Position numbers and translations under genes: made by a program
Shown here: in pieces, positions 1-64,000 of the stretch
Position numbering within the stretch: position 1 is the first letter of the stretch
Layout: every line of letters begins with the position of its first letter
Assembly: GCA_001940855.1 (NCBI GenBank)
Contig: MSGS01000026.1
Span: 33,754 to 97,753 of the forward strand
Reading direction: 5' to 3'
DNA: 64,000 bases
DNA from: Christensenellaceae bacterium Phil1
Lineage (GTDB): Bacteria > Bacillota > Clostridia > Christensenellales > CAG-138
Notes under the pieces: model-generated
Seen by the model: the letters and a program-made list of their open reading frames with translations, nothing else
The model's database searches: none
What the model was told of the DNA's origin: nothing

Positions 1-132
1 ATAGGCGACGACAAATACGGCGTCCGCGACCGCGCTCCCCTCGCCTTAACCGCCGTAAGGCTGGAGCTGCACTTCCCCAAAAACGGCCTGCTCAGCTACC
101 TTGAGGGGAAGGAAATAGGGATTGAGGGGTAA
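1..132 (+). CDS. RluA-family pseudouridine synthase, C-terminal fragment (5' part lies outside the window)
   Basis: Frame +1 reads IGDDKYGVRDRAPLALTAVRLELHFPKNGLLSYLEGKEIGIEG* with the stop at 130..132. The GDxxYG motif and the tail resemble RluA/RluD C-termini. Confidence 0.55.
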   Translation: MGDDKYGVRDRAPLALTAVRLELHFPKNGLLSYLEGKEIGIEG

Positions 133-231
133 AAGCGGGCTGTGCGCCGATAACGATACCCAAGCATGAACCTATTAAAAGGGTGTATGTTGAAATGGTG
201 AAGCAGGTTGTGGAAAGCGAGGCTGTAAATT

Positions 232-594
232 ATGAGGACGATTGAGGATTATATGGCAATGCCATACCGCATGGAAATAGTTGAGGACAGCGATGAAGGC
301 GGCTTTGTCGCGTCGTATCCCGATTTGCCGGGCTGCATAAGCTGCGGAGAAACGGTTGAAGCGGCGGCAGCCAATGCGCAGGACGCAAAACGCGCATGGC
401 TTGAAGCTGCAATGGAGGACGGCATAGCGATACGCGAACCGGACAGCTTAGATGACTACTCCGGCCAGTTCAAGCTGCGCATTCCCAAAAGTCTGCACAG
501 GTCCCTTGCGGAGCATTCTCAGCGCGAGGGCATAAGCATGAACCAGTATTGTGTATATCTCCTTTCCCGTAACGACGCCGTATATTCAAAGTAA
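232..594 (+). CDS. hicB: HicB-family antitoxin, orphan (no hicA partner)
   Basis: 120-aa ORF with a HicB-type N-terminus (EDSDEGGFVASYPDLPGCISCGETVEAA) and a ribbon-helix-helix-like tail (KLRIPKSLHRSLAEHSQREGISMNQYCVYLL). Positions 133..231 hold only 11- to 15-codon stubs. Confidence 0.8.
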   Translation: MRTIEDYMAMPYRMEIVEDSDEGGFVASYPDLPGCISCGETVEAAAANAQDAKRAWLEAAMEDGIAIREPDSLDDYSGQFKLRIPKSLHRSLAEHSQREGISMNQYCVYLLSRNDAVYSK

Positions 595-659
595 CTTCGC
601 TCCCGCTTCGGAATATTTAACTGATTATTGCAGAAAAAATTCCGAAACGGGAATTTTTA

Positions 660-688
660 TTGACCAAATGCCGAATATAACCTATAAT
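660..688 (+). promoter_or_regulatory. Candidate sigma-A promoter for the AAA+ ATPase gene
   Basis: TTGACC (660..665), a 17-nt spacer, then TATAAT (683..688), about 35 nt upstream of the ATG at 724. Confidence 0.4.
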
Positions 689-723
689 CGGAATAGATAC
701 CCGAACTTAAAGGGGGATAAGGC

Positions 724-1941
724 ATGATAGAGCGGACAAATTACATAGAAAAGCTGCTCGGCTGGAAAGACGAACAGGTGATAAAGGTCGTCACGGGCAT
801 ACGCCGCTGCGGCAAATCAACGCTGCTCAGGCAGTATCAGGATGCGCTCAGGCAGCGCGGCGTGAGTGAAGAACAAATAATATCCATCAATTTTGAGGAG
901 TTGGAAAACGAGCCACTGCTTGATTACCATGCGCTGTATGATCACATAAAGGCGCGGCTTTGCGGCGGCAGAATGACGTATATATTCCTTGATGAAATAC
1001 AGAAGGTGCCTTTTTACGAAAAGGCTGTGGACAGCCTTTATGTTAAGGAAAATACGGATATATACCTAACCGGCTCCAATGCGTATATGCTTTCGGGGGA
1101 CCTTGCAACGCTGCTGACGGGGCGCTATGTTGAGCTTTCCATGCTGCCGCTGTCCTTTGGCGAATACTGCCGCGCGGCGGGCTGCACGGGCGAAGCGGCG
1201 CTCAATGAATACATGCGCTACGGCGGAATGCCGTATATAGCCGCAATGGATAAAACGCCGGACAAGGCGGATACATACCTTGAAGGAATATATAATACCG
1301 TTATCGTGCGCGATATTGAGGATCGCCAGGCCCGAAGGGAAGCCGACCACGCAAAGCGCAAGGTTACGGACATTGCGCTGCTCAAATCCATCGCCCGTTT
1401 TCTTGCGGGCGGCGTGGGCAGCCCAATATCGGTAAAGAGCGTTTCGGATTACCTTATATCGGGCGGAAGAAAAGTGTCCCCCAACACGGTGGACGATTAT
1501 ATGGAAGCGCTCAGGGAATCGTTTGTGTTCTATCCCGTTGAGCGGTTCGACATAGTGGGCAAACAGCTGCTCAGGGCCAACAAAAAATGGTATATAGTCG
1601 ATCTTGGGCTGAGGAACCACATATTGCCGCGCAGCAATTACGACTTGGGCTTTTCAATAGAAAACATAGTGTATTTTGAGCTGCTCAGGCGCGGATATCA
1701 GGTGAACATAGGCAAATACGGCGCGGCGGAGGTGGACTTCGTTGCCCGTAAGCGCGACGAAATAGCCTATTATCAGGTAACGGCAAGCATGACCGCGCCC
1801 GAAACATTTGAGCGCGAAATGCGCCCGCTCAGGAGCATACGCGACAATTACGAAAAAACCGTGCTTACGCTTGATCGTTTCAGCACGGGCAATTACGATG
1901 GAATACGCGTTATCAATCTTGTGGATTGGTTAGGACAATAA
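724..1941 (+). CDS. AAA+ ATPase of the COG1373 / DUF4143 type
   Basis: 405 aa. Walker A GIRRCGKST, Walker B-like YIFLDEIQ, and a C-terminal region typical of DUF4143 ATPases. SD AAGGGGGA lies upstream of the ATG. Confidence 0.8.
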   Translation: MIERTNYIEKLLGWKDEQVIKVVTGIRRCGKSTLLRQYQDALRQRGVSEEQIISINFEELENEPLLDYHALYDHIKARLCGGRMTYIFLDEIQKVPFYEKAVDSLYVKENTDIYLTGSNAYMLSGDLATLLTGRYVELSMLPLSFGEYCRAAGCTGEAALNEYMRYGGMPYIAAMDKTPDKADTYLEGIYNTVIVRDIEDRQARREADHAKRKVTDIALLKSIARFLAGGVGSPISVKSVSDYLISGGRKVSPNTVDDYMEALRESFVFYPVERFDIVGKQLLRANKKWYIVDLGLRNHILPRSNYDLGFSIENIVYFELLRRGYQVNIGKYGAAEVDFVARKRDEIAYYQVTASMTAPETFEREMRPLRSIRDNYEKTVLTLDRFSTGNYDGIRVINLVDWLGQ

Positions 1942-1952
1942 AGGAGCACACG

Positions 1953-2615
1953 ATGCAGACATACGACCTGTTTGACATAATCGGCCCGCGGATGGTGGGG
2001 CCGTCGAGCAGCCACACGGCGGGCGCGGCGCGGCTGGGGCGCATGGCTAACAAAATCGCCGGCGGGCACGTTAAGCGCGCGCACATAACGCTTTTCGGCT
2101 CGTTTGCCACCACCGGGCGCGGCCACGGCACGGATAAGGCCATTGTGGCGGGCATACTGGGCATGGAGCCGGACGACGAGCGGCTCAGATATTCAATGCT
2201 GCTTGCAAAGGAGGCGGATGTGGAGATTTCCGTTGATTTCAGCGAGGAAATGCGGGATCATCCCAACACCGCCGAAATAGAAATCGAAACGCGCGACGGC
2301 AATATAACCCGCATCTGCGGCGCAAGCATAGGCGGAGGCAGCATACTTATAACCGAAATAAACGGGCTTGAAATGGAGCTGAGCGGCGAATATCCCGCCC
2401 TTATAGTGCGCCACAGGGACGTGCCGGGCGTTATAAACACCGTTACAAACATTCTTGCCAACGAGCATGTTAACGTTGCGTTCATGCGCGTATTCCGCCA
2501 CGCGCGGCGGCAGGATGCATGCATGGTGATAGAGACGGACTCGCCCGTGAGCGAGCGGGTATGCAGGCTTATACTTGACTGGAACGAGAATATTTCGGGG
2601 GTGCTTGCCGTATGA
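1953..2615 (+). CDS. sdaAB: L-serine dehydratase, iron-sulfur dependent, beta subunit
   Basis: N-terminus MQTYDLFDIIGPRMVGPSSSHTAGAARLG plus an ACT-like C-terminal domain. SD AAAGGAG lies 6 nt before the ATG at 1953, which is in frame with the track ORF starting at 1926. Confidence 0.9.
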   Translation: MQTYDLFDIIGPRMVGPSSSHTAGAARLGRMANKIAGGHVKRAHITLFGSFATTGRGHGTDKAIVAGILGMEPDDERLRYSMLLAKEADVEISVDFSEEMRDHPNTAEIEIETRDGNITRICGASIGGGSILITEINGLEMELSGEYPALIVRHRDVPGVINTVTNILANEHVNVAFMRVFRHARRQDACMVIETDSPVSERVCRLILDWNENISGVLAV

Positions 2616-3508
2616 CGGGCTATTGCTTCACGAATGGAGAAGAGCTTATCGCCATCTGCAAAAAGGAGGGGCTTACAATAAGCGAAGTGATGCTCCGCCG
2701 CCAGCAGGAGCTTTCCGACGACACGGCGGAAAACATATTGAAGGAGCTTAAAACAACGCTGCATGCCATGAAGCGGAGCGTTGAGGAAGGGCTGACGGAG
2801 GAGCTGGAAAGCGTATCCGGCCTTTCCGGCGGGGATGCAATGCGCCTGAACGACCGCGCGGAGAAGAACGCGCTGAGCGGCACGCTTGCGGCAAAGGCCG
2901 CGGCGGCGAGCATGGCCGTGGTTGAAGTGAACGCGGCAATGGGCCGCATAGTTGCGGCGCCCACCGCGGGCGCAAGCGGAATACTGCCGGGCGTGCTTTT
3001 CACCTGTGCAAAGGAGCGCGGCTGGAACGACGAAAAGCTGCTCAGCGGCCTGCTTACCGCGGGCGCGATAGGCAGCATAATAGCCGCAAACGCCAGCATA
3101 AGCGGCGCGGAGCACGGCTGCCAGGCGGAGACCGGCTCCGCCGCGGCAATGGCTGCGGCTGCGCTTTGCGAGCTGGACGGCGGCAGCGCGGACAGGTGCC
3201 TTAACGCGGCGGCGATAGCGCTGAAGAACGTTATGGGCCTTGTGTGCGATCCGGTCGCCGGCCTTGTTGAATGCCCGTGCATAAAGCGCAATGCACTCGG
3301 CGCGATGAATGCGCTAATCAGCGCGGATATGGCGCTTGCGGGCATACCCAGCCTTATACCCTTCGATGAAACCGTTATGGCGATGCGCTCCGTGGGCCGC
3401 CTTATGAGCCCCGACCTGCGCGAGACCGCGCGCGGCGGCTGCGCCGCCACCCCCACCGGCCGCGCCATACGCAAAAAGCTCGGCCTGAACGAGATTGAGG
3501 AGGAGTAG
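2612..3508 (+). CDS. sdaAA: L-serine dehydratase, iron-sulfur dependent, alpha subunit
   Basis: 298 aa. Its ATGA start overlaps the sdaAB stop. Alpha-subunit Cys motifs are present (HGCQAETGSAAAMAA, VECPCIKRNA). Confidence 0.9.
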   Translation: MTGYCFTNGEELIAICKKEGLTISEVMLRRQQELSDDTAENILKELKTTLHAMKRSVEEGLTEELESVSGLSGGDAMRLNDRAEKNALSGTLAAKAAAASMAVVEVNAAMGRIVAAPTAGASGILPGVLFTCAKERGWNDEKLLSGLLTAGAIGSIIAANASISGAEHGCQAETGSAAAMAAAALCELDGGSADRCLNAAAIALKNVMGLVCDPVAGLVECPCIKRNALGAMNALISADMALAGIPSLIPFDETVMAMRSVGRLMSPDLRETARGGCAATPTGRAIRKKLGLNEIEEE

Positions 3509-3608
3509 GGCATGGCAGTGAAATCCTGCTTACGCAGGGCGAAATCCACCTGACGGCGGGTGAGCGTAAGAGATTGTAAAGATATGGGGACGCTGTGCGT
3601 CCCCTTTT
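3509..3608. repeat. Structured intergenic repeat (hairpin-GTGAAAT units plus a terminal GC hairpin); second copy at 60638..60790
   Basis: Units are gtgaaat (3518..3524), cctgc-ttac-gcagg + gcgaaat (3525..3545) and ccacc-tgac-ggcgg + gtgagcg (3546..3566). A conserved tail follows, then the hairpin ggggacgc-tgt-gcgtcccc (3586..3604) and TTTT. The element sits between the convergent sdaAA and anti-sigma genes, so it probably also terminates in both directions. Confidence 0.6.
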
Positions 3609-3617
3609 GAGTATTGC

Positions 3618-4919
3618 TTACTCGTCCTCTATATCATATTTCACTATTTCGCCCGTTGCGGCATTTATTTCGTATTCGTATTCGTAATTGCCGCACTCAA
3701 AGTCTATTTCGTATACCATTATGCCGTCCTCGCGGTCGAGCTCGCATTCAAATTCGCGTATGCTGCCTTCGCTTACGCCCGCGTGGGCAAGGGCGATCTG
3801 CTTTGCCTTTGATTCGCCTATGTATCCGCTTTCGGCATTGGCGGTGGGCTTGGGGGTGGATGAAGGGGTGGGGGTGGATGCGGGCGCGGTCGCTGCGTCG
3901 GGCGCGTCGGTGGGTGCGGGGGAGGGGGAGACGCTGCCGCGCCTGTCGGCCTCAAACTTTATTATTTCGCCCGTTTTGGCGTTTATGTCGTATTCGTATT
4001 CGCTGCCGGCGCAGTCGAATTCCAGCTCGTATATCATTGCGCCGTGCTCGTAGTCCATTTCAAATTCGTAATCATAAATGTCGCCTTCGTTCACGCCCGC
4101 GTGGGCAAGGGCTATCCGCTTTGCCTCGGCCTCGCCTATGTATGCGCGCTCGCTTGCCGTGCCGGCGGAGGTCACGTTGGCTATGCTCTTTGTGCCGCTT
4201 TCGCCTATCAGGTTCAGCTCGTTCACGCTAAGCCCCGCTAATTCCTCAAACGTATGCGCGGCGTTGTTTTCGGTTATCTGCCGTATAAGCTGCGCCTTGC
4301 CCTCCGTTATGCCGTATTCCTCGGCAAGGCGCTTGGTTTCGGGGTCGCTCGTTATGGTTTGGCTCAGCACCGCGCCCTGAAAGCTGCCGGTGTTCAGCAT
4401 ATCCGTCACCTCCGCGCTGAGCGCGCTCTGCATTGCGGCGTTCTTCTCCGCATCGTCCCCGTTAACGCTTATAAGTATTGAATTGGCCATTTCGGAAATG
4501 TAGCCTTCGCGCAGCATGGAGCCTATCAGCGCGTTCACGGCAACCTTTATGTCGCTGCCTTCAAGCTTCATGTCGCCTATCACCTTTTTGCCGTCCTCGT
4601 TCTTCGGCGTAACGTAAACTACCTTTTCGCCCTTGTTTACGCCTATTTCAATGCTGGGGTTCACGTCCAGCGCAACGGTGGACGCAACGCCGTACCTTTC
4701 GCCGTATGCATAGCTGCACATTATCATCAGCAGCAGCGCCGCGGCAGCGGCGGCTATTCGGGCGAATGTTTTGTTAATGCTTTTTTTTGCCTGTTTATTT
4801 TCCAATGGTATTACCTTGCCTTTCTGTTCTTTGCATTTTTCCGTCACCTTGTCCAGCTGATACGGGGCGGCATTGACAAATGCGCGCTTCACGCTCCGCT
4901 CTATCTTATCGTTTTTCAT
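3618..4919 (-). CDS. Anti-sigma factor-like membrane protein with tandem C-terminal PepSY domains
   Basis: 433 aa with one TM segment (FARIAAAAAALLLMIMCSYAY). Two PepSY-like repeats (YIGEAEAKRIALAHAGVNEGDIYDYEFEMDYEHGAMIYELEF... and YIGESKAKQIALAHAGVSEGSIREFECELDREDGIMVYEIDF...) are joined by a P/T/A-rich linker. The start lies 1 nt after the sigma gene stop. Confidence 0.7.
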   Translation of the reverse strand: MKNDKIERSVKRAFVNAAPYQLDKVTEKCKEQKGKVIPLENKQAKKSINKTFARIAAAAAALLLMIMCSYAYGERYGVASTVALDVNPSIEIGVNKGEKVVYVTPKNEDGKKVIGDMKLEGSDIKVAVNALIGSMLREGYISEMANSILISVNGDDAEKNAAMQSALSAEVTDMLNTGSFQGAVLSQTITSDPETKRLAEEYGITEGKAQLIRQITENNAAHTFEELAGLSVNELNLIGESGTKSIANVTSAGTASERAYIGEAEAKRIALAHAGVNEGDIYDYEFEMDYEHGAMIYELEFDCAGSEYEYDINAKTGEIIKFEADRRGSVSPSPAPTDAPDAATAPASTPTPSSTPKPTANAESGYIGESKAKQIALAHAGVSEGSIREFECELDREDGIMVYEIDFECGNYEYEYEINAATGEIVKYDIEDE

Positions 4920-4920
4920 G

Positions 4921-5493
4921 CTAAATGCCCTCCGTCTGCATAATATTTGCCTTCAGCTTTTTTATGGCCCTGCTGTATTTTGAAAGTACCGCCGTAAGGG
5001 TCATGCCCATCAGATGCGCGGTTTCGCGGTGCTTCATGCCGCCCACCGCGTGCAGAACGACTATTTGCCGCTCCGCGTCATCAAGTGCGTTCATGCATTG
5101 CTCCAGCACCAATCTGTCCTCGCTGGATACCGCCGCCTGCTCAACATAGCTTTCCCAATCCTCCATCGGGGCATGGGCGTGCTTTGCGCGCTCCCGCAGC
5201 CGGTCCAGGCATATGTTGCGGGTTATTGCTATAAGCCAGGCCATCGGCTTGCCCTGCGGCCTGTATGTTCCCGCGCCCGCGTATGCCTTCACGAAGCAGT
5301 CCTGCGCCGCCTCCTCCGCGTCGTGCCGGTTTTTCAGCATGGACAGCGCGAATGCGTATACCGCCGCGTTGGCAATGTTATAAAGCGGCTCCATGGCTGC
5401 CGCGTCGCCGTTTGCCAGGCGGGCAATGCATCGCTCCATCGTTTCGCGTTCGTCCGCGCTCTGCGGGGCAACGGTATTAAGGCATATCAGCAT
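4921..5493 (-). CDS. ECF-type RNA polymerase sigma-70 family factor
   Basis: 190 aa with region 2 (AQDCFVKAYAGAGTYRPQGKPMAWLIAITRN) and region 4 (VVLHAVGGMKHRETAHLMGMTLTAVLSKYSRAIKKLK). SD AAGGAG lies 9 nt upstream. Confidence 0.85.
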   Translation of the reverse strand: MLICLNTVAPQSADERETMERCIARLANGDAAAMEPLYNIANAAVYAFALSMLKNRHDAEEAAQDCFVKAYAGAGTYRPQGKPMAWLIAITRNICLDRLRERAKHAHAPMEDWESYVEQAAVSSEDRLVLEQCMNALDDAERQIVVLHAVGGMKHRETAHLMGMTLTAVLSKYSRAIKKLKANIMQTEGI

Positions 5494-5572
5494 CGTTCAG
5501 CGCTCCTTTCATAATGTAAACGGAAAAACGCCGCGTTTTATTGCGGCAAGGATAAAATTTATTATAGCACAA

Positions 5573-5603
5573 TAAAATGGGACGCGATTATGAACCGCGT
5601 CCC
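5573..5603 (-). terminator. Intrinsic terminator after the V-ATPase operon
   Basis: On the minus strand: gggacgcg-gttcataat-cgcgtccc followed by ATTTTATT. A second hairpin plus T-run (gccgc..gcggc GTTTTT) lies at about 5524..5550. Confidence 0.6.
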
Positions 5604-5620
5604 GTTGCTTTGCAAGCTTT

Positions 5621-6250
5621 TTACTTATTCGCCAGCATTTCCTTGGTTTTCATAAGCCGCGTCAGGTTGCCGCGCTCGTTTTCGTCCAGCTTCATGGTGA
5701 TGGCGTGGATAGCCTCGTCAAACTGGGGAATCATAACGTACTCAAGCGCGTTCACGCGGCGTCGGGTCTTTTCGATCTCGTCCGCAAGGCGGTTGCATAT
5801 CTTTTCAACCTCCGCAAGCTCAATGAGCAGCGGCAGCAGCTCGCTGAACTGCTTCACCGCGCCGTCCAGCTCCGCACCGGTGTTGGCCATGCCGTAGGGC
5901 AGCTCTATCGCGTCCGTGCCTGCAACAAGGTCAAGCTTGGGCGCCTGCACGCCGAGCACCTGCTGCGTGCCTACCGTTATTTTGGCAGGGCGGGCGGGGT
6001 AGCACAGCGCTTCCTCTATATCCGCGTTGCCCATGCCCGCGCGCGCCAGCACAAAGCTTTGCATCGCCTGCCCAAGCTTTTCCTCCACCTGCTCGCGCAG
6101 CTCCTTGTTCCGCCGGACGTATATTATGAAGCGGCGCACCATTTCGTCCCGCTTGTCCTTCATCAGCTTATGACCGCGGACGGCGACCTTCTTTTTCTTT
6201 TTCAGGTTGGAAAGCTCCATCCTTGTGGGCTTTACCTGCAATGCAGCCAT
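5621..6250 (-). CDS. ntpD: V-type ATP synthase subunit D
   Basis: 209 aa. N-terminus VKPTRMELSNLKKKKKVAVRGHKLMKDKRDEM is typical of V/A-ATPase D subunits. Confidence 0.95.
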   Translation of the reverse strand: MAALQVKPTRMELSNLKKKKKVAVRGHKLMKDKRDEMVRRFIIYVRRNKELREQVEEKLGQAMQSFVLARAGMGNADIEEALCYPARPAKITVGTQQVLGVQAPKLDLVAGTDAIELPYGMANTGAELDGAVKQFSELLPLLIELAEVEKICNRLADEIEKTRRRVNALEYVMIPQFDEAIHAITMKLDENERGNLTRLMKTKEMLANK

Positions 6251-6279
6251 AGTTCGCCTCCTTTGCTATGCCGTGCGGC

Positions 6280-7659
6280 TTATTCTTCCGCCTTGGGCAG
6301 ATATTTGTCCAAGTATTCGTCCCTTATGCGCTTGAGCTCCGTGCGCGGCAGTATGGACAAAAGCTGCCAGCCTATGTTCAGCGTTTCCTCTATGGTGCGG
6401 TTGGTGTAATACCCTTGGGAAACGTACTGCTCCTCAAATGCATCGGCAAACTTTGCGTAAAGCTTATCCGTGTCGCTCAGCGCCGCGTCGCCCAGTATTA
6501 CGGCCAGCTCCTTCGCGTCCTTACCGCGGGAATACGCAGCGAAAAGCTGATTCATTGTGTCCGCGTGGTCCTCGCGCGTTTTGCCCTTGCCTATGCCCTT
6601 GTCCTTCAAGCGGCTAAGCGAAGGCAGCACGTTTATGGGCGGCGTTATGCCGCGGCGGTGCAGCTCGCGCGAAAGGATTATCTGCCCTTCGGTAATGTAG
6701 CCGGTAAGGTCGGGTATGGGGTGGGTAATGTCGTCCTCGGGCATGGAGAGTATGGGTATCATGGTTATCGAACCCTTGTTGTCCTTTATCCTGCCCGCGC
6801 GCTCATACATTGTTGCAAGGTCGGTATAAAGATAGCCCGGGTAACCCCTGCGGCCCGGAACCTCCTTACGGGCGGCGGAAACCTCGCGCAGGGCCTCGGC
6901 ATAGTTGGTTATGTCCGTAATTATAACAAGCACGTGCATACCGAGATCGTATGCCAAATACTCCGCGGCGGTTATTGCCATACGCGGCGTGGCGATACGC
7001 TCTATGGCGGGGTCGTTTGCAAGGTTAACGAACGTTACCGTGCGGTCTATTGCGCCGGTGGAGCGGAAATCGTTTATGAAGAAGTCCGCTTCCTCAAACG
7101 TTATGCCGACAGCCGCGAAAACAACAGCGAAGCTTTCGTCCGCGCCCAGCACCTTCGCCTGGCGCGCAATCTGCGCGGCAAGCTGCGCATGCGGCAGGCC
7201 GCTGCCGGAGAATACGGGCAGCTTCTGGCCCCTGACGAGCGTATTCAGCCCGTCTATCGCGCTTATGCCCGTCTGTATAAATTCGGAAGGATAGTCGCGC
7301 GCGGCGGGGTTTATGGGCGCGCCGTTTATGTCCATGCGCTTTTGGGCAATCAGCGGCTCGCCGTCGTCCTTGGGGCGGCCCATGCCGTCGAATACCCTGC
7401 CCAGCATGTCGGGCGCCACGGCAAGCTCTATGCTGTGGCCCAAAAAGCGCGCCTTGGAATCGCTTATCCTCAGGCCTTGAGAGCCTTCAAAAAGCTGAAG
7501 CAGCGCCTTGTCCTGATTTATTTCCAGCACCCTGCCGCGGCGTATTTCGCTGTTGGCCTGCTCTATTTCAACCAGCTCGTCGTACTTAACGCCCTCCACG
7601 CCTTCAACCATCATCAGCGGGCCCACGACTTCCTTTATTGTGCGGTATTCTTTACGCAT
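6280..7659 (-). CDS. ntpB: V-type ATP synthase subunit B
   Basis: 459 aa. [30 protein letters not shown]..., with a non-catalytic P-loop remnant SGSGLPH. Confidence 0.95.
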
Positions 7660-9427
7660 CCTCGTTACCTCCGTCCGTAAGGCTCCTTATTTCGGAATTA
7701 AGCTCGGCCATTATTTCGTCATAGCGCGCCTTGGTTTCGCTTTCCGGAACGTATTTCAGCCTGCCTATGGCTTCGCGCACGGGCAGCGTGCTCAATTTAT
7801 TGAAGCTTGCGCCGTTTTCAAGCGCGTCCTTGCCCAAATCGTAATAGGCAAGTATGGTTTTTAGCATCATACACTGCTTTTCGGGGGAGGTGTAGGTATC
7901 CACCTCGTGGAATGCGTTCTGGTGCAGATAATCCTCGCGTATGCTGCGCGCGGCCTCAAGCGTGAGCCTGTCGGCAAAGCTGAGCGCGTCTATACCCACA
8001 AGGCGGACTATTTCCTCAAGCTCGCTCTCCTCCTGAAGTATGGTCATGGTGCGCTTTACCATGCCGGCCCATTCGCCGCTTACGTTGCGGTCAAACCAGC
8101 TTTCCAGCCTGTCAAGATAAAGCGAATAGCTTTGCAGCCAGTCTATCGCGGGGAAGTGGCGCGCATAGGCAAGCTTGCTCGAAAGTCCCCAGTAAACCTT
8201 AACTATTCTCAGCGTCGCCTGCGATACGGGCTCGCTTATGTCTCCGCCCGGGGGTGAAACCGCGCCTATGGCGGTTATTGCGCCGGTGCGCCCTTCCTTG
8301 CCGAGCGCCTTTACGCAGCCCGCGCGCTCATAGAACTCCGCAAGGCGGCTCGATAGATACGCGGGGTAGCCTTCCTCGCCGGGCATTTCCTCAAGGCGGC
8401 CGCTCATTTCGCGCAGCGCCTCCGCCCAGCGGCTGGTGGAATCCGCCATTATGGCCACCTTATAGCCCATGTCGCGGAAATATTCGGCTATTGTTATGCC
8501 GGTATATATGCTTGCTTCGCGCGCCGCAACGGGCATGTCCGACGTGTTTGCTATAAGCACCGTGCGCTTCATAAGGCTCAGCCCCGTGCGCGGGTCCTTG
8601 AGCTCGGGGAATTCCATAAGCACGTCCGTCATTTCGTTGCCGCGTTCGCCGCAGCCAACGTATACTATAATGTCCGCATCGGCCCACTTGGCAAGCTGAT
8701 GCTGCACAACGGTCTTTCCGCTGCCGAACGGCCCGGGAACCGCCGCCACGCCGCCCTTTGCAACGGGGAACAGCGTATCTATTACCCTTTGGCCCGTTAC
8801 CATCGGCTCCGTGGGGGCAAGCTTTTCCTTATAGGGCCTGCCGCGGCGCACGGGCCACTTCTGGAGCATGGGCAGCTCTATTTCGCCCTTATCGGTAGCG
8901 ATTTTGGCTATCGGCTCAAGCACGTTCGCTTCGCCCGAATATACCCACGTTACCTTGCCGCTCACGCCGTTGGGCACCATTATTTTATGGAGCACGGCTT
9001 CTGTTTCCTGCACTGTGCCCAGCACGTCGCCCGCGCTCACTTCGTCGCCCACGTTTGCCACGGGAACAAAGTTCCAAAGCTTTTCGTGGCCAATGGCGTT
9101 CACGCTTATGCCGCGGTTTATTCTGTCTCCCGCCTGCTTGCGTATAACGTTCAAGGGGCGCTGTATGCCGTCGTATATCGATTCTATAAGCCCCGGCGCA
9201 AGCTCAACGCTCAGCGGCGCGCCGGTGGATTCAACCGGCTCTCCCGGGCCTATGCCGCCCGTTTCTTCATATACCTGTATGCTCGCGCGGTCAGAGCGCA
9301 GCTCTATAACCTCGCCGATCAGCTTTTTTTCACTAACGCGCACCACGTCGTACATCTGCACGTCCGCCATGCCGTCGGCCACTATAAGGGGGCCCGATAC
9401 CTTTACTATGGTTCCTTTTATTGCCAT
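7652..9427 (-). CDS. ntpA: V-type ATP synthase catalytic subunit A
   Basis: 591 aa. Walker [10 protein letters not shown], and [16 protein letters not shown] at the N-terminus. Confidence 0.95.
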
Positions 9428-9440
9428 TTGCCGCTCCTTA

Positions 9441-9767
9441 TCAATTAAATAATATGTCTGCGCCTATCGCCTTTTCAACGTTGCTCTTTATCTGCGCCAT
9501 GGCAACGCCCGTGCTGCCGTGCGAATCGGGAATGGGGATTATCGCCGGCACGGATTCGCGCTTGTATTGTTCCACTGCCTCGCCGCACTGCGCAAAGAGC
9601 GGCTCCGTTATGAATATCACCTTTACGCCGCCCTTGGCAAGCCTGTGTATGCGCCGCGCAGCCGCCGCGCCGTCCGTTTCCGCGAACACGGCAAGCCCCG
9701 CCGCCTTTGCAAGCAGCACGCTGTCGCGGTCGCCAATCATGGCTATTTCATGGAAATCATTCGCCAT
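9441..9767 (-). CDS. ntpF: V-type ATP synthase subunit F
   Basis: 108 aa ([21 protein letters not shown]...). Called from size and operon position. Confidence 0.85.
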
Positions 9768-10746
9768 AAAGCATCCTCATCCTTTCCGCGATAACGTCCG
9801 CGCCAAGCCTGTTCCTCAGCGCCGTCACAATAAGCCTTACAACCTTCGCCTCCTGCCGCTTTGCAAGCAGGAACCCAATTACGGGCGCGATGGTGTCAAT
9901 ATCGTTCTTCCCGCGGGAGGCTAAGCGCATGAGCGCATTGTCCCGCGCCCGCTCCAGCGCAGCAGCGTCTCCGCTTTGGGCGTATTCCTCAAGCGCCCTT
10001 TGAAGCTCCGCCTTCATTTCGCCCGCGGGTAGGCCTTTTGCATAGCCTTCGCCCATGTGGCTTTGGTAGGCTTTTACTATCGCCTTTGGGTCGATGTCCC
10101 CGCCCGTGAGCAGCAGCGTTTCAAGCCGCTTCTCGTCCGCGCCAAGCGCCTTCATGCGCGCCATGGCGATAAGATTGTCAAAATCGCACGTCGCCTTGAA
10201 ATATGCCGTTACGAACGCATTGCCCGATGCAAGCGCGTGGTCGATATACCCTTGGTCTATTATGGTGCTTATGCGCGCGGGGTCTATGCGCCCGGCGGCT
10301 ATCTCGGCCTCCGCCGTGTCCATAGCCGCGGCCATCTTTTCGGGCAGGGACTTATAGTCCTTCGCCTGCACCATGCGCATGAGCTCCTTCGGCTCATAAA
10401 GCCCGCCGTGGGCATATATTCCGCCCGTGTCCGCGCCCGTAAGCCTGCGCTTGAGGAACAGCTTCAGGTTAGTTGCATCCGCGCCAAGGAAGAATATGTC
10501 CGTCAGCTTTTCATCCGTGGTCACTTCTTTTATGAGCGCGTTCGTCCGCTCAAGTTCGCTTTCTATCAGCGCCTCGCTGTCCATATATTCGGCGTCCGGC
10601 TTGGCGCCGTAGCCCATTTCCGTAAGCATGCGCCAGGCTTCCTCCGCCGTGCCCTCGCTCATTCGCTTTACCGTTTCGCGGTCTATAAGGCTGCGCTCAC
10701 GCGAGCGTATGCGCGAAACGGCGTAAATTGCGCTGTTCTGTGGCAT
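9757..10746 (-). CDS. ntpC: V-type ATP synthase subunit C (d-type)
   Basis: 329-aa helical protein between E and F in the canonical I-K-E-C-F-A-B-D order. Confidence 0.85.
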   Translation of the reverse strand: MPQNSAIYAVSRIRSRERSLIDRETVKRMSEGTAEEAWRMLTEMGYGAKPDAEYMDSEALIESELERTNALIKEVTTDEKLTDIFFLGADATNLKLFLKRRLTGADTGGIYAHGGLYEPKELMRMVQAKDYKSLPEKMAAAMDTAEAEIAAGRIDPARISTIIDQGYIDHALASGNAFVTAYFKATCDFDNLIAMARMKALGADEKRLETLLLTGGDIDPKAIVKAYQSHMGEGYAKGLPAGEMKAELQRALEEYAQSGDAAALERARDNALMRLASRGKNDIDTIAPVIGFLLAKRQEAKVVRLIVTALRNRLGADVIAERMRMLYGE

Positions 10747-10774
10747 GATCGTGTTACCGCCTTCCTTTTAGACT

Positions 10775-11380
10775 TTATCGCTCAAACAGTATTCCGGCTA
10801 CCGCGCTTTCCTCCGCCGCGCGCACTTCCCTGAGCACCGCCGCGAAGGAGCAGTTCTTCTCGTATCCCGCGGCCTTCAGTATAAAGCCGCCGGTAATGTC
10901 AGCATCCGCCGGAGCAATTGCAAGCGGAGCGCGGCCGGTTTCGGCAAGCGCGGCGTTCACCTCGGCAAGCACGCTTTTCGCGTTCGCTTCGTCCCGCGCG
11001 GCGGGGATTATCGTCTCTCCGCCTTCCGCTTCGCGTATGAGCAGCGCCTTTATCAGTGCGCTTCGCTCCTCGTCGCTCTTTTGCTCCATGCGCTCCGTCG
11101 CCAGCGCAAACGCTTCGTCTATCAGCGCGCGCTTTACCTTCAGCGCGTATTTGCGCGAATCAAGCGCGGCGTTGGTGCGGCTTTTTTCCTGCGCCGCGTC
11201 GTTGAGCCGCTTTGCTTTAAGTTCCGTTTCGCTCTCTATGCGGAAGCATTCGTCCTTAGCTATCAGCGCTATGCGCTCGGCCTCCTTATCGGCATCCGCA
11301 AGGGCTGCGTCGGCTTCGGCCTGCGCGTCCGCCAATATGCGCCCTATCAGCGCATCTGCGCCCGAATTGTTGTTTGCCAT
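10775..11380 (-). CDS. ntpE: V-type ATP synthase subunit E
   Basis: About 201-aa Ala/Glu-rich coiled-coil N-terminus with a globular C-terminus. The ATG at 11380 has SD GGAGG 9 nt upstream. The track ORF start at 11398 is a GTG with no SD. Confidence 0.8.
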   Translation of the reverse strand: MANNNSGADALIGRILADAQAEADAALADADKEAERIALIAKDECFRIESETELKAKRLNDAAQEKSRTNAALDSRKYALKVKRALIDEAFALATERMEQKSDEERSALIKALLIREAEGGETIIPAARDEANAKSVLAEVNAALAETGRAPLAIAPADADITGGFILKAAGYEKNCSFAAVLREVRAAEESAVAGILFER

Positions 11381-11405
11381 GCTTGGTTCCCTCCCCACGC
11401 GAAAA

Positions 11406-11906
11406 TTACGCGAAGAGCACCAGGAACACGCTGACTATAAGCGAAAGCAGCGCGTAGGTTTCAACCATCAGCGCAAGCATCATGCCGTTGCCGAAGCCGT
11501 CGGCGCGCTTTGCAAGCATCTGTATGCCGGCTGCGGAAACCTTGCCCTGATGTATGGCGGAAAGCAGACCGCCGAAGCCCACCGGCAGGCTGGCCGCGAA
11601 GTACGCAAGGCCGCGGCTGAAGGTTATTGATTCGGTGCTGCCGCCGAGAAGGCCGGAGAATATGAGTATAAGTATGGATACGGCGAAACCGTATATACCC
11701 TGCGAACCGGGCAGCAGCTCAAGCACCAGGCAGTTGCCGAAACGCTCCGGCTGATCGGCTATAACGCCGGCGGCGGCCTGACCGGCCTTGCCCACGCCTA
11801 TGGCGGAGCCTATGCCCGAAAGTATGGCCGAAAGCGCAACGCCGAGACCCGTGAAGAATATGCCGAGTTCGTTTGAAGTAAGGGTGGAAAAAATACTGCC
11901 TTCCAT
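11406..11906 (-). CDS. ntpK: V-type ATP synthase proteolipid subunit K (four TM segments)
   Basis: 166 aa. It aligns by eye along its whole length with Enterococcus hirae NtpK (LLPGSQGIYGF, IHQGKVSAAGIQMLAK, MVETYALL). Confidence 0.9.
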   Translation of the reverse strand: MEGSIFSTLTSNELGIFFTGLGVALSAILSGIGSAIGVGKAGQAAAGVIADQPERFGNCLVLELLPGSQGIYGFAVSILILIFSGLLGGSTESITFSRGLAYFAASLPVGFGGLLSAIHQGKVSAAGIQMLAKRADGFGNGMMLALMVETYALLSLIVSVFLVLFA

Positions 11907-11978
11907 TTTTAATGTTCCTCCTGAAAAATTGTTGTAATTGGTTATTATTTCATCCCGCCATGGCGGGTTAAACGCAAA

Positions 11979-13907
11979 TTATTCCGCGCCGGAATCTATA
12001 ACGTTCACGGTGTCTGTATTCATGGCGAGCGGCTTGAACTTAACGCCGTCCGCTTCATAGAACTTGCCGAAGAACTCTATAAACTGCAGCCTTGCCGTGT
12101 GCGCGAACGCGCCCAGCGTATTTATGAAAAGGCTGAACATGTGCAGCGCGATAAGCAGCGCCGCCGCCAGTATAAAGCCTATCACAATGCCTATTATGCC
12201 AAGCCCGCCCAGCGCATCATATACCATGCCGCCTATAAGATTGAACACCATGCCCATCGCGCCAGAAACAAGGCCAAGCGCGAATATGCGCACATAGGAA
12301 AGGATATCGCTCAAGTACCCTGTTATGTTATAAAGCGCGCTCAGGCCCTTGCCAAGGCGCATTACGGGGTTCTTTATCGAGCGGCCGGAGAACAGCAGCA
12401 GCATACCCCCGCCGAGTATTATAAGCACAAGCGACACCGTTTTTATCGCGGGCGCGGCAAAGAGCAATATCAGCCCCGTCAAAAGCAGCATCCAGCTAAG
12501 CTGATCGAATATGGCGCTTTGCGGGTCGCCGTCGCGGAAGCACATATACATTTTCACGATTATGCCCGTATACATATGCACTATGCCCAGCCCGCAGGAA
12601 AGCAGCATCATCTGCATAACGTCCGTCATGGGATCGAACAGCAGGGGGAATACGGTGGTATTGAACAGATCGTTCCATTCAACGCCGAAGAACGTGCCTA
12701 TAAACGGCGCGCACAGCATCGTTGAAAGTCCGCCGTAGGTTATCACCTTAACAAGCTTGGCCGTGTCCCCTTTGGGCTTTAGGAAGCGGGTGAATAGCAG
12801 CCCGCCTATGAAAAGCAGCATGCCGTACCCAAAGTCTGACAGCATCATGCCGAAAAACAAAAAGTAAAACGGCGCCATCACCGCCGCCGCGTCTATCCCG
12901 CGGTAGGACGGCAGGGCATACATTTCGGTTATGACCTCAAACGGCTCGATCAGCTTTTTGTTCTTCGTGGCCGTGGGCGGGTTTTCGTCGGCGTAAGGAT
13001 CGCGCGTTTCGATATAATATGCGTCCGTAACGCTCGATACCGCAAGCTGAATTTCGTCCAGCTTGTCCGCACGCGCCCAGCCGTCCAGTATATATGCATA
13101 CTGCGTGGACTTGAGCGCCGTTTCGCCCTCCGCGCGCTGCTTTTCTATGGCGTATGCGTCCGCAGCCATGTCAAGCCGGCTGCGCTTCTCCGCTGCTGCC
13201 GTCAGCTCGGATGCTATCCTGTAAAGCTCCGCCTCTGTCGCGTCCATCTGCTTTGCGGCTTTTTCCATGTTCTCGCTTGCCGTGCCGGTAAGCTTAGGCG
13301 GTATGAACTCATTGAAGCCCGCGTCCTTAACGTAGCGCAGTATGGCGTCCCGCTCGTCCCTGTTGCAGGCTATAACAACTGCCGTAAGGTTTTCGTTCGG
13401 GTATGCTTCAAGGCCGATGTGCGTATCGAGCGCTGCTTCAACATTATCCACTGCGTCCATCACCTTCGCGTCCGCCGTGCCAAGTATGTATGCTATGTAC
13501 TTGGTGGAATGTATGGCCTCAAGCGGGGTCAGCATCTCGCGGAATGGCTCAAGCTGCGCCCTCAGCGCCGCCAGCCTTTCAAGCTCCGCCCGCTTCTCCG
13601 CCTGCTCCGCTTCCAGCTTTTCTATGCTTTGGCAAAGCGCGTCGCCCTCCGGCTGAATGGCTTCAAGCTGAGCCTCGGTGCACTGCGGGGTGGGGGAGAG
13701 CATGGGCTTTTTATAATATGGCTTTATGGCCCTGCGTGCGGCGTTAAGCCTGTCCGCCTTGGCGGTAAGCTGCCTAAGCTTTTCGCTGTCGGTCAGTTCC
13801 CCTTCGGAAATAAGCTGCACCGCGCCCAGCCTTTGCAGCGCCTTCAGGGTGCTTTCCTTTTCGCAGGATAGGCCGATAAGCGTGAGCCGCTTCATTGGAA
13901 CTATCAT
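11979..13907 (-). CDS. ntpI: V-type ATP synthase subunit I (a-type)
   Basis: 642 aa: soluble coiled-coil N-terminal half, polytopic C-terminal half. Called partly from operon position. Confidence 0.9.
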   Translation of the reverse strand: MIVPMKRLTLIGLSCEKESTLKALQRLGAVQLISEGELTDSEKLRQLTAKADRLNAARRAIKPYYKKPMLSPTPQCTEAQLEAIQPEGDALCQSIEKLEAEQAEKRAELERLAALRAQLEPFREMLTPLEAIHSTKYIAYILGTADAKVMDAVDNVEAALDTHIGLEAYPNENLTAVVIACNRDERDAILRYVKDAGFNEFIPPKLTGTASENMEKAAKQMDATEAELYRIASELTAAAEKRSRLDMAADAYAIEKQRAEGETALKSTQYAYILDGWARADKLDEIQLAVSSVTDAYYIETRDPYADENPPTATKNKKLIEPFEVITEMYALPSYRGIDAAAVMAPFYFLFFGMMLSDFGYGMLLFIGGLLFTRFLKPKGDTAKLVKVITYGGLSTMLCAPFIGTFFGVEWNDLFNTTVFPLLFDPMTDVMQMMLLSCGLGIVHMYTGIIVKMYMCFRDGDPQSAIFDQLSWMLLLTGLILLFAAPAIKTVSLVLIILGGGMLLLFSGRSIKNPVMRLGKGLSALYNITGYLSDILSYVRIFALGLVSGAMGMVFNLIGGMVYDALGGLGIIGIVIGFILAAALLIALHMFSLFINTLGAFAHTARLQFIEFFGKFYEADGVKFKPLAMNTDTVNVIDSGAE

Positions 13908-14215
13908 GCCTGTCCCGCCTTTCCTATTATATATTCCGCCGCCGCGTAAAGCTTCTTCGCCGCTGCGGCGCGCTCGCTATCCGCGCGTTCGGCGTTTTCG
14001 GCCATTATCGCGTCAAAAAGCTTCTGCCCGTCGGCTTCGGCCTGCTTTTCCGCTTCCGCAAGCTTTGCGCGCTGCTCGGCGCGTGCGTCCGCGGTGGCCT
14101 TGTCCGCCGCCTGCTGCGCCGCGTCTATGCGTGCGCGCGCGTCCGCCGCTGCCTGCTTCTTTATCGCCGCGGCCTGTTCTTCCGCCGCCGCGATGCGTTC
14201 AATCATCGTTGCCAA
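13904..14215 (-). CDS. Small Ala/Glu/Lys-rich coiled-coil protein, probable V-ATPase peripheral stalk subunit (G/H-like)
   Basis: First gene of the operon; its stop overlaps the ntpI start. The sequence (L)ATMIERIAAAEEQAAAIKKQAAADARARIDAAQ... is typical of stalk subunits. A TTG at 14215 lies 8 nt after SD AAGGAGG. The ATG at 14206 and the track start at 14287 are alternatives. Confidence 0.55.
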   Translation of the reverse strand: MATMIERIAAAEEQAAAIKKQAAADARARIDAAQQAADKATADARAEQRAKLAEAEKQAEADGQKLFDAIMAENAERADSERAAAAKKLYAAAEYIIGKAGQA

Positions 14216-14584
14216 GGCTTTTTCCTCCTTTTGCTTATAGTTATGCCATAAGCAGCCATTATTACAAAGGACTGTTTTATATGGCATATTGATGCACGTT
14301 TTTATTGTGTAAAAATACGGTTAAGGCAATCTTGCCTACCGCCATTATAATTAAAGAAATGCTTATTTGCAAGCGTTTAACGCCACATTTTATTGTTTGT
14401 TATGTATCTATCAACGAATGTTTTCGTTCATGTCACAATTTGTGTAAATTTTATATTTTTGTATAAATGTTAACGCCGCATTATAAGTTTTTGCTATATT
14501 TCGTCCATTTATCCCTTTTCGCACAAAACGCGCCATGTTATAATTTATATTTGTGTATAACTACATGCGAAGAAGGTGAGAACG

Positions 14585-15085
14585 ATGGCGATAGACGAAC
14601 GCGAAAGGCCGGTGCTTGAATTGCTTGACGAAATGGGCATACCGTACCGCCGCTACGAGCATCCCTGCGCGCGCACGATGCACGACTGCGAAGGCATAGG
14701 CGCGGACATAGGGGCGCAGCATTTTAAGAATCTGTTTTTGTGCAACCGCAGCGGCACAAAATTTTATCTTTTGCTGATATGCGCGGACAAGCCGTTCAGG
14801 ACGGGGGATGTTTCAAGGCAGCTTGGTTCGTCGCGGCTGAGCTTTTGCTCCGATGCGCAGCTTATGGATAAGCTGGGGCTTGTCGCGGGCAGCGTAACGC
14901 CTATGGCGCTTTACCGCGAAAGCGCAAGGGACGTTGTGGTGGCTATTGACGAGGATATTTTTGATATGAACATGGTGTGCGTGCATCCGTGCGTGGCCAC
15001 GGCGTCGCTTGCAATAAGCATGGAGGACCTGCTTAAATATATAGGAAGGGCCGGCAACGAAATAAAGCGCGTGCATATAGAGTGA
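14585..15085 (+). CDS. YbaK/ProX-type aminoacyl-tRNA deacylase domain protein (prolyl-tRNA synthetase-associated domain)
   Basis: [27 protein letters not shown]...[24 protein letters not shown]...[13 protein letters not shown] matches the ProX/YbaK editing-domain family. SD AAGGTG lies 6 nt before the ATG at 14585. Confidence 0.8.
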
Positions 15086-15100
15086 AACGGGCAAAAATTC

Positions 15101-15129
15101 TTGACAATAGGGACAATATTAAAGATAAT
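15101..15129 (+). promoter_or_regulatory. Candidate sigma-A promoter for glnS
   Basis: TTGACA (15101..15106), a 17-nt spacer, then GATAAT (15124..15129). Confidence 0.4.
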
Positions 15130-15186
15130 GATATGTACCGCCATAGGCGGAAAATTTTTTTATTTTTGAAAGGACGTGAAAAGGAT

Positions 15187-16836
15187 ATGGAAGAAGCCAA
15201 GCTTGCACCCAAAAACTTTATAGAGGAGTTTATACAGCAGGACATTCAGGAGAAGGGACTTTCCCATATCCAGACCCGCTTCCCGCCGGAGCCTAACGGC
15301 TATTTGCACATTGGCCACGTTAAGGCGCTGTACATAGACTTTTCCATGGCGGAAAAGTTCGGCGGCAAGTGCAATCTGCGCTTTGACGACACAAACCCCA
15401 CCAAGGAGAAGGAGGAGTTTGTGGACGCGATAGAATACGACATACGCTGGCTGGGCTTTAACTGGGACAAGCTGTGCTACGGCAGCGATTATTTTGACGA
15501 TTGCTTTGAATACGCCGTGAAGCTCATCAAAAAGGGCGTGGCTTACGTTGACGATCTTTCAAAGGACGAAATGCGCGAATACCGCGGCACGCTGACCGAA
15601 CCCGGCAAAAACTCGCCCTATCGCGACAGGAGCGTTGAGGAGAACCTTGATTTGTTCTACCGCATGCGCAACGGCGAATTTGAGGACGGCGCGCGCACCC
15701 TCCGCGCCAAGATAGACATGGCCAGCCCCAATATAAACATGCGCGATCCTGCTATATACCGCATAAAGCATGTGCCGCATCATCACACCGGCACAAAATG
15801 GTGCATCTATCCCATGTATGACTTTGCGCATCCCATTCAGGACGCCATTGAGGGCATAACCCATTCCCTCTGCTCCCTTGAATACGAAGCGCACAGGCCG
15901 CTTTACAACTGGGTAGTTGAACAGTGCGAATTTGAACATAAGCCCAGGCAGATAGAGTTCGCGCGGCTCAATCTGACCAATACCATAATGAGCAAGCGCT
16001 ATCTCAGGCGCCTTGTGGAGGAGCATTACGTTTCCGGCTGGGACGATCCGCGCATGCCCACCCTTTGCGCGCTGCGCCGCCGCGGCTATACGCCAGAGGC
16101 CATAAAGGACTTCCTCAACAGGATAGGCGTTGCAAAAGCGGACAGCATAGTGGACAGCGCAATGCTTGAACACTGCCTGAGGGAGGATCTTAACGCCAAG
16201 GCGTACCGTATGTGCGCCGTGCTTGACCCGATAAAGCTTGTTATAGAAAACTGGCCGGAGGATAAGGAAGAAGATGTAGAGCTTGAAAACCTGCCCGGCA
16301 GCGAAACCGCAGGCACGCGCAAGGTGGCGTTTGGTAAGGAGCTTTACATTGAGCGGGACGACTTTTCCTATGACCCGCCCAAGAAGTATTTCCGCCTGAA
16401 GCCCGATGGCGAAGTGCGGCTCAAGGGCGCATACATAGTAAAATGCACCCGCTACGAAACCGACGAAAACGGCAACGTTACAACCGTTTACTGCACATAC
16501 GATCCCGAAACCCGCAGCGGTGAATGCGAGCGCAAGGTGAAGGGCACGCTGCATTGGGTAAACGCCAAAGCCGCGTCCCCCGCGGAGTTCCGCCTGTATG
16601 AGGCCATGATGCTGGACGATCCTAACGACGGCGTGGAGCGCGACTTTGTGGAGCTGATGAACCCCGATTCAATCACCGTAAAGCACGGCTACGTTGAACC
16701 CGCCCTTGCCGCGGCCAAGCCCGGGGACAAGTTCCAGTTCATGCGCATAGGCTACTTCTGCACCGACCTTGACCACACGAGCGAGCACCCCGTGTTCAAC
16801 CGCGCAGTCGGGCTGAAGGATAGTTTTAAGATGTAA
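15187..16836 (+). CDS. glnS: Glutamine--tRNA ligase
   Basis: [48 protein letters not shown]... aligns with the E. coli GlnRS N-terminus, including the HIGH motif. The KMSKS-type motif is IMSKR. The track ORF start at 15082 is an upstream in-frame extension. Confidence 0.95.
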
Positions 16837-16874
16837 TTTTGCGGGCTTTGGGCGGAGAGTATCTGCCCAAAGCC

Positions 16875-16903
16875 TTGACACACGTGTTGATACGTGTTAG
16901 AAT
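16875..16903 (+). promoter_or_regulatory. hicAB promoter with a direct-repeat candidate operator in the spacer
   Basis: TTGACA (16875..16880), a 17-nt spacer, then TAGAAT (16898..16903). The spacer carries ACGTGTT twice, 10 bp apart (16882..16888 and 16892..16898). Confidence 0.5.
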
Positions 16904-16925
16904 ACTATATACCAAGGGGGGCTTT

Positions 16926-17105
16926 ATGAACAAAAGGGAGCTTGTAAAGCTGCTTAAGCAGAACGGCTGGGTAATAACGCCCGGCAGCAGGCATGATTTG
17001 GCAGTGAACCCGTCCCGCCCGGGCGTAAAGCTTACCATTCCAAGGCATACCGAGCCGAACAAATATACCATAGAGGGCATATTAAAGGCGGCGGGATTAA
17101 AATAA
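16926..17105 (+). CDS. hicA: HicA-family mRNA interferase toxin
   Basis: 59 aa: MNKRELVKLLKQNGWVITPGSRHDLAVNPSRPGVKLTIPRHTEPNKYTIEGILKAAGLK. It has the HicA dsRBD-like pattern with G-x-x-H and IPRH. In frame with the track ORF starting at 16839. Confidence 0.85.
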   Translation: MNKRELVKLLKQNGWVITPGSRHDLAVNPSRPGVKLTIPRHTEPNKYTIEGILKAAGLK

Positions 17106-17126
17106 ACAACGGAAAGGAGCCGCAGT

Positions 17127-17519
17127 ATGAAATATATTTATGGCGCTGTATTTACCCCGGCCGACGATGGCTATTCGGCAGAGCTTACGGATCTGCCCGG
17201 CTGCATAACCGGTGCGGACACCATTGCAGACGCATTTGAAATGATAACGGACGCGGGCGCGATGTGGCTTTGGGATGCGGAAAACCACGGCGAGGAAATA
17301 CCCGCGCCAACGCCGATTGAGGACATAAGAACCGAAGAAGGGCAGGTAAAGAGCCTTGTTCTGCTGGATACGGACGAATACCGCCGCGCAAACGAGAACC
17401 GCGCCGTGAAAAAAACGCTTACCATACCAAGCTGGCTGAATATAGAGGCAGAGCGCGCAGGCGTGAATTTTTCGCAAATATTGCAGGATGGGCTTAAAGC
17501 CCGACTGGGAATACAATAG
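17127..17519 (+). CDS. hicB: HicB-family antitoxin
   Basis: 130 aa. YGAVFTPADDGYSAELTDLPGCITGADTIADA plus a C-terminal RHH-like segment (KKTLTIPSWLNIEAERAGVNFSQILQDGL). Starts 21 nt after hicA. Confidence 0.85.
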   Translation: MKYIYGAVFTPADDGYSAELTDLPGCITGADTIADAFEMITDAGAMWLWDAENHGEEIPAPTPIEDIRTEEGQVKSLVLLDTDEYRRANENRAVKKTLTIPSWLNIEAERAGVNFSQILQDGLKARLGIQ

Positions 17520-17552
17520 GCAATACGATTTTATTACACAGGAGACACACAA

Positions 17553-19013
17553 ATGGCTGATATGGTCAGAACACGATTTGCCCCGTCCCCGACGGGGTAT
17601 ATGCACATAGGCAACCTCAGGAGCGCGCTTTACACTTGGCTGTATGCGCGCCACCATGGCGGCAAATTCATACTGCGCATTGAGGATACCGACCGCAACC
17701 GCTATGTTGAAGGCGCGACGGAGGTTATTTACCGCACGCTTAAAAGCATAGGCATGAACTGGGACGAAGGCCCGGACGTGGGCGGCGAATTCGGCCCGTA
17801 TGTGCAGAGCGAAAGGAAGGATATGTATCTGCCCTACGCAAAGCAGCTTGTTGAAATGGGCAAGGCTTATTATTGCTTCTGCACCAACGAAGAGCTGGAC
17901 GCGCGCCGCGCCGCCGCCGCCGAAAGGGGCGAAACGTTTAAGTACGACAAGCATTGCCTGCATATGGATAAGGCGGAGGTTGAGCGACGCCTTGCCGCGG
18001 GAGAGCCTTATGTTATCCGCCAGAACGTGCCCGAGCACGGCGAGGCCAGCTTTGACGACGCCATATACGGCCACATAAAGGTGGATTGCGCGGAGCTTGA
18101 CGACATGATACTCATTAAGGCGGACGGCATGCCCACCTATAACTTTGCAAACGTTATAGACGACCATACTATGGGCATAACCCACGTTATGCGCGGCATG
18201 GAATATCTTTCCTCCACGCCCAAGTATAATCTGCTTTATGATGCTTTCGGCTGGGAAAAGCCCGTGTATATTCACATGACCAGCATAATGCGCGATGCTC
18301 AGCACAAGCTTTCCAAGCGCGACGGCGACGCTTATTTTGAAGATTATCTTGCCAAGGGCTATCTGAAGGACGCAATAGTCAATTACGTTGCCCTCCTTGG
18401 CTGGAACCCGGGCGACGACAGGGAGTTCTTCACGCTTGACGAGCTTGTTGATGCGTTTGACGTTTCCGGCATGAGCAAATCCCCGGCTATATTCGATGTT
18501 GCAAAGCTCACCTGGATGAACGCCGAATATATACGCCGCATGAGCGCGGAGGAGTTCGACGCGGCGGCCGAGCCGTGGTACGAAAAGGCCGGCATAGCCC
18601 ATATGGATAAGGGCGTGCTGCGCCGCATTTTGCAGCCGAGGCTTGAAATATTCTCCCAGATGGCGGATATAACCGACTTCCTTACCAAAATGGACGAGGA
18701 ATTCGACATTGCCCTTTTCACAAACAAAAAGTCCAAGACAAACGCGGAGGTTTCCGCTAAGGTGCTTGATATGGTAATTCCCGCGCTTGAGGCGCTGCCT
18801 GCTTGGGATGAAGAAAGCCTGCACAGCTTGCTTATAGGCATGGCGGAAGCCAACGGCATGAAGAACGGCACGCTGCTTTGGCCCGTGCGCATAGGCATGG
18901 CGGGCAAGGCCGTTACCCCCGGCGGCGCGATAGAGATAGCAGTGCTCCTGGGCAGGGAAGAAAGCCTTAGAAGGCTTAAGCTCAGCCGCGCGCGCCTGAA
19001 CGCCGCGTTGTAA
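17553..19013 (+). CDS. gltX: Glutamate--tRNA ligase
   Basis: 486 aa. RTRFAPSPTGYMHIGNLRSALY (HIGH-type motif) and KLSKRDG (KMSKS-type motif). Confidence 0.95.
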   Translation: MADMVRTRFAPSPTGYMHIGNLRSALYTWLYARHHGGKFILRIEDTDRNRYVEGATEVIYRTLKSIGMNWDEGPDVGGEFGPYVQSERKDMYLPYAKQLVEMGKAYYCFCTNEELDARRAAAAERGETFKYDKHCLHMDKAEVERRLAAGEPYVIRQNVPEHGEASFDDAIYGHIKVDCAELDDMILIKADGMPTYNFANVIDDHTMGITHVMRGMEYLSSTPKYNLLYDAFGWEKPVYIHMTSIMRDAQHKLSKRDGDAYFEDYLAKGYLKDAIVNYVALLGWNPGDDREFFTLDELVDAFDVSGMSKSPAIFDVAKLTWMNAEYIRRMSAEEFDAAAEPWYEKAGIAHMDKGVLRRILQPRLEIFSQMADITDFLTKMDEEFDIALFTNKKSKTNAEVSAKVLDMVIPALEALPAWDEESLHSLLIGMAEANGMKNGTLLWPVRIGMAGKAVTPGGAIEIAVLLGREESLRRLKLSRARLNAAL

Positions 19014-19066
19014 GGCGAGGGATATACAAACAGCTGTATTGCGGGTTTTGAGGATAGGCATTACTT

Positions 19067-19843
19067 ATGTATTACGCAGACGAAAAGCAGCTTATAGACA
19101 TGTGGCGCTTTGAAGAGCAGTTCCCCTTCGGCGGATGGGAGCTGATGCACCTTGACGGGCGGTGGGAAAGCGAACCGCTCCCGTGGGATTACCGCGAAGA
19201 GGTGCTGATGCGGCTAAAGGATACGGACATGCTCCTTGATATGGACACGGGCGACGGCGGCTTCCTCCTTAGCCTTAGGCATCCGTATGAGCTTACCTGC
19301 GCCACCGAATCGGACGAGCGGGATTATGAAAGCTGCGTGGAGCAGCTTGCCCCCCTTGGCATACGGACAATGTTCTGCAACGTGGACGAAGAAGAACTGC
19401 CGTTTGAAGACGATATGTTCGACATGGTGCTAAGCCGCCATGGCGGATATATGATAGAAGAACTGTTCCGCGTGCTCAAGCCCGGCGGATTGTTCATAAC
19501 CGAACAGATTGGCCAGCGGGACAACCGTGCCCTTTCGCGCCGGCTTTTGCCCGAATATGAACCGCCGTTCCCGGGGCATTGCCTTAAAAACGCGGCGGAA
19601 GCCTTCCGCGGGTACGGGTTCAATATTCTCTATGGGCAGGAGTATTTCCCAAAGCTAAGGTTCAATGACGTTGGCGCGCTTGCGTACTTTGCGCACATAG
19701 TGGGCTGGGAATTTCCCGGCTTTTCGGTGGACAGGTGCCGGCGCGAGCTGCTTGCCCTCAATGAAGAGGTGCAGGAGATGGGCTTCATAGAAAGCCTTCA
19801 GCACCGCTTCATATTGGTTGCGCAGAAGATACAGACGAGATAA
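19067..19843 (+). CDS. Class I SAM-dependent methyltransferase
   Basis: 258 aa. Motif I-like LLDMDTGDGGF and post-I/II-like MFDMVLSRHG...LKPGGLFI. Confidence 0.7.
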   Translation: MYYADEKQLIDMWRFEEQFPFGGWELMHLDGRWESEPLPWDYREEVLMRLKDTDMLLDMDTGDGGFLLSLRHPYELTCATESDERDYESCVEQLAPLGIRTMFCNVDEEELPFEDDMFDMVLSRHGGYMIEELFRVLKPGGLFITEQIGQRDNRALSRRLLPEYEPPFPGHCLKNAAEAFRGYGFNILYGQEYFPKLRFNDVGALAYFAHIVGWEFPGFSVDRCRRELLALNEEVQEMGFIESLQHRFILVAQKIQTR

Positions 19844-19850
19844 CATACAA

Positions 19851-19880
19851 AGCCATCGGTCAATCCGGTGGCTTTTGCTT
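19851..19880 (+). terminator. Intrinsic terminator after the methyltransferase gene
   Basis: agccatcgg-tcaat-ccggtggct (one G.U pair) followed by TTTGCTT. Confidence 0.5.
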
Positions 19881-19908
19881 GACAGCATTATTGCGCGTTT
19901 GATATACT
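19879..19908 (+). promoter_or_regulatory. Candidate sigma-A promoter of the ABC exporter leader
   Basis: TTGACA (19879..19884), an 18-nt spacer, then TATACT (19903..19908). Confidence 0.5.
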
Positions 19909-19944
19909 TAATTCGATAAATAACACCGTGAATGGAGAGGTTCG

Positions 19945-19974
19945 ATGAAAATTCGCATCTGGTTGGCCCTTTAG
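19945..19974 (+). promoter_or_regulatory. Candidate 9-codon leader peptide uORF (MKIRIWLAL*)
   Basis: SD GGAGAGG lies 6 nt before the ATG at 19945, with the stop at 19972..19974. The uORF sits in a leader of about 280 nt between the promoter and the exporter ATG at 20189. A T-run lies at 20043..20048, and gcggcacgaacag (19975..19987) can pair at long range with tgttctgtgccg (20048..20059). Confidence 0.35.
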
Positions 19975-20188
19975 CGGCACGAACAGTTGAATAATACCTT
20001 TACATATTACTGCTTTATGTGACGTAATATTCCCATCGCAGCTTTTTTGTTCTGTGCCGAATCAATTCCAAATCAACGCCGTTGCCGTTTTGCCTTTCGG
20101 GAGCCAAACGGCTGCTTATGAACAAAAAAAGAAAGAAAGGTGCGAATTGCCGGCCTGCTGCGGGCGCCGGCAAAAGCAGTATAATACA

Positions 20189-21781
20189 ATGAAAAATATA
20201 ATAAAAGCCCATCTGAAGCCCTTGGCGGCTTGCCTTGTTTTCGTATTCGTTGCCGGACTTGCCGGAACATATGTGCAGTTTTTGAAGGGAGAGCTGCTGG
20301 ACGCCGCGCTTGAGGGCATATCGTCGGACGTGTTCAGGCTTTCGGCAGCATTCTTCGCCGTTGTGGCGGTTGAGCTGGCCGCGTATTACGGCTACGATTA
20401 TTTCCGCGGGCGCTTTTCCGTTGCAAACAAAAATTCCATGCGCGGCCGGTTCTTTGATTGGCTGCTGGCGCGCAGTCCGATAGAGATTATGAGCGTGCAG
20501 CAGGGCGAATTCGTCGCGCAGTACACCGACCAAATAGACCAGGTTAACGACGGCTATCTCGACAACATTCCCCTGCTGATAGAGATTTCCTCAAAGGCGG
20601 TAACGGTAAGCGCGGCGCTGTTCTGGCTGGATTACCGCATAGCCGTTCTGACGCTGTTTTTGCTGACCATGCCGCTGTATGTGCCAAAGCTTATAGAAAA
20701 AAGGCTTCAAAATGCCAAAAAGGAAAGCATAGACAGCTTCCAAAAGCATCTTGGAAATATTGTGGAATGGCTTTCAGGGTTTGAGCTTATAAAAAACTAT
20801 TCCATCGAAAGGGTCATACGCTCTAAATTTCAAAAAAGCAACGATGATGTTTCGGTCAAGCTGTTCCGCTTCAAAAGGATAACCTATTTATCAAAAACCA
20901 TTACCGCGCTATTGTCCTATATGAGCCATTTCATAGTAATAGTGGCTACGGCGGCGCTTGTTTTAAGCGGGGAGTTTTCCGCGGGCGATTTCTTTATCGC
21001 AGTCGGTCTTATAGACCAGCTTTCATACCCCATAATTGCCATTTCCGTATATTTGCAGGAGTTTTTAAGCACAAAGCCCCTTGCAAAAAAGCTTGAGGCG
21101 CTCTTTGAACAGACGGCGGAGGACGGCAAAAGGACGCTGGATATTCCGAATATTGACAGCGTGGCCTTCAGGCACGTCTGCTTCGGCTATGGGGATGCAG
21201 CGCCGTTATTGAATGATTTTTCGCTTACGGTGAACGCGGGCGAAAAATGCATCATTACGGGGCCGAGCGGTTCGGGCAAGTCAACAAGCATGAATCTGTT
21301 GCTTGGGTATTACGAACCCCGCAGCGGCGAAATACTGATAAACGGCGCAAACGCCTTTTGCGTGAAAGGGCTGAATGAAAGGATAGCCATTATGCGGCAG
21401 GATCCCGTTCTGTTCAACGATACTCTGCGCAACAACCTTACCATGTATCGTGATATGGGCGATGATGAGCTTATTGCGCTGCTGCAAAAGCTGAATCTGA
21501 GCAAATTCGCATCGCGGGAGGGGCTGAACGCCATAATCAGCGAGGGCGGCAGCAACCTTTCGGGCGGCGAGCGCAAAAGGATAGCGCTTGCCCGAACATT
21601 GCTGCGCAAGGCTCCCATCACCATAATTGACGAGCCGCTTGCCAACGTGGATTCGGAAACCGCCGAAAAAATCGAGGATATCCTCAGCGAATTATCGGGC
21701 GGGATCGTTTTTGTCATCACGCATCATTTTTCGGAGGACAAGAAAAAGGCTTTTGCAAAGGAGTTCCGCTTAAGAGCATAG
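20189..21781 (+). CDS. ABC exporter, fused permease/ATPase (type I exporter half-transporter)
   Basis: Six-TM N-terminal domain. Walker A GPSGSGKST, signature LSGGERKRIALAR, Walker B ITIIDEPLANVD. The start is taken at MKNIIKAHLKP; the track ORF begins at 20054. Confidence 0.85.
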   Translation: MKNIIKAHLKPLAACLVFVFVAGLAGTYVQFLKGELLDAALEGISSDVFRLSAAFFAVVAVELAAYYGYDYFRGRFSVANKNSMRGRFFDWLLARSPIEIMSVQQGEFVAQYTDQIDQVNDGYLDNIPLLIEISSKAVTVSAALFWLDYRIAVLTLFLLTMPLYVPKLIEKRLQNAKKESIDSFQKHLGNIVEWLSGFELIKNYSIERVIRSKFQKSNDDVSVKLFRFKRITYLSKTITALLSYMSHFIVIVATAALVLSGEFSAGDFFIAVGLIDQLSYPIIAISVYLQEFLSTKPLAKKLEALFEQTAEDGKRTLDIPNIDSVAFRHVCFGYGDAAPLLNDFSLTVNAGEKCIITGPSGSGKSTSMNLLLGYYEPRSGEILINGANAFCVKGLNERIAIMRQDPVLFNDTLRNNLTMYRDMGDDELIALLQKLNLSKFASREGLNAIISEGGSNLSGGERKRIALARTLLRKAPITIIDEPLANVDSETAEKIEDILSELSGGIVFVITHHFSEDKKKAFAKEFRLRA

Positions 21782-21866
21782 CCGCACGGAACGCGGCAGA
21801 ACCGCAGGGGCAGGGCATATCGTGAGGCAGCCCACTCAAGCGCCAACCGTAACCGGCAAAATATAA

Positions 21867-21900
21867 CCCTCCGTATGCACCAAGGCGTGCGGAGGGTTTT
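21867..21900. terminator. Hairpin plus T-run between the convergent ABC exporter and vanZ genes
   Basis: ccctccg(tatg)cac-caagg-gtgcggaggg followed by TTTT. Confidence 0.45.
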
Positions 21901-21942
21901 GCTGTATGCATAAATTAAGCCGTTGCGGGGCGCGGAGCGGGG

Positions 21943-22488
21943 TTAGGCTTCGCCGCCCGTTTTATGCGGGGATGCTTTTTTTGAAATTGCTTTGCTGCAT
22001 ACAATGAACGCGGCGTAGCCTATGCACGCGCCGAGGGTGTTCATAATAAGGTCGTCAATATCGCAGCTTCGGCCTATAAAGTATTGAATAAACTCGATTA
22101 GGAAGCTTGTGCCGAAGGCTATCAGCACCGTTTTCCACCATGCCCTTGTGCGCTTAAAAACAACGGGGCACAATAGCCCGAACGGGATGAACATGCCTAT
22201 GTTGCAAAGGAGCTGAATAACCATTCTGCGGTATCCCATGTCATACGTTTGGCTCAGCCAAACAAACGGATGCAGATTAAGCATATGATAAGCATTGCCA
22301 AACGATATGCCGCCCCAGAATATGGTAAGGCTGACAAGGCTTAAAATATAGGACAAAAATACATAGCGGGGGATATGGTAGGCAAGCGGCATTTTCCGTC
22401 CCTTGCGAATAAGCGCATATACGGCGTAAATTACCGCGCCGAGTAAAAACATGGGCACAACATTGAACAAAAAGGTTCCTATAATCAT
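21943..22488 (-). CDS. VanZ-family membrane protein
   Basis: FIPFGLLCPVVFKRTRAWWKTVLIAFGTSFLIEFIQYFIGRSCDIDDLIMNTLGACIGY matches the VanZ-like fold signature. The ATG at 22488 has SD GGAGG 7 nt upstream; the track ORF extends to 22560. Confidence 0.8.
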   Translation of the reverse strand: MIIGTFLFNVVPMFLLGAVIYAVYALIRKGRKMPLAYHIPRYVFLSYILSLVSLTIFWGGISFGNAYHMLNLHPFVWLSQTYDMGYRRMVIQLLCNIGMFIPFGLLCPVVFKRTRAWWKTVLIAFGTSFLIEFIQYFIGRSCDIDDLIMNTLGACIGYAAFIVCSKAISKKASPHKTGGEA

Positions 22489-22540
22489 TTCAGTACCTCC
22501 AATCCGCCCTGTTTGGCGGGCAATGAACGACGGTAGACGT

Positions 22541-22600
22541 AAGTAAAGCATACCATGCAAATATGAACAAATCTACCGCCTGCGCAAAAAAGCCCCCGAA
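22541..22600. repeat. Direct repeat copy A (terminator tail plus promoter-like segment); partner at 23864..23926
   Basis: A 29-nt perfect core tgcaaatatgaacaaatctaccgcctgcg at 22556..22584 is identical to 23879..23907. The flanks add about 15 to 20 nt of imperfect match. Confidence 0.7.
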
Positions 22601-22626
22601 TTAGATGGGTGTTCATAAAGCAGTCA

Positions 22627-22656
22627 ACGGAGCGTATCGACAAAGATACGCTCCGT
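22627..22656. other. Perfect 12-bp stem hairpin
   Basis: acggagcgtatc-gacaaa-gatacgctccgt followed by TTCTC. It sits between repeat copy A and the tandem repeats. Confidence 0.5.
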
Positions 22657-22660
22657 TTCT

Positions 22661-22863
22661 CATGCCAACATATTAGTAAAAAGGTGCAGCCCCTTGGCTC
22701 TCCCCTTGGGAGAGCTGTCACCGCAATGTGACTGAGAGGGCGTTGCAGCCTTTTTTGAATCTCATGCCAACATACTATGTAAAGGGGTTCAGCCCCGTGG
22801 TTCTCCCCTTGGGAGAGCTGTCACCGCAGGTGACTGAGAGGGGGTTGCGGCCTTTTTTGAATG
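22661..22863. repeat. Tandem direct repeat, 2 units of about 101 nt, each with two hairpins and a T-run
   Basis: Unit 1 is 22661..22762 and unit 2 is 22763..22863. Both start with catgccaaca. Both contain gctctccc-ctt-gggagagc, then gtcac-loop-gtgac, then ctgagaggg...gcagcc/gcggcc TTTTTT. Confidence 0.75.
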
Positions 22864-22904
22864 ATAATATCATTGGGTGTTGTCTTTGGTATGGTTATTG
22901 TTTG

Positions 22905-22955
22905 CCCTCTCCGTCCTCGCTACGCTCGGCCACCTCTCCCAAGGGGAGAGGCAAG
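22905..22955. repeat. Related short structured element (cctctcc-caa-ggggagagg hairpin)
   Basis: ccctctccgtcctcgctacgctcggccacctctcccaaggggagaggcaaggg shares the ctcccc/ggggag hairpin theme with the tandem units. Confidence 0.35.
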
Positions 22956-23022
22956 GGATGATAGCGCGGTACACTGAAAGGTGTACATAAGCGCGTCCTT
23001 TATCGGTTCGGCAAATCGGGCA

Positions 23023-23790
23023 TTATAAGGCCAATACCGCATCCAGACACAATGTAAGCGCATATTCGTATGCATTGCCGCCCCAATGCCGTTCGTCATA
23101 TTTATCAACATCGGCAAGGCTATCTGCCGTATATAATATCATTCCAAATGTAGCTTTTCTGAAAGCCGCACACGCCGAAAGTGCCGAGCACTCCATTTCC
23201 ACAACGGAGCAGCCTTCGCTTTTACGATACTCTACTTTTTCTTTTGTTTCACGGAAAAAGCCGTCTGTTGACCATGCTACGACCTCCTGATATTTCATAT
23301 GGTGTTCAAGCACCGTTTTTTCAATAGCCCTTCTTGCTCTTTCGCTGATTTCCATAAAGCGTGAAGGCGGCGCATAGTGATATGATGTTCCTTCATCACG
23401 CAATGCTTTACTTGGTATAAGAAACGTGCTTTCCTCAAAATGCTCAAGGGCGCCGCAGCTGCCGGCGGAAATGATTTCGCAGACCCCATAGCCTATTAGC
23501 CAGTCAAGTATTTGAACAGCCGCCGCCGCACCGACGGGGGCTTGACAAAGAACGATTTCCTCCCCTTTATATTTGGTTATATAAACAGGGTAATTCTTGG
23601 TGGCGCTGATGAACGACGATACTTGTTTGGCATCGGTTTTGTAAGCATACTCGTCTATATAATTGCCAAGGAATGCAAACACGCATTTCTTAGGAAGATC
23701 GAGATTCAAATTTTCATGAACGGGGCTTATTACTGCCTTTTGTTCCGTATCAAACTCCAATATAGGTATATCGTTTTTTATAATTCCCAT
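23023..23790 (-). CDS. Nucleoside phosphorylase family protein (PNP/UDP-1 fold, uridine phosphorylase-like)
   Basis: About 255 aa. GAAAAVQILDWLIGYGVCEIISAGSCGAL and SEGCSVVEMECSALSACAAF (EME-type motif). GC is lower than in the neighbouring genes. Confidence 0.75.
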   Translation of the reverse strand: MGIIKNDIPILEFDTEQKAVISPVHENLNLDLPKKCVFAFLGNYIDEYAYKTDAKQVSSFISATKNYPVYITKYKGEEIVLCQAPVGAAAAVQILDWLIGYGVCEIISAGSCGALEHFEESTFLIPSKALRDEGTSYHYAPPSRFMEISERARRAIEKTVLEHHMKYQEVVAWSTDGFFRETKEKVEYRKSEGCSVVEMECSALSACAAFRKATFGMILYTADSLADVDKYDERHWGGNAYEYALTLCLDAVLAL

Positions 23791-23863
23791 GCCTCTACCC
23801 CGCAAATACTGAAAAACTCAATTAAGACCGAAGCCTGTCAAGTACGCAGCTCCCATTTTATTT

Positions 23864-23926
23864 AACTAAAGTATACCCTGCAAATATGAACAAATCTACC
23901 GCCTGCGTATAAAAACGCCCGAAGCC
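23864..23926. repeat. Direct repeat copy B (partner of 22541..22600)
   Basis: Carries the same 29-nt core at 23879..23907. On the minus strand it follows the degV terminator (cgcccg..cgggcg + TTTTTA) and precedes the nucleoside phosphorylase gene. Confidence 0.7.
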
Positions 23927-24031
23927 TTTGCTGCGGGCGCTTTCAATGTCAATTATGCTGTTCGGCCTTTCGGCTTAGGGGTCATTCGGCTCCCCTTTCG
24001 CCGAAATCATGCGCTTATGCGCCTATGCGCC

Positions 24032-24916
24032 TCAGTCCACCCTTTCGTCGCCCCAGAAGAACAGCGCAACCGTGCCGGGGCCGGTATGGCTGCCGATGGT
24101 GGTGCCTACGCTGTTTATCTCCACCTTGCCGTTAAGGTGCGGGAACGCGGCCTCAACCTGGTCCGCAACGTAACGCGCGTCCTCCATGCAGGCGGATTGG
24201 GAAATATAGCACTTGCCGGAATAATCAAGGCCGTTTTCGGCATGCTCCTTCATTTTTTCAACTATTGCGTTGAGTACCTTTTTCTTGCCGCGTATTTTAT
24301 AGCGCGGGATAAGGCGGCCCAGGTTATCCATATTCAGCAGGGGGCATATGTTCATCACCGTGCCAAACCAGCCCGCGGCCTTGGATATGCGCCCGCCCTT
24401 AACGTAAAACGTAAGGTCGGTGGAAAGGAACCAATGGTGCAGGCGCAGCCTGTTCGCCATTGCCCAGTCGTAAACCTCGTCTATGCTCTTGCCCTCGTCG
24501 CGAAGGTCCGCAAGCTTATCCATAATAAGGCCGTAGCCGGAGGACGCGCCAAGGGAGTCCACGATGAGTATCTTGCGCTCGGGATATTTTTCGCTCAGCT
24601 CCTTTGCGGCAAGCGTTGCGCTGTTGCTAACGCCGGAAATGCCGCTTGAAAGGGAAACGTGCAGAATGTCCTTCCCCTCTTCAAGGAAGGGGGTGAAGTA
24701 GGCTATGAATTCATCGGTATTTATCTGGCTTGTGCGGGTGTCCGCGCCGTTTGCCATAGCGGCATAGAACTTATCGAACGGGATCGATTCGCCAAGGTCG
24801 TCCGGATAAGCCTTGCCGTCAAGGAAAAAGTGGAAGCAGATATAATGAATATCCCTGGATTCGAAATGCTCGCGCGAAAGGTCCGCCGTGGAGCAGCAGC
24901 TAAGAATATATGCCAT
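24032..24916 (-). CDS. DegV-family fatty-acid-binding protein
   Basis: MAYILSCCSTADLS...HVSLSSGISGVSNSATLAA...TIGSHTGPGTVALFFWG are typical DegV motifs. The ATG at 24916 has SD AAGGAGG 7 nt upstream. Confidence 0.9.
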   Translation of the reverse strand: MAYILSCCSTADLSREHFESRDIHYICFHFFLDGKAYPDDLGESIPFDKFYAAMANGADTRTSQINTDEFIAYFTPFLEEGKDILHVSLSSGISGVSNSATLAAKELSEKYPERKILIVDSLGASSGYGLIMDKLADLRDEGKSIDEVYDWAMANRLRLHHWFLSTDLTFYVKGGRISKAAGWFGTVMNICPLLNMDNLGRLIPRYKIRGKKKVLNAIVEKMKEHAENGLDYSGKCYISQSACMEDARYVADQVEAAFPHLNGKVEINSVGTTIGSHTGPGTVALFFWGDERVD

Positions 24917-25051
24917 AGGTAATCCTCCTTGGATCAAACGTATCTAATATGCTTTATTATATTACATGGCTGTGCATATGTCAAAGACTACGTTGCTAAA
25001 TGGGCCATAAAATAGTATAGTATATGTGATATTAAATAAGGAGAGTACCGC

Positions 25052-26470
25052 ATGATGCAGAATGTTTTTACAAAAACGCTTGAACGCATAACCAAAGAGA
25101 CCGGCCTTGTGGGCGGCGTAGCAATAGTATTCAAAAACGGCGAAATAACCTTTGCCGTGCCCTATGGATGCGAGGACAGGGAGAATAACATCCCCATGAC
25201 GCTCAACGCTTCCTTCGACATTGCCTCATGCTCCAAGGCATGGACGGTGATGCTGGCGGCGCAGGCCGTGGACGAAGGGCTTATCGGCTGGGACGAACCC
25301 GTTCAGCACGCCATGAAGGATTTTGACATGCTGGATCATTATGCGGGCGCGCATCTTAGCATACGCGATATGGCAAGCCACAGAAGCGGCCTGCCGTGCC
25401 ATGATTTTATGCGCAACAAGGTGGGCGGCAGCCGCCGCAACCTTATGCTCAAATGCGCCAATCTTGACGCGAGCGCGGGCTTCAGGGAAACGTATCAATA
25501 CAATAACCATATGTACATTGTGCTTGGCTATCTTATGGAGGTGCTGCGCGGTGGCGAAAGCTGGGAAAGCCAGATAAAGCGCAACATAGCCGATAAGCTT
25601 GGCGTGGAGACAATACGCTTCCGCGGACTTCCCGGCAACATGGATAACCTTGAACGCGCGCTGCCCTATGTTTCCGACGGATACGCGGCGCACCGCTGCG
25701 AATATTCCGATTCTCCGCTTTCCGGCCCCTGCGGCGGCATAAAGGTGAACGTGAAGGATCTTTCCAAATGGGTAATGGCAATGGCGCGCGGCGGCGTATG
25801 TGAAAGCGGGGAGCGGCTTTGCAGCGCGGCGCAGTACGCGGCGATGACCTCGCCCGTTATACCATCCGCCGAGGAGGACATGGATTCCCTGCGCGGCTGC
25901 TGCTACGGACTTGGCTGGCACACGGGCGTATACAACGGGCGCGACATAGTGTTCCACAGCGGCGGGCTTGAAGGCTTCAATACCCAGGTTGGCTTCATAA
26001 AGGGCGAAAACAGCGGCTACGCCATGATATTCAATACCGGCACCACTCCCGCCTCCGTAATAGCGCGCACAATGGCGCTCGATATGCTGGCCACCGGCGC
26101 GCCCAAGGCAAGCTATGACGATATGATAGACGCATGGCTGAAAAAGCGGGACGACATGATTGCCACGATTAAAAACGGCGTTGAGGGCGAGGACGTGACC
26201 ATAGAAAACGCGCCGCAGCTCGTTGGCACATACGAGCATCCTGCCTACGAAACGTTTGACGTGGAAAACCGCGGCGGCAGGCTTTGGTTCAGCTACGGCA
26301 GCTTTGAAACCCCGCTCTCCTTCGCCAAGGCGGACGGCATGATATGCGGCTACACCGGCAGGCTGGACGGCCTTGTTCCCGACCATATCGAGCTTTGGCC
26401 CGACGGAAACGACCTGAGGCTCAGGACGAGCGATTCGGAGCTGAAGATGCTGTTTAGGAAGATAAAGTAA
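25052..26470 (+). CDS. Serine hydrolase of the beta-lactamase / class C PBP-like family
   Basis: 472 aa. SxxK motif SCSKAW, YxN-like YNN, and HSGG in place of KTG. Confidence 0.85.
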   Translation: MMQNVFTKTLERITKETGLVGGVAIVFKNGEITFAVPYGCEDRENNIPMTLNASFDIASCSKAWTVMLAAQAVDEGLIGWDEPVQHAMKDFDMLDHYAGAHLSIRDMASHRSGLPCHDFMRNKVGGSRRNLMLKCANLDASAGFRETYQYNNHMYIVLGYLMEVLRGGESWESQIKRNIADKLGVETIRFRGLPGNMDNLERALPYVSDGYAAHRCEYSDSPLSGPCGGIKVNVKDLSKWVMAMARGGVCESGERLCSAAQYAAMTSPVIPSAEEDMDSLRGCCYGLGWHTGVYNGRDIVFHSGGLEGFNTQVGFIKGENSGYAMIFNTGTTPASVIARTMALDMLATGAPKASYDDMIDAWLKKRDDMIATIKNGVEGEDVTIENAPQLVGTYEHPAYETFDVENRGGRLWFSYGSFETPLSFAKADGMICGYTGRLDGLVPDHIELWPDGNDLRLRTSDSELKMLFRKIK

Positions 26471-26484
26471 AAATACGGAAGTAT

Positions 26485-26513
26485 GAAAAAAGTGGCCTTG
26501 AGCCACTTTTTTA
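26485..26513. terminator. Bidirectional-looking intrinsic terminator
   Basis: AAAAAA-agtggc-cttga-gccact-TTTTTT. Confidence 0.7.
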
Positions 26514-26561
26514 TTTATGTTATTATATTGGGCAAATTCAGGGGAAAGGCGGTAAGACGGC

Positions 26562-27815
26562 ATGCAGGAACTGTGGTACAGGCCGATTGTATTGCTTATT
26601 GTGCTTGCGGGGATATATTTTACCGTGCGCACAAACCGTGTGTTTTCCCAAAATCTGCATAACGATACAGACGTATCCTTTCTGTTCAACCGCTGCGGCA
26701 AGCCGCTGCGCCGCGCCTATGCCGCGGGCATATTGATGCAGGCGGGGGAAAACATATGCTTTCCGTTTATGATAATGCTGCGCATGGCGATCGCTGCTGG
26801 CGGAGCGGGAGCAATAGTATGGTTCGCGGTGTTCTCGCTGCTGCTCAAATGCGTGCAGGGCGCAATGGGCGCGCTCGGAACCTATTATGGCAGGGCGGGC
26901 AGCACGGCAGCGCTTATAGTGCGCTCCGCAAAAAGAAAAAATGCAGGCACGGGTAAAAACGGTGCTGCGGTAATGCTGGGCATACAGGCGGCATTCACGG
27001 TGCTTGGCATAGCGGCGGCCGTGTTTGCCGCCCCAAAAGGCTCAGACGGAGGCGCGCTTATATATGCCGGTATTGCCGCGGCGACAGCGGCGCTGCTTGT
27101 ATGCGGGCGCGGCAGGGCGGCAGGAGTCTGCGTTGGGGGAGCGTTTGCCGTGTTCCTTGCGGCGGCCCTTTTGCACAATGGCGCAAACCTTATGCTTATA
27201 ATAACGATTATGTTTACCGATGCCGTGCAGCTTGGGCGCATAGTGTTTGCCCACAGCGGCATGGGCCTGGGCGCATGCATGGGCGCGGGCGCGTGCCTCA
27301 GCGCCGGGCTGTTTTTGCTGAATGCGTATTCTGCGGGCGAAAATGCGGATATGTTCCCGCACCCGATATATGCAGCCGTGTATTATCAGCTCAGGTGGAG
27401 CGCGGCTGTAATAACGGCATTCGTAGTGGGCATGCTCATGCTCTGTTTTGAACTTGAAGCGGACGCTAACGGAACTACCAAAGCAATAATGGCCGCGTTT
27501 GTGTGCTTTTTCGGTACGCGGCAGCTTATTTGTGCAATAAAACGGCTTTGGAAGAATATGCGCATCAACCGCGTGGTGTGCATTGCGGCGGGCGTTGCCG
27601 CGCTGATAACAGTGCTGAAAAAAAGCGCGCTGAGCGCTGCGCTCAACGTTATTGCCTGCGCAGGCATGGCGGGGCATATAATATATGCCCTTAGCGACAG
27701 CGGGTGGTATTTTGCGCTGATGGAAGATTATCGCGACCGCTGCGTTTGGCACAGCATTCCGCATCCGGATCTGATGGCGGAGAAGGAGCAGGACACCGGA
27801 AACGGGGATATATAG
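26562..27815 (+). CDS. Polytopic membrane protein, highly divergent alanine/glycine:cation symporter (AGCS)-like
   Basis: 417 aa and very Ala/Gly-rich. The N-terminus WYRPIVLLIVLAGIYFTVRTNRVF and the segment AIAAGGAGAIVWFAVFSLLLKCVQGAMGALGTYY resemble AGCS TM1 and the GGPGAVFWMW region, but the GTGNI-type motif is absent. Confidence 0.45.
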   Translation: MQELWYRPIVLLIVLAGIYFTVRTNRVFSQNLHNDTDVSFLFNRCGKPLRRAYAAGILMQAGENICFPFMIMLRMAIAAGGAGAIVWFAVFSLLLKCVQGAMGALGTYYGRAGSTAALIVRSAKRKNAGTGKNGAAVMLGIQAAFTVLGIAAAVFAAPKGSDGGALIYAGIAAATAALLVCGRGRAAGVCVGGAFAVFLAAALLHNGANLMLIITIMFTDAVQLGRIVFAHSGMGLGACMGAGACLSAGLFLLNAYSAGENADMFPHPIYAAVYYQLRWSAAVITAFVVGMLMLCFELEADANGTTKAIMAAFVCFFGTRQLICAIKRLWKNMRINRVVCIAAGVAALITVLKKSALSAALNVIACAGMAGHIIYALSDSGWYFALMEDYRDRCVWHSIPHPDLMAEKEQDTGNGDI

Positions 27816-27828
27816 CTTTTTTGCAATT

Positions 27829-27844
27829 ATGTGAAGTTTCACAT
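27829..27844. promoter_or_regulatory. 16-bp perfect palindrome upstream of the opp operon
   Basis: ATGTGAAGTTTCACAT lies about 85 nt upstream of the oppB ATG. An extended -10-like TGATATTAT sits just downstream. Confidence 0.3.
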
Positions 27845-27927
27845 CAGCTATTGATATTATCACGACATTCATGGGTTATAATCCAACAAAATAAAAACAA
27901 AAAACGCCAGATTGGAAAGAAGGAGCT

Positions 27928-28845
27928 ATGTTAAAATACTTCCTCAAAAGGATCGTATCTTCCGTGATAACGATCTTTATGATTATTACAATTACCTTTT
28001 TCCTTATGAAAGCGATTCCGGGCAACCCGTTTGCGGACGAGAAAATGCCCAATCCCGAAATAAGGGCGGCGATGATGGAGAAGTATGGCCTTAATAAGCC
28101 GGTTATCGAGCAATACTTCGTGTATCTCGGCAACTTTATCCGCGGGGATTTCGGCGTGTCCTATACCCGCGCGGGTATAACCGTTAACAAGGTAATTGCG
28201 GACGGCTTTCCCTACTCGCTGACGATAGGCTTGTATGCTTCGCTGATTGTGGTTTTTGCGGGCATAGGCTTTGGTGTGATGTGCGCGCTCAATCAGAACA
28301 AGTTCATTGACCGCTTCTTCATGGTGCTCTCCACGCTGGGCGCAACCATACCAAGCTTTGTGCTTGCAACGGGCTTTTTGTTCATATTCAGCAAAACGCT
28401 CGGCTGGGTGCCCTCCTTCGGCGTTGATACGGCGGCGGGCTACATAGGGCCGATAGTCGTTATAGGCGCGTTCTCGCTTTCCTTTATAACGCGCCTTACC
28501 CGCACAAGCCTGCTTGAGGTGCAGCAGCAGGATTATATCCGCACCGCGCGCAGCAAGGGCATATCCGAATTCAAGGTAACGTATAAGCATGCGCTCAGGA
28601 ACGCGCTGCTGCCGGTAATAACCTATGTTGGCCCCATGGTTGCAAGCATAGTTACGGGTTCCTTCGTTATTGAAAAGGTGTTCGGAATACCTGGCGTAGG
28701 TAGCCTGTTCACAAACAGTATAATAAACCGCGACTATCCGCTGATAATGGGCATAACGGTGTTCTTTGCAATATTGCTGATTATATCGGTGCTGATAGTG
28801 GACTTTATATACGTTCTGGTAGACCCCAGAATAAAGCTGGATTAA
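27928..28845 (+). CDS. oppB: Oligopeptide ABC transporter permease
   Basis: 305 aa. N-terminus MLKYFLKRIVSSVITIFMIITITFFLMKAIPGNPF, with an EAA-loop region. SD GAAGGAG. Confidence 0.9.
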   Translation: MLKYFLKRIVSSVITIFMIITITFFLMKAIPGNPFADEKMPNPEIRAAMMEKYGLNKPVIEQYFVYLGNFIRGDFGVSYTRAGITVNKVIADGFPYSLTIGLYASLIVVFAGIGFGVMCALNQNKFIDRFFMVLSTLGATIPSFVLATGFLFIFSKTLGWVPSFGVDTAAGYIGPIVVIGAFSLSFITRLTRTSLLEVQQQDYIRTARSKGISEFKVTYKHALRNALLPVITYVGPMVASIVTGSFVIEKVFGIPGVGSLFTNSIINRDYPLIMGITVFFAILLIISVLIVDFIYVLVDPRIKLD

Positions 28846-28860
28846 CAGGAGGGAGAAAAA

Positions 28861-30180
28861 ATGGAAAGCAACACGCGCTGGCAAAGCGTTGACCGCGGTA
28901 CGCTTGAATCCGAAAAGATATCCCGCCCAAGCCTGACCTACTGGCAGGACTGCTGGCAAAGGCTTAAAAAGAACAAGAGCGCCGTGCTGTCGCTGATAAT
29001 AATTGTGGTGATAGTGCTGTCGGCCATATTTGTGCCCATGTTCTGGCGGCTTTCCTATGATCAGCAGAACCTTGAATTTGCCAACATTCCGCCGCAGCTT
29101 GAGCTTTATGATCTTGGCGGCGGGACGTATGTGTATTTGACCAACGAGTTCAAGTGCATTGATACCGATGAGAAGGGAAACCTTATCGCCTCCTCCAAAA
29201 TGGTAAAGGACGATAAGACCAACCGCATGTATATTTACGAAATAAACGGCAAGCCGCTGGTGGTGGATTACGGCGTATACTTTAAGGCCAAATCCGAATT
29301 CATTCAGCAGGAGGCCGCCAACGCTTCAGGCGGGCGGATAGCCGTTGCGGACGTTAACTACCTTGCCGAATACTTTGGCGATAATCCGCCCGAAAGCGGC
29401 TATGTTACCATTGACGAAGCACGCACGATACTTGATAAAAAAATAGAGCGCTTTACCGTTACCTACAACGGCGCAACGATGAAGCCGTTCAAAACAGTTT
29501 CAAACAAAACTTATATATGGGGCAGCGATTCGCTGGGCAGGGATATGTTTATCCGCGTTATATACGGCGCAAGAATGTCCTTGCTGGTTGGCGTTGTTGC
29601 GGCGATAGTCAACTTCGTAATCGGCGTGCTGTATGGCGGCATAGCGGGCTTCTGCGGCGGCAGCGTGGACAACGTAATGATGCGCATTGTGGATACCATA
29701 AGCTCTATCCCCATGATGCTTTACGTTATTCTGATCATGGTGGTGATGGGGCCGGGGCTTCAATCCATAATACTCGCAATGGGACTTACATACTGGGTAG
29801 ATATGGCGCGTATAGTGCGCTCCCAGGTGCTGAGCATGAGGGAGCAGGAATTTGTGCTGGCGGCAACGCTGCTTGGCGTGCCCTCGCGCAAAATACTTAC
29901 CCGCCACCTTATACCGAACGCCATGGGGCCCATAATGGTTTCAATAACCATGCAGATTCCGAGCGCAATGTTTACGGAAGCGTTTTTGAGCTTTATAGGA
30001 CTCGGCGTATCCAAGCCCAAGGCTTCGTGGGGCGCGCTTGCAAATGCGGCGCTGCCGGGATTGTATACCAATCCTTATCAGCTTTTCTATCCGGCGCTGG
30101 TTATGAGCGTAACCATTCTGGCGCTTAACCTGTTTAGCGACGGGCTGAGGGATTCGCTTGACCCGAGGCTCAGGAAGTGA
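28861..30180 (+). CDS. oppC: Oligopeptide ABC transporter permease with an enlarged extracytoplasmic loop
   Basis: 439 aa. TM1 is followed by about 150 extra residues before the conserved WGSDSLGRDMFIRVIYGARMSL motif. Confidence 0.9.
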   Translation: MESNTRWQSVDRGTLESEKISRPSLTYWQDCWQRLKKNKSAVLSLIIIVVIVLSAIFVPMFWRLSYDQQNLEFANIPPQLELYDLGGGTYVYLTNEFKCIDTDEKGNLIASSKMVKDDKTNRMYIYEINGKPLVVDYGVYFKAKSEFIQQEAANASGGRIAVADVNYLAEYFGDNPPESGYVTIDEARTILDKKIERFTVTYNGATMKPFKTVSNKTYIWGSDSLGRDMFIRVIYGARMSLLVGVVAAIVNFVIGVLYGGIAGFCGGSVDNVMMRIVDTISSIPMMLYVILIMVVMGPGLQSIILAMGLTYWVDMARIVRSQVLSMREQEFVLAATLLGVPSRKILTRHLIPNAMGPIMVSITMQIPSAMFTEAFLSFIGLGVSKPKASWGALANAALPGLYTNPYQLFYPALVMSVTILALNLFSDGLRDSLDPRLRK

Positions 30181-30191
30181 GGAACACGGAT

Positions 30192-31217
30192 ATGGCAAGA
30201 AAACTTCTATCTGTAAGGAATCTTAAAACGTCGTTCTTTACCCACGTTGGCGAGGTAAAGGCCGTGCGCGGCATAAGCTTTGACGTGAACGAAGGCGAGG
30301 TGCTGGGCATAGTCGGCGAATCCGGCTCCGGCAAAAGCGTTACCAGCCTTTCCATAATGGGCCTGCTTCAGTATCCCGGCCGCGTGGTTGACGGCGAAAT
30401 ACTGCTGAACGGCGAGGATATACTGACATACAGCAAGAACCAGATGCGCAAGGTTCGCGGCAAGGAAATAGCCATGATATTCCAGGATCCCATGACAAGC
30501 CTTAACCCGGTTTACACCATAGGCAACCAGATCATGGAAATGATACTGGAGCATGAAAAAATGAGCAGGCGGGAGGCCCGCGCACGCGCGATAGAGATGC
30601 TGAAGCTCGTTGGCATACCCGCGGCGGAAAAGCGCATAGACAGCTACCCGCACGAATTCTCCGGCGGCATGAGGCAGCGCGTTATGATAGCGCTTGCGCT
30701 TTCCTGCAATCCCAAGCTGCTTATTGCCGACGAACCCACCACCGCGCTTGACGTTACCATTCAGGCGCAGATACTCAACCTTATAAAAAAGCTGAACAGG
30801 CAATTCGGCATGACCACAATGCTCATTACGCATGATCTTGGCGTGGTTGCTACGGTTTGCGACAAGGTTGCCGTTATGTACGGCGGGCTGATAATGGAAT
30901 ACGGCACGGCGGACGAAATATTCTACCATCCGCGCCATCCGTACACCATGGGCCTGCTCGGCTCCATACCGCATGTGGACGGCGGGGAAAAGCGCAGGCT
31001 TATACCAATAGACGGCACGCCGCCTGACCTTATAAATCCGCCAAAGGGCTGCCCGTTCAGTACACGGTGCAAATACTGCATGAACGTATGCACCCAGGAG
31101 CAGCCGCCATACTTTGCGGAAGATAAGCACAGGACAATGTGCTGGATGCTTGATGCCGATGCGCCCAAGGACAGCGACTATGAGATGAGGAAGGCTGGTG
31201 TTAACTATGGCAGGTGA
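30192..31217 (+). CDS. oppD: Oligopeptide ABC transporter ATP-binding protein
   Basis: Walker A GESGSGKS, signature FSGGMRQR, Walker [14 protein letters not shown]-terminal oligopeptide-type extension (GCPFSTRC). Confidence 0.9.
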
Positions 31218-32193
31218 TAAGCTGCTGCAAGTTGAAAACCTGACAAAGTATTTCTATAAGCCGCAGGGACTTTTCGGCCAAAAGAAGCAGATAGTCAAAA
31301 GCGTTGACCACGTAACCTTTGACATTATGCGCAACGAAACGCTGGGGCTGGTAGGCGAATCGGGCTGCGGCAAAACAACCGTAGGCCGCACGATAACGCG
31401 GCTTTATGAGCCTACCGACGGCAGAATAATTTTTGACGGGCAGGACATAAGCCACCTTACTAAAAAGGAACTGCTGCCATACCGCAAAAAAATGCAGATG
31501 ATATTCCAGGACCCGTATGCTTCGCTCAATGCGCGCATGACCGTTATGGACATAATACGCGAAGCTCTGGATCTTCATTCCGACCTTAAAACGAAGGAAG
31601 AAAAGAGCAAGCGGGTATATGAGCTGCTGGACCGCGTTGGGCTGATGCGCGAGCACGCCAACCGCTATCCGCATGAATTTTCCGGCGGCCAGCGCCAGCG
31701 CATAGGTATAGCAAGGGCGTTGGCGGTAGATCCGGAATTCATAGTGTGCGATGAACCGATAAGCGCGCTTGACGTTTCCATTCAGGCGCAGGTTGTGAAC
31801 ATGCTGGAGGATCTTCAGCGCGAATTTGGGCTGACCTATCTTTTCATAGCGCACGATCTTTCCATGGTGCGCCACATAAGCGACAGGATAGGCGTTATGT
31901 ACCTTGGCAAGCTGGTTGAAATAGGCCCGAGCGAGGAAATATACAGCCATCACTTACACCCGTATACGGAGGCGCTGCTTTCCTCCGTACCGGTACCCGA
32001 TCCGGAAAAGGCAAGGGCAAAGGAGCAGATAGTGCTTCAGGGCGATATACCAAGCCCCATTGACCCGCCCTCCGGCTGCCGCTTCCGCACGCGCTGCCCA
32101 CGCGCCTGCGAACAGTGCGCCCAAGTTGAACCCGAACTGAAGCCCGTTGGCAATGATCATTTTGTTGCGTGCCATTTGGTTAATGCCGAATGA
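31207..32193 (+). CDS. oppF: Oligopeptide ABC transporter ATP-binding protein
   Basis: Walker [10 protein letters not shown], signature FSGGQRQR, Walker [14 protein letters not shown]-terminal GCRFRTRC. The GTG at 31198 is an alternative start. Confidence 0.9.
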
Positions 32194-32239
32194 TAACTAT
32201 ATTAACGCAATAACGAAAAAACAAGGAGGAAAAATCAAA

Positions 32240-34012
32240 ATGAAACGTTTAGTTTGCTTTATGGTTGCCGCCGCAATGCTGCTTAGCCTTGCCGCGTGCG
32301 CACCCACAACGCAGCCGAACAACCCCGAGAACACCAATGCGAGCAACACTAACGACCCGGCACAGCCCGGTGACACCACCGTGACTCCCGCTGACGGCGA
32401 GGTTTCGGGCGACTACCTGGTTTGGAACATAGGCGTTGAATCCAAATCCTTTGACCCGCAGATAAATACTTCCAGCGCGGGCGGCAACATCATATTCAAT
32501 ATTTATGACGGCCTTGTGCGCGACACCGTGGACGGAATAGAGATGGCTACCGCCGAAAGCTATGAAGTAAGCGCGAACGCAGAGGGCGTGGAGAATACCG
32601 TTTACACCTTCAAGCTGCGCAAGGACGCAAAGTGGTCCGACGGCCAAAGCGTTACCGCGAAGGACTTTGAATACGCCTGGAAGCGCGCCTGCTCCCCCGA
32701 GCTTGCGTCCACCTATGCATTCCTTGTAAACGATTATATAAAGGGTGCGCGTGAATACTTCTCCGGCACCGGCTCGCGCGACGACGTGGGCGTAAAGGCG
32801 CTGGACGATTATACCCTGCAGGTTGAGCTGATACAGCCCACTGCGTACTTCCTTAACCTTGTATCCTTCTTCACCTATATGCCTTGCCGCGAGGACATGG
32901 CCTCCACCGGTGAAGGTTGGGAAAAGGATCCCGCCAAGTGCATAACCAACGGCGCATTCTATCTGGAAGAATACAAGATAGGTTCCCATGTTTTGCTAAA
33001 GAAGAACGAGAATTTCTGGAACAAGGATAACGTTAAGCTTGCCGGCATAAAGGGACTGTTTATAACCGATGCCACCACCTCTTTGCAGGGCTATGAAGCG
33101 GGCGAAATAAACGTGACCAGCACCCTGCCCGGCGAGGAAATACCCCGCTTGCTGGCAGAAGATCCGAACTTTGTAAGTGAGCCCGCCCTTGGCACCACCT
33201 ACATTGAGTTCAATATGGATGCCGAAATAGTTAACGATGTTAACGTGCGCAAGGCGCTCAGCCTTGCCATAGACCGCAAGCTGATATGCGATCAGGTGCT
33301 GCGCAACGGCGCCGTTCCCGCTGCTGCGTTCGTGGCGCCAGCGTTCAAGCTTTCCACGGGCGAAAGCATGCGCACCATGGATGAATACGGCAACGTGACT
33401 ACCGAATTTGAAATAAACCCCAACAGCGCGGAAGTTGACAAAGCGCGCGAGTATCTGGCGGCCGCCGGCTATCCCAACGGCGAGGGCTTCCCTGAACTTG
33501 ACCTGCTCTATTATGAGACCGGCAGCATGAGCCAGATTGCCGAGGCTCTTCAGCAGATGTGGAAGGAAAACCTTGGCATAAACGTAAAGCTGAAGGTTGA
33601 GGAATTTGCCACGTATGCAAACACCATAAACTCCGGCAACTTTACGATAACCATATACGACTGGGGCGCGGACTACAACGACCCCATGTCGATGCTTTCC
33701 CTGTTCAGCGCCACCGGCATGAACGACTCGCGCTGGAGATATAAGGAATACGCCGGTGTTCCCGATGACACCACGCTCAACCCCGAGAACCAGGCCTATG
33801 ATGACGCCGTTATAATGGCCAGCAAGACCATGGGTACCGAGCGCGACGGCTACCTGAAGGAAGCTGAAAAGGTGCTGATGGAGAACATGGTAATATGCCC
33901 CATACATTATGCCACCTATACTCAGGTTATAGATTATGGTAAGGTTGCAGGCCCCGGCAGGACGCCGATAGGCCAGTGGGACTTCCAGTACTACACCGTA
34001 CTTGGCAAATAA
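32240..34012 (+). CDS. oppA: Peptide ABC transporter substrate-binding lipoprotein (family 5)
   Basis: Lipoprotein signal MKRLVCFMVAAAMLLSLAAC, then an SBP_bac_5-like body. SD AAGGAGGA lies 9 nt upstream of the ATG at 32240. Confidence 0.9.
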   Translation: MKRLVCFMVAAAMLLSLAACAPTTQPNNPENTNASNTNDPAQPGDTTVTPADGEVSGDYLVWNIGVESKSFDPQINTSSAGGNIIFNIYDGLVRDTVDGIEMATAESYEVSANAEGVENTVYTFKLRKDAKWSDGQSVTAKDFEYAWKRACSPELASTYAFLVNDYIKGAREYFSGTGSRDDVGVKALDDYTLQVELIQPTAYFLNLVSFFTYMPCREDMASTGEGWEKDPAKCITNGAFYLEEYKIGSHVLLKKNENFWNKDNVKLAGIKGLFITDATTSLQGYEAGEINVTSTLPGEEIPRLLAEDPNFVSEPALGTTYIEFNMDAEIVNDVNVRKALSLAIDRKLICDQVLRNGAVPAAAFVAPAFKLSTGESMRTMDEYGNVTTEFEINPNSAEVDKAREYLAAAGYPNGEGFPELDLLYYETGSMSQIAEALQQMWKENLGINVKLKVEEFATYANTINSGNFTITIYDWGADYNDPMSMLSLFSATGMNDSRWRYKEYAGVPDDTTLNPENQAYDDAVIMASKTMGTERDGYLKEAEKVLMENMVICPIHYATYTQVIDYGKVAGPGRTPIGQWDFQYYTVLGK

Positions 34013-34028
34013 TCAGGCTTTCCGCTTT

Positions 34029-34074
34029 GGGCTGCCCCCGCATCTGAGACACGAGGGCGGCTCAGCCTTTTTTA
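34029..34074 (+). terminator. Probable intrinsic terminator after oppA
   Basis: A GC-rich imperfect hairpin (gggctg...ctcagcc) followed by TTTTTT at 34068..34073. Confidence 0.5.
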
Positions 34075-34163
34075 TCGGCAGAAATCGTACTGCGTATAAA
34101 AAACCGTTTTGTGGTATAATTATAAAAATTGCCTTCGGGCGCAAAAAGGAAGGATCTGCCGCA

Positions 34164-34823
34164 ATGTGGATCAGCGTTGTTGAGGACGAGAAAACTTTAA
34201 ATAATTTGATCACAAAATACCTTGAAAAGGAAGGGTACAACGTGCGCAGCTACACCACGGGGGAGGACGCCGTGGCGGGGATAGATAAACCCACGGACCT
34301 TTGGGTAATAGATATTATGCTGCCGGATCTGGACGGGTTCAGCGTTTTTAAGGAAGTTAAAAACCACGATAAAAATGTGTATACTATATTCATTTCCGCC
34401 AGGAATCAGGATATAGACCGCGTGGTGGGGCTGGAATTGGGCTGCGATGATTATATACCAAAGCCATTCCTTGTAAGGGAACTGGTGATAAAGGTAAACA
34501 AGCTGCTTAAAGCCGCGCCGCGTCATGCCGAAACGCTGGAACTGCCGCCGTATAAGATGGAGCTTGATAAGCACACCGTGCTTGAAAACGGGCAACCCAT
34601 AAGCCTTACCGTTAAGGAATACGATTTGCTTGCATACTTTGCCGCAAATCCGGACAGCGTGCTGAGCCGCACGGATATACTGAACAAGGTTTGGGGCTAT
34701 GATTATTTCGGTACGGACCGCGTGGTGGACGACACGATAAGAAGGCTTAGGCGAAAGCTGCCCAAGCTTTTGCTGGATACCGTTTACGGCCTTGGATACA
34801 GGCTGAATAAGGAGGGACTGTGA
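34164..34823 (+). CDS. OmpR-family response regulator
   Basis: Receiver domain (MWISVVEDEKT...VIDIMLPDLDGF) plus a winged-helix C-terminus (LTVKEYDLLAYFAANPDSVLSRTDILNKVWG...YGLGYRL). Confidence 0.9.
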   Translation: MWISVVEDEKTLNNLITKYLEKEGYNVRSYTTGEDAVAGIDKPTDLWVIDIMLPDLDGFSVFKEVKNHDKNVYTIFISARNQDIDRVVGLELGCDDYIPKPFLVRELVIKVNKLLKAAPRHAETLELPPYKMELDKHTVLENGQPISLTVKEYDLLAYFAANPDSVLSRTDILNKVWGYDYFGTDRVVDDTIRRLRRKLPKLLLDTVYGLGYRLNKEGL

Positions 34824-35851
34824 GCCGCTTTTCCGGAAGGGTATGGATGCAGGATAAGCCGCTTGCATATCAGCTTTTTGTAAAGCTGTTCGTCTATTCG
34901 GCGCTTGTGGGCGCGGCGGCCATAGCGTATATGGCTGTATGCGTCTTTTCCGCAAAGCAGCTTACGGGCGAACAATGGGCCGAAATAGTTTGCCTGTTTA
35001 TAATGGTGCTTATCGCTAATCTTTTCATTTCCCGCTCGATAACCGCGCGCATAACGGAGCCGTTTGAAAAGCTGGCCAAAAACATGGCGCGTATAAAGAA
35101 CAAAAACTGGAAGGAAAAGATATATCAGGTCAACCGCAAGGATGAAGTGGGCCGCATAATCAACTCCCTTTCCGCCATTCAAACCAACGTAAACGAAATA
35201 AACGAGGATGAGGAGCTGTTTTACCAAAGCGTATCCCATGGGCTTAAAACGCCCATAATGGTAATACAAAACTGCTGCACGGCGTATCAGGACGGTATAT
35301 ACGGCGACGAAGCCATAGACATAATTATGCACGAAAGCGTTGTGCTTGAGGCGGGGATAAAAAAGCTGCTCTACGTTTCCTCGTTTGACCACATGCTTGG
35401 CAAAAAGAGCGAGTTTGTGGCGGTGGACATAGCCAAGCTGTGCGAGCAATGCGTTAAGCGCTTTGAAGCCAGCACCAACGGCGCAGCCATAGAGCTGGAC
35501 GTGCCGCAGGGCATAATGATAAACGGTAATGCGGAGGCGCTGGAGACGCTTTTTTGCAACATAATAGAAAACGCCATACGCTACGTTAAAACAAAAATAA
35601 GAATATTCCTTAAAGAGGACGGCGCGAACTACATAATAGTTTTTGAAAACGACGGCAAGCCGATAGAGCAGAAAACCATGGAGATGCTGTTTGACAAATT
35701 CTATAAAGGACCAAAGGGCAGCTTTGGCCTGGGGCTGTACATTGCGCGAAAGATAGCCATTTTCCATGGCGGCGATATTTGGGCCGAGAACATAGAAAAC
35801 GGGGTGCAGTTCCATGTTGCGCTAAAAAAATATAACGAGGAGGAACAATGA
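34820..35851 (+). CDS. Sensor histidine kinase
   Basis: Two N-terminal TM segments, H-box FYQSVSHGLKTPIMVI, N/G boxes NIIENAIRY and GLGLYIARKIAIFHGG. The GTG at 34820 overlaps the regulator stop; the ATG at 34847 is an alternative. Confidence 0.85.
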   Translation: MSRFSGRVWMQDKPLAYQLFVKLFVYSALVGAAAIAYMAVCVFSAKQLTGEQWAEIVCLFIMVLIANLFISRSITARITEPFEKLAKNMARIKNKNWKEKIYQVNRKDEVGRIINSLSAIQTNVNEINEDEELFYQSVSHGLKTPIMVIQNCCTAYQDGIYGDEAIDIIMHESVVLEAGIKKLLYVSSFDHMLGKKSEFVAVDIAKLCEQCVKRFEASTNGAAIELDVPQGIMINGNAEALETLFCNIIENAIRYVKTKIRIFLKEDGANYIIVFENDGKPIEQKTMEMLFDKFYKGPKGSFGLGLYIARKIAIFHGGDIWAENIENGVQFHVALKKYNEEEQ

Positions 35852-35852
35852 T

Positions 35853-36896
35853 ATGAATTTTGATCTTTTGTATACCATGCTCAATACAGAATCCGTAAGC
35901 GGCGGGGAAATACCGCTGCAAAAAAAGGTTGCGGCGTATATGCGCGAAACCGGCTTTAACGTGGATACGGACAAAACGGGTAACGTTATTGCCCACATTA
36001 ACGAGAAAAGCGCCGTAAAGGTGCTGATGAGCGGGCACATTGACGAAATAGGTTTCCGCGTAACGTATATTAGCGAAAACGGCATGATACACGTTAATAA
36101 GGCCGGCTTTATACGCCCGGAGCTTATGCAGGGCAAGCGCGTGACGGTGCTGGGTAAAAAGCGCATAACGGGCGTTATGGGCATATTGCTCAAGGATGGA
36201 AACGTGCGCACGGATGTGGCGCTGAAGGATATGTATATAGACTGCGGCTTTACAACGGATAAGCAGGCGGCAGAATGGATAAGGCCGGGCGATTTCGTAA
36301 CGTATACTTATGCATACGATATGCTGGAAAACAACTGCATAGCCGGCCGCGGGCTGGACGATAAGCTGGGTGCGTTCACCGTTATGCAGGCGCTTATGCG
36401 CGCGAAGGAGCTGGGCGCAAAGGTGGGCGTATATGCCGCCACAACAGTGGGCGAAGAAACCACAATGCGCGGCGCATACTTTGCCGCGGCACGCATCAAG
36501 CCAACGCTTGCCATAGCCGTGGATGTTATACATTCGTCGGACTACCCCGGATCTGATGTGGAGCGCTTTGGTAAAATAGACCTTGGCAAAGGGCCGGTGC
36601 TTGTGCGCAGCGCGTGCAGCAACGAACCTACCGTGCGCAGGATGGAGGACGCGGCAAAGAAGGCCGGCATAGCCGTGCAGTATGAAGTTGCGGGCGGCGT
36701 GACCGGCACGGATTCGGATAAAATGCACCTGAGCGCGGAGGGCATACCTATGGCGGTGCTGAGCATCCCGCTCAGATATATGCACAGCCCCAGCGAAGTG
36801 GGCTGCCTTACGGACGTGGAAGAAAGCATAGAGCTTTTGGCGCAGTTTATAGCCAGCCTTGACGAAAGCTTCACTGCTGATCCGTTTGAAGCGTAA
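35853..36896 (+). CDS. M42-family metallopeptidase (glutamyl aminopeptidase / FrvX-like)
   Basis: 347 aa. LMSGHIDEIGFRV and GRGLDDKLG are typical of the M42 family. Confidence 0.85.
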   Translation: MNFDLLYTMLNTESVSGGEIPLQKKVAAYMRETGFNVDTDKTGNVIAHINEKSAVKVLMSGHIDEIGFRVTYISENGMIHVNKAGFIRPELMQGKRVTVLGKKRITGVMGILLKDGNVRTDVALKDMYIDCGFTTDKQAAEWIRPGDFVTYTYAYDMLENNCIAGRGLDDKLGAFTVMQALMRAKELGAKVGVYAATTVGEETTMRGAYFAAARIKPTLAIAVDVIHSSDYPGSDVERFGKIDLGKGPVLVRSACSNEPTVRRMEDAAKKAGIAVQYEVAGGVTGTDSDKMHLSAEGIPMAVLSIPLRYMHSPSEVGCLTDVEESIELLAQFIASLDESFTADPFEA

Positions 36897-36924
36897 AAAG
36901 CGTTTAATATAACGGGATTCCGGC

Positions 36925-36958
36925 AATCCTCTCATCATAACGATGGGAGGATTTTTTA
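36925..36958 (+). terminator. Intrinsic terminator after the M42 gene; its 3' arm contains the spoIIR SD
   Basis: aatcctctc (36925..36933) pairs with gggaggatt (36945..36953), followed by a T-run to 36957. GGGAGG at 36945..36950 is the only SD for the spoIIR ATG at 36961. Confidence 0.55.
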
Positions 36959-36960
36959 TT

Positions 36961-37548
36961 ATGAAAACAAAGCGGAGGATAATGCGGCTTATTGCTGCGG
37001 CATGCGCGGCGGCGGTGATCGGCATGCAGGGCGCGGCGGGTGCGGCGCGGGCGGAGGCTATGGGAGGGATACTGAGGCTGCACATTATGGCAAACAGCGA
37101 TTCCGCGGCGGATCAGCGCGCAAAGCTTGCCGTGCGGGACGCGGTGCTTGAAGCTATGGGCGGAATGCGCGGCTGCGAAAGCGAGGCGGAGGCGGAAATG
37201 ATGCTTATGCAAAGCGGGGCGGAGGTGCTTCGCACGGCCGAGGATACGCTGAAAAAATGCGGCATGGAATACGGGGCGCAGCTTGTTATAGGCGAATTTG
37301 AATTTCCGGACAGGGTATACGCGGGCATACTTTATCCCAAAGGAAAATACAGGGCGCTGAGGATAATTTTAGGCGAAGGAAAAGGGCATAATTGGTGGTG
37401 CGTAATGTTTCCGGCAATATGCATAGACGCGGGCGAAAAGGGGGAAATTGATATAAAAGGGCTTGAAATGAAAAGCTGGATAATAGAAAAGCTGAAAAGC
37501 ATAGACGGAGGAAAGCTATGGAAAAAAATAATGCGAAGGCTTGGCTGA
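36961..37548 (+). CDS. spoIIR: Stage II sporulation protein R
   Basis: Signal/TM segment, then LRLHIMANSDSAADQRAKLAVRDAVL...GKGHNWWCVMFP, the hallmark SpoIIR motifs. Confidence 0.85.
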   Translation: MKTKRRIMRLIAAACAAAVIGMQGAAGAARAEAMGGILRLHIMANSDSAADQRAKLAVRDAVLEAMGGMRGCESEAEAEMMLMQSGAEVLRTAEDTLKKCGMEYGAQLVIGEFEFPDRVYAGILYPKGKYRALRIILGEGKGHNWWCVMFPAICIDAGEKGEIDIKGLEMKSWIIEKLKSIDGGKLWKKIMRRLG

Positions 37549-38198
37549 GCCTTGCCATGATATTCGCGCTGTGCCTGTGCATAGGCGGCGAAAGCATAGC
37601 GGCAACGCTTAGGGTAGGCTCGAGCGGGGAGGACGTGAAAACGCTGCAAACCAAGCTGAAGCGCTGGGGCTACTACACGGGCAGTATAGACGGCGTGTTC
37701 GGCGCGGGCACGAAGAAGGCGGTTATAGCCTTCCAAAAGAAAAACGGCCTTACGCCGGACGGCATAGTGGGCGCGGCAACGCTGAAGGCGCTGGGGATGA
37801 GCGCGTCGGGCGGGTCGGGCTCGTCAAGCTCAAGCGGCACGAATACGGACGGCAATCTATATCTGCTTGCGCGGCTGGTTTACGGCGAGGCGCGCGGCGA
37901 ACCGTATAAGGGGCAGGTGGCCGTTGCGGCGGTGGTACTGAACAGGGTGAAAAGCAGCCAGTTCCCCAACAGCGTAAGCGGAGTGATATACCAAAGCGGG
38001 GCGTTCAGTGTTGTGAACGACGGGCAGATAAACCTTACCCCCGATGAAACAGCGATAAAGGCCGCGCGGGACGCCATGAACGGATATGACCCGACAAACG
38101 GGTGCCTATATTACTATAATCCCGCAAAGACCACCAACCAATGGATGCTGAGCAAGCCGGTGCTTTTGGTGATAGGCAACCATTCATTCTTCAAATAA
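37518..38198 (+). CDS. sleB: Spore cortex-lytic enzyme SleB-type (PG_binding_1 domain plus Hydrolase_2 domain)
   Basis: LRVGSSGEDVKTLQTKLKRWGYYTGSIDGVFGAGTKKAVIAFQKKNGLTPDGIVG, then LLARLVYGEARGEPYKGQVAVAAVVLNRV...GVIYQSGAFS. Confidence 0.85.
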   Translation: MEKNNAKAWLSLAMIFALCLCIGGESIAATLRVGSSGEDVKTLQTKLKRWGYYTGSIDGVFGAGTKKAVIAFQKKNGLTPDGIVGAATLKALGMSASGGSGSSSSSGTNTDGNLYLLARLVYGEARGEPYKGQVAVAAVVLNRVKSSQFPNSVSGVIYQSGAFSVVNDGQINLTPDETAIKAARDAMNGYDPTNGCLYYYNPAKTTNQWMLSKPVLLVIGNHSFFK

Positions 38199-38209
38199 GG
38201 AGGGGACAT

Positions 38210-39775
38210 ATGGACGAAAAGATAAAGCGCGAGGAAATGAGCGACATAGACGCCATGAACGCCATGGAAGAAATAGACCGCATAAGCACGGGCGAAGGCG
38301 CGGACGAGCTGAACGGAGTATGGAGCAGTGCGGGACCGCGCGGAATATCGGACGGAGTGATGAACAGCATGGAACAGATACCGCCCGATGAATTTGAGCA
38401 GGGGCAGCCGGCAGAGCCCATGCGAGAGCGGCGCGGAGCCGGGGGCGGAATATGGCGCGCGGTAGGGCGCATAGGCGTGCCGGTGCTGATGGCGGTTGCG
38501 CTGGCGGCAACAGCCGTGTGGGGAGACGGGCAAAGGGCCCTTGCCGAAGGATATAAGCAGAGCAGCGAAAACATGTACCGCCGGGCATTCACGGAGCTGT
38601 GCGACGACATGAGCAATATGCAGACCGCGCTCGGCAAGCTGCGCGTGGCGGGCAGCGGCGGGCAATATATGCTGCTGCTTGACGATATATGGCGGCTTTC
38701 CGGTTCCTGCGTGAGCCTTATGAGCCAGATACCGTCGTCCCACATAGATACGGCGGAGCTGAACAGCTTTGTTGTGCGCATAGGGGATTACGCCCGCGCG
38801 CTGAGCAAAAAGGCGCTCAATGACGAGGAGCGCACCGCGGAGGACGAGGAGCAGCTTACCGCGCTTTACGATTCCTGCGCAAGGATAAGCCGCGAGCTGA
38901 ACGACCGCCTGAGCATAGGCGACGTACCCACTGCCGCCGTGACCAACGAAGGCTATTACGAAAGCGCATATGCGGACGAGGTTAAGCAGAGCGACGATAT
39001 AGACAAATTCCCAACCCTTATTTACGACGGGCCCTTCAGCGAAAGCAGCGAAAAGCGCGAAGCAAAGGGACTGGGCACGGATGAAGTTGACAGGGAAACG
39101 GCGCGGGCGACCGCGGAAAAGCTGACCGGAACGGACCGCATGGAGGACGCGGGGGAGACGGAAGGCACCATAGCAAGCTGGGACTTTACCGCGACCGATG
39201 AACAGGGGCGCGAAACGGGAATATCCATAGCCAAGCGCGGGGGGAAGATAGTTTGGTTCATGGGCAGCGCGGCGGGCGGCGAAAACCAAATGCCGGACGA
39301 GGCCACGCGGGAGCGCATGAAGCAGGCCGCGCTTGAATGGCTGGGCAAGGCGGGGTTCGACAATATGCGCGCAACATACGCGCAGTATTATTCCGGCGCG
39401 GGGGTGATAAACTTTGCCGCGACCAAGGACGACATAATACTTTACAACGACCTTGTGAAGGTTTGGGTGGACATTGAAACGAATGAAGTTATAGGCGCGG
39501 ACGCGCGGAACTATCTTTTCAGCCATACGGAAAGGGAAATGCCAACCCCTTCGGTAAGCCCCGAAGAAGCGGAGGCGAAGGTGAGCGTTAATCTTGAAAT
39601 AGAATCAAGAGAGCTTGCGCTTATTCCCATCACCGTTGAGACGGAGCGGCTGTGCTACGAGTTCAAGGGCCGCTGCGGGGAGGACGAATATATTGTTTAT
39701 ATAGACGCGCAAACGGGAGCCGAGCAGCAGATATTCGTTATTATAAACACCGAAAACGGGCAGCTTACGGCCTGA
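38210..39775 (+). CDS. ypeB: Germination protein YpeB
   Basis: Lies immediately downstream of sleB. About 521 aa with an N-terminal TM segment and C-terminal PepSY-like repeats. SD AAGGAGGGG lies upstream of the ATG at 38210. Confidence 0.8.
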   Translation: MDEKIKREEMSDIDAMNAMEEIDRISTGEGADELNGVWSSAGPRGISDGVMNSMEQIPPDEFEQGQPAEPMRERRGAGGGIWRAVGRIGVPVLMAVALAATAVWGDGQRALAEGYKQSSENMYRRAFTELCDDMSNMQTALGKLRVAGSGGQYMLLLDDIWRLSGSCVSLMSQIPSSHIDTAELNSFVVRIGDYARALSKKALNDEERTAEDEEQLTALYDSCARISRELNDRLSIGDVPTAAVTNEGYYESAYADEVKQSDDIDKFPTLIYDGPFSESSEKREAKGLGTDEVDRETARATAEKLTGTDRMEDAGETEGTIASWDFTATDEQGRETGISIAKRGGKIVWFMGSAAGGENQMPDEATRERMKQAALEWLGKAGFDNMRATYAQYYSGAGVINFAATKDDIILYNDLVKVWVDIETNEVIGADARNYLFSHTEREMPTPSVSPEEAEAKVSVNLEIESRELALIPITVETERLCYEFKGRCGEDEYIVYIDAQTGAEQQIFVIINTENGQLTA

Positions 39776-39885
39776 TTTTGGCACAAAAAGCAAAAAACCG
39801 AAAAATTGAGGGACTTTTATCGCTAAGCATTGACAACGGGCGAAAGGCAGTTAAAATATAGAAAACTGCCGCGGGAGAAACGCAC

Positions 39886-40467
39886 ATGTTCAACGCTTAC
39901 GCCCAAGTTACCGCCGCATTAGACCGCGCCGTTACGGGACTGCCCGCCGGGCGGTCTAAAGCCGTTTATGCAAAAAACTGCCATGCTATAGTCCCCTGCA
40001 CGGATGAAGCATACGCAAATGATATTGCCGCGCGCTGCCGCGAAGCCGTGGGCTGCACGGCGAACATAAACGGAAAAAGCATAGCCGTATCGCTTGACGC
40101 GGATACGCTTGCTTCGCTTTTGCGAAAAGCCATGGCGGGCGCGGAGCAGAGCGAGCGTGAGCCGGACGGCGATACGGACGAAGGCTATGCCGAGCTGAAG
40201 CTTATGACCCTTGCGCGCAAAGGGGACAGGGGGCTTTGTGATACGGACGGCATAAAGCGTGCGGCGTGGCTGCTTATGGGCGTCACGGCATATCCGCAGG
40301 ATGCCAAACGTACAGCGGCACGCATGAAGGAAGCGGCGCTTGCCGTTCGTGAGATGCTCAAGGATATCCCGACCAAGGAGCGGGAGAGCATACGCCGCGA
40401 ATGCGGGCTTATAGGCATGGCCGGCAGCGCGCTGATGAGCGCGGGCAGGAAGATAATAGGTTTATAA
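39886..40467 (+). CDS. Hypothetical protein
   Basis: 193-aa ORF with its own promoter-like TTGACA-N16-TAAAAT (about 39830..39857). No family recognised. Confidence 0.5.
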   Translation: MFNAYAQVTAALDRAVTGLPAGRSKAVYAKNCHAIVPCTDEAYANDIAARCREAVGCTANINGKSIAVSLDADTLASLLRKAMAGAEQSEREPDGDTDEGYAELKLMTLARKGDRGLCDTDGIKRAAWLLMGVTAYPQDAKRTAARMKEAALAVREMLKDIPTKERESIRRECGLIGMAGSALMSAGRKIIGL

Positions 40468-40500
40468 TAAGAGATATAAGAAACAAGGAGGATGGGGGAA

Positions 40501-41139
40501 ATGACCATTCAATGGCTGGGACACAGCTGCTTTTTGATGACTACGGACAAGGGAACGCGCATACTTTGCGACCCGTGCGACGCGGCTACGGGCTACGAAA
40601 TTGCGCCGCAGGAATGCGACATATTGACAATAAGCCACGATCATCACGACCATAATTACGCCGCGCTTGCGCTGGGCAACCCCGTAAGGATAGACAAAAG
40701 CGGGGAATACAGGGCGGACGACGTGCGCATAAGCGGCATAAGCACATATCACGACCACGACGGCGGCAAAAAGCGCGGCAATAACATAGTTTTCGTATTT
40801 GAATTTGACGGCATGCGCATAGCCCACATGGGCGATATAGGCGAGGAAGCCACAATGGCACGCATGGGCAAAATAGACGTTATGCTCATACCCGTGGGCG
40901 GAGTATATACGATAGACGGCGAAGAGGCGGAAACAATAGTTGAAGCGATAAAGCCGAAGGTGGTAATACCCATGCACTATAAAACCCCCGCGCTTAAATT
41001 TGAACTGAACGAGCTTGGCGAGTGCATAAAGCTGATAAAAAACAGGCCCGTGCATTACATGCGCAGCAGCACCGCGCACCTGAGCGCCGATACGCTGGGG
41101 AGCGACAGGGTGATAGTGCTGGACTACTCAAAGGAATAA
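40501..41139 (+). CDS. MBL-fold metallo-hydrolase (UPF0173-like)
   Basis: MTIQWLGHSCFLMTTDKGTRILCDP and the ISHDHHDHN metal motif. SD AAGGAGG lies 9 nt upstream of the ATG at 40501. Confidence 0.85.
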   Translation: MTIQWLGHSCFLMTTDKGTRILCDPCDAATGYEIAPQECDILTISHDHHDHNYAALALGNPVRIDKSGEYRADDVRISGISTYHDHDGGKKRGNNIVFVFEFDGMRIAHMGDIGEEATMARMGKIDVMLIPVGGVYTIDGEEAETIVEAIKPKVVIPMHYKTPALKFELNELGECIKLIKNRPVHYMRSSTAHLSADTLGSDRVIVLDYSKE

Positions 41140-41141
41140 AT

Positions 41142-43064
41142 ATGGAAGGAAGATCATTCGCCGCGCACGATTCGCGGCAGCTTAGGCACCGCCGCCCCTT
41201 CGGCGCGGTAACGGAAGGCGAAAGGATAACGCTGAATATAGACTGCGGCGGGGGCGTGCGCAATGCAAAGCTTAGAATATGGATGGAAGGGCGCGAGCGC
41301 ATAGAGCACGGCGTGCGCACGGACGCGGGCTTCAGCTTCACTTTTTACGCGGGCACAAGCGGGCTTGAATGGTATTACTTCCTGCTGGATACGGACGAAG
41401 GCGGCTACATACTGGGGAGCGATTCCCCGCTTGGCTGCGGCGGCAGCCGAATATTCACGCACGATCCGAACTCCTGGCAGATAACTGTATACGAGCGGGA
41501 ATTTGAAACGCCCAAGGCCGCGGAGGGTGCGACGGCGTACCAGATTTTCCCAGACAGGTTCAATAGAATAGGCCGTGGCGGCCTTGCGCGCACCGAACGG
41601 CGGGAAGAACTCGGCTGGACTACCGTGAAACACGAGGACTGGAACGAGGAAGTGCTTTGGACGCCCTTGCCCGGGCAGAAGGATTACGACCCGTGCGACT
41701 TTTACGGCGGGGACTTTGAAGGGATAGAGGCAAAGCTTGACTACCTGCAAAGCATAGGCGTTACGCTGATATATATGAACCCCGTGTTCGAGGCGCAGTC
41801 CAACCACCGCTACAACACCGGCGATTATCACCGCGCGGACGATATGCTGGGCGGGGAGGAAGGGCTGAAAAAGCTCATCCGCGCGGCAAGGGCGCGGGGG
41901 ATTGGCATTATGCTGGACGGCGTATTCTCCCACACGGGGGACGAAAGCGTGTATTTCAACCGCAAGGGGAATTACCCGGGGCTGGGCGCGTATCAGGGCG
42001 AGGGCTCGGCATACTATGATTGGTACGAGTTCAGCCGTTTTCCCGATAAATACGGCTGCTGGTGGGGCTTTAAGTCGCTGCCGGAGGTAAAGGAGACCAA
42101 CCGCGGCTATATGGCGTTCGTCGCGGGGGTGATAGACCATTATGCAAAGCTTGGCATAGAAAGCTGGCGGCTGGACGTGGCGGACGAGCTGCCGGATGAA
42201 TTCATTGCCTTCCTGAGGCGGGAGCTGAAGGCGCGGGCGAAGGACGGCATACTGATAGGCGAGGTTTGGGAGGACGCAAGCACCAAGCAGGGCGGCTGCG
42301 GGAGACGAAAATATACCGACGGGCGGGAGCTTGACGGCGTTATGAACTACGTTTTTGCGGACGCGGTAATTTCCTTCCTTACGGGGAAGCAGGATGCAGA
42401 GGCACTTTGCCTTGCGCTTACGGCGCTTAGGCAGAATTATCCCAAGGCGTTCTATGATTCCTGCCTGACCATGCTTTCAAGCCACGATACGGTAAGGCTG
42501 CTTACGGTGCTTGCCGGCGCGCCGGACAGGCGCAGCGTATCGCGGGAGGTGCAGGCGCACTTCGTGCCGGAGGAAAGCAGGCTTAATACGGCGAAAAAGC
42601 TTATGACGCTCGCGCAGCTTATTCAGCTTACCCACCCTGGCATACCGTGCATATATTACGGGGACGAGGCCGGCATGCAGGGCATGGCGGACCCGTTCAG
42701 CAGGCGGACTTATCCCTGGGGCAGCGAGGATGCGGAAATACAGGGCCGCTTTATGGCGATAGCTTCCGCGCGGAAGGGCAGCCGCGCAATACGATATGGA
42801 AAGTGCGTATTCGCCGCGAAGGATAAAGACGTGTTCATGATAGCCCGCTATTACGGCGACGAGACAGCCGTAAGCATAGTAAACCGGAGCGGTGAGGTAA
42901 AGCGGGTTGCCGTAAGCGCGGCCGATTTTACCCAAGGGCCGGACGCGGACGGGCTGAAAATGCCAAACAGCATGACAGACGCGCTTACAGACAGGCGGTA
43001 TGAAAGCGAAAACGGCACGCTAAACATTGAATTGGGGCCATATTGCGGGGCGTTATTGAAATAA
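41142..43064 (+). CDS. GH13 alpha-amylase-family glycosidase (neopullulanase/cyclomaltodextrinase-like)
   Basis: The four conserved GH13 regions are present: DGVFSHTG, WRLDVADEL, GEVWED, LSSHDT. Confidence 0.9.
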   Translation: MEGRSFAAHDSRQLRHRRPFGAVTEGERITLNIDCGGGVRNAKLRIWMEGRERIEHGVRTDAGFSFTFYAGTSGLEWYYFLLDTDEGGYILGSDSPLGCGGSRIFTHDPNSWQITVYEREFETPKAAEGATAYQIFPDRFNRIGRGGLARTERREELGWTTVKHEDWNEEVLWTPLPGQKDYDPCDFYGGDFEGIEAKLDYLQSIGVTLIYMNPVFEAQSNHRYNTGDYHRADDMLGGEEGLKKLIRAARARGIGIMLDGVFSHTGDESVYFNRKGNYPGLGAYQGEGSAYYDWYEFSRFPDKYGCWWGFKSLPEVKETNRGYMAFVAGVIDHYAKLGIESWRLDVADELPDEFIAFLRRELKARAKDGILIGEVWEDASTKQGGCGRRKYTDGRELDGVMNYVFADAVISFLTGKQDAEALCLALTALRQNYPKAFYDSCLTMLSSHDTVRLLTVLAGAPDRRSVSREVQAHFVPEESRLNTAKKLMTLAQLIQLTHPGIPCIYYGDEAGMQGMADPFSRRTYPWGSEDAEIQGRFMAIASARKGSRAIRYGKCVFAAKDKDVFMIARYYGDETAVSIVNRSGEVKRVAVSAADFTQGPDADGLKMPNSMTDALTDRRYESENGTLNIELGPYCGALLK

Positions 43065-43146
43065 TCCCAGCAATATGGTAGAATATAGCCACGAAAAGAA
43101 ACGCACCGTAAGGGGCGAAGAATATTACAACGGAGGATTAACAAAA

Positions 43147-43344
43147 ATGATCGAAAAGACCATGACAATCGAACAGATACTGCGCACGGATGCGGGGCTG
43201 GCGGACATACTGCTTTCAAGCGGCATGCATTGCCTTGGCTGCGTAATGGCGAGCGGCGAAAATTTGGAGCAGGCCTGCGCGGTGCACGGCATAGATGCGG
43301 ACAAACTGACTAAGCAGCTCAATGACTACCTTGCCAACAAATAA
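43147..43344 (+). CDS. DUF1858 domain protein (hybrid-cluster-protein-associated redox disulfide family)
   Basis: MTIEQILRTDAGLADILLSSGMHCLGCVMASGENLEQACAVHGIDADKL is typical of the family. SD GGAGG lies 10 nt upstream. Confidence 0.75.
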   Translation: MIEKTMTIEQILRTDAGLADILLSSGMHCLGCVMASGENLEQACAVHGIDADKLTKQLNDYLANK

Positions 43345-43831
43345 TTCCCGCGCGGTGCTGTTAAAGCTTGTGAGGGGGGCTGCGGTTGCAGCCCTTTATG
43401 CATTGTTCACGCTTGCAATCGCGCCCATAAGCAGCGGGCTTATGCAGCTTAGGCTGTCCGAAGGGCTGTGCGTGCTGCCGTATTTCGCGCCGGAGATGGC
43501 AATTGGCCTTTTCGTGGGCTGTGCGGCGGCGAATATGCTCACCGGGGCAATGTGGTTCGATGTTGTGTTCGGCAGCCTTGCAACGCTCATCGCCGCGCTT
43601 ATCACGGCATATATGGGCAAAAGGGGCATGAGCAAATGGCTTGCGCCGCTGCCGGCGGTTGTTATGAACGCGCTTGTTGTGGGCGCGGTGCTGTGCTACG
43701 GCTATCAGGTAGGTGTAAGCTATCCGGTCTGCGCGCTGTATGTAGGCGCGGGGGAGGCCATAAGCTGCTACGCGGTGGGCATGCCGCTTTTGGCCGCATT
43801 AAATCCGATAAAAAAACGCCTGTTCGGCTGA
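43322..43831 (+). CDS. queT: QueT-type queuosine-precursor ECF transporter S component
   Basis: 169 aa with 5 to 6 TM segments. AALYALFTLAIAPISSGLMQLRLSEGLCVLPYF resembles the QueT family. The start is uncertain: it overlaps the upstream gene by 23 nt and has no clear SD. Confidence 0.7.
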   Translation: MTTLPTNNSRAVLLKLVRGAAVAALYALFTLAIAPISSGLMQLRLSEGLCVLPYFAPEMAIGLFVGCAAANMLTGAMWFDVVFGSLATLIAALITAYMGKRGMSKWLAPLPAVVMNALVVGAVLCYGYQVGVSYPVCALYVGAGEAISCYAVGMPLLAALNPIKKRLFG

Positions 43832-43897
43832 GAAAAAGAAGGATTGGACTGCACTCTTTCTGCCCAAATTTAAGATAAAATTGCCTAAATTTTGCAC

Positions 43898-43926
43898 TTG
43901 CGCTGCACTTTTGGGCGGGTTATAAT
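43898..43926 (+). promoter_or_regulatory. Candidate promoter upstream of the phage-type late block
   Basis: TTGCGC (43898..43903), a 17-nt spacer, then TATAAT (43921..43926). Confidence 0.4.
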
Positions 43927-43983
43927 GTTTACGATGAAAGAATTGTCAAGGGGCGGCCCCCAAGGCGGTTCTTTTTTTATGCG

Positions 43984-44010
43984 AGCGTCCGGAAACGGGC
44001 GCTTTTTTTG
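43984..44010 (+). terminator. Intrinsic terminator inside the leader of the late block
   Basis: agcgtccg-gaaa-cgggcgct (one G.U pair) followed by TTTTTTT, 44 nt upstream of the ATG at 44054. A second T7 run lies at about 43971..43977. Confidence 0.6.
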
Positions 44011-44053
44011 TACCCAAAAACGTTTATACCCGAAACGGGAGAAAGGAGAAACC

Positions 44054-44665
44054 ATGAACGAAAAAACCACAAAGCCCGCCGGACGGGAGGCGGTGAACGC
44101 GGCGCTCAGGCAGCTCATGAGCGAAGGCGTGGAGGTGAACACGGGCGGGGAAACGGAAGGAGAGGAGGAGATATCCCTTGCCGAAAAGGTGCGCGAAGCA
44201 TACGAGGGCAGCATAGAGTACAGGCTCGGCTGCCAGATAATGGACGGGCTTACGCAGGGCTATGCGCTGACAAGCGACGATGCGGAGGCCATGCTGACCG
44301 GCGAATACGCGCCCAAAAGCAGCGAAATTGTGGGCGCAAGGGCGGCGGAAACGCTAAAGCGCATGGAAAAGGAAGGCCGGCTTGCAAGGGGCATAGAAAG
44401 CTACCTTGCGGACGGCGAATTTCTGCAAATGCTGCGCCAAATGCCCGCGGAGCTTGCAATAAGGATAAAGGAGGCGGAATGGGCCGCGGAGGGCGCGAAG
44501 AACGCCCGCAGCGACGGCGAGCGCGACGCGATAGAGAAGCTAAAGGCCCGCCAGGCGCTGCCCACGCCCATGAGGACAATTATACCCGTGAGCGCGGAGC
44601 CGGACTTTTCAACCATGAGCAGTGAGGAATTTGCCCGCTTCAAGCGGCGCAGGTTCGGACAGTGA
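44054..44665 (+). CDS. Putative phage scaffolding protein
   Basis: 203 aa, acidic and helical. It lies directly upstream of the major capsid gene. SD GAAAGGAG lies upstream of the ATG at 44054. The track ORF starting at 43892 includes leader sequence. Confidence 0.5.
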   Translation: MNEKTTKPAGREAVNAALRQLMSEGVEVNTGGETEGEEEISLAEKVREAYEGSIEYRLGCQIMDGLTQGYALTSDDAEAMLTGEYAPKSSEIVGARAAETLKRMEKEGRLARGIESYLADGEFLQMLRQMPAELAIRIKEAEWAAEGAKNARSDGERDAIEKLKARQALPTPMRTIIPVSAEPDFSTMSSEEFARFKRRRFGQ

Positions 44666-44707
44666 ACAAAACAACAATAATGATGAAAAAGAAAGGAATA
44701 ACAAATT

Positions 44708-45892
44708 ATGAACACCACTAATTCAACCCTTAATACTACCGCCCTTAATAAGGACTATTACGACAGGCAGCTGCTTGAGGGCGCAAAGACCCGCTTTGTA
44801 TTCACCAAATACGGGCAGAAGCGCACCGTGCCGCTGAACAACGGCAAGCACGTTGAATTCCGCAGATGGAATCTTTTTGACGTGGATGACAATATGTGCG
44901 CCCTGGAGGAGGGCAAAACGCCCGAAGGCCAGTCCCTTTCCCAAAGCAGCGTGGAGGCCACCCTTGCGCAGTACGGCGCATATGTTGAGGTGAGCGACAT
45001 GCTGGAGGACACCGCGTACGATAAGGTTTTGAGCGACAGCGCGGAGCTTCTTGGCGAGCAGATAGGCACCGTTATGGAATGGGTAACGAGGGACGCCGTA
45101 TGCGGCGGCACAAACGTGCAGTACGTTGGCGGGAAAACCGCAAGGAACCAGATTGATTCGACCGATACCCTTACCGTGAACGAAATACGCAAGGCCGTGC
45201 GCACGCTTAAAAAGGCCAAGGCGCGTCCCTTTGCGGACGACGGGCGCAGGCCGCATTATATCTGCATTTGCTCTCCGGACGCGGTATATGATTTGCAGAA
45301 CGACAGCCTGTGGCAGGACGTTTCCAAATACAGCGGCGCGGAAAACATATATTCCGGCGAAATAGGCAGGCTGTTCGGCGTTGTTTTCGTTGAATCGACA
45401 GAGGCGAAGGTGGTTCGCCAGGCTATGCTGACAAAGCTTGTTTCCCACGAAGCCGGAAGCGACACCTTCACCGTTGCCGAAATGACCGACAGGGCTGCGG
45501 AAACGCTCATGCGCCTGAAAAAGGTGACCGTGGGCAGCGCAACATATAACCTGAAAAGCATTGATAAGGCGGCAAAGAGCATAACCCTTACGGTAAGCCT
45601 TTCAAACGCGCTTGCAAAGGACTCGATAGTATATACCACCGAGGCCGGCAAGCTGGACGCAAATAAGAAGGCGGCGGACGTACACATGAGCGTTATATTC
45701 GGCAGGGACGCATACGGGGTTATAGACCTTGAAAACGGCGCGCTTGAAAGCATAGTTAAGCCGCGCGGCAGCGCGGGCGCGGACGATCCGCTCGATCAGC
45801 GCGCAACGGTGGGCGCGAAGGTGACGGGCTTTGCGGCGGTTATATTGAACGAGCTTTGGATAGTGCGCATAGAGCACGGCGCGAGCGCCTAA
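44708..45892 (+). CDS. Major capsid protein, N4-gp56 family (HK97 fold)
   Basis: 394 aa. DYYDRQLLEGAKTRFVFTKYGQKRTVPLNNGKHVEFRRW...ATLAQYGAYVEVSD...ICSPDAVYDLQND matches what I recall of the TIGR04387-type capsid family. Confidence 0.8.
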   Translation: MNTTNSTLNTTALNKDYYDRQLLEGAKTRFVFTKYGQKRTVPLNNGKHVEFRRWNLFDVDDNMCALEEGKTPEGQSLSQSSVEATLAQYGAYVEVSDMLEDTAYDKVLSDSAELLGEQIGTVMEWVTRDAVCGGTNVQYVGGKTARNQIDSTDTLTVNEIRKAVRTLKKAKARPFADDGRRPHYICICSPDAVYDLQNDSLWQDVSKYSGAENIYSGEIGRLFGVVFVESTEAKVVRQAMLTKLVSHEAGSDTFTVAEMTDRAAETLMRLKKVTVGSATYNLKSIDKAAKSITLTVSLSNALAKDSIVYTTEAGKLDANKKAADVHMSVIFGRDAYGVIDLENGALESIVKPRGSAGADDPLDQRATVGAKVTGFAAVILNELWIVRIEHGASA

Positions 45893-45915
45893 GCAAAAAG
45901 AAAGGAGCAAGCAGG

Positions 45916-46167
45916 ATGAACGCGGCGGAGGATATGCGCATTGACGCGCAGGAGCAGACGGAGATAATGCTGCCGCTTTTCCCGGGGGTAGAGGACTACC
46001 CCTGGGAGGGCGGGGTGAACGGCACGTTTTACAGGATAAAGCGCGGAATAAAGGTGAAGGTGCCCAAAAACGTGGCGGAGCTGATAGAGGAAAGCGAAAT
46101 GCTGCGCGAACAGAGCAGGAACGAAACACTTGCATACCGGCGCGGCATGGGCAAAAGGCTTGGGTAA
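45916..46167 (+). CDS. Hypothetical phage protein
   Basis: 83 aa with SD AAAGGAG upstream. It sits between the capsid and adaptor-like genes. Confidence 0.5.
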   Translation: MNAAEDMRIDAQEQTEIMLPLFPGVEDYPWEGGVNGTFYRIKRGIKVKVPKNVAELIEESEMLREQSRNETLAYRRGMGKRLG

Positions 46168-46181
46168 AGGAGGGATAACAA

Positions 46182-46727
46182 ATGACGCTGAACGACATTA
46201 TAGTCAGCGCGCTTATACAGACAGGCCGCGGGCACGACGCGCAGACCATGGACACCTGGCGGGACAAGCTGACAGGCTTTGCAAACGACGCGATAATGGA
46301 CCTTGCGCTTACGGTGCGCCCGATACGCACGGAGAAGGCGGCGATAGCAAACGGCCGCATAGACTGCAACGCGCTTGAGCGCGAATGCATAAGGGTGATG
46401 AGCATACGCAAATGCGGGCGCGAGGCGGACTTTTACGCGGACGAACGCAGCGCGGGCGTTGTAAGGGTGAACGCGGACGACGGCGAGGCGGAGATAACAT
46501 ACCGCTTTATGCCGCGTATGCTCACGAACGCCACGGACGAACCGGAGCTGAACGAAGCGTGCCAGCAGCTTATAGTGACCTATGTTGTTGCGCGGGAGAG
46601 AGCATCGGGCGAAGTGAACACGCAGCGCGGCGGCAACATATATTTTCAGCTTTACGAAACCGGCAAGCAGAAGCTTAGGCCGCACATGGGCGGCAGGGAC
46701 GCGTATATGCTGAAGAACAGGTGGTGA
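46182..46727 (+). CDS. Putative head-to-tail adaptor (P22 gp4-position protein)
   Basis: 181 aa with SD AAAGGAGGG. Assigned from position and size only (P22 gp4 is 166 aa). Confidence 0.35.
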   Translation: MTLNDIIVSALIQTGRGHDAQTMDTWRDKLTGFANDAIMDLALTVRPIRTEKAAIANGRIDCNALERECIRVMSIRKCGREADFYADERSAGVVRVNADDGEAEITYRFMPRMLTNATDEPELNEACQQLIVTYVVARERASGEVNTQRGGNIYFQLYETGKQKLRPHMGGRDAYMLKNRW

Positions 46728-46731
46728 AGGC

Positions 46732-48162
46732 ATGGCAAGGGCAATATACAGAATAAACGAGTTCATAGGCATTGACCAATCCCGCGACGAAAACGCGCTT
46801 AAAAGCGCAATGAGTCCGGACGCCTGCAACATGGACACGGCGGGCGGAAATTTGAGCGTGTGCCGCGGCTGCGTAAGGCATATTGAAGCGCCCATACCCG
46901 GCACGGGGGATATTCACGCCATACGCATATTTTCAACGCCGGACGGGGAAATGTTCATAGCCGCGGCGGGGGAGAGCATATATGCATACAAAAACGGCGC
47001 GTGGCAGGAAATATATTCCTTCACCGCCCCGCTTGAAAAGCACCGCTTCGATTTTGCTCAGGCGCAGATAAATTCAAAGGACCATTTGATAATAGCCACC
47101 GGCGAGCGGCAGCTTATAAAGTTCGATGGGGACGAGGCTAAGCCCTTCGGCAGCGCGGAAGGGGTATCCGACAAAAAGGCCGGATATTTGGCAATGTATA
47201 GAAGCCGCCTTTTTGCCGCGGGAGATCCGGAAAACCCGAACAGGCTTTATTGGTCCCAGCTTCCCGGCGGGGGCAGGAGCATAGAAAACTGGGGCAGCGT
47301 TGAGGCAAGCCCGAATGTTGAAGGCGGGCATACGGAGGTGGGCAGCATGAAGAGCGACCCGATAGTCGGCCTTTCCGCGCTGAGCAACCAGCTTATCATA
47401 TTCAAGCGGGACAGCATATATCGTCTGTTGGGCGATAAGCCCGGCAATTTCATTGTTGAGGAGGTTGAGGGGCGGACGGAAACGGCGGTGTACAGCGCGA
47501 TAGTAAAGCGGGCGGGGAGCCTGTTCTTTCTTACGCAGGGCGGGCTATGCATTTTCAACGGCGTGAATGCCCAGCTTATGGGCGACGCGCGGCGCATACA
47601 AAACGCTCTCATGTCCGCATCCACCGCCGCAAGCCGCGGGGCCATATGCCGCGATAAGCTGTATTTTACGATAGGCGAAGGCGGCGGACATGCCAATGCC
47701 GTAATAGAATACGACATTATGCGCGCCGCGTATATGATAAGGCGTGGCTTTAAGGCATACGATATCTGCTCAAGCGGCGGCACGCTTTATATTGCCAACG
47801 AAAACCGCCGCATATGCCGTCTGGACGAGGGTGAAACATACGACGGCGCGGAGATAAACGCATACTGGAACACACCAGTGTGCGATCTTTACGACAAGGG
47901 CAGCATAAAGAGCATGAAGCGGCTGTATCTTCGCGGCAGGAGCGACGCGCGCGACAGCGCCGCGCTTATAGACATGCACATAGGCCAAAACGCCGCCGCG
48001 TACAGGACGCTTTTGCCAAAGGATGAAAGAACGGTGCTTGAGGTGCCGCTGAAAAACGAAGGCAGGACCTTTTCTATGCGGATATATAACGAAGCCGGCG
48101 GGCGGTTCGCGCTTAAAAGCGGAATGGAGCTGGAATTTGAAACGCGAAGGAGGACGGAATAA
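46732..48162 (+). CDS. Putative tail hub/nozzle protein (P22 gp10-position; beta-propeller-like repeat pattern)
   Basis: 476 aa. Strand-turn motifs recur (IYAYKNGAWQEIY, LIIATGERQLIKFDG, RLFAAGDPENPNRLYWSQ, LIIFKRDSIYRLLGD, LFFLTQGGLCIFNG, TLYIANENRRICRLDEG). The size is close to P22 gp10 (472 aa). Confidence 0.4.
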   Translation: MARAIYRINEFIGIDQSRDENALKSAMSPDACNMDTAGGNLSVCRGCVRHIEAPIPGTGDIHAIRIFSTPDGEMFIAAAGESIYAYKNGAWQEIYSFTAPLEKHRFDFAQAQINSKDHLIIATGERQLIKFDGDEAKPFGSAEGVSDKKAGYLAMYRSRLFAAGDPENPNRLYWSQLPGGGRSIENWGSVEASPNVEGGHTEVGSMKSDPIVGLSALSNQLIIFKRDSIYRLLGDKPGNFIVEEVEGRTETAVYSAIVKRAGSLFFLTQGGLCIFNGVNAQLMGDARRIQNALMSASTAASRGAICRDKLYFTIGEGGGHANAVIEYDIMRAAYMIRRGFKAYDICSSGGTLYIANENRRICRLDEGETYDGAEINAYWNTPVCDLYDKGSIKSMKRLYLRGRSDARDSAALIDMHIGQNAAAYRTLLPKDERTVLEVPLKNEGRTFSMRIYNEAGGRFALKSGMELEFETRRRTE

Positions 48163-48339
48163 ATGGCGATGGACATGCGGGCGCTGTACACCATTGCATT
48201 AAGCGCCGTAAAGGAAAGCCCCACGGCCGAGGACGACATGAAGGCCAACGAAAACTGCTTAAACCAGAACTTTATAATACTTACGCAGAAGATAGAGGAG
48301 CTTGAGGCGCGGCTGAGGGCGCTTGAAAGCGGAAACTGA
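48163..48339 (+). CDS. Small coiled-coil phage protein (58 aa; below the ORF-track length cut-off)
   Basis: The ATG at 48163 directly abuts the upstream stop at 48160..48162. SD GGAGG lies 9 nt upstream. Sequence: MAMDMRALYTIALSAVKESPTAEDDMKANENCLNQNFIILTQKIEELEARLRALESGN*. Confidence 0.45.
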   Translation: MAMDMRALYTIALSAVKESPTAEDDMKANENCLNQNFIILTQKIEELEARLRALESGN

Positions 48340-48358
48340 CAAAGGAGGAAAAATAAAC

Positions 48359-49261
48359 ATGGCAAGCTATTACCTGAAAGGATACACCACGCCGGACGGC
48401 GTGAACAGCCGCGCGGACGTGCGCGAATGGCAGAACAAGCTGGGCGTAAAGGCGGACGGCATATGGGGCCCGAACACGCAGGCCGCATACGAACGATATG
48501 CAAACGCAAGCTCAATGAGCAAATTTCAGGAGTATTACAACACTATTATGGGCGCGCTGAACGTGCCGAGCATATCGGTAAGCGTGCCGAGCAAGGCGGA
48601 GCTGAAGGAGGACATTTCAAGCTACCTAAGGCCGGGCGTTGATCTTGCAATATCCAAGCGCCGCGCCGCGGGCGAGACCGCAAAGGCAGAGCTTGATGCG
48701 GACGCGGTGAGCAGGGGCATGGGAGCATCGACCTATGTATCGAGTATGAAGGAGCGCGAGGACGACGACGTGCAGAGCGACATTTCAATTATGGAGGCGC
48801 AGTACACCGCGACTCTTGCCGAGCGCATTGCCGCCGCGCTTGAAAAATATCAATCCATGAGCCTTCAGGCGCAGCTGCAGAACGCGCAGTACGCATATAA
48901 CGCGCAGACCACGGCGATGAATTTGGCCTCCCAATGGTTCAATTCATATATGAACAACGCGGCGCGCGCCGTTAAGGGCAGCGGCGGTAGAAGCGGCAAA
49001 AGCGGCACGGCAAGTAAAAATATGTCCACGCTGGACTATGTGCGCTTCGTAAGCGGGCTTAGCGCGCCGGAAAGATCCATGCTGTATAACTCCGGTGCGA
49101 GCGAATGGGTAATGATGCGCACGGAGCTTGAGGATGCGCTCGGCAAGGACGGCTACCGCACCGTGCGAAGCGCGTTCCCGATACTGGGGAGCGCGGGCGT
49201 GAAGAGCATATCCAACAAAAATTACGATAAGGCGAGGGATACATGGCGATGGGCAAGGTGA
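48359..49261 (+). CDS. Phage structural protein with an N-terminal peptidoglycan-binding (PG_binding_1-like) motif
   Basis: 300 aa. VREWQNKLGVKADGIWGPNTQAAYERY resembles the motif in the sleB product of this same window. The rest is helical and Q/A-rich. SD AAAGGAGG. Confidence 0.5.
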   Translation: MASYYLKGYTTPDGVNSRADVREWQNKLGVKADGIWGPNTQAAYERYANASSMSKFQEYYNTIMGALNVPSISVSVPSKAELKEDISSYLRPGVDLAISKRRAAGETAKAELDADAVSRGMGASTYVSSMKEREDDDVQSDISIMEAQYTATLAERIAAALEKYQSMSLQAQLQNAQYAYNAQTTAMNLASQWFNSYMNNAARAVKGSGGRSGKSGTASKNMSTLDYVRFVSGLSAPERSMLYNSGASEWVMMRTELEDALGKDGYRTVRSAFPILGSAGVKSISNKNYDKARDTWRWAR

Positions 49262-49974
49262 CGAAAAGCTTTAAGGTAACGCTGGACATTGCAAGGAGCA
49301 TTTCAAACAGGGAGTTCAGCGTGGTTGAAGGGGACACGGGCAACACGCTGAGCATAACGCTCAACGACGACGGCAAGGCCGTTGACCTGACCGGATGCAG
49401 GGTGCTTGCGCTGTTTTCAAAATCGAACGGCGAAACCGTGTGCCAGGACAGCGCGGAGCAAAACGGCGGCGTGACAATAGGCGGGCAGAGCATGAACGAA
49501 ATAAGCATAGAGCTTTTTGCCTCCTCCGTTGCGCCGGGAATGGTGGAAAGCGAAATACAGGTGTATTCCGGAAGCGACTTAACAACGCTTGTAACATCGG
49601 CGCAGTTCAATTTCAAATGCAGGCGCGGCATATTGAACGGCGATACGCTTGCCGCCACAAGGGAATATCCGCTGCTTACGGCGCTGATAAAGGAAACGCA
49701 GGCCATGCAGGCAAGGCTTGAAGCAATGCTGAGCCAAAACGAGGCCATAGCCGCGGCGGAAAAAGAGAGGGCAAGCGCGGAGGCGATACGCAAGCAGGCG
49801 GAAAAGCAGCGCGTGAGCAGCGAAACGCTCAGGAACAACGCCGAAGCCGGCCGAAGCACGGCGAAAAGCGGCAGAAGGAGCGCGGAGACGGCGCGCGTGA
49901 ACGAATTCAATGCAATAAAGGCCCAAGCGGAGGCGCTTATTGCCGAGCTTGAGGCGGCGAAGGGAGGGGCATGA
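49243..49974 (+). CDS. BppU_N-domain protein with a C-terminal coiled coil (tail fibre/needle-like)
   Basis: FSVVEGDTGNTLSITLNDDGKAVDLTGCRVLALFSKSNGETV...ESEIQVY is typical of the BppU N-domain. The C-terminal roughly 90 aa form an Ala/Glu/Arg-rich coiled coil. Confidence 0.65.
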   Translation: MAMGKVTKSFKVTLDIARSISNREFSVVEGDTGNTLSITLNDDGKAVDLTGCRVLALFSKSNGETVCQDSAEQNGGVTIGGQSMNEISIELFASSVAPGMVESEIQVYSGSDLTTLVTSAQFNFKCRRGILNGDTLAATREYPLLTALIKETQAMQARLEAMLSQNEAIAAAEKERASAEAIRKQAEKQRVSSETLRNNAEAGRSTAKSGRRSAETARVNEFNAIKAQAEALIAELEAAKGGA

Positions 49975-50732
49975 GCATGACGCGAAGGGAAGAATTCACC
50001 GCATGGATATGCGCGCAGACTGGCAGCGCATACGTTTGGGGAGCGCAGGGGCATAAGGTGCGGCGCGACGGAACGGTATATATGAACCAAAGAAAGGTGA
50101 GCGATAATTTCGAAAGCTGGGTAAGGCAAAGGGAGAACGGCGAAGAAAACGCGCGGCGCGCCATAAGCGGCATAAGGCAAAGGCTCACGGAGGGCGCAAG
50201 CGAGGTGACGTGCTATGATTGCAGCGGGCTTATAATGGCCTACATACGGGACATAAAGGGCTACACTACGCGGGATCTGAGCGCACGGGGACTTTTTGCC
50301 ATTGCCAAGGAAAAGGCGAAGGAAGGGCTTATACCGGGCGATCTTGTGTTCCGCCACAACGGGGAAAAGATAACCCACGTGGGCGTATATATCGGCAGCG
50401 GATACGCCGTGGACGCGCGGGGCAGGGACAGCGGAGTTATAAAGCAAAGGCTGGACGCGGCCGGGTGGAACCGGTTCGCATCGCTTGAAATGCTGAACGA
50501 ACAGGGCATAAGCACTGCCGACGCGGACATGCCGGCCTACGGCCGCTGCACGGGCAAAAGCGTATATGTGCGCAGCGGCGCGGGCGGAACATACCCGATT
50601 CTTGCAACCGCGCACAGGGGGGATAGGCTCATAGCATTGCCGGAGCAAAACGGCTGGCACAGGATTGCCATATGCTGCAAGGGAAAGCTGCTCACGGGAT
50701 ACATGAGCGCAAAATATATAGAATATGCATAA
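49971..50732 (+). CDS. Endolysin: NlpC/P60 peptidase plus SH3 domain
   Basis: Catalytic Cys context YDCSGLIMAY and His context ITHVGVYIGSGYAVDA. C-terminal SH3-like KSVYVRSGAGGTYPILATAHRGDRLIALPEQNGWHRI. The ATG at 49977 is an alternative start. Confidence 0.85.
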   Translation: MSMTRREEFTAWICAQTGSAYVWGAQGHKVRRDGTVYMNQRKVSDNFESWVRQRENGEENARRAISGIRQRLTEGASEVTCYDCSGLIMAYIRDIKGYTTRDLSARGLFAIAKEKAKEGLIPGDLVFRHNGEKITHVGVYIGSGYAVDARGRDSGVIKQRLDAAGWNRFASLEMLNEQGISTADADMPAYGRCTGKSVYVRSGAGGTYPILATAHRGDRLIALPEQNGWHRIAICCKGKLLTGYMSAKYIEYA

Positions 50733-50746
50733 AGGAGAAAGAAAAA

Positions 50747-51169
50747 ATGAGGAACGAAATGGGCGATAAAATAGCAATGTGGATAAAAAGCGCGGCTGCG
50801 GCAATAGGCGGCGCGGCGGCGTACCTTTGGGGGCCGTGGGATGCGCTGATAACGGCGCTGATAGCGCTTGTAGCGATAGACTACGTTACGGGCGTTATAT
50901 GCGCGGCGGTGAACGGGAAGCTTAACAGCAGCGTTGGCTTCAAGGGGCTTATGAAAAAGGCGCTTATATTCGCGCTGGTAGCCGTTGCCGGCATTGCGGA
51001 CAGGGTGATACCCGCGGCGAATCAGGCCATACGCGCGGCGGTGATATTGTTTTACACGGCGAACGAGGCCATAAGCATAATGGAAAACGCGGCGGAGCTG
51101 GGCCTGCCCGTGCCAAAGCGGCTCAAGGGAATGCTGACCAAGGCGCAGAACGAGAGCGAGGCCGAATAA
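50747..51169 (+). CDS. Phage holin (holin_4_1 / TcdE-like family)
   Basis: 140 aa with three TM segments. IALVAIDYVTGVICAAVNGKLNSSVGFKGLMKKALIF...ANEAISIMENAAELGLPVP is the family hallmark. Confidence 0.85.
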   Translation: MRNEMGDKIAMWIKSAAAAIGGAAAYLWGPWDALITALIALVAIDYVTGVICAAVNGKLNSSVGFKGLMKKALIFALVAVAGIADRVIPAANQAIRAAVILFYTANEAISIMENAAELGLPVPKRLKGMLTKAQNESEAE

Positions 51170-51237
51170 AACGGCCTTGCCCGCCGGGCGAATGCGGATT
51201 ATAATTAAGCATATCTATCCCGAAAAAGGAGAAGGAC

Positions 51238-52161
51238 ATGCTGCCGCAGGACATAAAAAAGCAATACGACACAAGCCGCGCCCGCGCCGAGGCAGAGGCC
51301 GCGCAGCGCAAGCACGCCGCATATACCGCCATGCCGAGACTGAGGCAGATTGACGAGGAGATAAGGCAGGTATCCTTCAACAGGGGGCTGGAGCTGATAA
51401 AGGCCGAAAACCGCGACCAAGTAAGAAGGGATACGGCGGAAAAGCTTGCCGCGCTTTACGCGGAGCGGGCGCGGATGCTGAGCGAGCGGGGCATGAGCAC
51501 GGACGATCTTTTGCCGCGCTACGCCTGCGAAAAATGCTCCGACACGGGCTACCTTGAAAACGGGGAGCTTTGCCCGTGCGCACGGCTGAAGCTGGCAGGG
51601 CGGAAATATTCATCCTCCGGCATAAGCGAAAACGCGGGCTTTGACCGCTTTAACGAAAACATATTCAAAGACCCCGAGCAATTAAAGCGCACACGCCGCG
51701 CGGCGGAGATCTGCGCCCAATACGCCGAAAACCTTGAAATAGGCGGGGCTAAAGGGCTGCTGCTCATGGGCGAAACGGGCCTCGGCAAAACCTTCCTTAT
51801 GGACAGCATAGGGCGCGAGGCGATACGGCGCGGCTACAGCGTGAAAAAATACACGGCATATAATTTGATAGACGCGGCGCTGCGCGCAGTCCGCCGGCAC
51901 GAGGCCGGGCCGGAGCTGACGGGGGCGGAGCTTTTATTGCTGGACGATCTCGGCACGGAGCCGATGATACCGGGCGTTACGATAGAAACGCTTTTTGCCG
52001 CCATAAACGAGCGGCAGTTTTCCGGCAAGGCCACGGTAATAGCCACAAACCTTACAAAGAACGAGCTTTTCACCCAATACGGCGAGCGCATATTCTCCCG
52101 CCTGTTCGCCTCCCGCGAGTACGCGGCGATAACGCTAAGGGGGAAGGATTTGAGGATGTAG
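51238..52161 (+). CDS. DnaC/DnaI-like AAA+ helicase-loader family protein
   Basis: Zn-ribbon-like CEKCSDTGYLENGELCPC, Walker A GETGLGKTF, Walker B LLLLDDLG. It has its own promoter-like TTGCCC-N17-TATAAT (about 51186..51208) and SD AAAGGAG. Confidence 0.8.
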   Translation: MLPQDIKKQYDTSRARAEAEAAQRKHAAYTAMPRLRQIDEEIRQVSFNRGLELIKAENRDQVRRDTAEKLAALYAERARMLSERGMSTDDLLPRYACEKCSDTGYLENGELCPCARLKLAGRKYSSSGISENAGFDRFNENIFKDPEQLKRTRRAAEICAQYAENLEIGGAKGLLLMGETGLGKTFLMDSIGREAIRRGYSVKKYTAYNLIDAALRAVRRHEAGPELTGAELLLLDDLGTEPMIPGVTIETLFAAINERQFSGKATVIATNLTKNELFTQYGERIFSRLFASREYAAITLRGKDLRM

Positions 52162-52463
52162 AAACTCCCTCAGCTATGCCGAGGCTTTTGAGCAGATGGC
52201 ACAATCCGCAGGTGTAAAACGTTGCGGTGTAGCTGTTTATGTCGGGGCCTGGCGTGTAGTCAAATACCCAGGAATACGGATTGGGCGTGCGCGTGCGGCT
52301 CCTTTCAGCGCTCTGCTTTAGCTTGACCTGTGCATTAAAGGCCAATATATACCGCCGCAAGCATTGCGCCGCTGAGTATATTCACAAGGAATCTGTCGTC
52401 GCGGTCAAATTCGTTCACATTTGCCAGTATGCTTTGGTAGCGCGCTTTGCCGCACCTCCGCAT
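52162..52463 (-). pseudogene. Possible decayed gene remnant (two frames, truncated at the dnaC-like 3' end)
   Basis: A minus-strand 42-codon ORF at 52335..52463 (MRRCGKARYQSILANVNEFDRDDRFLVNILSGAMLAAVYIGL*) has no SD. A second frame downstream reads ...PYSWVFDYTPGPDINSYTATFYTCGLCHLLKSLGIAEGV and runs into the antisense of dnaC. The T-x-CG-x-C-x6-G-x-x-E pattern reminds me of ATC-hydrolase-like proteins, but that link is unverified. Confidence 0.3.
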
Positions 52464-52528
52464 CAAGTTAGCGTTATTTAACCGATGTCGTTATATAGCA
52501 GCTGCCGCGCAAATGCAAGCATATAAAT

Positions 52529-54586
52529 TTACAGAAGCTCCCTGTAATACAGCCCGCCGGTCCTGCGGAAATCGGGCGCCTGCCCGTTTACGAACATGTC
52601 GCATATGCGCATGGCTTCCTCCCGCGGCTCGGTGGTGAAGCGCAGCGTTATGAAATCCACGCCGCCGTAGGACTTATCCCCAACGTAAAGCGGCACGCTG
52701 TTGAGAAGCTCAGCATACTTTTTATTGCGGCAAAGCATTGTGAAACGCTCCTTCTTTTCGTCTATAAGCACGTTTTTGCCAGTGCAGCCGCCGCAGCCGT
52801 TTTCGCCTTTGGCGGGGCAGGCGCGCATTTTCATCAGCGCAAGATAGCCGTAGCCTATTATGCCGCGGCGCATATTGCCGCCAAGCCTGCGTATAAGGTT
52901 CATTTTCAGCTCAAACGAAACCGTGGCGTCCGCAAGGCCCAGCGATTCAAAAAGCGCAAGCGAGCGGCTGTTGAGTATGTTCAGCGAGCTGTCCCCATGC
53001 ACGTTAAAGCCCATCTCAAGCCCAAGCTGCACCGTGCCCAAATTATCCGCCGTAACGTGGCGAAGGCCGGCATTTTGCAGCCGAATAAGCTTTTCCCTAA
53101 GCCTTGGCATGTCCTCCGGGAAGCAGAGCGCGGGCAGCTCGGCAAAAAGCCTTTCGCCGAAGCGGTCTATCAGTTCCTCGTGCGCAATTATTTCATCCAC
53201 GCTGAGTATTATCGCCTCCGCATCGGGGTGATCGAACAGCTGCGCAAAGCTATCGAATCTCAGCCGCAGTGCTATTCTTTCCGCTGCGGTATGCGGGCAG
53301 GGCACGGGCAGGACCGCTTCCGTGTTTTTATATGGTTCCCTTGCGGTGCGCTGGGCGGCTATGTCTGCTATCGCTTCGCGGCGCATGGCCTTAAGCGCGG
53401 ACACGGGCAGTATTGCGTCAGCATCCATGTCAAATTCGGCATGGTCAATATAATACGGCGTGCCGCCGGTTTGGCCTATCGCCTTCAGCGCGGATGCTTC
53501 GGTAACGGGCTGCGTTTTGGCCCGCTCCGCCGCGGGGCCGTGTGCAGTTACGCTGAATGTGCCGTCCGTCATGAACAGCTCCGCTTCCTGCCCTATGTGT
53601 ACGCTTAATCTTGCGTAAAGCGGAACGGTCTGCGGTTCGGAAGCATAAAGCGCGGCAAGCTTGGGCAGCACGGCGGAGGCGGACATAACGTCCTCCTTGC
53701 TGCGTGCGCCGAACATATCCGCCGTGCGGCGGCCTGTGTAATATCCATCGGTAAAGCCGCTTCGCGAAAACACGGCCTTCAGCGTTTCTATATCCGGCTT
53801 TTCGCCGTTTTCTGCCTGACGGCAGGCGGTAACGGCGGCGGCTACGTATTCCGGCCGCTTCATGCGCCCCTCTATTTTCAGCGCGTGTATGCCGCTTCGC
53901 ATCAGCTCCTCCATATGGCCTATAAGGCACATATCCTTCAGCGAAAGCGCGCGTTCCTTTTTCCCCAGCCTGAAATTAAGCCTGCACGGCTGCGCGCAAA
54001 GGCCGCGGTTGCCGCTGCGCCCGCCGAGCATTGCGCTCAAATAGCACGCCCCGCTCATGCACATGCAGTGCGCCCCATGCACAAAGCATTCAATCTGTAT
54101 GGGCGACGCAGCCTGAATTGCACGTATCTCTTTTGCTGAAAGCTCCCGCGCAAGCACCACCTGCTTAAACCCGAGCTTATCGAGCAGCACCGCGCCTTCG
54201 GCATTATGCACGGTTGTCTGCGTGGAAGCATAAAGCGGCAGCTCGGGGTACCGCGCGCGGATAAGGGACATAACGCCCATGTCCTGCACTATCACCGCGT
54301 CCGCGTGCGCTTTGGCAATATCGTCAAGTTCAGCAGTCAATGCGGCGAACTCATCGTCCGTAACGAGCGTATTCAGCGTTACAAACACCTTCACCCCGCG
54401 CTCGTGGCACTGCGCAACGGCCTCGTCAAGGCTTGTTTCGGCAAAGTTTTCCGCATTGCGCCGCGCGTTGAAGCCCTTCGCCCCAAGGTACACCGCGTCC
54501 GCGCCCGTGCGCAGGGCTGCCTTTAGCTGCTCCGCCCCGCCAACCGGCGCCAGTATAAGCGGCCTTTCATATGCGTTCGTGTCCAT
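52529..54586 (-). CDS. U32-family peptidase
   Basis: 685 aa. U32 signature context ECFVHGAHCMCMSGACYLS, with a duplicated C-terminal domain. Confidence 0.9.
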   Translation of the reverse strand: MDTNAYERPLILAPVGGAEQLKAALRTGADAVYLGAKGFNARRNAENFAETSLDEAVAQCHERGVKVFVTLNTLVTDDEFAALTAELDDIAKAHADAVIVQDMGVMSLIRARYPELPLYASTQTTVHNAEGAVLLDKLGFKQVVLARELSAKEIRAIQAASPIQIECFVHGAHCMCMSGACYLSAMLGGRSGNRGLCAQPCRLNFRLGKKERALSLKDMCLIGHMEELMRSGIHALKIEGRMKRPEYVAAAVTACRQAENGEKPDIETLKAVFSRSGFTDGYYTGRRTADMFGARSKEDVMSASAVLPKLAALYASEPQTVPLYARLSVHIGQEAELFMTDGTFSVTAHGPAAERAKTQPVTEASALKAIGQTGGTPYYIDHAEFDMDADAILPVSALKAMRREAIADIAAQRTAREPYKNTEAVLPVPCPHTAAERIALRLRFDSFAQLFDHPDAEAIILSVDEIIAHEELIDRFGERLFAELPALCFPEDMPRLREKLIRLQNAGLRHVTADNLGTVQLGLEMGFNVHGDSSLNILNSRSLALFESLGLADATVSFELKMNLIRRLGGNMRRGIIGYGYLALMKMRACPAKGENGCGGCTGKNVLIDEKKERFTMLCRNKKYAELLNSVPLYVGDKSYGGVDFITLRFTTEPREEAMRICDMFVNGQAPDFRRTGGLYYRELL

Positions 54587-54600
54587 GCGCTGTGCCTCCC

Positions 54601-55188
54601 TTAATTCTCTGCTATATCGGTTCCCGCCGCATCATATATGCAGCAGTTCATTTTATCTTCAAAATACCGTTTCAACTCAATATTCTTATCCCATTTGCGT
54701 TGGGGATAAAAGCCGTACCGCCGCTTAACGTCGTTCATGCGCTCCTCTATCGCAACAATACCGTCCGCCGTGGCAATAGCGTCGCAAAGCTGTATCAGCC
54801 TATCGTAATCGTCGCATTCCGCTGCCGCCAGCAGCGCGGAAAGTTTCTGCTGTTTCTCGGCGGAAATATCATAATTGCCTATGTAATCATCAAGGCTGCC
54901 GTTGTTGAAGGAATGCGTCAGCGCAATGCGCGCCGCATCGGCATAGCCAAGCTTAATAAGATAACGATACCCGTCATAAACGTGCGCAATATGCCCCGTG
55001 CCGAAGCGCCGCCCTATATCGTGCAGCAGGCCGAGCGTATATGCCTTTTCAGCATCAAGCCCGCACCGCGCCGCTATGCGCCCCGCCGCCGCGGCGACGT
55101 ATTCGCTGTGCCGCACCCACGGGCCGGGATTGAGCCGCGCCGCTTCGGCCAGCATTTGTTTGGCTTCCGAAACGCTTAATTTACACAT
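54601..55188 (-). CDS. HD-domain phosphohydrolase
   Basis: 195 aa with the LGLLHDIGRRFG motif. Confidence 0.8.
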   Translation of the reverse strand: MCKLSVSEAKQMLAEAARLNPGPWVRHSEYVAAAAGRIAARCGLDAEKAYTLGLLHDIGRRFGTGHIAHVYDGYRYLIKLGYADAARIALTHSFNNGSLDDYIGNYDISAEKQQKLSALLAAAECDDYDRLIQLCDAIATADGIVAIEERMNDVKRRYGFYPQRKWDKNIELKRYFEDKMNCCIYDAAGTDIAEN

Positions 55189-55933
55189 ACCTTTTTATCT
55201 CCACCACCAGCTTGCCCTTTTTGCTTTGGCCCGATACGGCGGAGAATATGAACCTTCCGAACCCGCGCACGGAGATTATGTCCCCCTCTTTTGGCGCAGC
55301 GGAAGGGCCCTTTGCAAGCGCGCCGTTCACGAACACGCGCTCCGCCGTGAAAAGCTCCGCCGCATCGCCGCGGGAAAGGCGGAACGCCTGCGCGATCAAT
55401 GCATCAAGGCGAAGGCTTGATACGCGCACAATGCTCTCCTCCGCACGGAAAAGCTCACCTTCCGGCACAACCGCGCCCGCGCGGCAGACAACGCTCGTCC
55501 GCCCTACGGTTTCAAGCGTATCCGCAAAGTACGGCGCAAGCGGCGCTTCAACAAATGCATAGGCATGCTTGCCGCGCACTATTATGTCGCCTATCTTTTC
55601 GCGCTCAACGCCCGTGTGCATAAGCGCGCCCAGGAAGTCGCGGTGGGTAAGGTCGGACGCGAACTTCTCGCTCTTTGGTGCAATTTCTATTATGTCTATC
55701 GGGTAGCCTTCCGTGTCGTCTCCCTCCGCGTAGCCAAAGCGCGCCATGCGCCGTTCGCACCCCTCCGCCCCGCCGTAAAGCGAGTACGGCGCAGGCAACG
55801 TGCGGGCTATAGACGCAAGGGCGGATTGCTCGTTCAGCGAAAGAAACCCGCTGTACAGCAAGCAGCCGCGCCCGTCCGCGCGGCGGGAAAGCTCCGCAAA
55901 GCGTTTTTTCAATAATTCCGTATCGTTATTCAT
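55181..55933 (-). CDS. ylmH: YlmH-like RNA-binding S4-domain protein
   Basis: LLKKRFAELSRRADGRGCLLYSGFLSLNEQ plus a C-terminal S4 motif RLDALIAQAFRLSRGDAAELFTAERVFVNG. The start at 55933 is chosen to avoid a 70-nt overlap, but its SD is weak. Confidence 0.7.
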   Translation of the reverse strand: MNNDTELLKKRFAELSRRADGRGCLLYSGFLSLNEQSALASIARTLPAPYSLYGGAEGCERRMARFGYAEGDDTEGYPIDIIEIAPKSEKFASDLTHRDFLGALMHTGVEREKIGDIIVRGKHAYAFVEAPLAPYFADTLETVGRTSVVCRAGAVVPEGELFRAEESIVRVSSLRLDALIAQAFRLSRGDAAELFTAERVFVNGALAKGPSAAPKEGDIISVRGFGRFIFSAVSGQSKKGKLVVEIKRYV

Positions 55934-55940
55934 GAATGCG

Positions 55941-56522
55941 TTATTGCTGCTCCCGCTCGAACTCCACCTTATATGCCCCAACCACCTGCTTACATGGTAT
56001 TGCGGCGGCATTGGTCACGGAGAACATCTGCCGCGGGTAAAGCACCTGCGGCTCGGTCGGAAAAACGGGTACTGATTTGCCCGTGCTTTGGCCGCTTGTG
56101 CCGGTTTTTGTGAGCCACTTGAAGGTGCAATCGCAGAATTCCTTGGGAGAGTCTATCCTTTCCGCAGGGCACAGCACATAATCAAGCGCGCGCGGATAAT
56201 AGCAGCCGGCGCTGTCCTTTTCCGCAGGGCAGCCGCCATGTATGCCGACCCCCGTGAAGCTTATGCGCAGCATGTCCGTTTCAAACGCAACGGTTTCGCC
56301 CTCCCGTGTGAAGCTCCCATCCACCCATGCGCCTATGTTTATCCAGCCGCGTGTGCCGTCCTGCGCCTCCACGGCGGTGTTGAACTCAACGTATGGCGTG
56401 CCGCCGCGTATTTCCGCGTTTATCCTGAGCACGGGCCTGAGCGATTTGAACCCGTGCGGCACCAGCGCGCGGAGCCTATCCTGCTCCACCTCGTATGCCA
56501 TAACGAATTGCTCTATATGCAT
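55941..56522 (-). CDS. Hypothetical protein, divergent from marR
   Basis: 193 aa starting MHIEQFVMAYEVEQDRLRALVPHGF, with SD GGAGG 5 nt upstream of the ATG at 56522. No family recognised with confidence. Confidence 0.5.
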   Translation of the reverse strand: MHIEQFVMAYEVEQDRLRALVPHGFKSLRPVLRINAEIRGGTPYVEFNTAVEAQDGTRGWINIGAWVDGSFTREGETVAFETDMLRISFTGVGIHGGCPAEKDSAGCYYPRALDYVLCPAERIDSPKEFCDCTFKWLTKTGTSGQSTGKSVPVFPTEPQVLYPRQMFSVTNAAAIPCKQVVGAYKVEFEREQQ

Positions 56523-56592
56523 AGCATCCTCCGCAGATTTTCTTTCCTTTATTATATTGCCCGCGCCGCGTCCGCACAACAGGGAATATTGT

Positions 56593-56644
56593 TTAGGTAC
56601 CTTGACAAATTCCGTCAAAGGGTGCAAAATGTCAAGGTACCTAA
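56593..56644. promoter_or_regulatory. Perfect 15-bp inverted repeat; probable MarR operator overlapping divergent promoters
   Basis: TTAGGTACCTTGACA (56593..56607) and its exact reverse complement TGTCAAGGTACCTAA (56630..56644), 22 bp apart. Each arm carries a TTGACA -35 hexamer facing outward. Confidence 0.6.
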
Positions 56645-56667
56645 CAATTATACAAAGGAGCGCACTT

Positions 56668-57120
56668 ATGTATTCATATAATGAAAAGGACACCGTGGGC
56701 AAGCTTGTTTCCAACTTTTGGAAAATAAGCCGCGTGCTCAGGGATACCTACGACGGGCGCGGCAGCCAGCGGCGCGTGCTCACGGTGCTGCTGAAAAGCG
56801 GCGATGTAATAACCCAGTCCGCCCTTACCGAGCGGCTGGACATTCAGCCCGGCTCCGCAAGCGAGGTGCTTGCAAAGCTTGAAGCGGCGGGGCTTATACA
56901 GCGCACCGCCAACGATAAGGACCGCCGCACCATAAACATATCGCTTACGGAAGAAGGCCGCATCGCCGCGCAGGAAGCCTATGCCAAGCGGGACAAGGTG
57001 CGCCATGAGCTGATGAGCAACCTTAACGAAACCGAGCAGGAGGAGCTTTTGAAGCTGCTTGAAAAGCTTACGGCGGACTATTCCGCCCGCTATCCCAAGA
57101 AAAGCAGGGCGAACGCATAA
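56668..57120 (+). CDS. MarR-family transcriptional regulator
   Basis: 150 aa. Winged-HTH LTVLLKSGDVITQSALTERLDIQPGSASEVLAKLEAAGLIQRTANDKDRRTINISLTEEG. SD AAAGGAG. Confidence 0.85.
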   Translation: MYSYNEKDTVGKLVSNFWKISRVLRDTYDGRGSQRRVLTVLLKSGDVITQSALTERLDIQPGSASEVLAKLEAAGLIQRTANDKDRRTINISLTEEGRIAAQEAYAKRDKVRHELMSNLNETEQEELLKLLEKLTADYSARYPKKSRANA

Positions 57121-57121
57121 C

Positions 57122-58840
57122 ATGAAGCTGATATTCGAATATATAAAACGCCATTGGATCTCATTTTTGCTCTCCACAATGTTTTTAACGCTGGAAGCTG
57201 CGGCGGATCTTTTGCAGCCCACGTTCATGTCCTATATTGTGGATAGGGGCATAAAGAACGCGGACGTTGACCGAATTCTGCATTACGGGCTTATAATGCT
57301 CTGCATTGCCGCCGTTGGTGCGGCCGGCGCGCTTATGCGCAACTATTTTTCCGTGCGCACCAGCCAAACCGTTGCGCTTGAGCTAAGGCGCGATATGTAC
57401 CGAAGCGTGCAGCGGCTCTCCCTTGAAAATATAGACGTTTTGCAGCCAGCGGGCATAATAACCCGCATAACAAACGACGTTACGCAGATTCAGGAATTCA
57501 TAAACAGCATGATGCGCATGATGGTCAAGGCGCCCATAACCTGCATAGGCGCGGTGGCGCTGATAATAATGCAAACGCCGCGGCAGGCGCCCGTGCTGAT
57601 AGTTATACTCATAATTGTGGGTTTTCTTATACTGGGCAACGTGAAAATCGGCTATCCGCGCTTTGGGCGGGTGCAGAAAAAGCTTGATGCGCTCAACGCC
57701 GCCGCGCGGGAGTTCCTTTCATCCGTAAGGGTGGTAAAGGCGTTCAATGCCGAAGAAGCGGAGGAAAAGAAGTTCAACGCCGCAAGCGGGGAGCTTGCTG
57801 CCGCCAACACAAGCGCCCTGCATGCAAACGCGCTTTTTAATCCGCTTATCAATTTGGCGGTGAACATGGGCATAGTTGTGCTTTTGTATATTTCCCGCAG
57901 CCAGAACGCCGGCGAGATCGGCAAGCTTATGGCATCGGTAAATTATATGACGCAGGTGCTTTTCGCCCTTACAAGAATTGCCAACGTTATAAACGTTGCC
58001 GTGCGCGCAATGGCGTCCTCCGCCCGCATACAGGAGGTTTTTGACGAAAAGCCCGCCCAGCCGCGCGCGGAAAGCCCGCTTTCGCCCGAAATACGCGGCA
58101 ACATAAAATTCGATAACGTTTCCTTTGCCTATGCCATAAGCGCAAAGGATTCACTAAGCGGCATAAGCCTGACCGTGCGCGAAGGGGAAACGCTCGGCAT
58201 AATCGGCCCCACGGGCGCGGGCAAAACAACGCTTATAAACCTTATCCCCCGCTTTTACGATGCAACCGAGGGCGCGGTATATATAGACAACTGCAACGTG
58301 AACGACATTGACGAGCATACGCTGCGCGCGGCAGTCGCCGTTGTGCCGCAGAAGGCGCTGCTTTTCAGCGGCACCATACGGGACAATCTCCTTTGGGGCA
58401 AAAGCGACGCGACTGAGGAGGAGCTTGACTCCGCCTGCCGCACGGCCTGCGCGGATGAATTCATAAAGAATACGCCAAACGGCTATGATTCAATACTCGG
58501 TCAGGGCGGCGTGAACCTTTCCGGCGGGCAAAAGCAGCGGCTTTCGCTCACAAGGGCGCTTATACGCACGCCAAAGATACTTATACTGGACGACTGCACG
58601 AGCGCGCTTGACGCCGATACCGAAGCGCGCGTATTAAGCGGAATACGCGAAACCGCGCGGGGCATGAGCGTGCTTTTGATAAGCCAGCGGATTTCAACCG
58701 TTATGAAGGCGGACAGGATACTTTGCCTTGAAAACGGGCTTATGCGCGGCCTTGGCACGCACGATGAGCTGATGCGCATTTGCCCGCTTTACCGCGAAAT
58801 ATACGCTTCTCAGATAGGGGGTGAAGCCGATGGCAACTAA
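57122..58840 (+). CDS. ABC exporter permease/ATPase, subunit 1 of a heterodimer (degenerate-site subunit)
   Basis: Walker A GPTGAGKTT, signature LSGGQKQRLSLTRAL. Walker B is ILILDDCTSALD, with Asp where the catalytic Glu normally sits. Confidence 0.9.
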   Translation: MKLIFEYIKRHWISFLLSTMFLTLEAAADLLQPTFMSYIVDRGIKNADVDRILHYGLIMLCIAAVGAAGALMRNYFSVRTSQTVALELRRDMYRSVQRLSLENIDVLQPAGIITRITNDVTQIQEFINSMMRMMVKAPITCIGAVALIIMQTPRQAPVLIVILIIVGFLILGNVKIGYPRFGRVQKKLDALNAAAREFLSSVRVVKAFNAEEAEEKKFNAASGELAAANTSALHANALFNPLINLAVNMGIVVLLYISRSQNAGEIGKLMASVNYMTQVLFALTRIANVINVAVRAMASSARIQEVFDEKPAQPRAESPLSPEIRGNIKFDNVSFAYAISAKDSLSGISLTVREGETLGIIGPTGAGKTTLINLIPRFYDATEGAVYIDNCNVNDIDEHTLRAAVAVVPQKALLFSGTIRDNLLWGKSDATEEELDSACRTACADEFIKNTPNGYDSILGQGGVNLSGGQKQRLSLTRALIRTPKILILDDCTSALDADTEARVLSGIRETARGMSVLLISQRISTVMKADRILCLENGLMRGLGTHDELMRICPLYREIYASQIGGEADGN

Positions 58841-60638
58841 CGGAGCAACACCGCCGCCGTCCAATTTGAGCGGCATCGCCCGCCCCAGCAAGGGCCTTGT
58901 GGTAGTAAAGCCCAAGGATATGCGCGGCACGCTTATGCGCCTTTGGCAGCTTGTGCGCAAAAAAAGCCGCGGCATGGGGCTTATATTGGTGCTGTCCGCG
59001 CTCAGCAGCGTTGCGGCGGTTATATCCCCGCTCATAACCGGCCGCGCCGTAACGGAGATAAGCGAAGGCAGCGTTGTAACGGGCGCGCTTATCGCGCTTG
59101 TAGCCATGTATGTTTTCGATTGGCTTATGAAGTTCCTTGAAAAATACATAATGGCGTCCATTTCCCCGCGCATAATAGATCACCTCAGGCGGACCTTGTT
59201 CGATAAAATACGCGAACTGCCGCTCAGCTTTTTCGATATGCATCAGCATGGCGAGCTTATGAGCCGCCTTACAAACGACGTGGACAACATAAGCACCACC
59301 ATATCCAATTCGCTTACGCAGCTGCTTATGCATTGCTTCACGGTGATAGGCGTTTTTGTAATGATGATGCTCACAAGCCCGCTGCTCACGCTTATCGCCT
59401 TTGCGGGCGTCGGGCTGATAACGCTGCTTACAAAGGTGGTAACCAAGCGCACAAGGAAGCTTTTTAAGGAACGGCAGCGCGATCTTGGCATACTTAACGG
59501 GCAGATAGAGGAAAGCATATCCGGCCTGAGCGTTGTTAAGGCATTCTGCCGCGAAGAACAGACGCAGGCCGATTTTGACCGGAAGAATGAAAAGCTTTGC
59601 GCCGTGTCCATAAAGGCTCTTGTGTATTCCGGCTGCCTTATGCCCATTACAAACGTTATAAACAACCTTTGCTATCTTTCCGTTTCCGTTTTCAGCGCGC
59701 TTATGTACCTTCGCGGCAGCATAACGGACATTGGGCTTATCACCAGCTTTCTTCTGTATGTGCGCCAGTTCACTCGCCCGTTTATGGAGGTTGCAAACAT
59801 ATATAACAGCTTCCAAACCGCCGTTGCCGGCGCGGAGCGCATGTTTGAAATGCTGGACGAACAAAGCGAGCCAAAGGATGCAGATGATGCGCTGCCCCTT
59901 GAGCGCGTAGATGGCGAAATAGAGTTCGATAACGTATGCTTTGCCTACGGCACCGGCAAGCAGGTGCTAAGCGGCATCTCGCTCAAAATTCCCGCGGGCA
60001 CGCGCGTTGCGATAGTCGGCCCCACGGGCTCCGGCAAAACCACGATAATAAGCCTGCTCACCCGCTTTTATGACGTTACCTCTGGCAGAATACTTCTTGA
60101 CGGGCACGACATACGGGATTACAGGCTGCATGATTTAAGGCGCGCGTTCGGCGTTGTGCTTCAGGATACGGCGCTGTTCGCCCAATCGGTAAAGGACAAC
60201 ATAGCCTACGGCCATGCGGACGCATCGACGGACGACGTTCGCACGGCGGCAGAAATCTGCGGCGCGGATGCGTTCATAGAGCGCCTGCCAAACGCCTACG
60301 ATACCGTACTTGAGCAGGGCGGCGCGGAGCTTTCGCAGGGTGAAAGGCAGCTTATGACGATAGCGCGCGCGGTGCTTACAAATGCGCCCATATTGATACT
60401 GGACGAGGCCACAAGCTCGGTCGATACCGTAACAGAGCAAAAGATACGCCGCGCCATGCTGAAGCTTTGCAGCGGCAGAACGTCCTTCATAATAGCGCAC
60501 CGGCTTTCCACCGTCCGCGATTCGGACGTGATAATACTCATCGAAAACGGCCGCATAGCCGAACAGGGCACGCACGATGAGCTGATGCGCCTGAACGGCA
60601 AATATGCGGACATGTACCGCACGCAAACGGGAAAATAG
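58821..60638 (+). CDS. ABC exporter permease/ATPase, subunit 2 (consensus-site subunit)
   Basis: Walker A GPTGSGKTT, signature LSQGERQLMTIARAV, Walker B ILILDEATSSVD. The start overlaps the subunit 1 stop; the ATG at 58830 is an alternative. Confidence 0.9.
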   Translation: MKPMATNGATPPPSNLSGIARPSKGLVVVKPKDMRGTLMRLWQLVRKKSRGMGLILVLSALSSVAAVISPLITGRAVTEISEGSVVTGALIALVAMYVFDWLMKFLEKYIMASISPRIIDHLRRTLFDKIRELPLSFFDMHQHGELMSRLTNDVDNISTTISNSLTQLLMHCFTVIGVFVMMMLTSPLLTLIAFAGVGLITLLTKVVTKRTRKLFKERQRDLGILNGQIEESISGLSVVKAFCREEQTQADFDRKNEKLCAVSIKALVYSGCLMPITNVINNLCYLSVSVFSALMYLRGSITDIGLITSFLLYVRQFTRPFMEVANIYNSFQTAVAGAERMFEMLDEQSEPKDADDALPLERVDGEIEFDNVCFAYGTGKQVLSGISLKIPAGTRVAIVGPTGSGKTTIISLLTRFYDVTSGRILLDGHDIRDYRLHDLRRAFGVVLQDTALFAQSVKDNIAYGHADASTDDVRTAAEICGADAFIERLPNAYDTVLEQGGAELSQGERQLMTIARAVLTNAPILILDEATSSVDTVTEQKIRRAMLKLCSGRTSFIIAHRLSTVRDSDVIILIENGRIAEQGTHDELMRLNGKYADMYRTQTGK

Positions 60639-60790
60639 CGGGCTTACGCCCGCGGTGAAATTGCGCCCATGCGCAGTGAAATATTGCTTACGCAATGTAA
60701 AATATGGCTCCGCCATGTGAAATCCGCCTATCGGCGGGTGATCGTGGGAGAGTGTGAAGATGTGGGGACGCAGAGCGTCCCCTTGTTTAT
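60638..60790. repeat. Structured intergenic repeat: five tandem hairpin-GTGAAAT units plus a terminal GC hairpin (same family as 3509..3608)
   Basis: Units: gcgggc-ttac-gcccgc+ggtgaaat (60638..60661); tgcgc-ccat-gcgca+gtgaaat (60662..60682); attgc-ttac-gcaat+gtaaaat (60683..60703); atggc-tcc-gccat+gtgaaat (60704..60723); ccgcc-tatc-ggcgg+gtgatcg (60724..60744). The hairpin ggggacgc-aga-gcgtcccc (60764..60782) and TTGTTT follow. Confidence 0.65.
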
Positions 60791-60888
60791 GCCAAAAGTT
60801 TATAAGATGCGTTGTAGGGGCCGTCATTGGCGGCCCGCCAAGACTGTATAAGAGTTTGTAAGGAACGCCAAAAGGCGCCACCATTTAT

Positions 60889-61086
60889 AGGGGAGCTGTC
60901 TGTGAACGACAGTGAACAGACTGAGGGGGAACATCTCGCGGCACTTGGCATCTTTAAGCCATTCCCCTTTCGTCACGGCTATGCCGCGACACTTTCCCCG
61001 CACGCGGGGACAGCTTTTGGATAGTGGTAGCACCCAAAAGGCTCCCCGCACTGGGAGCTGGCACGGCGCAAGCCGTGACTGAGGGG
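60889..61086. repeat. Two copies of the GGGAGCTG-hairpin-CTGAGGGG element (same family as the 22.7 kb tandem units) with further small hairpins between them
   Basis: gggagctg-tctgt..acaga-ctgagggg at 60891..60928 and gggagctg-gcacggc-gcaa-gccgtga-ctgagggg at 61053..61086. Compare gggagagctg-tcac..gtga-ctgagaggg at 22708..22740 and 22811..22844. Confidence 0.55.
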
Positions 61087-61177
61087 TTGAGTTAAACAGC
61101 AAAGCCACTATCCGCACTCACACAAAAAAATAATCCCTCTCCCGCTAAAATTTTGCCAAAAATAATGCGATTATATA

Positions 61178-61206
61178 TTGACAATAATTTTAACCACTGC
61201 TAAAAT
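61178..61206 (+). promoter_or_regulatory. Near-consensus sigma-A promoter of the lacI-family gene
   Basis: TTGACA (61178..61183), a 17-nt spacer, then TAAAAT (61201..61206). Confidence 0.55.
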
Positions 61207-61211
61207 TAAAT

Positions 61212-61239
61212 CCGGAAACGATACCGGAAACGTTGCCGG
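61212..61239. promoter_or_regulatory. Candidate LacI-family operator
   Basis: CCGGAAACGATA followed by the imperfect 16-bp palindrome CCGGAAAC|GTTGCCGG (61224..61239), just downstream of the -10 hexamer. Confidence 0.4.
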
Positions 61240-61290
61240 GTACGGTTCCACTGAATGAAGAGCAGTAAGCACGGAAGAGAGATGTAAGGT

Positions 61291-62301
61291 ATGGTTGCTC
61301 GCATGACGATAAAGGAGATAGCCCGGCTTTCAGGCGTGGGTGTCAGCACCGTATCGCGCGTACTGAACAAGCGGCCGGACGTGAACGAGGATACCCGCGG
61401 GCGCGTTATGGAAGTGATAGAGCGTTACGGCTACGAGCCGAACAGCAACGCAAAGCACCTGAAGCAGCTTTCAACCGACTGCGTTGCGGTAATAGTGCGC
61501 GGGCGGAACAACCTTTTCTTCTCCGGCATACTTGAACTGCTGCAAAAGCGGATAGAGGCCGCGGGGCTCAGGTTTTTGCCCCATTATATAGACGAAAACG
61601 ATGACGAAGCCGCGGCGGCACTGCGCGTATACGCGGAGCGCAAGGTGCGCGGGATAATATTCATGGGCGGATGCCATACGGATAACGGCGCGATGCTCAG
61701 CCGTCTGCCCATCCCCTGCGTATACTCAACCGTTAACGCGGCGGAAGGCTACGCGCCCAATGTATCAAGCGTGAGCGTGGACGATAGGCAGGGCGCGAAG
61801 AAAGCGATTGATTACCTTTTCGACTGCGGGCACGAGAACATGGTGATTCTCAGCGGCGAAACGCAGGGCTGCAACATGGCGCATCAAAGGTATTTGGGCG
61901 TGCTGGACAGCTTTAAGGAGCACGGCAAAACGCTTGAAAGCAGCCGCGTACTTGTTTCACCGTTCTCCTTCTCCTGCGCATATGAAAGGATAAAGGAGTA
62001 CACAGGCCCCGACTATACGGCGATATTCGCCATGTCCGACACAATGGCCATAGGCGCGGCAAGGGCGCTTATGGATTCCGGCAAAAGGGTGCCAGAGGAC
62101 GTATCGGTGATAGGATACGATGGAATTGAGCTTGCGCAGTATTATCACCCCGCGCTTGCCACCATGCGCCAGCCGCAGCAGGAGCTTGCGGACAGGAGCG
62201 TTGAGCTGCTGCTTGAAAGCATGGATACGGACTGCGCACCGAAGCACATTCAGCTTGAGACGGAGCTGATACAGGGCGCGAGCGTAAAGCATATAAGTTA
62301 A
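61291..62301 (+). CDS. LacI-family transcriptional regulator
   Basis: HTH MTIKEIARLSGVGVSTVSRVLN plus a periplasmic-binding-protein-like core. The ATG at 61303 is an equally plausible start. Confidence 0.9.
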   Translation: MVARMTIKEIARLSGVGVSTVSRVLNKRPDVNEDTRGRVMEVIERYGYEPNSNAKHLKQLSTDCVAVIVRGRNNLFFSGILELLQKRIEAAGLRFLPHYIDENDDEAAAALRVYAERKVRGIIFMGGCHTDNGAMLSRLPIPCVYSTVNAAEGYAPNVSSVSVDDRQGAKKAIDYLFDCGHENMVILSGETQGCNMAHQRYLGVLDSFKEHGKTLESSRVLVSPFSFSCAYERIKEYTGPDYTAIFAMSDTMAIGAARALMDSGKRVPEDVSVIGYDGIELAQYYHPALATMRQPQQELADRSVELLLESMDTDCAPKHIQLETELIQGASVKHIS

Positions 62302-62369
62302 ACACGGCATAAGGCGCAAAACGCGCTTTAGCATAAATAAGAACAAATTTATTTTAGGAGGAAACTACA

Positions 62370-63740
62370 ATGAAGAAGGTTCTGGCTATCGTATTGATGC
62401 TGGCCATGGTTCTGTCCGTGGTAGGCTGCCAGGCGAATGACAACGCTAACGTTGAGCCCACTCAGGCTCCCGCGACGAGCGACGTGCCCGCCACCACCGA
62501 GCCGACCGCGGCTCCCGTGGACTCCACCGAACCCGCCGAGGCGAAGGGCTCCGTGTATTATCTCAACTTCAAGCCCGAGGCCGATGCGGCCTGGCAGGCG
62601 CTGGCTAAGGAATACACCGAACTGACCGGCGTGCCCGTGCAGGTTGTTACCGCCGCAAGCGGCACCTATGAGGAAACCCTCACCGCCGAAATGGACAAGA
62701 GCAGCATGCCTACCCTGTTCCAGTGCGGCAACGAAGCAAGCCTTGCCACTTGGGGCGACTATTGCCTGGATCTGAAGGACACCGATGTTTATAAGGAAAT
62801 GAACACCGACGACTTCAACCTTTTCGGCGAGAACGGCGAAGTTTACTGCATCGCTTATTGCTATGAGTCCTATGGTCTTATAGTCAACAAGGCCCTGCTT
62901 GAAAAGGCCGGCCATCAGGTAAGCGAAATCACCAACTTTGAAACCCTTAAGGCTGTTGCTGAGGACATCACCGCCCGCAAGGACGAACTCGGCTTCTCCG
63001 CGTTCTCCAGCGCAGGTCTGGACAGCTCCTCCTCTTGGCGCTTCAGCGGCCATCTGACCAACCTGCCCCTGTTCTATGAGTTCCGTGACGACAACGTAAC
63101 CTCCCAGCCCGCCACCGTTACCGGCAAGTATCTTGACAACTTCAAGAACATCTGGGATCTTTACATCAACAACAGCACCTGCGCGCCCAGCGATCTGCCC
63201 AGCAAGACCGCCGGCGATTCCGAGGCTGAATTTGCTCAGGGCAAGGCCGTGTTCTTCCAGAACGGTTCCTGGGAATACAACACGCTTGTAAACGACCTTG
63301 GCATGAACAAGGACGATCTGACCATGATCCCCATCTACTGCGGTGTAGAGGGTGAAGAAAAGGCCGGCCTGTGCTCCGGCACCGAAAACTGCTGGGCCGT
63401 TAACAGCAAGGCCAGCGAGGATGATATCCAGGCTACTCTGGACTTCATGTACTGGGTAGTAACCAGCGAGAGCGGCACCAAGATGATGGCTGACGAGTTC
63501 GGCCCCTGCCCGTTCAAGAGCGCTGCCGAGCCCGAGAACGTGTTCTGCAAGGCCGCTGCGGATTACGCTGCCGCCGGCAACTACACCGTAACTTGGGACT
63601 TCACTTACACCCCCAACGTGGAAACCTGGCGTGACGGCATCGTTGCCGCTCTGACCCAGTACTCCGCCGGCACCGGCTCCTGGGACGATCTGGTAAACGC
63701 CTACGTCAACGGCTGGGCCGTACAGTATCAGAATCAGTAA
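62370..63740 (+). CDS. Sugar ABC transporter substrate-binding lipoprotein (family 1)
   Basis: Lipoprotein signal MKKVLAIVLMLAMVLSVVGC, a Thr/Pro/Ala-rich linker, then an SBP_bac_1-like body. SD AGGAGGAA. Confidence 0.9.
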   Translation: MKKVLAIVLMLAMVLSVVGCQANDNANVEPTQAPATSDVPATTEPTAAPVDSTEPAEAKGSVYYLNFKPEADAAWQALAKEYTELTGVPVQVVTAASGTYEETLTAEMDKSSMPTLFQCGNEASLATWGDYCLDLKDTDVYKEMNTDDFNLFGENGEVYCIAYCYESYGLIVNKALLEKAGHQVSEITNFETLKAVAEDITARKDELGFSAFSSAGLDSSSSWRFSGHLTNLPLFYEFRDDNVTSQPATVTGKYLDNFKNIWDLYINNSTCAPSDLPSKTAGDSEAEFAQGKAVFFQNGSWEYNTLVNDLGMNKDDLTMIPIYCGVEGEEKAGLCSGTENCWAVNSKASEDDIQATLDFMYWVVTSESGTKMMADEFGPCPFKSAAEPENVFCKAAADYAAAGNYTVTWDFTYTPNVETWRDGIVAALTQYSAGTGSWDDLVNAYVNGWAVQYQNQ

Positions 63741-63762
63741 TCTAATCCATATCAACTTCTTT

Positions 63763-63786
63763 CTGGGCGGGCATTTGCCCGCCCAG
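63763..63786 (+). terminator. GC hairpin after the SBP gene (no clear T-run)
   Basis: ctgggcgggc-attt-gcccgcccag. It may be an attenuating or processing hairpin between the SBP and permease genes. Confidence 0.35.
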
Positions 63787-63904
63787 TCCTGAACCGGAGG
63801 AAAATTTCACTTCTTCGGCTGAGGACTGGAAAAAGCGCACAAAATTATGTATAATCAAAAATAAGGCGGCTCGCCTTATTTCGCTTAATATAAAGGAGGT
63901 CTGT

Positions 63905-64000
63905 ATGGAACAAAAAAAGCCGAAAAAGCGGCATAGTCTGGCCGTGAACGGCAATATGCTCAGCGGCACCATACGCAAATGGTTCCCGCTGTTTTTGCTG
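63905..64000 (+). CDS. Sugar ABC transporter permease, N-terminal fragment (continues beyond the window)
   Basis: MEQKKPKKRHSLAVNGNMLSGTIRKWFPLFLL..., with SD AAAGGAGG upstream of the ATG at 63905. The call also rests on its position after the SBP gene. Confidence 0.6.
   Translation, partial: MEQKKPKKRHSLAVNGNMLSGTIRKWFPLFLL

Follow-up and report, generated by a model that had tools for sequence, protein, structure and literature searches.

RcGTA-type gene transfer agents (GTAs) of Alphaproteobacteria are domesticated phage structural clusters. They are inherited vertically, evolve under purifying selection and have their lysis and accessory genes spread over several loci. A two-operon GTA, FpGTA, has been described in Faecalibacterium prausnitzii (Borodovich et al., Nat Commun 2026, PMC12946183). 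Operon I codes for TerS, TerL, portal, a scaffold-position protein, an N4-gp56 major capsid protein (MCP), a nozzle matched to PDB 8eap and a TolA-like protein, and operon II, 125 kb away, begins with a BppU-like fibre gene and includes holin and endolysin genes (PMC12946183). FpGTA forms 40-nm particles with about 9 kb of host DNA, and in the published proteomics the TolA-like protein RCH50844.1 is the third most abundant particle protein (PMC12946183).

The 64 kb stretch of DNA analysed here (the window) contains a block of about 7 kb, composed of ten intact plus-strand ORFs (44054-51169) that are separated by 0–42 nt or overlap briefly. It encodes scaffold-like, N4-gp56 MCP, adaptor, nozzle, PG-binding coiled-coil, BppU_N fibre, endolysin and holin proteins, together with small proteins. 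The ten intact same-strand ORFs reported in the initial annotation are confirmed. The features of the leader and the block are as follows.

43898..43926, + strand: promoter-like site (TTGCGC, 17 nt, TATAAT), read from the sequence; putative function
43936..43980, + strand: leader hairpin 1 followed by a U-run, terminator-like (RNA fold)
43983..44011, + strand: leader hairpin 2 with U7, intrinsic-terminator-like, about 45 nt upstream of the initial start codon (terminator scan)
44054..44665, + strand: scaffold-like protein, 203 aa, acidic and helical; role from position; dN/dS 0.18
44708..45892, + strand: major capsid protein, N4-gp56 family (HK97 fold); TIGR04387, PF13252, phrog_1357; dN/dS 0.15
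45916..46167, + strand: small conserved protein, 83 aa (77 aa in some assemblies); phrog_15239; dN/dS 0.19
46182..46727, + strand: head-to-tail adaptor of SU10 / P22 gp4 type, portal-binding, 181 aa; PF24175; dN/dS 0.20
46732..48162, + strand: tail nozzle or hub, P22 gp10-type beta-propeller, 476 aa; AF2 and Foldseek; dN/dS 0.10
48163..48339, + strand: small coiled-coil protein, 58 aa; position in relatives; dN/dS 0.03
48359..49261, + strand: 300-aa protein, PG_binding_1 N-terminus and Ala/Gln-rich helical region; Pfam; dN/dS 0.14
49243..49974, + strand: BppU_N fibre or baseplate protein with C-terminal coiled coil, 243 aa; PF10651; dN/dS 0.23
49977..50732, + strand: endolysin, NlpC/P60 endopeptidase and SH3_3 wall-binding domain; Pfam, NCBIfam; dN/dS 0.18
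50744..51169, + strand: holin, Phage_holin_4_1, TcdE type, 140 aa; PF05105 (138 bits), TIGR01593; dN/dS 0.35

In our view this block is probably one operon, for head, short tail and lysis, of a GTA of the FpGTA kind that derives from a podovirus, is inherited vertically and is spread over several loci. Complete clusters of the family to which it belongs match operon I in layout and protein set, and the fibre and lysis genes of the block match operon II. Shared components are the N4-gp56 capsid, the scaffold-position protein, the 8eap-matched nozzle, a TolA-like or coiled-coil end protein, a BppU-like fibre, holin and endolysin; both systems lack replication and integration genes, occur in gut Clostridia and, on our reading of the block, are multi-locus. 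The NCBI family name of the FpGTA capsid protein RCH50849.1 is N4-gp56, as for the block MCP. As the searches brought up no Faecalibacterium record, the case for homology to FpGTA is built on shared family names, matching folds and the order of the genes. The two differ in that FpGTA keeps TerS, TerL and portal beside the head genes with fibre and lysis genes at a distance, whereas in the block head, tail, fibre and lysis genes run together in one fused unit, from which the packaging genes would be the separate part; the fibre module of the block is also a single 243-aa protein and its endolysin is of NlpC/P60-SH3 type. RcGTA resembles the block as a domesticated phage structural cluster with vertical inheritance and purifying selection, but is siphovirus-like and unrelated in sequence, and its main cluster retains terminase and portal genes.

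The scaffold - coat - small ORF - adaptor - nozzle order of the block is that of phage P22. The nozzle fold matches those of P22, SU10 and Pa223, the block adaptor falls in the SU10 family, and the portal of complete relatives matches P22_portal and SU10_portal. Unlike P22, the block has neither a gp26-type needle nor the ejection proteins gp7, gp20 and gp16, and has a BppU_N fibre, typical of lactococcal siphoviruses, where P22 has its tailspike. The 243-aa protein, initially taken for a gp26-like needle, is instead a BppU_N fibre or baseplate protein (PF10651, 26.5 versus a cut-off of 23.1), with 42-44% identity to a protein whose gene comes next after that of the nozzle in uncultured IMG/VR phage contigs of 38-40 kb. 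Among true viruses, the nearest that we found are these contigs (IMGVR_UViG_3300045988_*; L212-L218), together with Bacillus Pagevirus and Paenibacillus phage API480. Identities to the IMG/VR contigs are 55-57% for the MCP, 36% for the adaptor and 38% for the nozzle, and the MCP is 33-36% identical to those of Pagevirus and API480. Unlike the block, all of these are phage genomes of full size that encode a terminase and portal themselves, and in the IMG/VR contigs TerL lies between the MCP and adaptor genes.

By its modelled fold, the 476-aa protein is a gp10-type nozzle. An AF2 model built from a 59-sequence alignment (pLDDT 95.5, pTM 0.93) gave Foldseek matches with E values of 1e-16 to 1e-23, to the Pa223 tail (E 1.2e-23, TM 0.81), the VP1 nozzle (E 8e-19) and P22 gp10 (8eap_D, E 1.4e-16, TM 0.67), with SU10, Sf6 and T7 gp12 at lower ranks, and a profile search matched PDB nozzle chains (E 1e-7 to 1e-10). 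The analogy with P22 drawn at the outset thus holds for fold and gene order, but not at the sequence level, where profile comparison with P22 gp4 and gp10 gave nothing significant. The adaptor scores 28.3 bits with PF24175 SU10_adaptor, barely over the gathering score of 27; PF24175 is also listed for orthologues in the family, at unmarked level in L013 and L019-L022. The MCP assignment draws on TIGR04387 (245 bits, cut-off 60), phrog_1357 (E 1.5e-68) and PF13252. No Pfam-A or NCBIfam family matched the scaffold-like, 83-aa or 58-aa proteins. The scaffold-like protein corresponds to the portal-MCP interval of complete clusters (26-49% identity to proteins encoded there); the 83-aa protein, whose sole match is phrog_15239 of unknown function, is kept at the same position across much of the family, a position matching P22 orf69. 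A gene of 58-70 aa occupies the position of the 58-aa gene in the gene tables of the relatives examined, with sequence similarity detectable only in L023, L016, L014 and L094. The 300-aa protein (PG_binding_1, 23.2 versus a cut-off of 23) is encoded by the conserved final gene of complete clusters, is placed as is the TolA-like protein of FpGTA, and may be a tail tip or ejection protein. Other assemblies start the lysin at 49977 (251 aa) and the holin at 50744 (140 aa) rather than 50672.

The block is a member of a chromosomal family present in more than 200 Clostridia species. A portal-seeded scan recovered relatives in 209 species genomes, and 213 metagenome stretches carry one as well; most come from Christensenellaceae, Oscillospiraceae and unclassified Clostridia MAGs. 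TerL, portal and MCP genes form a contiguous cluster in 106 of the 160 loci examined, usually ordered, where the sequence allows, TerS-TerL-portal-scaffold-MCP-small-adaptor-nozzle-small-300aa. In the complete clusters whose flanks were examined (L013, L019-L022) these are host genes, with no integrase seen. Fragmentation of the cluster is on record: in form C loci the portal gene comes first, preceded by host genes; in L016 an insertion of 6 kb, made up of unrelated genes, follows the MCP gene; and FpGTA is itself split.

Packaging genes were sought around the block, using the family's own TerS, TerL and portal proteins as tblastn queries. No match was obtained in the window at E values up to 10, in agreement with the initial annotation, which had seen no TerL, portal or integrase there. 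The 10 kb past each window end, read from same-species contigs, hold only host genes; neither the window nor the 10 kb on either side contains portal, terminase or integrase genes, or any genes for replication, lysogeny, integration and packaging at large. Among about 230 loci, none had a TerL or portal gene with window-like codon usage (best r 0.76). The L183-type locus has a MITE family in common with this species but belongs to a different organism (TNF r 0.81, RSCU r 0.74). The packaging genes of the block presumably sit elsewhere or are missing.

A sister lineage (L014/L015) carries the same type of portal-less block, and a stand-alone [sigma-like regulator]-TerL-portal locus occurs in at least six species-level variants (L168, L170, L174, L193, L183, L192). 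L168 and L014 are mutual best matches by tetranucleotide use among about 140 loci (r 0.971), and the codon usage of L014 correlates with that of L168, L170, L174 and L193 at 0.91-0.94. Within 2.78 Mb searched, the 15-nt motif AGAACAAWTGTACGA is confined to the upstream regions of TerL (L168, L170 and L174) and of the scaffold gene (L014/L015). The L168-type regulator-TerL-portal locus is thus the likely partner of the L014 block, and appears to be retained, intact and co-regulated with it. Packaging in trans, as suggested initially, can be inferred for this sister lineage, but a portal or terminase of the species studied here, or of L023 or L025, was not found.

The missing left end could mean that the block is an inert remnant of a prophage or GTA cluster that has lost TerS, TerL and portal and has not yet decayed. 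True deletion remnants do occur in the family, as in UMGS765 (L077), where comparison with L137 reveals a clean 4.45-kb deletion of the MCP-to-tail genes. However, the same truncated block is found at the same spoIIR...queT / dnaC-like locus in two further species-level relatives, making three lineages with the window: in L023/L024, where the MCP is 87% identical and the locus as a whole about 84% identical in nucleotides, and in L025 (MCP 76%), whose contig stops within the nozzle gene. Relative to L023, the ten block genes have dN/dS of 0.03-0.35 at dS of 0.25-0.72 (about 0.5), values not near 1 and like those of eight upstream host genes and the dnaC-like gene (dN/dS 0.06-0.29, dS 0.40-0.73). 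More distant lineages also keep a portal-less block, complete through the holin in L014 and followed in L016 as far as the BppU_N gene, where the sequence examined ends. The index of the assembly collection has 488 blocks with the identical MCP, and among the 10 places listed, where gene calls were compared, there are no pseudogenes; all ten genes have equal called lengths except in L008, where the 58-aa gene is truncated, and in L007, where the scaffold gene is called from a start that shortens it, and seeming disruptions in the L232 scaffold are N-gaps. Chance is ruled out as the reason for this intactness. The recent deletion remnant entertained in the initial annotation is contradicted by these data, and an inert remnant is largely refuted and very improbable. 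These comparisons instead indicate vertical inheritance under purifying selection in an abundant, uncultured lineage of gut Clostridia, and, with the FpGTA-like family architecture, they bear out the earlier proposal of a domesticated GTA-like particle-plus-lysis module.

Another reading is an exapted module that transfers no DNA and needs no portal or terminase; it might form DNA-free or bacteriocin-like particles, bring about programmed lysis that sets DNA or cell contents free, or act in sporulation. The want of a detectable portal or terminase in this lineage, the fusion of lysis to structural genes, and the position of the block a few genes downstream of spoIIR, sleB and ypeB in all three related lineages fit such a role. 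Yet the portal-binding adaptor and the nozzle attached to it are conserved as strongly as the capsid protein, and to our knowledge portal binding is the only job of the adaptor; with both under purifying selection, the portal-less shell proposed earlier finds no support either. The retained TerL-portal locus of the sister lineage likewise argues against exaptation, and in other lineages the block adjoins OAD_beta rather than sporulation genes. We regard exaptation as unlikely. A helper-dependent element, a satellite in reverse providing heads, tails and lysis while an unrelated resident or infecting phage supplies portal and terminase, would explain the lack of packaging genes, and the free 38-40 kb IMG/VR phages with related MCP, adaptor, nozzle and BppU proteins mean that compatible portals are in circulation. 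We think this highly improbable: the block has no integrase, replication module or att-like repeat, reliance on an occasional helper would relax selection, and a fixed chromosomal position with divergence parallel to that of host genes across species is unlike satellites. Its surroundings are those of the host, with spoIIR, sleB, ypeB, MBL-fold, GH13, DUF1858 and QueT genes on the left (the last three as initially annotated) and a DnaC/IstB-like ATPase gene and then a U32 peptidase gene on the right. The host-like composition noted by eye is matched by tetranucleotide correlations of 0.93-0.97 with other window segments, and this too speaks for vertical inheritance.

If the block is a GTA operon of the FpGTA kind, it would be transcribed in a producing subpopulation from the promoter about 130 nt upstream, through the two-hairpin leader. 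The scaffold and N4-gp56 capsid proteins would assemble a small procapsid on a portal ring, and the large terminase would package a headful of host DNA into it; both the portal and the terminase would come from another locus, as we infer for this genome and as the sister lineage supports. The adaptor would then dock on the portal, the gp10-type nozzle would shut the channel, and the 58-aa protein, the PG-binding 300-aa protein and the BppU_N fibre would finish the short tail. Holin and NlpC/P60-SH3 endolysin would lyse the producer and free the particles.

The leader may add a layer of control. L023 and L025 share the -10 box of the promoter-like site and the sequence around it, and L016 has TATACT at the same place; the site falls under the -35 threshold of a simple promoter scanner. 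The RNA of 43930-44060 folds at -44.8 kcal/mol (z -2.6). Hairpin 1 is conserved in L023 and L025 and has an equivalent in L016; it cannot be the terminator of the upstream gene, because in L016 that gene has the opposite orientation and points away. Hairpin 2 (9-pair stem, 6 G-C) ranks second overall and is the best plus-strand terminator-like match in a scan of 43300-52600, and is nearly invariant among the window, L023, L025, L004 and L005. With two terminator-like hairpins in the leader, expression of the operon would require read-through or antitermination, and the arrangement could equally reflect an operon that is usually silent. In many strains a 277-bp MITE lies between hairpins 1 and 2.

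ORF calls and family searches confirmed what had been read from the sequence, a ten-gene phage late block flanked by host genes. Ten + strand ORFs follow one another at 44054-51169, with spacings of 0-42 nt or small overlaps, and they encode head, tail and lysis functions only. The assigned products are:

394 aa: N4-gp56 major capsid protein (MCP; TIGR04387, 245 bits; PF13252; phrog_1357, E 1.5e-68)
181 aa: SU10-type head-to-tail adaptor (PF24175, 28.3 bits against a cut-off of 27)
300 aa: PG_binding_1 at the N-terminus (Pfam family search)
243 aa: BppU_N (Pfam family search)
Lysin: NlpC/P60 and SH3_3 (Pfam family search)
Holin: Phage_holin_4_1 (Pfam family search)

The 203-aa, 83-aa and 58-aa proteins have no Pfam-A or NCBIfam match, and the sole match of the 83-aa protein is phrog_15239 (unknown function). 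To the left lie spoIIR, sleB, ypeB and genes for an MBL-fold protein, GH13, DUF1858 and QueT, and to the right genes for a DnaC/IstB-like ATPase and a U32 peptidase. The window has no gene for an integrase, a repressor or replication, and the block is, as expected of a gene transfer agent (GTA), a phage-derived structural cluster without replication, integration or lysogeny genes.

The main unassigned protein before structure modelling was the 476-aa product. PDB sequence searches with profiles for nozzle, adaptor and 300-aa proteins, built from 16-20 sequences, gave nothing useful, and single-sequence AF2 prediction of the 476-aa protein yielded no usable model (pLDDT 38). A full-library search with this protein returned 879 clusters at 50% identity (E up to 0.001), and AF2 supplied with a 59-sequence alignment of 58 cluster representatives and the query gave a model with pLDDT 95.5 and pTM 0.93. 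Foldseek matched the model to the tail nozzle of Pseudomonas phage Pa223 (E 1.2e-23, TM 0.81), the nozzle of Vibrio phage VP1 (E 8e-19) and P22 gp10 (8eap_D, E 1.4e-16, TM 0.67; also 8u10 and 9jg6), as well as to SU10, Sf6 gp8 and T7 gp12, and the deeper nozzle profile finds PDB nozzle chains by sequence alone (E 1e-7 to 1e-10). By its modelled fold, the 476-aa protein is a gp10-type podovirus hub/nozzle. The P22 analogy of the initial annotation therefore holds for the nozzle fold and for the arrangement of genes, P22 and the block both running from scaffold through coat, small ORF and adaptor to nozzle, but not for sequence, where profiles gave no significant match to P22 gp4 or gp10. The block also differs from P22 in having neither a gp26-type trimeric needle nor gp7/gp20/gp16 ejection proteins; between nozzle and lysis genes there are, besides the 243-aa BppU_N gene, only the 58-aa and 300-aa genes, and the 243-aa product, once proposed as the gp26 coiled-coil needle, is a BppU_N fibre according to Pfam.

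The gene complement resembles that of FpGTA, the two-operon GTA of Faecalibacterium prausnitzii, whose 40-nm particles contain about 9 kb of host DNA and whose operons lie 125 kb apart (Borodovich et al., Nat Commun 2026, PMC12946183). FpGTA I encodes small and large terminases (TerS and TerL), portal, a protein in the scaffold position, an MCP of the N4-gp56 family, a nozzle with a match to PDB 8eap and a TolA-like protein present in abundance, and FpGTA II a BppU-like fibre, receptor-binding proteins, holin and endolysin (RCH50844-RCH50852 and RCH48794-RCH48797; PMC12946183). In these terms the block is FpGTA I minus packaging, joined to a pared-down FpGTA II, and it keeps to the FpGTA gene order for N4-gp56 MCP, gp10-type nozzle, BppU-like fibre, holin and endolysin. 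The proposed homology to FpGTA is based on family names in common, matching folds and the order of the genes, and no Faecalibacterium record was found among MCP and portal homologue searches, the species-genome scan or cluster-member look-ups. Packaging of near-random host DNA fragments, shorter than the GTA gene set itself, is reported for FpGTA, packaging patterns are described in Oscillospiraceae and Christensenellaceae, and GTA-like packaging is reported to be the commonest route of bacterial DNA into human-gut virus-like particles; GTA genes were found in Faecalibacterium alone and explicitly not in Gemmiger or Subdoligranulum (PMC12946183). A 2026 mouse study found no GTA gene clusters in Oscillospiraceae. 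We think it likely that the block is the head-tail-lysis operon of a multi-locus, FpGTA-like GTA.

The absence of packaging genes also fits an inert remnant, and the initial annotation had considered a deletion product that has not yet decayed. An index of public assemblies has the identical MCP in 488 blocks, and all ten of the places listed among these have an undisrupted block at this locus. As had been suggested as a check, we looked for the block at this locus in relatives, and the spoIIR...queT/block/dnaC-like context is also present in two related species-level lineages, L023/L024 (MCP 87% identical, with ~84% nucleotide identity across the locus) and L025 (MCP 76% identical). Nei-Gojobori estimates between the window and L023 give dN/dS of 0.03-0.35 for all ten block genes (dS 0.25-0.72), pointing to continued selection as the intact frames had led us to expect, and 0.06-0.29 (dS 0.40-0.73) for host controls, eight upstream genes and the dnaC-like gene. 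Tetranucleotide use in the block is host-like (r 0.93-0.97 against the rest of the window). Together, dN/dS, shared locus and composition indicate that the block has co-diverged with the chromosome under purifying selection, that is, with the vertical inheritance expected of a GTA, and that this continued long after any loss or removal of packaging genes. The pseudogenes, patchy strain distribution and relaxed selection of a decaying prophage are not seen, and we regard an inert remnant as very improbable. What a real remnant looks like is illustrated by the UMGS765 reference MAG (L077), which carries a clean 4.45-kb deletion relative to L137 (L077:12157 against L137:12135-16584) that removes the genes for MCP, adaptor and nozzle and most of the 300-aa gene, while other contigs of that species (L134, L137) have the complete cluster. 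We rejected L077 as an example of a split system, since it is a plain deletion variant of L137; strains of this type may be natural non-producers ('cheaters').

If the block is an operon of a multi-locus GTA, its packaging genes should lie elsewhere. tblastn with the family's own TerS, TerL and portal gave no match in the 64 kb even at E up to 10, and same-species contigs reaching 10 kb beyond either end of the window contain host genes only and no packaging genes. A TerL-portal locus of this species was not found in portal homologue searches, cluster members, species genomes, metagenomes or IMG/VR, and none of about 230 fetched loci has a TerL or portal gene with window-like codon usage. The best packaging lead is a human-gut locus type (L183; GC 0.56) with a divergent regulator followed by TerL, portal and host genes, which has a 277-bp MITE family in common with this species. 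We rejected it as part of the same genome, as its composition and codon usage (tetranucleotide r 0.81, codon-usage r 0.74) indicate a different organism; the window leader showed no significant similarity to the sequence preceding TerL in L183 (nhmmer E 9.7; shared k-mers). Synteny between another packaging locus, L168, and window 5.6-10.7 kb proved to be merely a conserved V-type ATPase operon.

A partner locus is more readily seen for a more distant lineage with a portal-less block, L014. Codon usage of L014 correlates with that of the stand-alone regulator-TerL-portal loci L168, L170, L174 and L193 (r 0.91-0.94), and its tetranucleotide use with that of L168, L170 and L174 (r 0.95-0.97), L168 (r 0.971) being its top-ranked locus after the near-duplicate L015. 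Across 2.78 Mb, a 15-nt motif, AGAACAAWTGTACGA, which contains the palindrome ACAATTGT, is confined to two settings: between the regulator and TerL genes in L168, L170 and L174, and immediately upstream of the scaffold gene in L014/L015. The motif sites and the regulator are:

L168:624-638 and 808-822: AGAACAAWTGTACGA motif
L170:5559 and 5756: AGAACAAWTGTACGA motif
L174:8405 and 8591: AGAACAAWTGTACGA motif
L014 and L015:9303-9317, - strand: AGAACAAWTGTACGA motif
L183:7747-8268, - strand: 173-aa regulator with a sigma-70 region-4-like C-terminus (phrog_36, phrog_248, phrog_1740)

Homologues of the 173-aa regulator occur in L168, L170, L174 and L191, and the gene is divergent from TerL in every stand-alone packaging locus in which that upstream region is present; these loci have no TerS gene. 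The motif is a candidate operator tying the packaging locus to the L014 block, and the sigma-like protein may be an activator of the system. The codon, tetranucleotide and motif matches imply that a close relative of this element pairs a portal-less operon with a packaging locus that lies apart and appears to be co-regulated, and on these sequence signals the case for packaging in trans in the L014 sister lineage is a good one.

Other explanations for a selected block without packaging genes have to be set beside this. The empty searches for a TerL-portal locus of this species are what would be expected of a module exapted for something other than DNA packaging, and the L014 precedent favours packaging in trans; we consider such a module unlikely. 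Dependence on a helper would likewise account for the missing genes, but the block has none of the satellite hallmarks (integrase, replication/primase module, att sites) of PICI or cf-PICI elements, and instead of the mobility expected of a satellite it shows a syntenic position fixed across L023/L024 and L025, making a helper-dependent element very unlikely as well. It is also improbable, though conceivable, that the lineage has no dedicated family portal or terminase at all and that the selected operon either uses the packaging of unrelated phages, as a vertically inherited 'reverse satellite', or makes DNA-free particles with another role, its expression gated by a leader with two terminators.

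The multi-locus GTA reading is set in a large family. We found >2,300 MCP homologues, and portal-seeded scans recovered relatives in 209 species genomes and 213 metagenome stretches, mostly Christensenellaceae, Oscillospiraceae and unclassified Clostridia MAGs. Among 160 portal-bearing loci, 106 have TerL, portal and MCP in a single contiguous cluster, which where sequence allows reads TerS-TerL-portal-scaffold-MCP-small-adaptor-nozzle-small-300aa over about 8.5-9.7 kb; in L013 and L019-L022 the complete cluster has host neighbours and no integrase was seen there. Eight begin at the portal gene with housekeeping genes upstream (form C), and another layout, TerL-portal with no capsid gene downstream, accounts for 8/160. 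Portal-less blocks occur in L014/L015 (MCP 63%) and L016 (MCP 69%), both adjoining OAD_beta, and in L016 about 6 kb of unrelated genes (11323-17117) separate the MCP gene from the next small gene. This insert encodes an ABC-F ATPase and five proteins without annotation, 225-252 aa long, of which three have faint InlK_D3 matches, and the GTA genes on either side are intact. A 77-aa member of the MCP cluster is not a truncated MCP but a mis-clustered product of the small gene that follows. The closest true phages found are 38-40 kb IMG/VR contigs (MCP 55-57%, BppU_N 42-44% identical). Phage-like contigs of that size (L212-L218, IMGVR_UViG_3300045988_*) have an unusual order: TerL, full-length and sharing 59-65% identity with the GTA TerL, is encoded between MCP and adaptor, and the portal gene is directly preceded by a TerS-like ORF.

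An FpGTA-like gene set is found in >200 species, most of them Christensenellaceae, Oscillospiraceae or unclassified Clostridia, and is often split into separate loci, the pieces here being packaging, head-tail and fibre-lysis. Lack of portal and terminase need not make a fragment junk; it can be an operon that is maintained and functional. Together these points explain how the genes may escape prophage and GTA finders. The block, of a kind itself recently described, is of interest mainly as a pointer to a GTA family that is widespread in gut Clostridia and prone to fragmentation; it offers concrete candidate genes for unexplained gut packaging signals in a very abundant uncultured species suited to testing the idea.

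Upstream of the scaffold gene the block has a distinctive leader:

43898-43926: promoter-like TTGCGC-17-TATAAT
43936-43980: terminator-like hairpin with U-run
43983-44011: second terminator-like hairpin with U-run

About 45 nt after the second hairpin there is a GGAGA-type ribosome-binding site. This arrangement is kept in L023 and L025 and is found again in L016; as the preceding gene there is oriented in the other direction, the hairpins belong to the operon's own leader. The arrangement suggests control of the operon by attenuation or antitermination. The leader had no match in IMG/VR, and a 16-mer shared with Christensenellaceae loci was discarded as a ferredoxin promoter. Four or five TGCRCT-like hexamers (TGCACT, TTGCCT, TGCACT, TGCGCT, TGCACT) at 43845-43912, upstream of the -10 box, may be regulator-binding sites; L025 has similar TGCGCAC and TTGCACA repeats. 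A MITE-like element of 277-285 bp with terminal inverted repeats ACCATCAGTTGATAAGAGCACACAAG... (L005:8994-9270) lies between the two hairpins in six of the ten same-species contigs (L005, L004, L007, L008, L009 and L010) and is absent from the window, where its insertion point would be about 43981. In L183-type contigs, copies with 90-92% identity occur twice. The left flank of L004 starts inside the MITE, indicating rearrangement or mis-assembly at the repeat, and this aberrant flank contains a copy (L004:5018-5438, 77-87% identical) of a short repeated element at 22605-23016 in an otherwise unrelated part of the window.

Directly 3' of the holin gene in the window, L023 and L024, although not in L014, is the gene for the DnaC/IstB-like ATPase (51238-52161, + strand; PRK06835, 213.9 bits against a cut-off of 215; phrog_50). 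A promoter-like site of its own lies at 51177-51205, and the gene probably belongs to the host; since there is no + strand terminator after the holin gene, read-through from the block operon is possible. Further downstream, a Gut-1 RNA (Rfam RF01706, 57.9 bits against a gathering score of 50) is located at 60653-60728 on the + strand, upstream of genes for a LacI-family regulator and a sugar ABC transporter.
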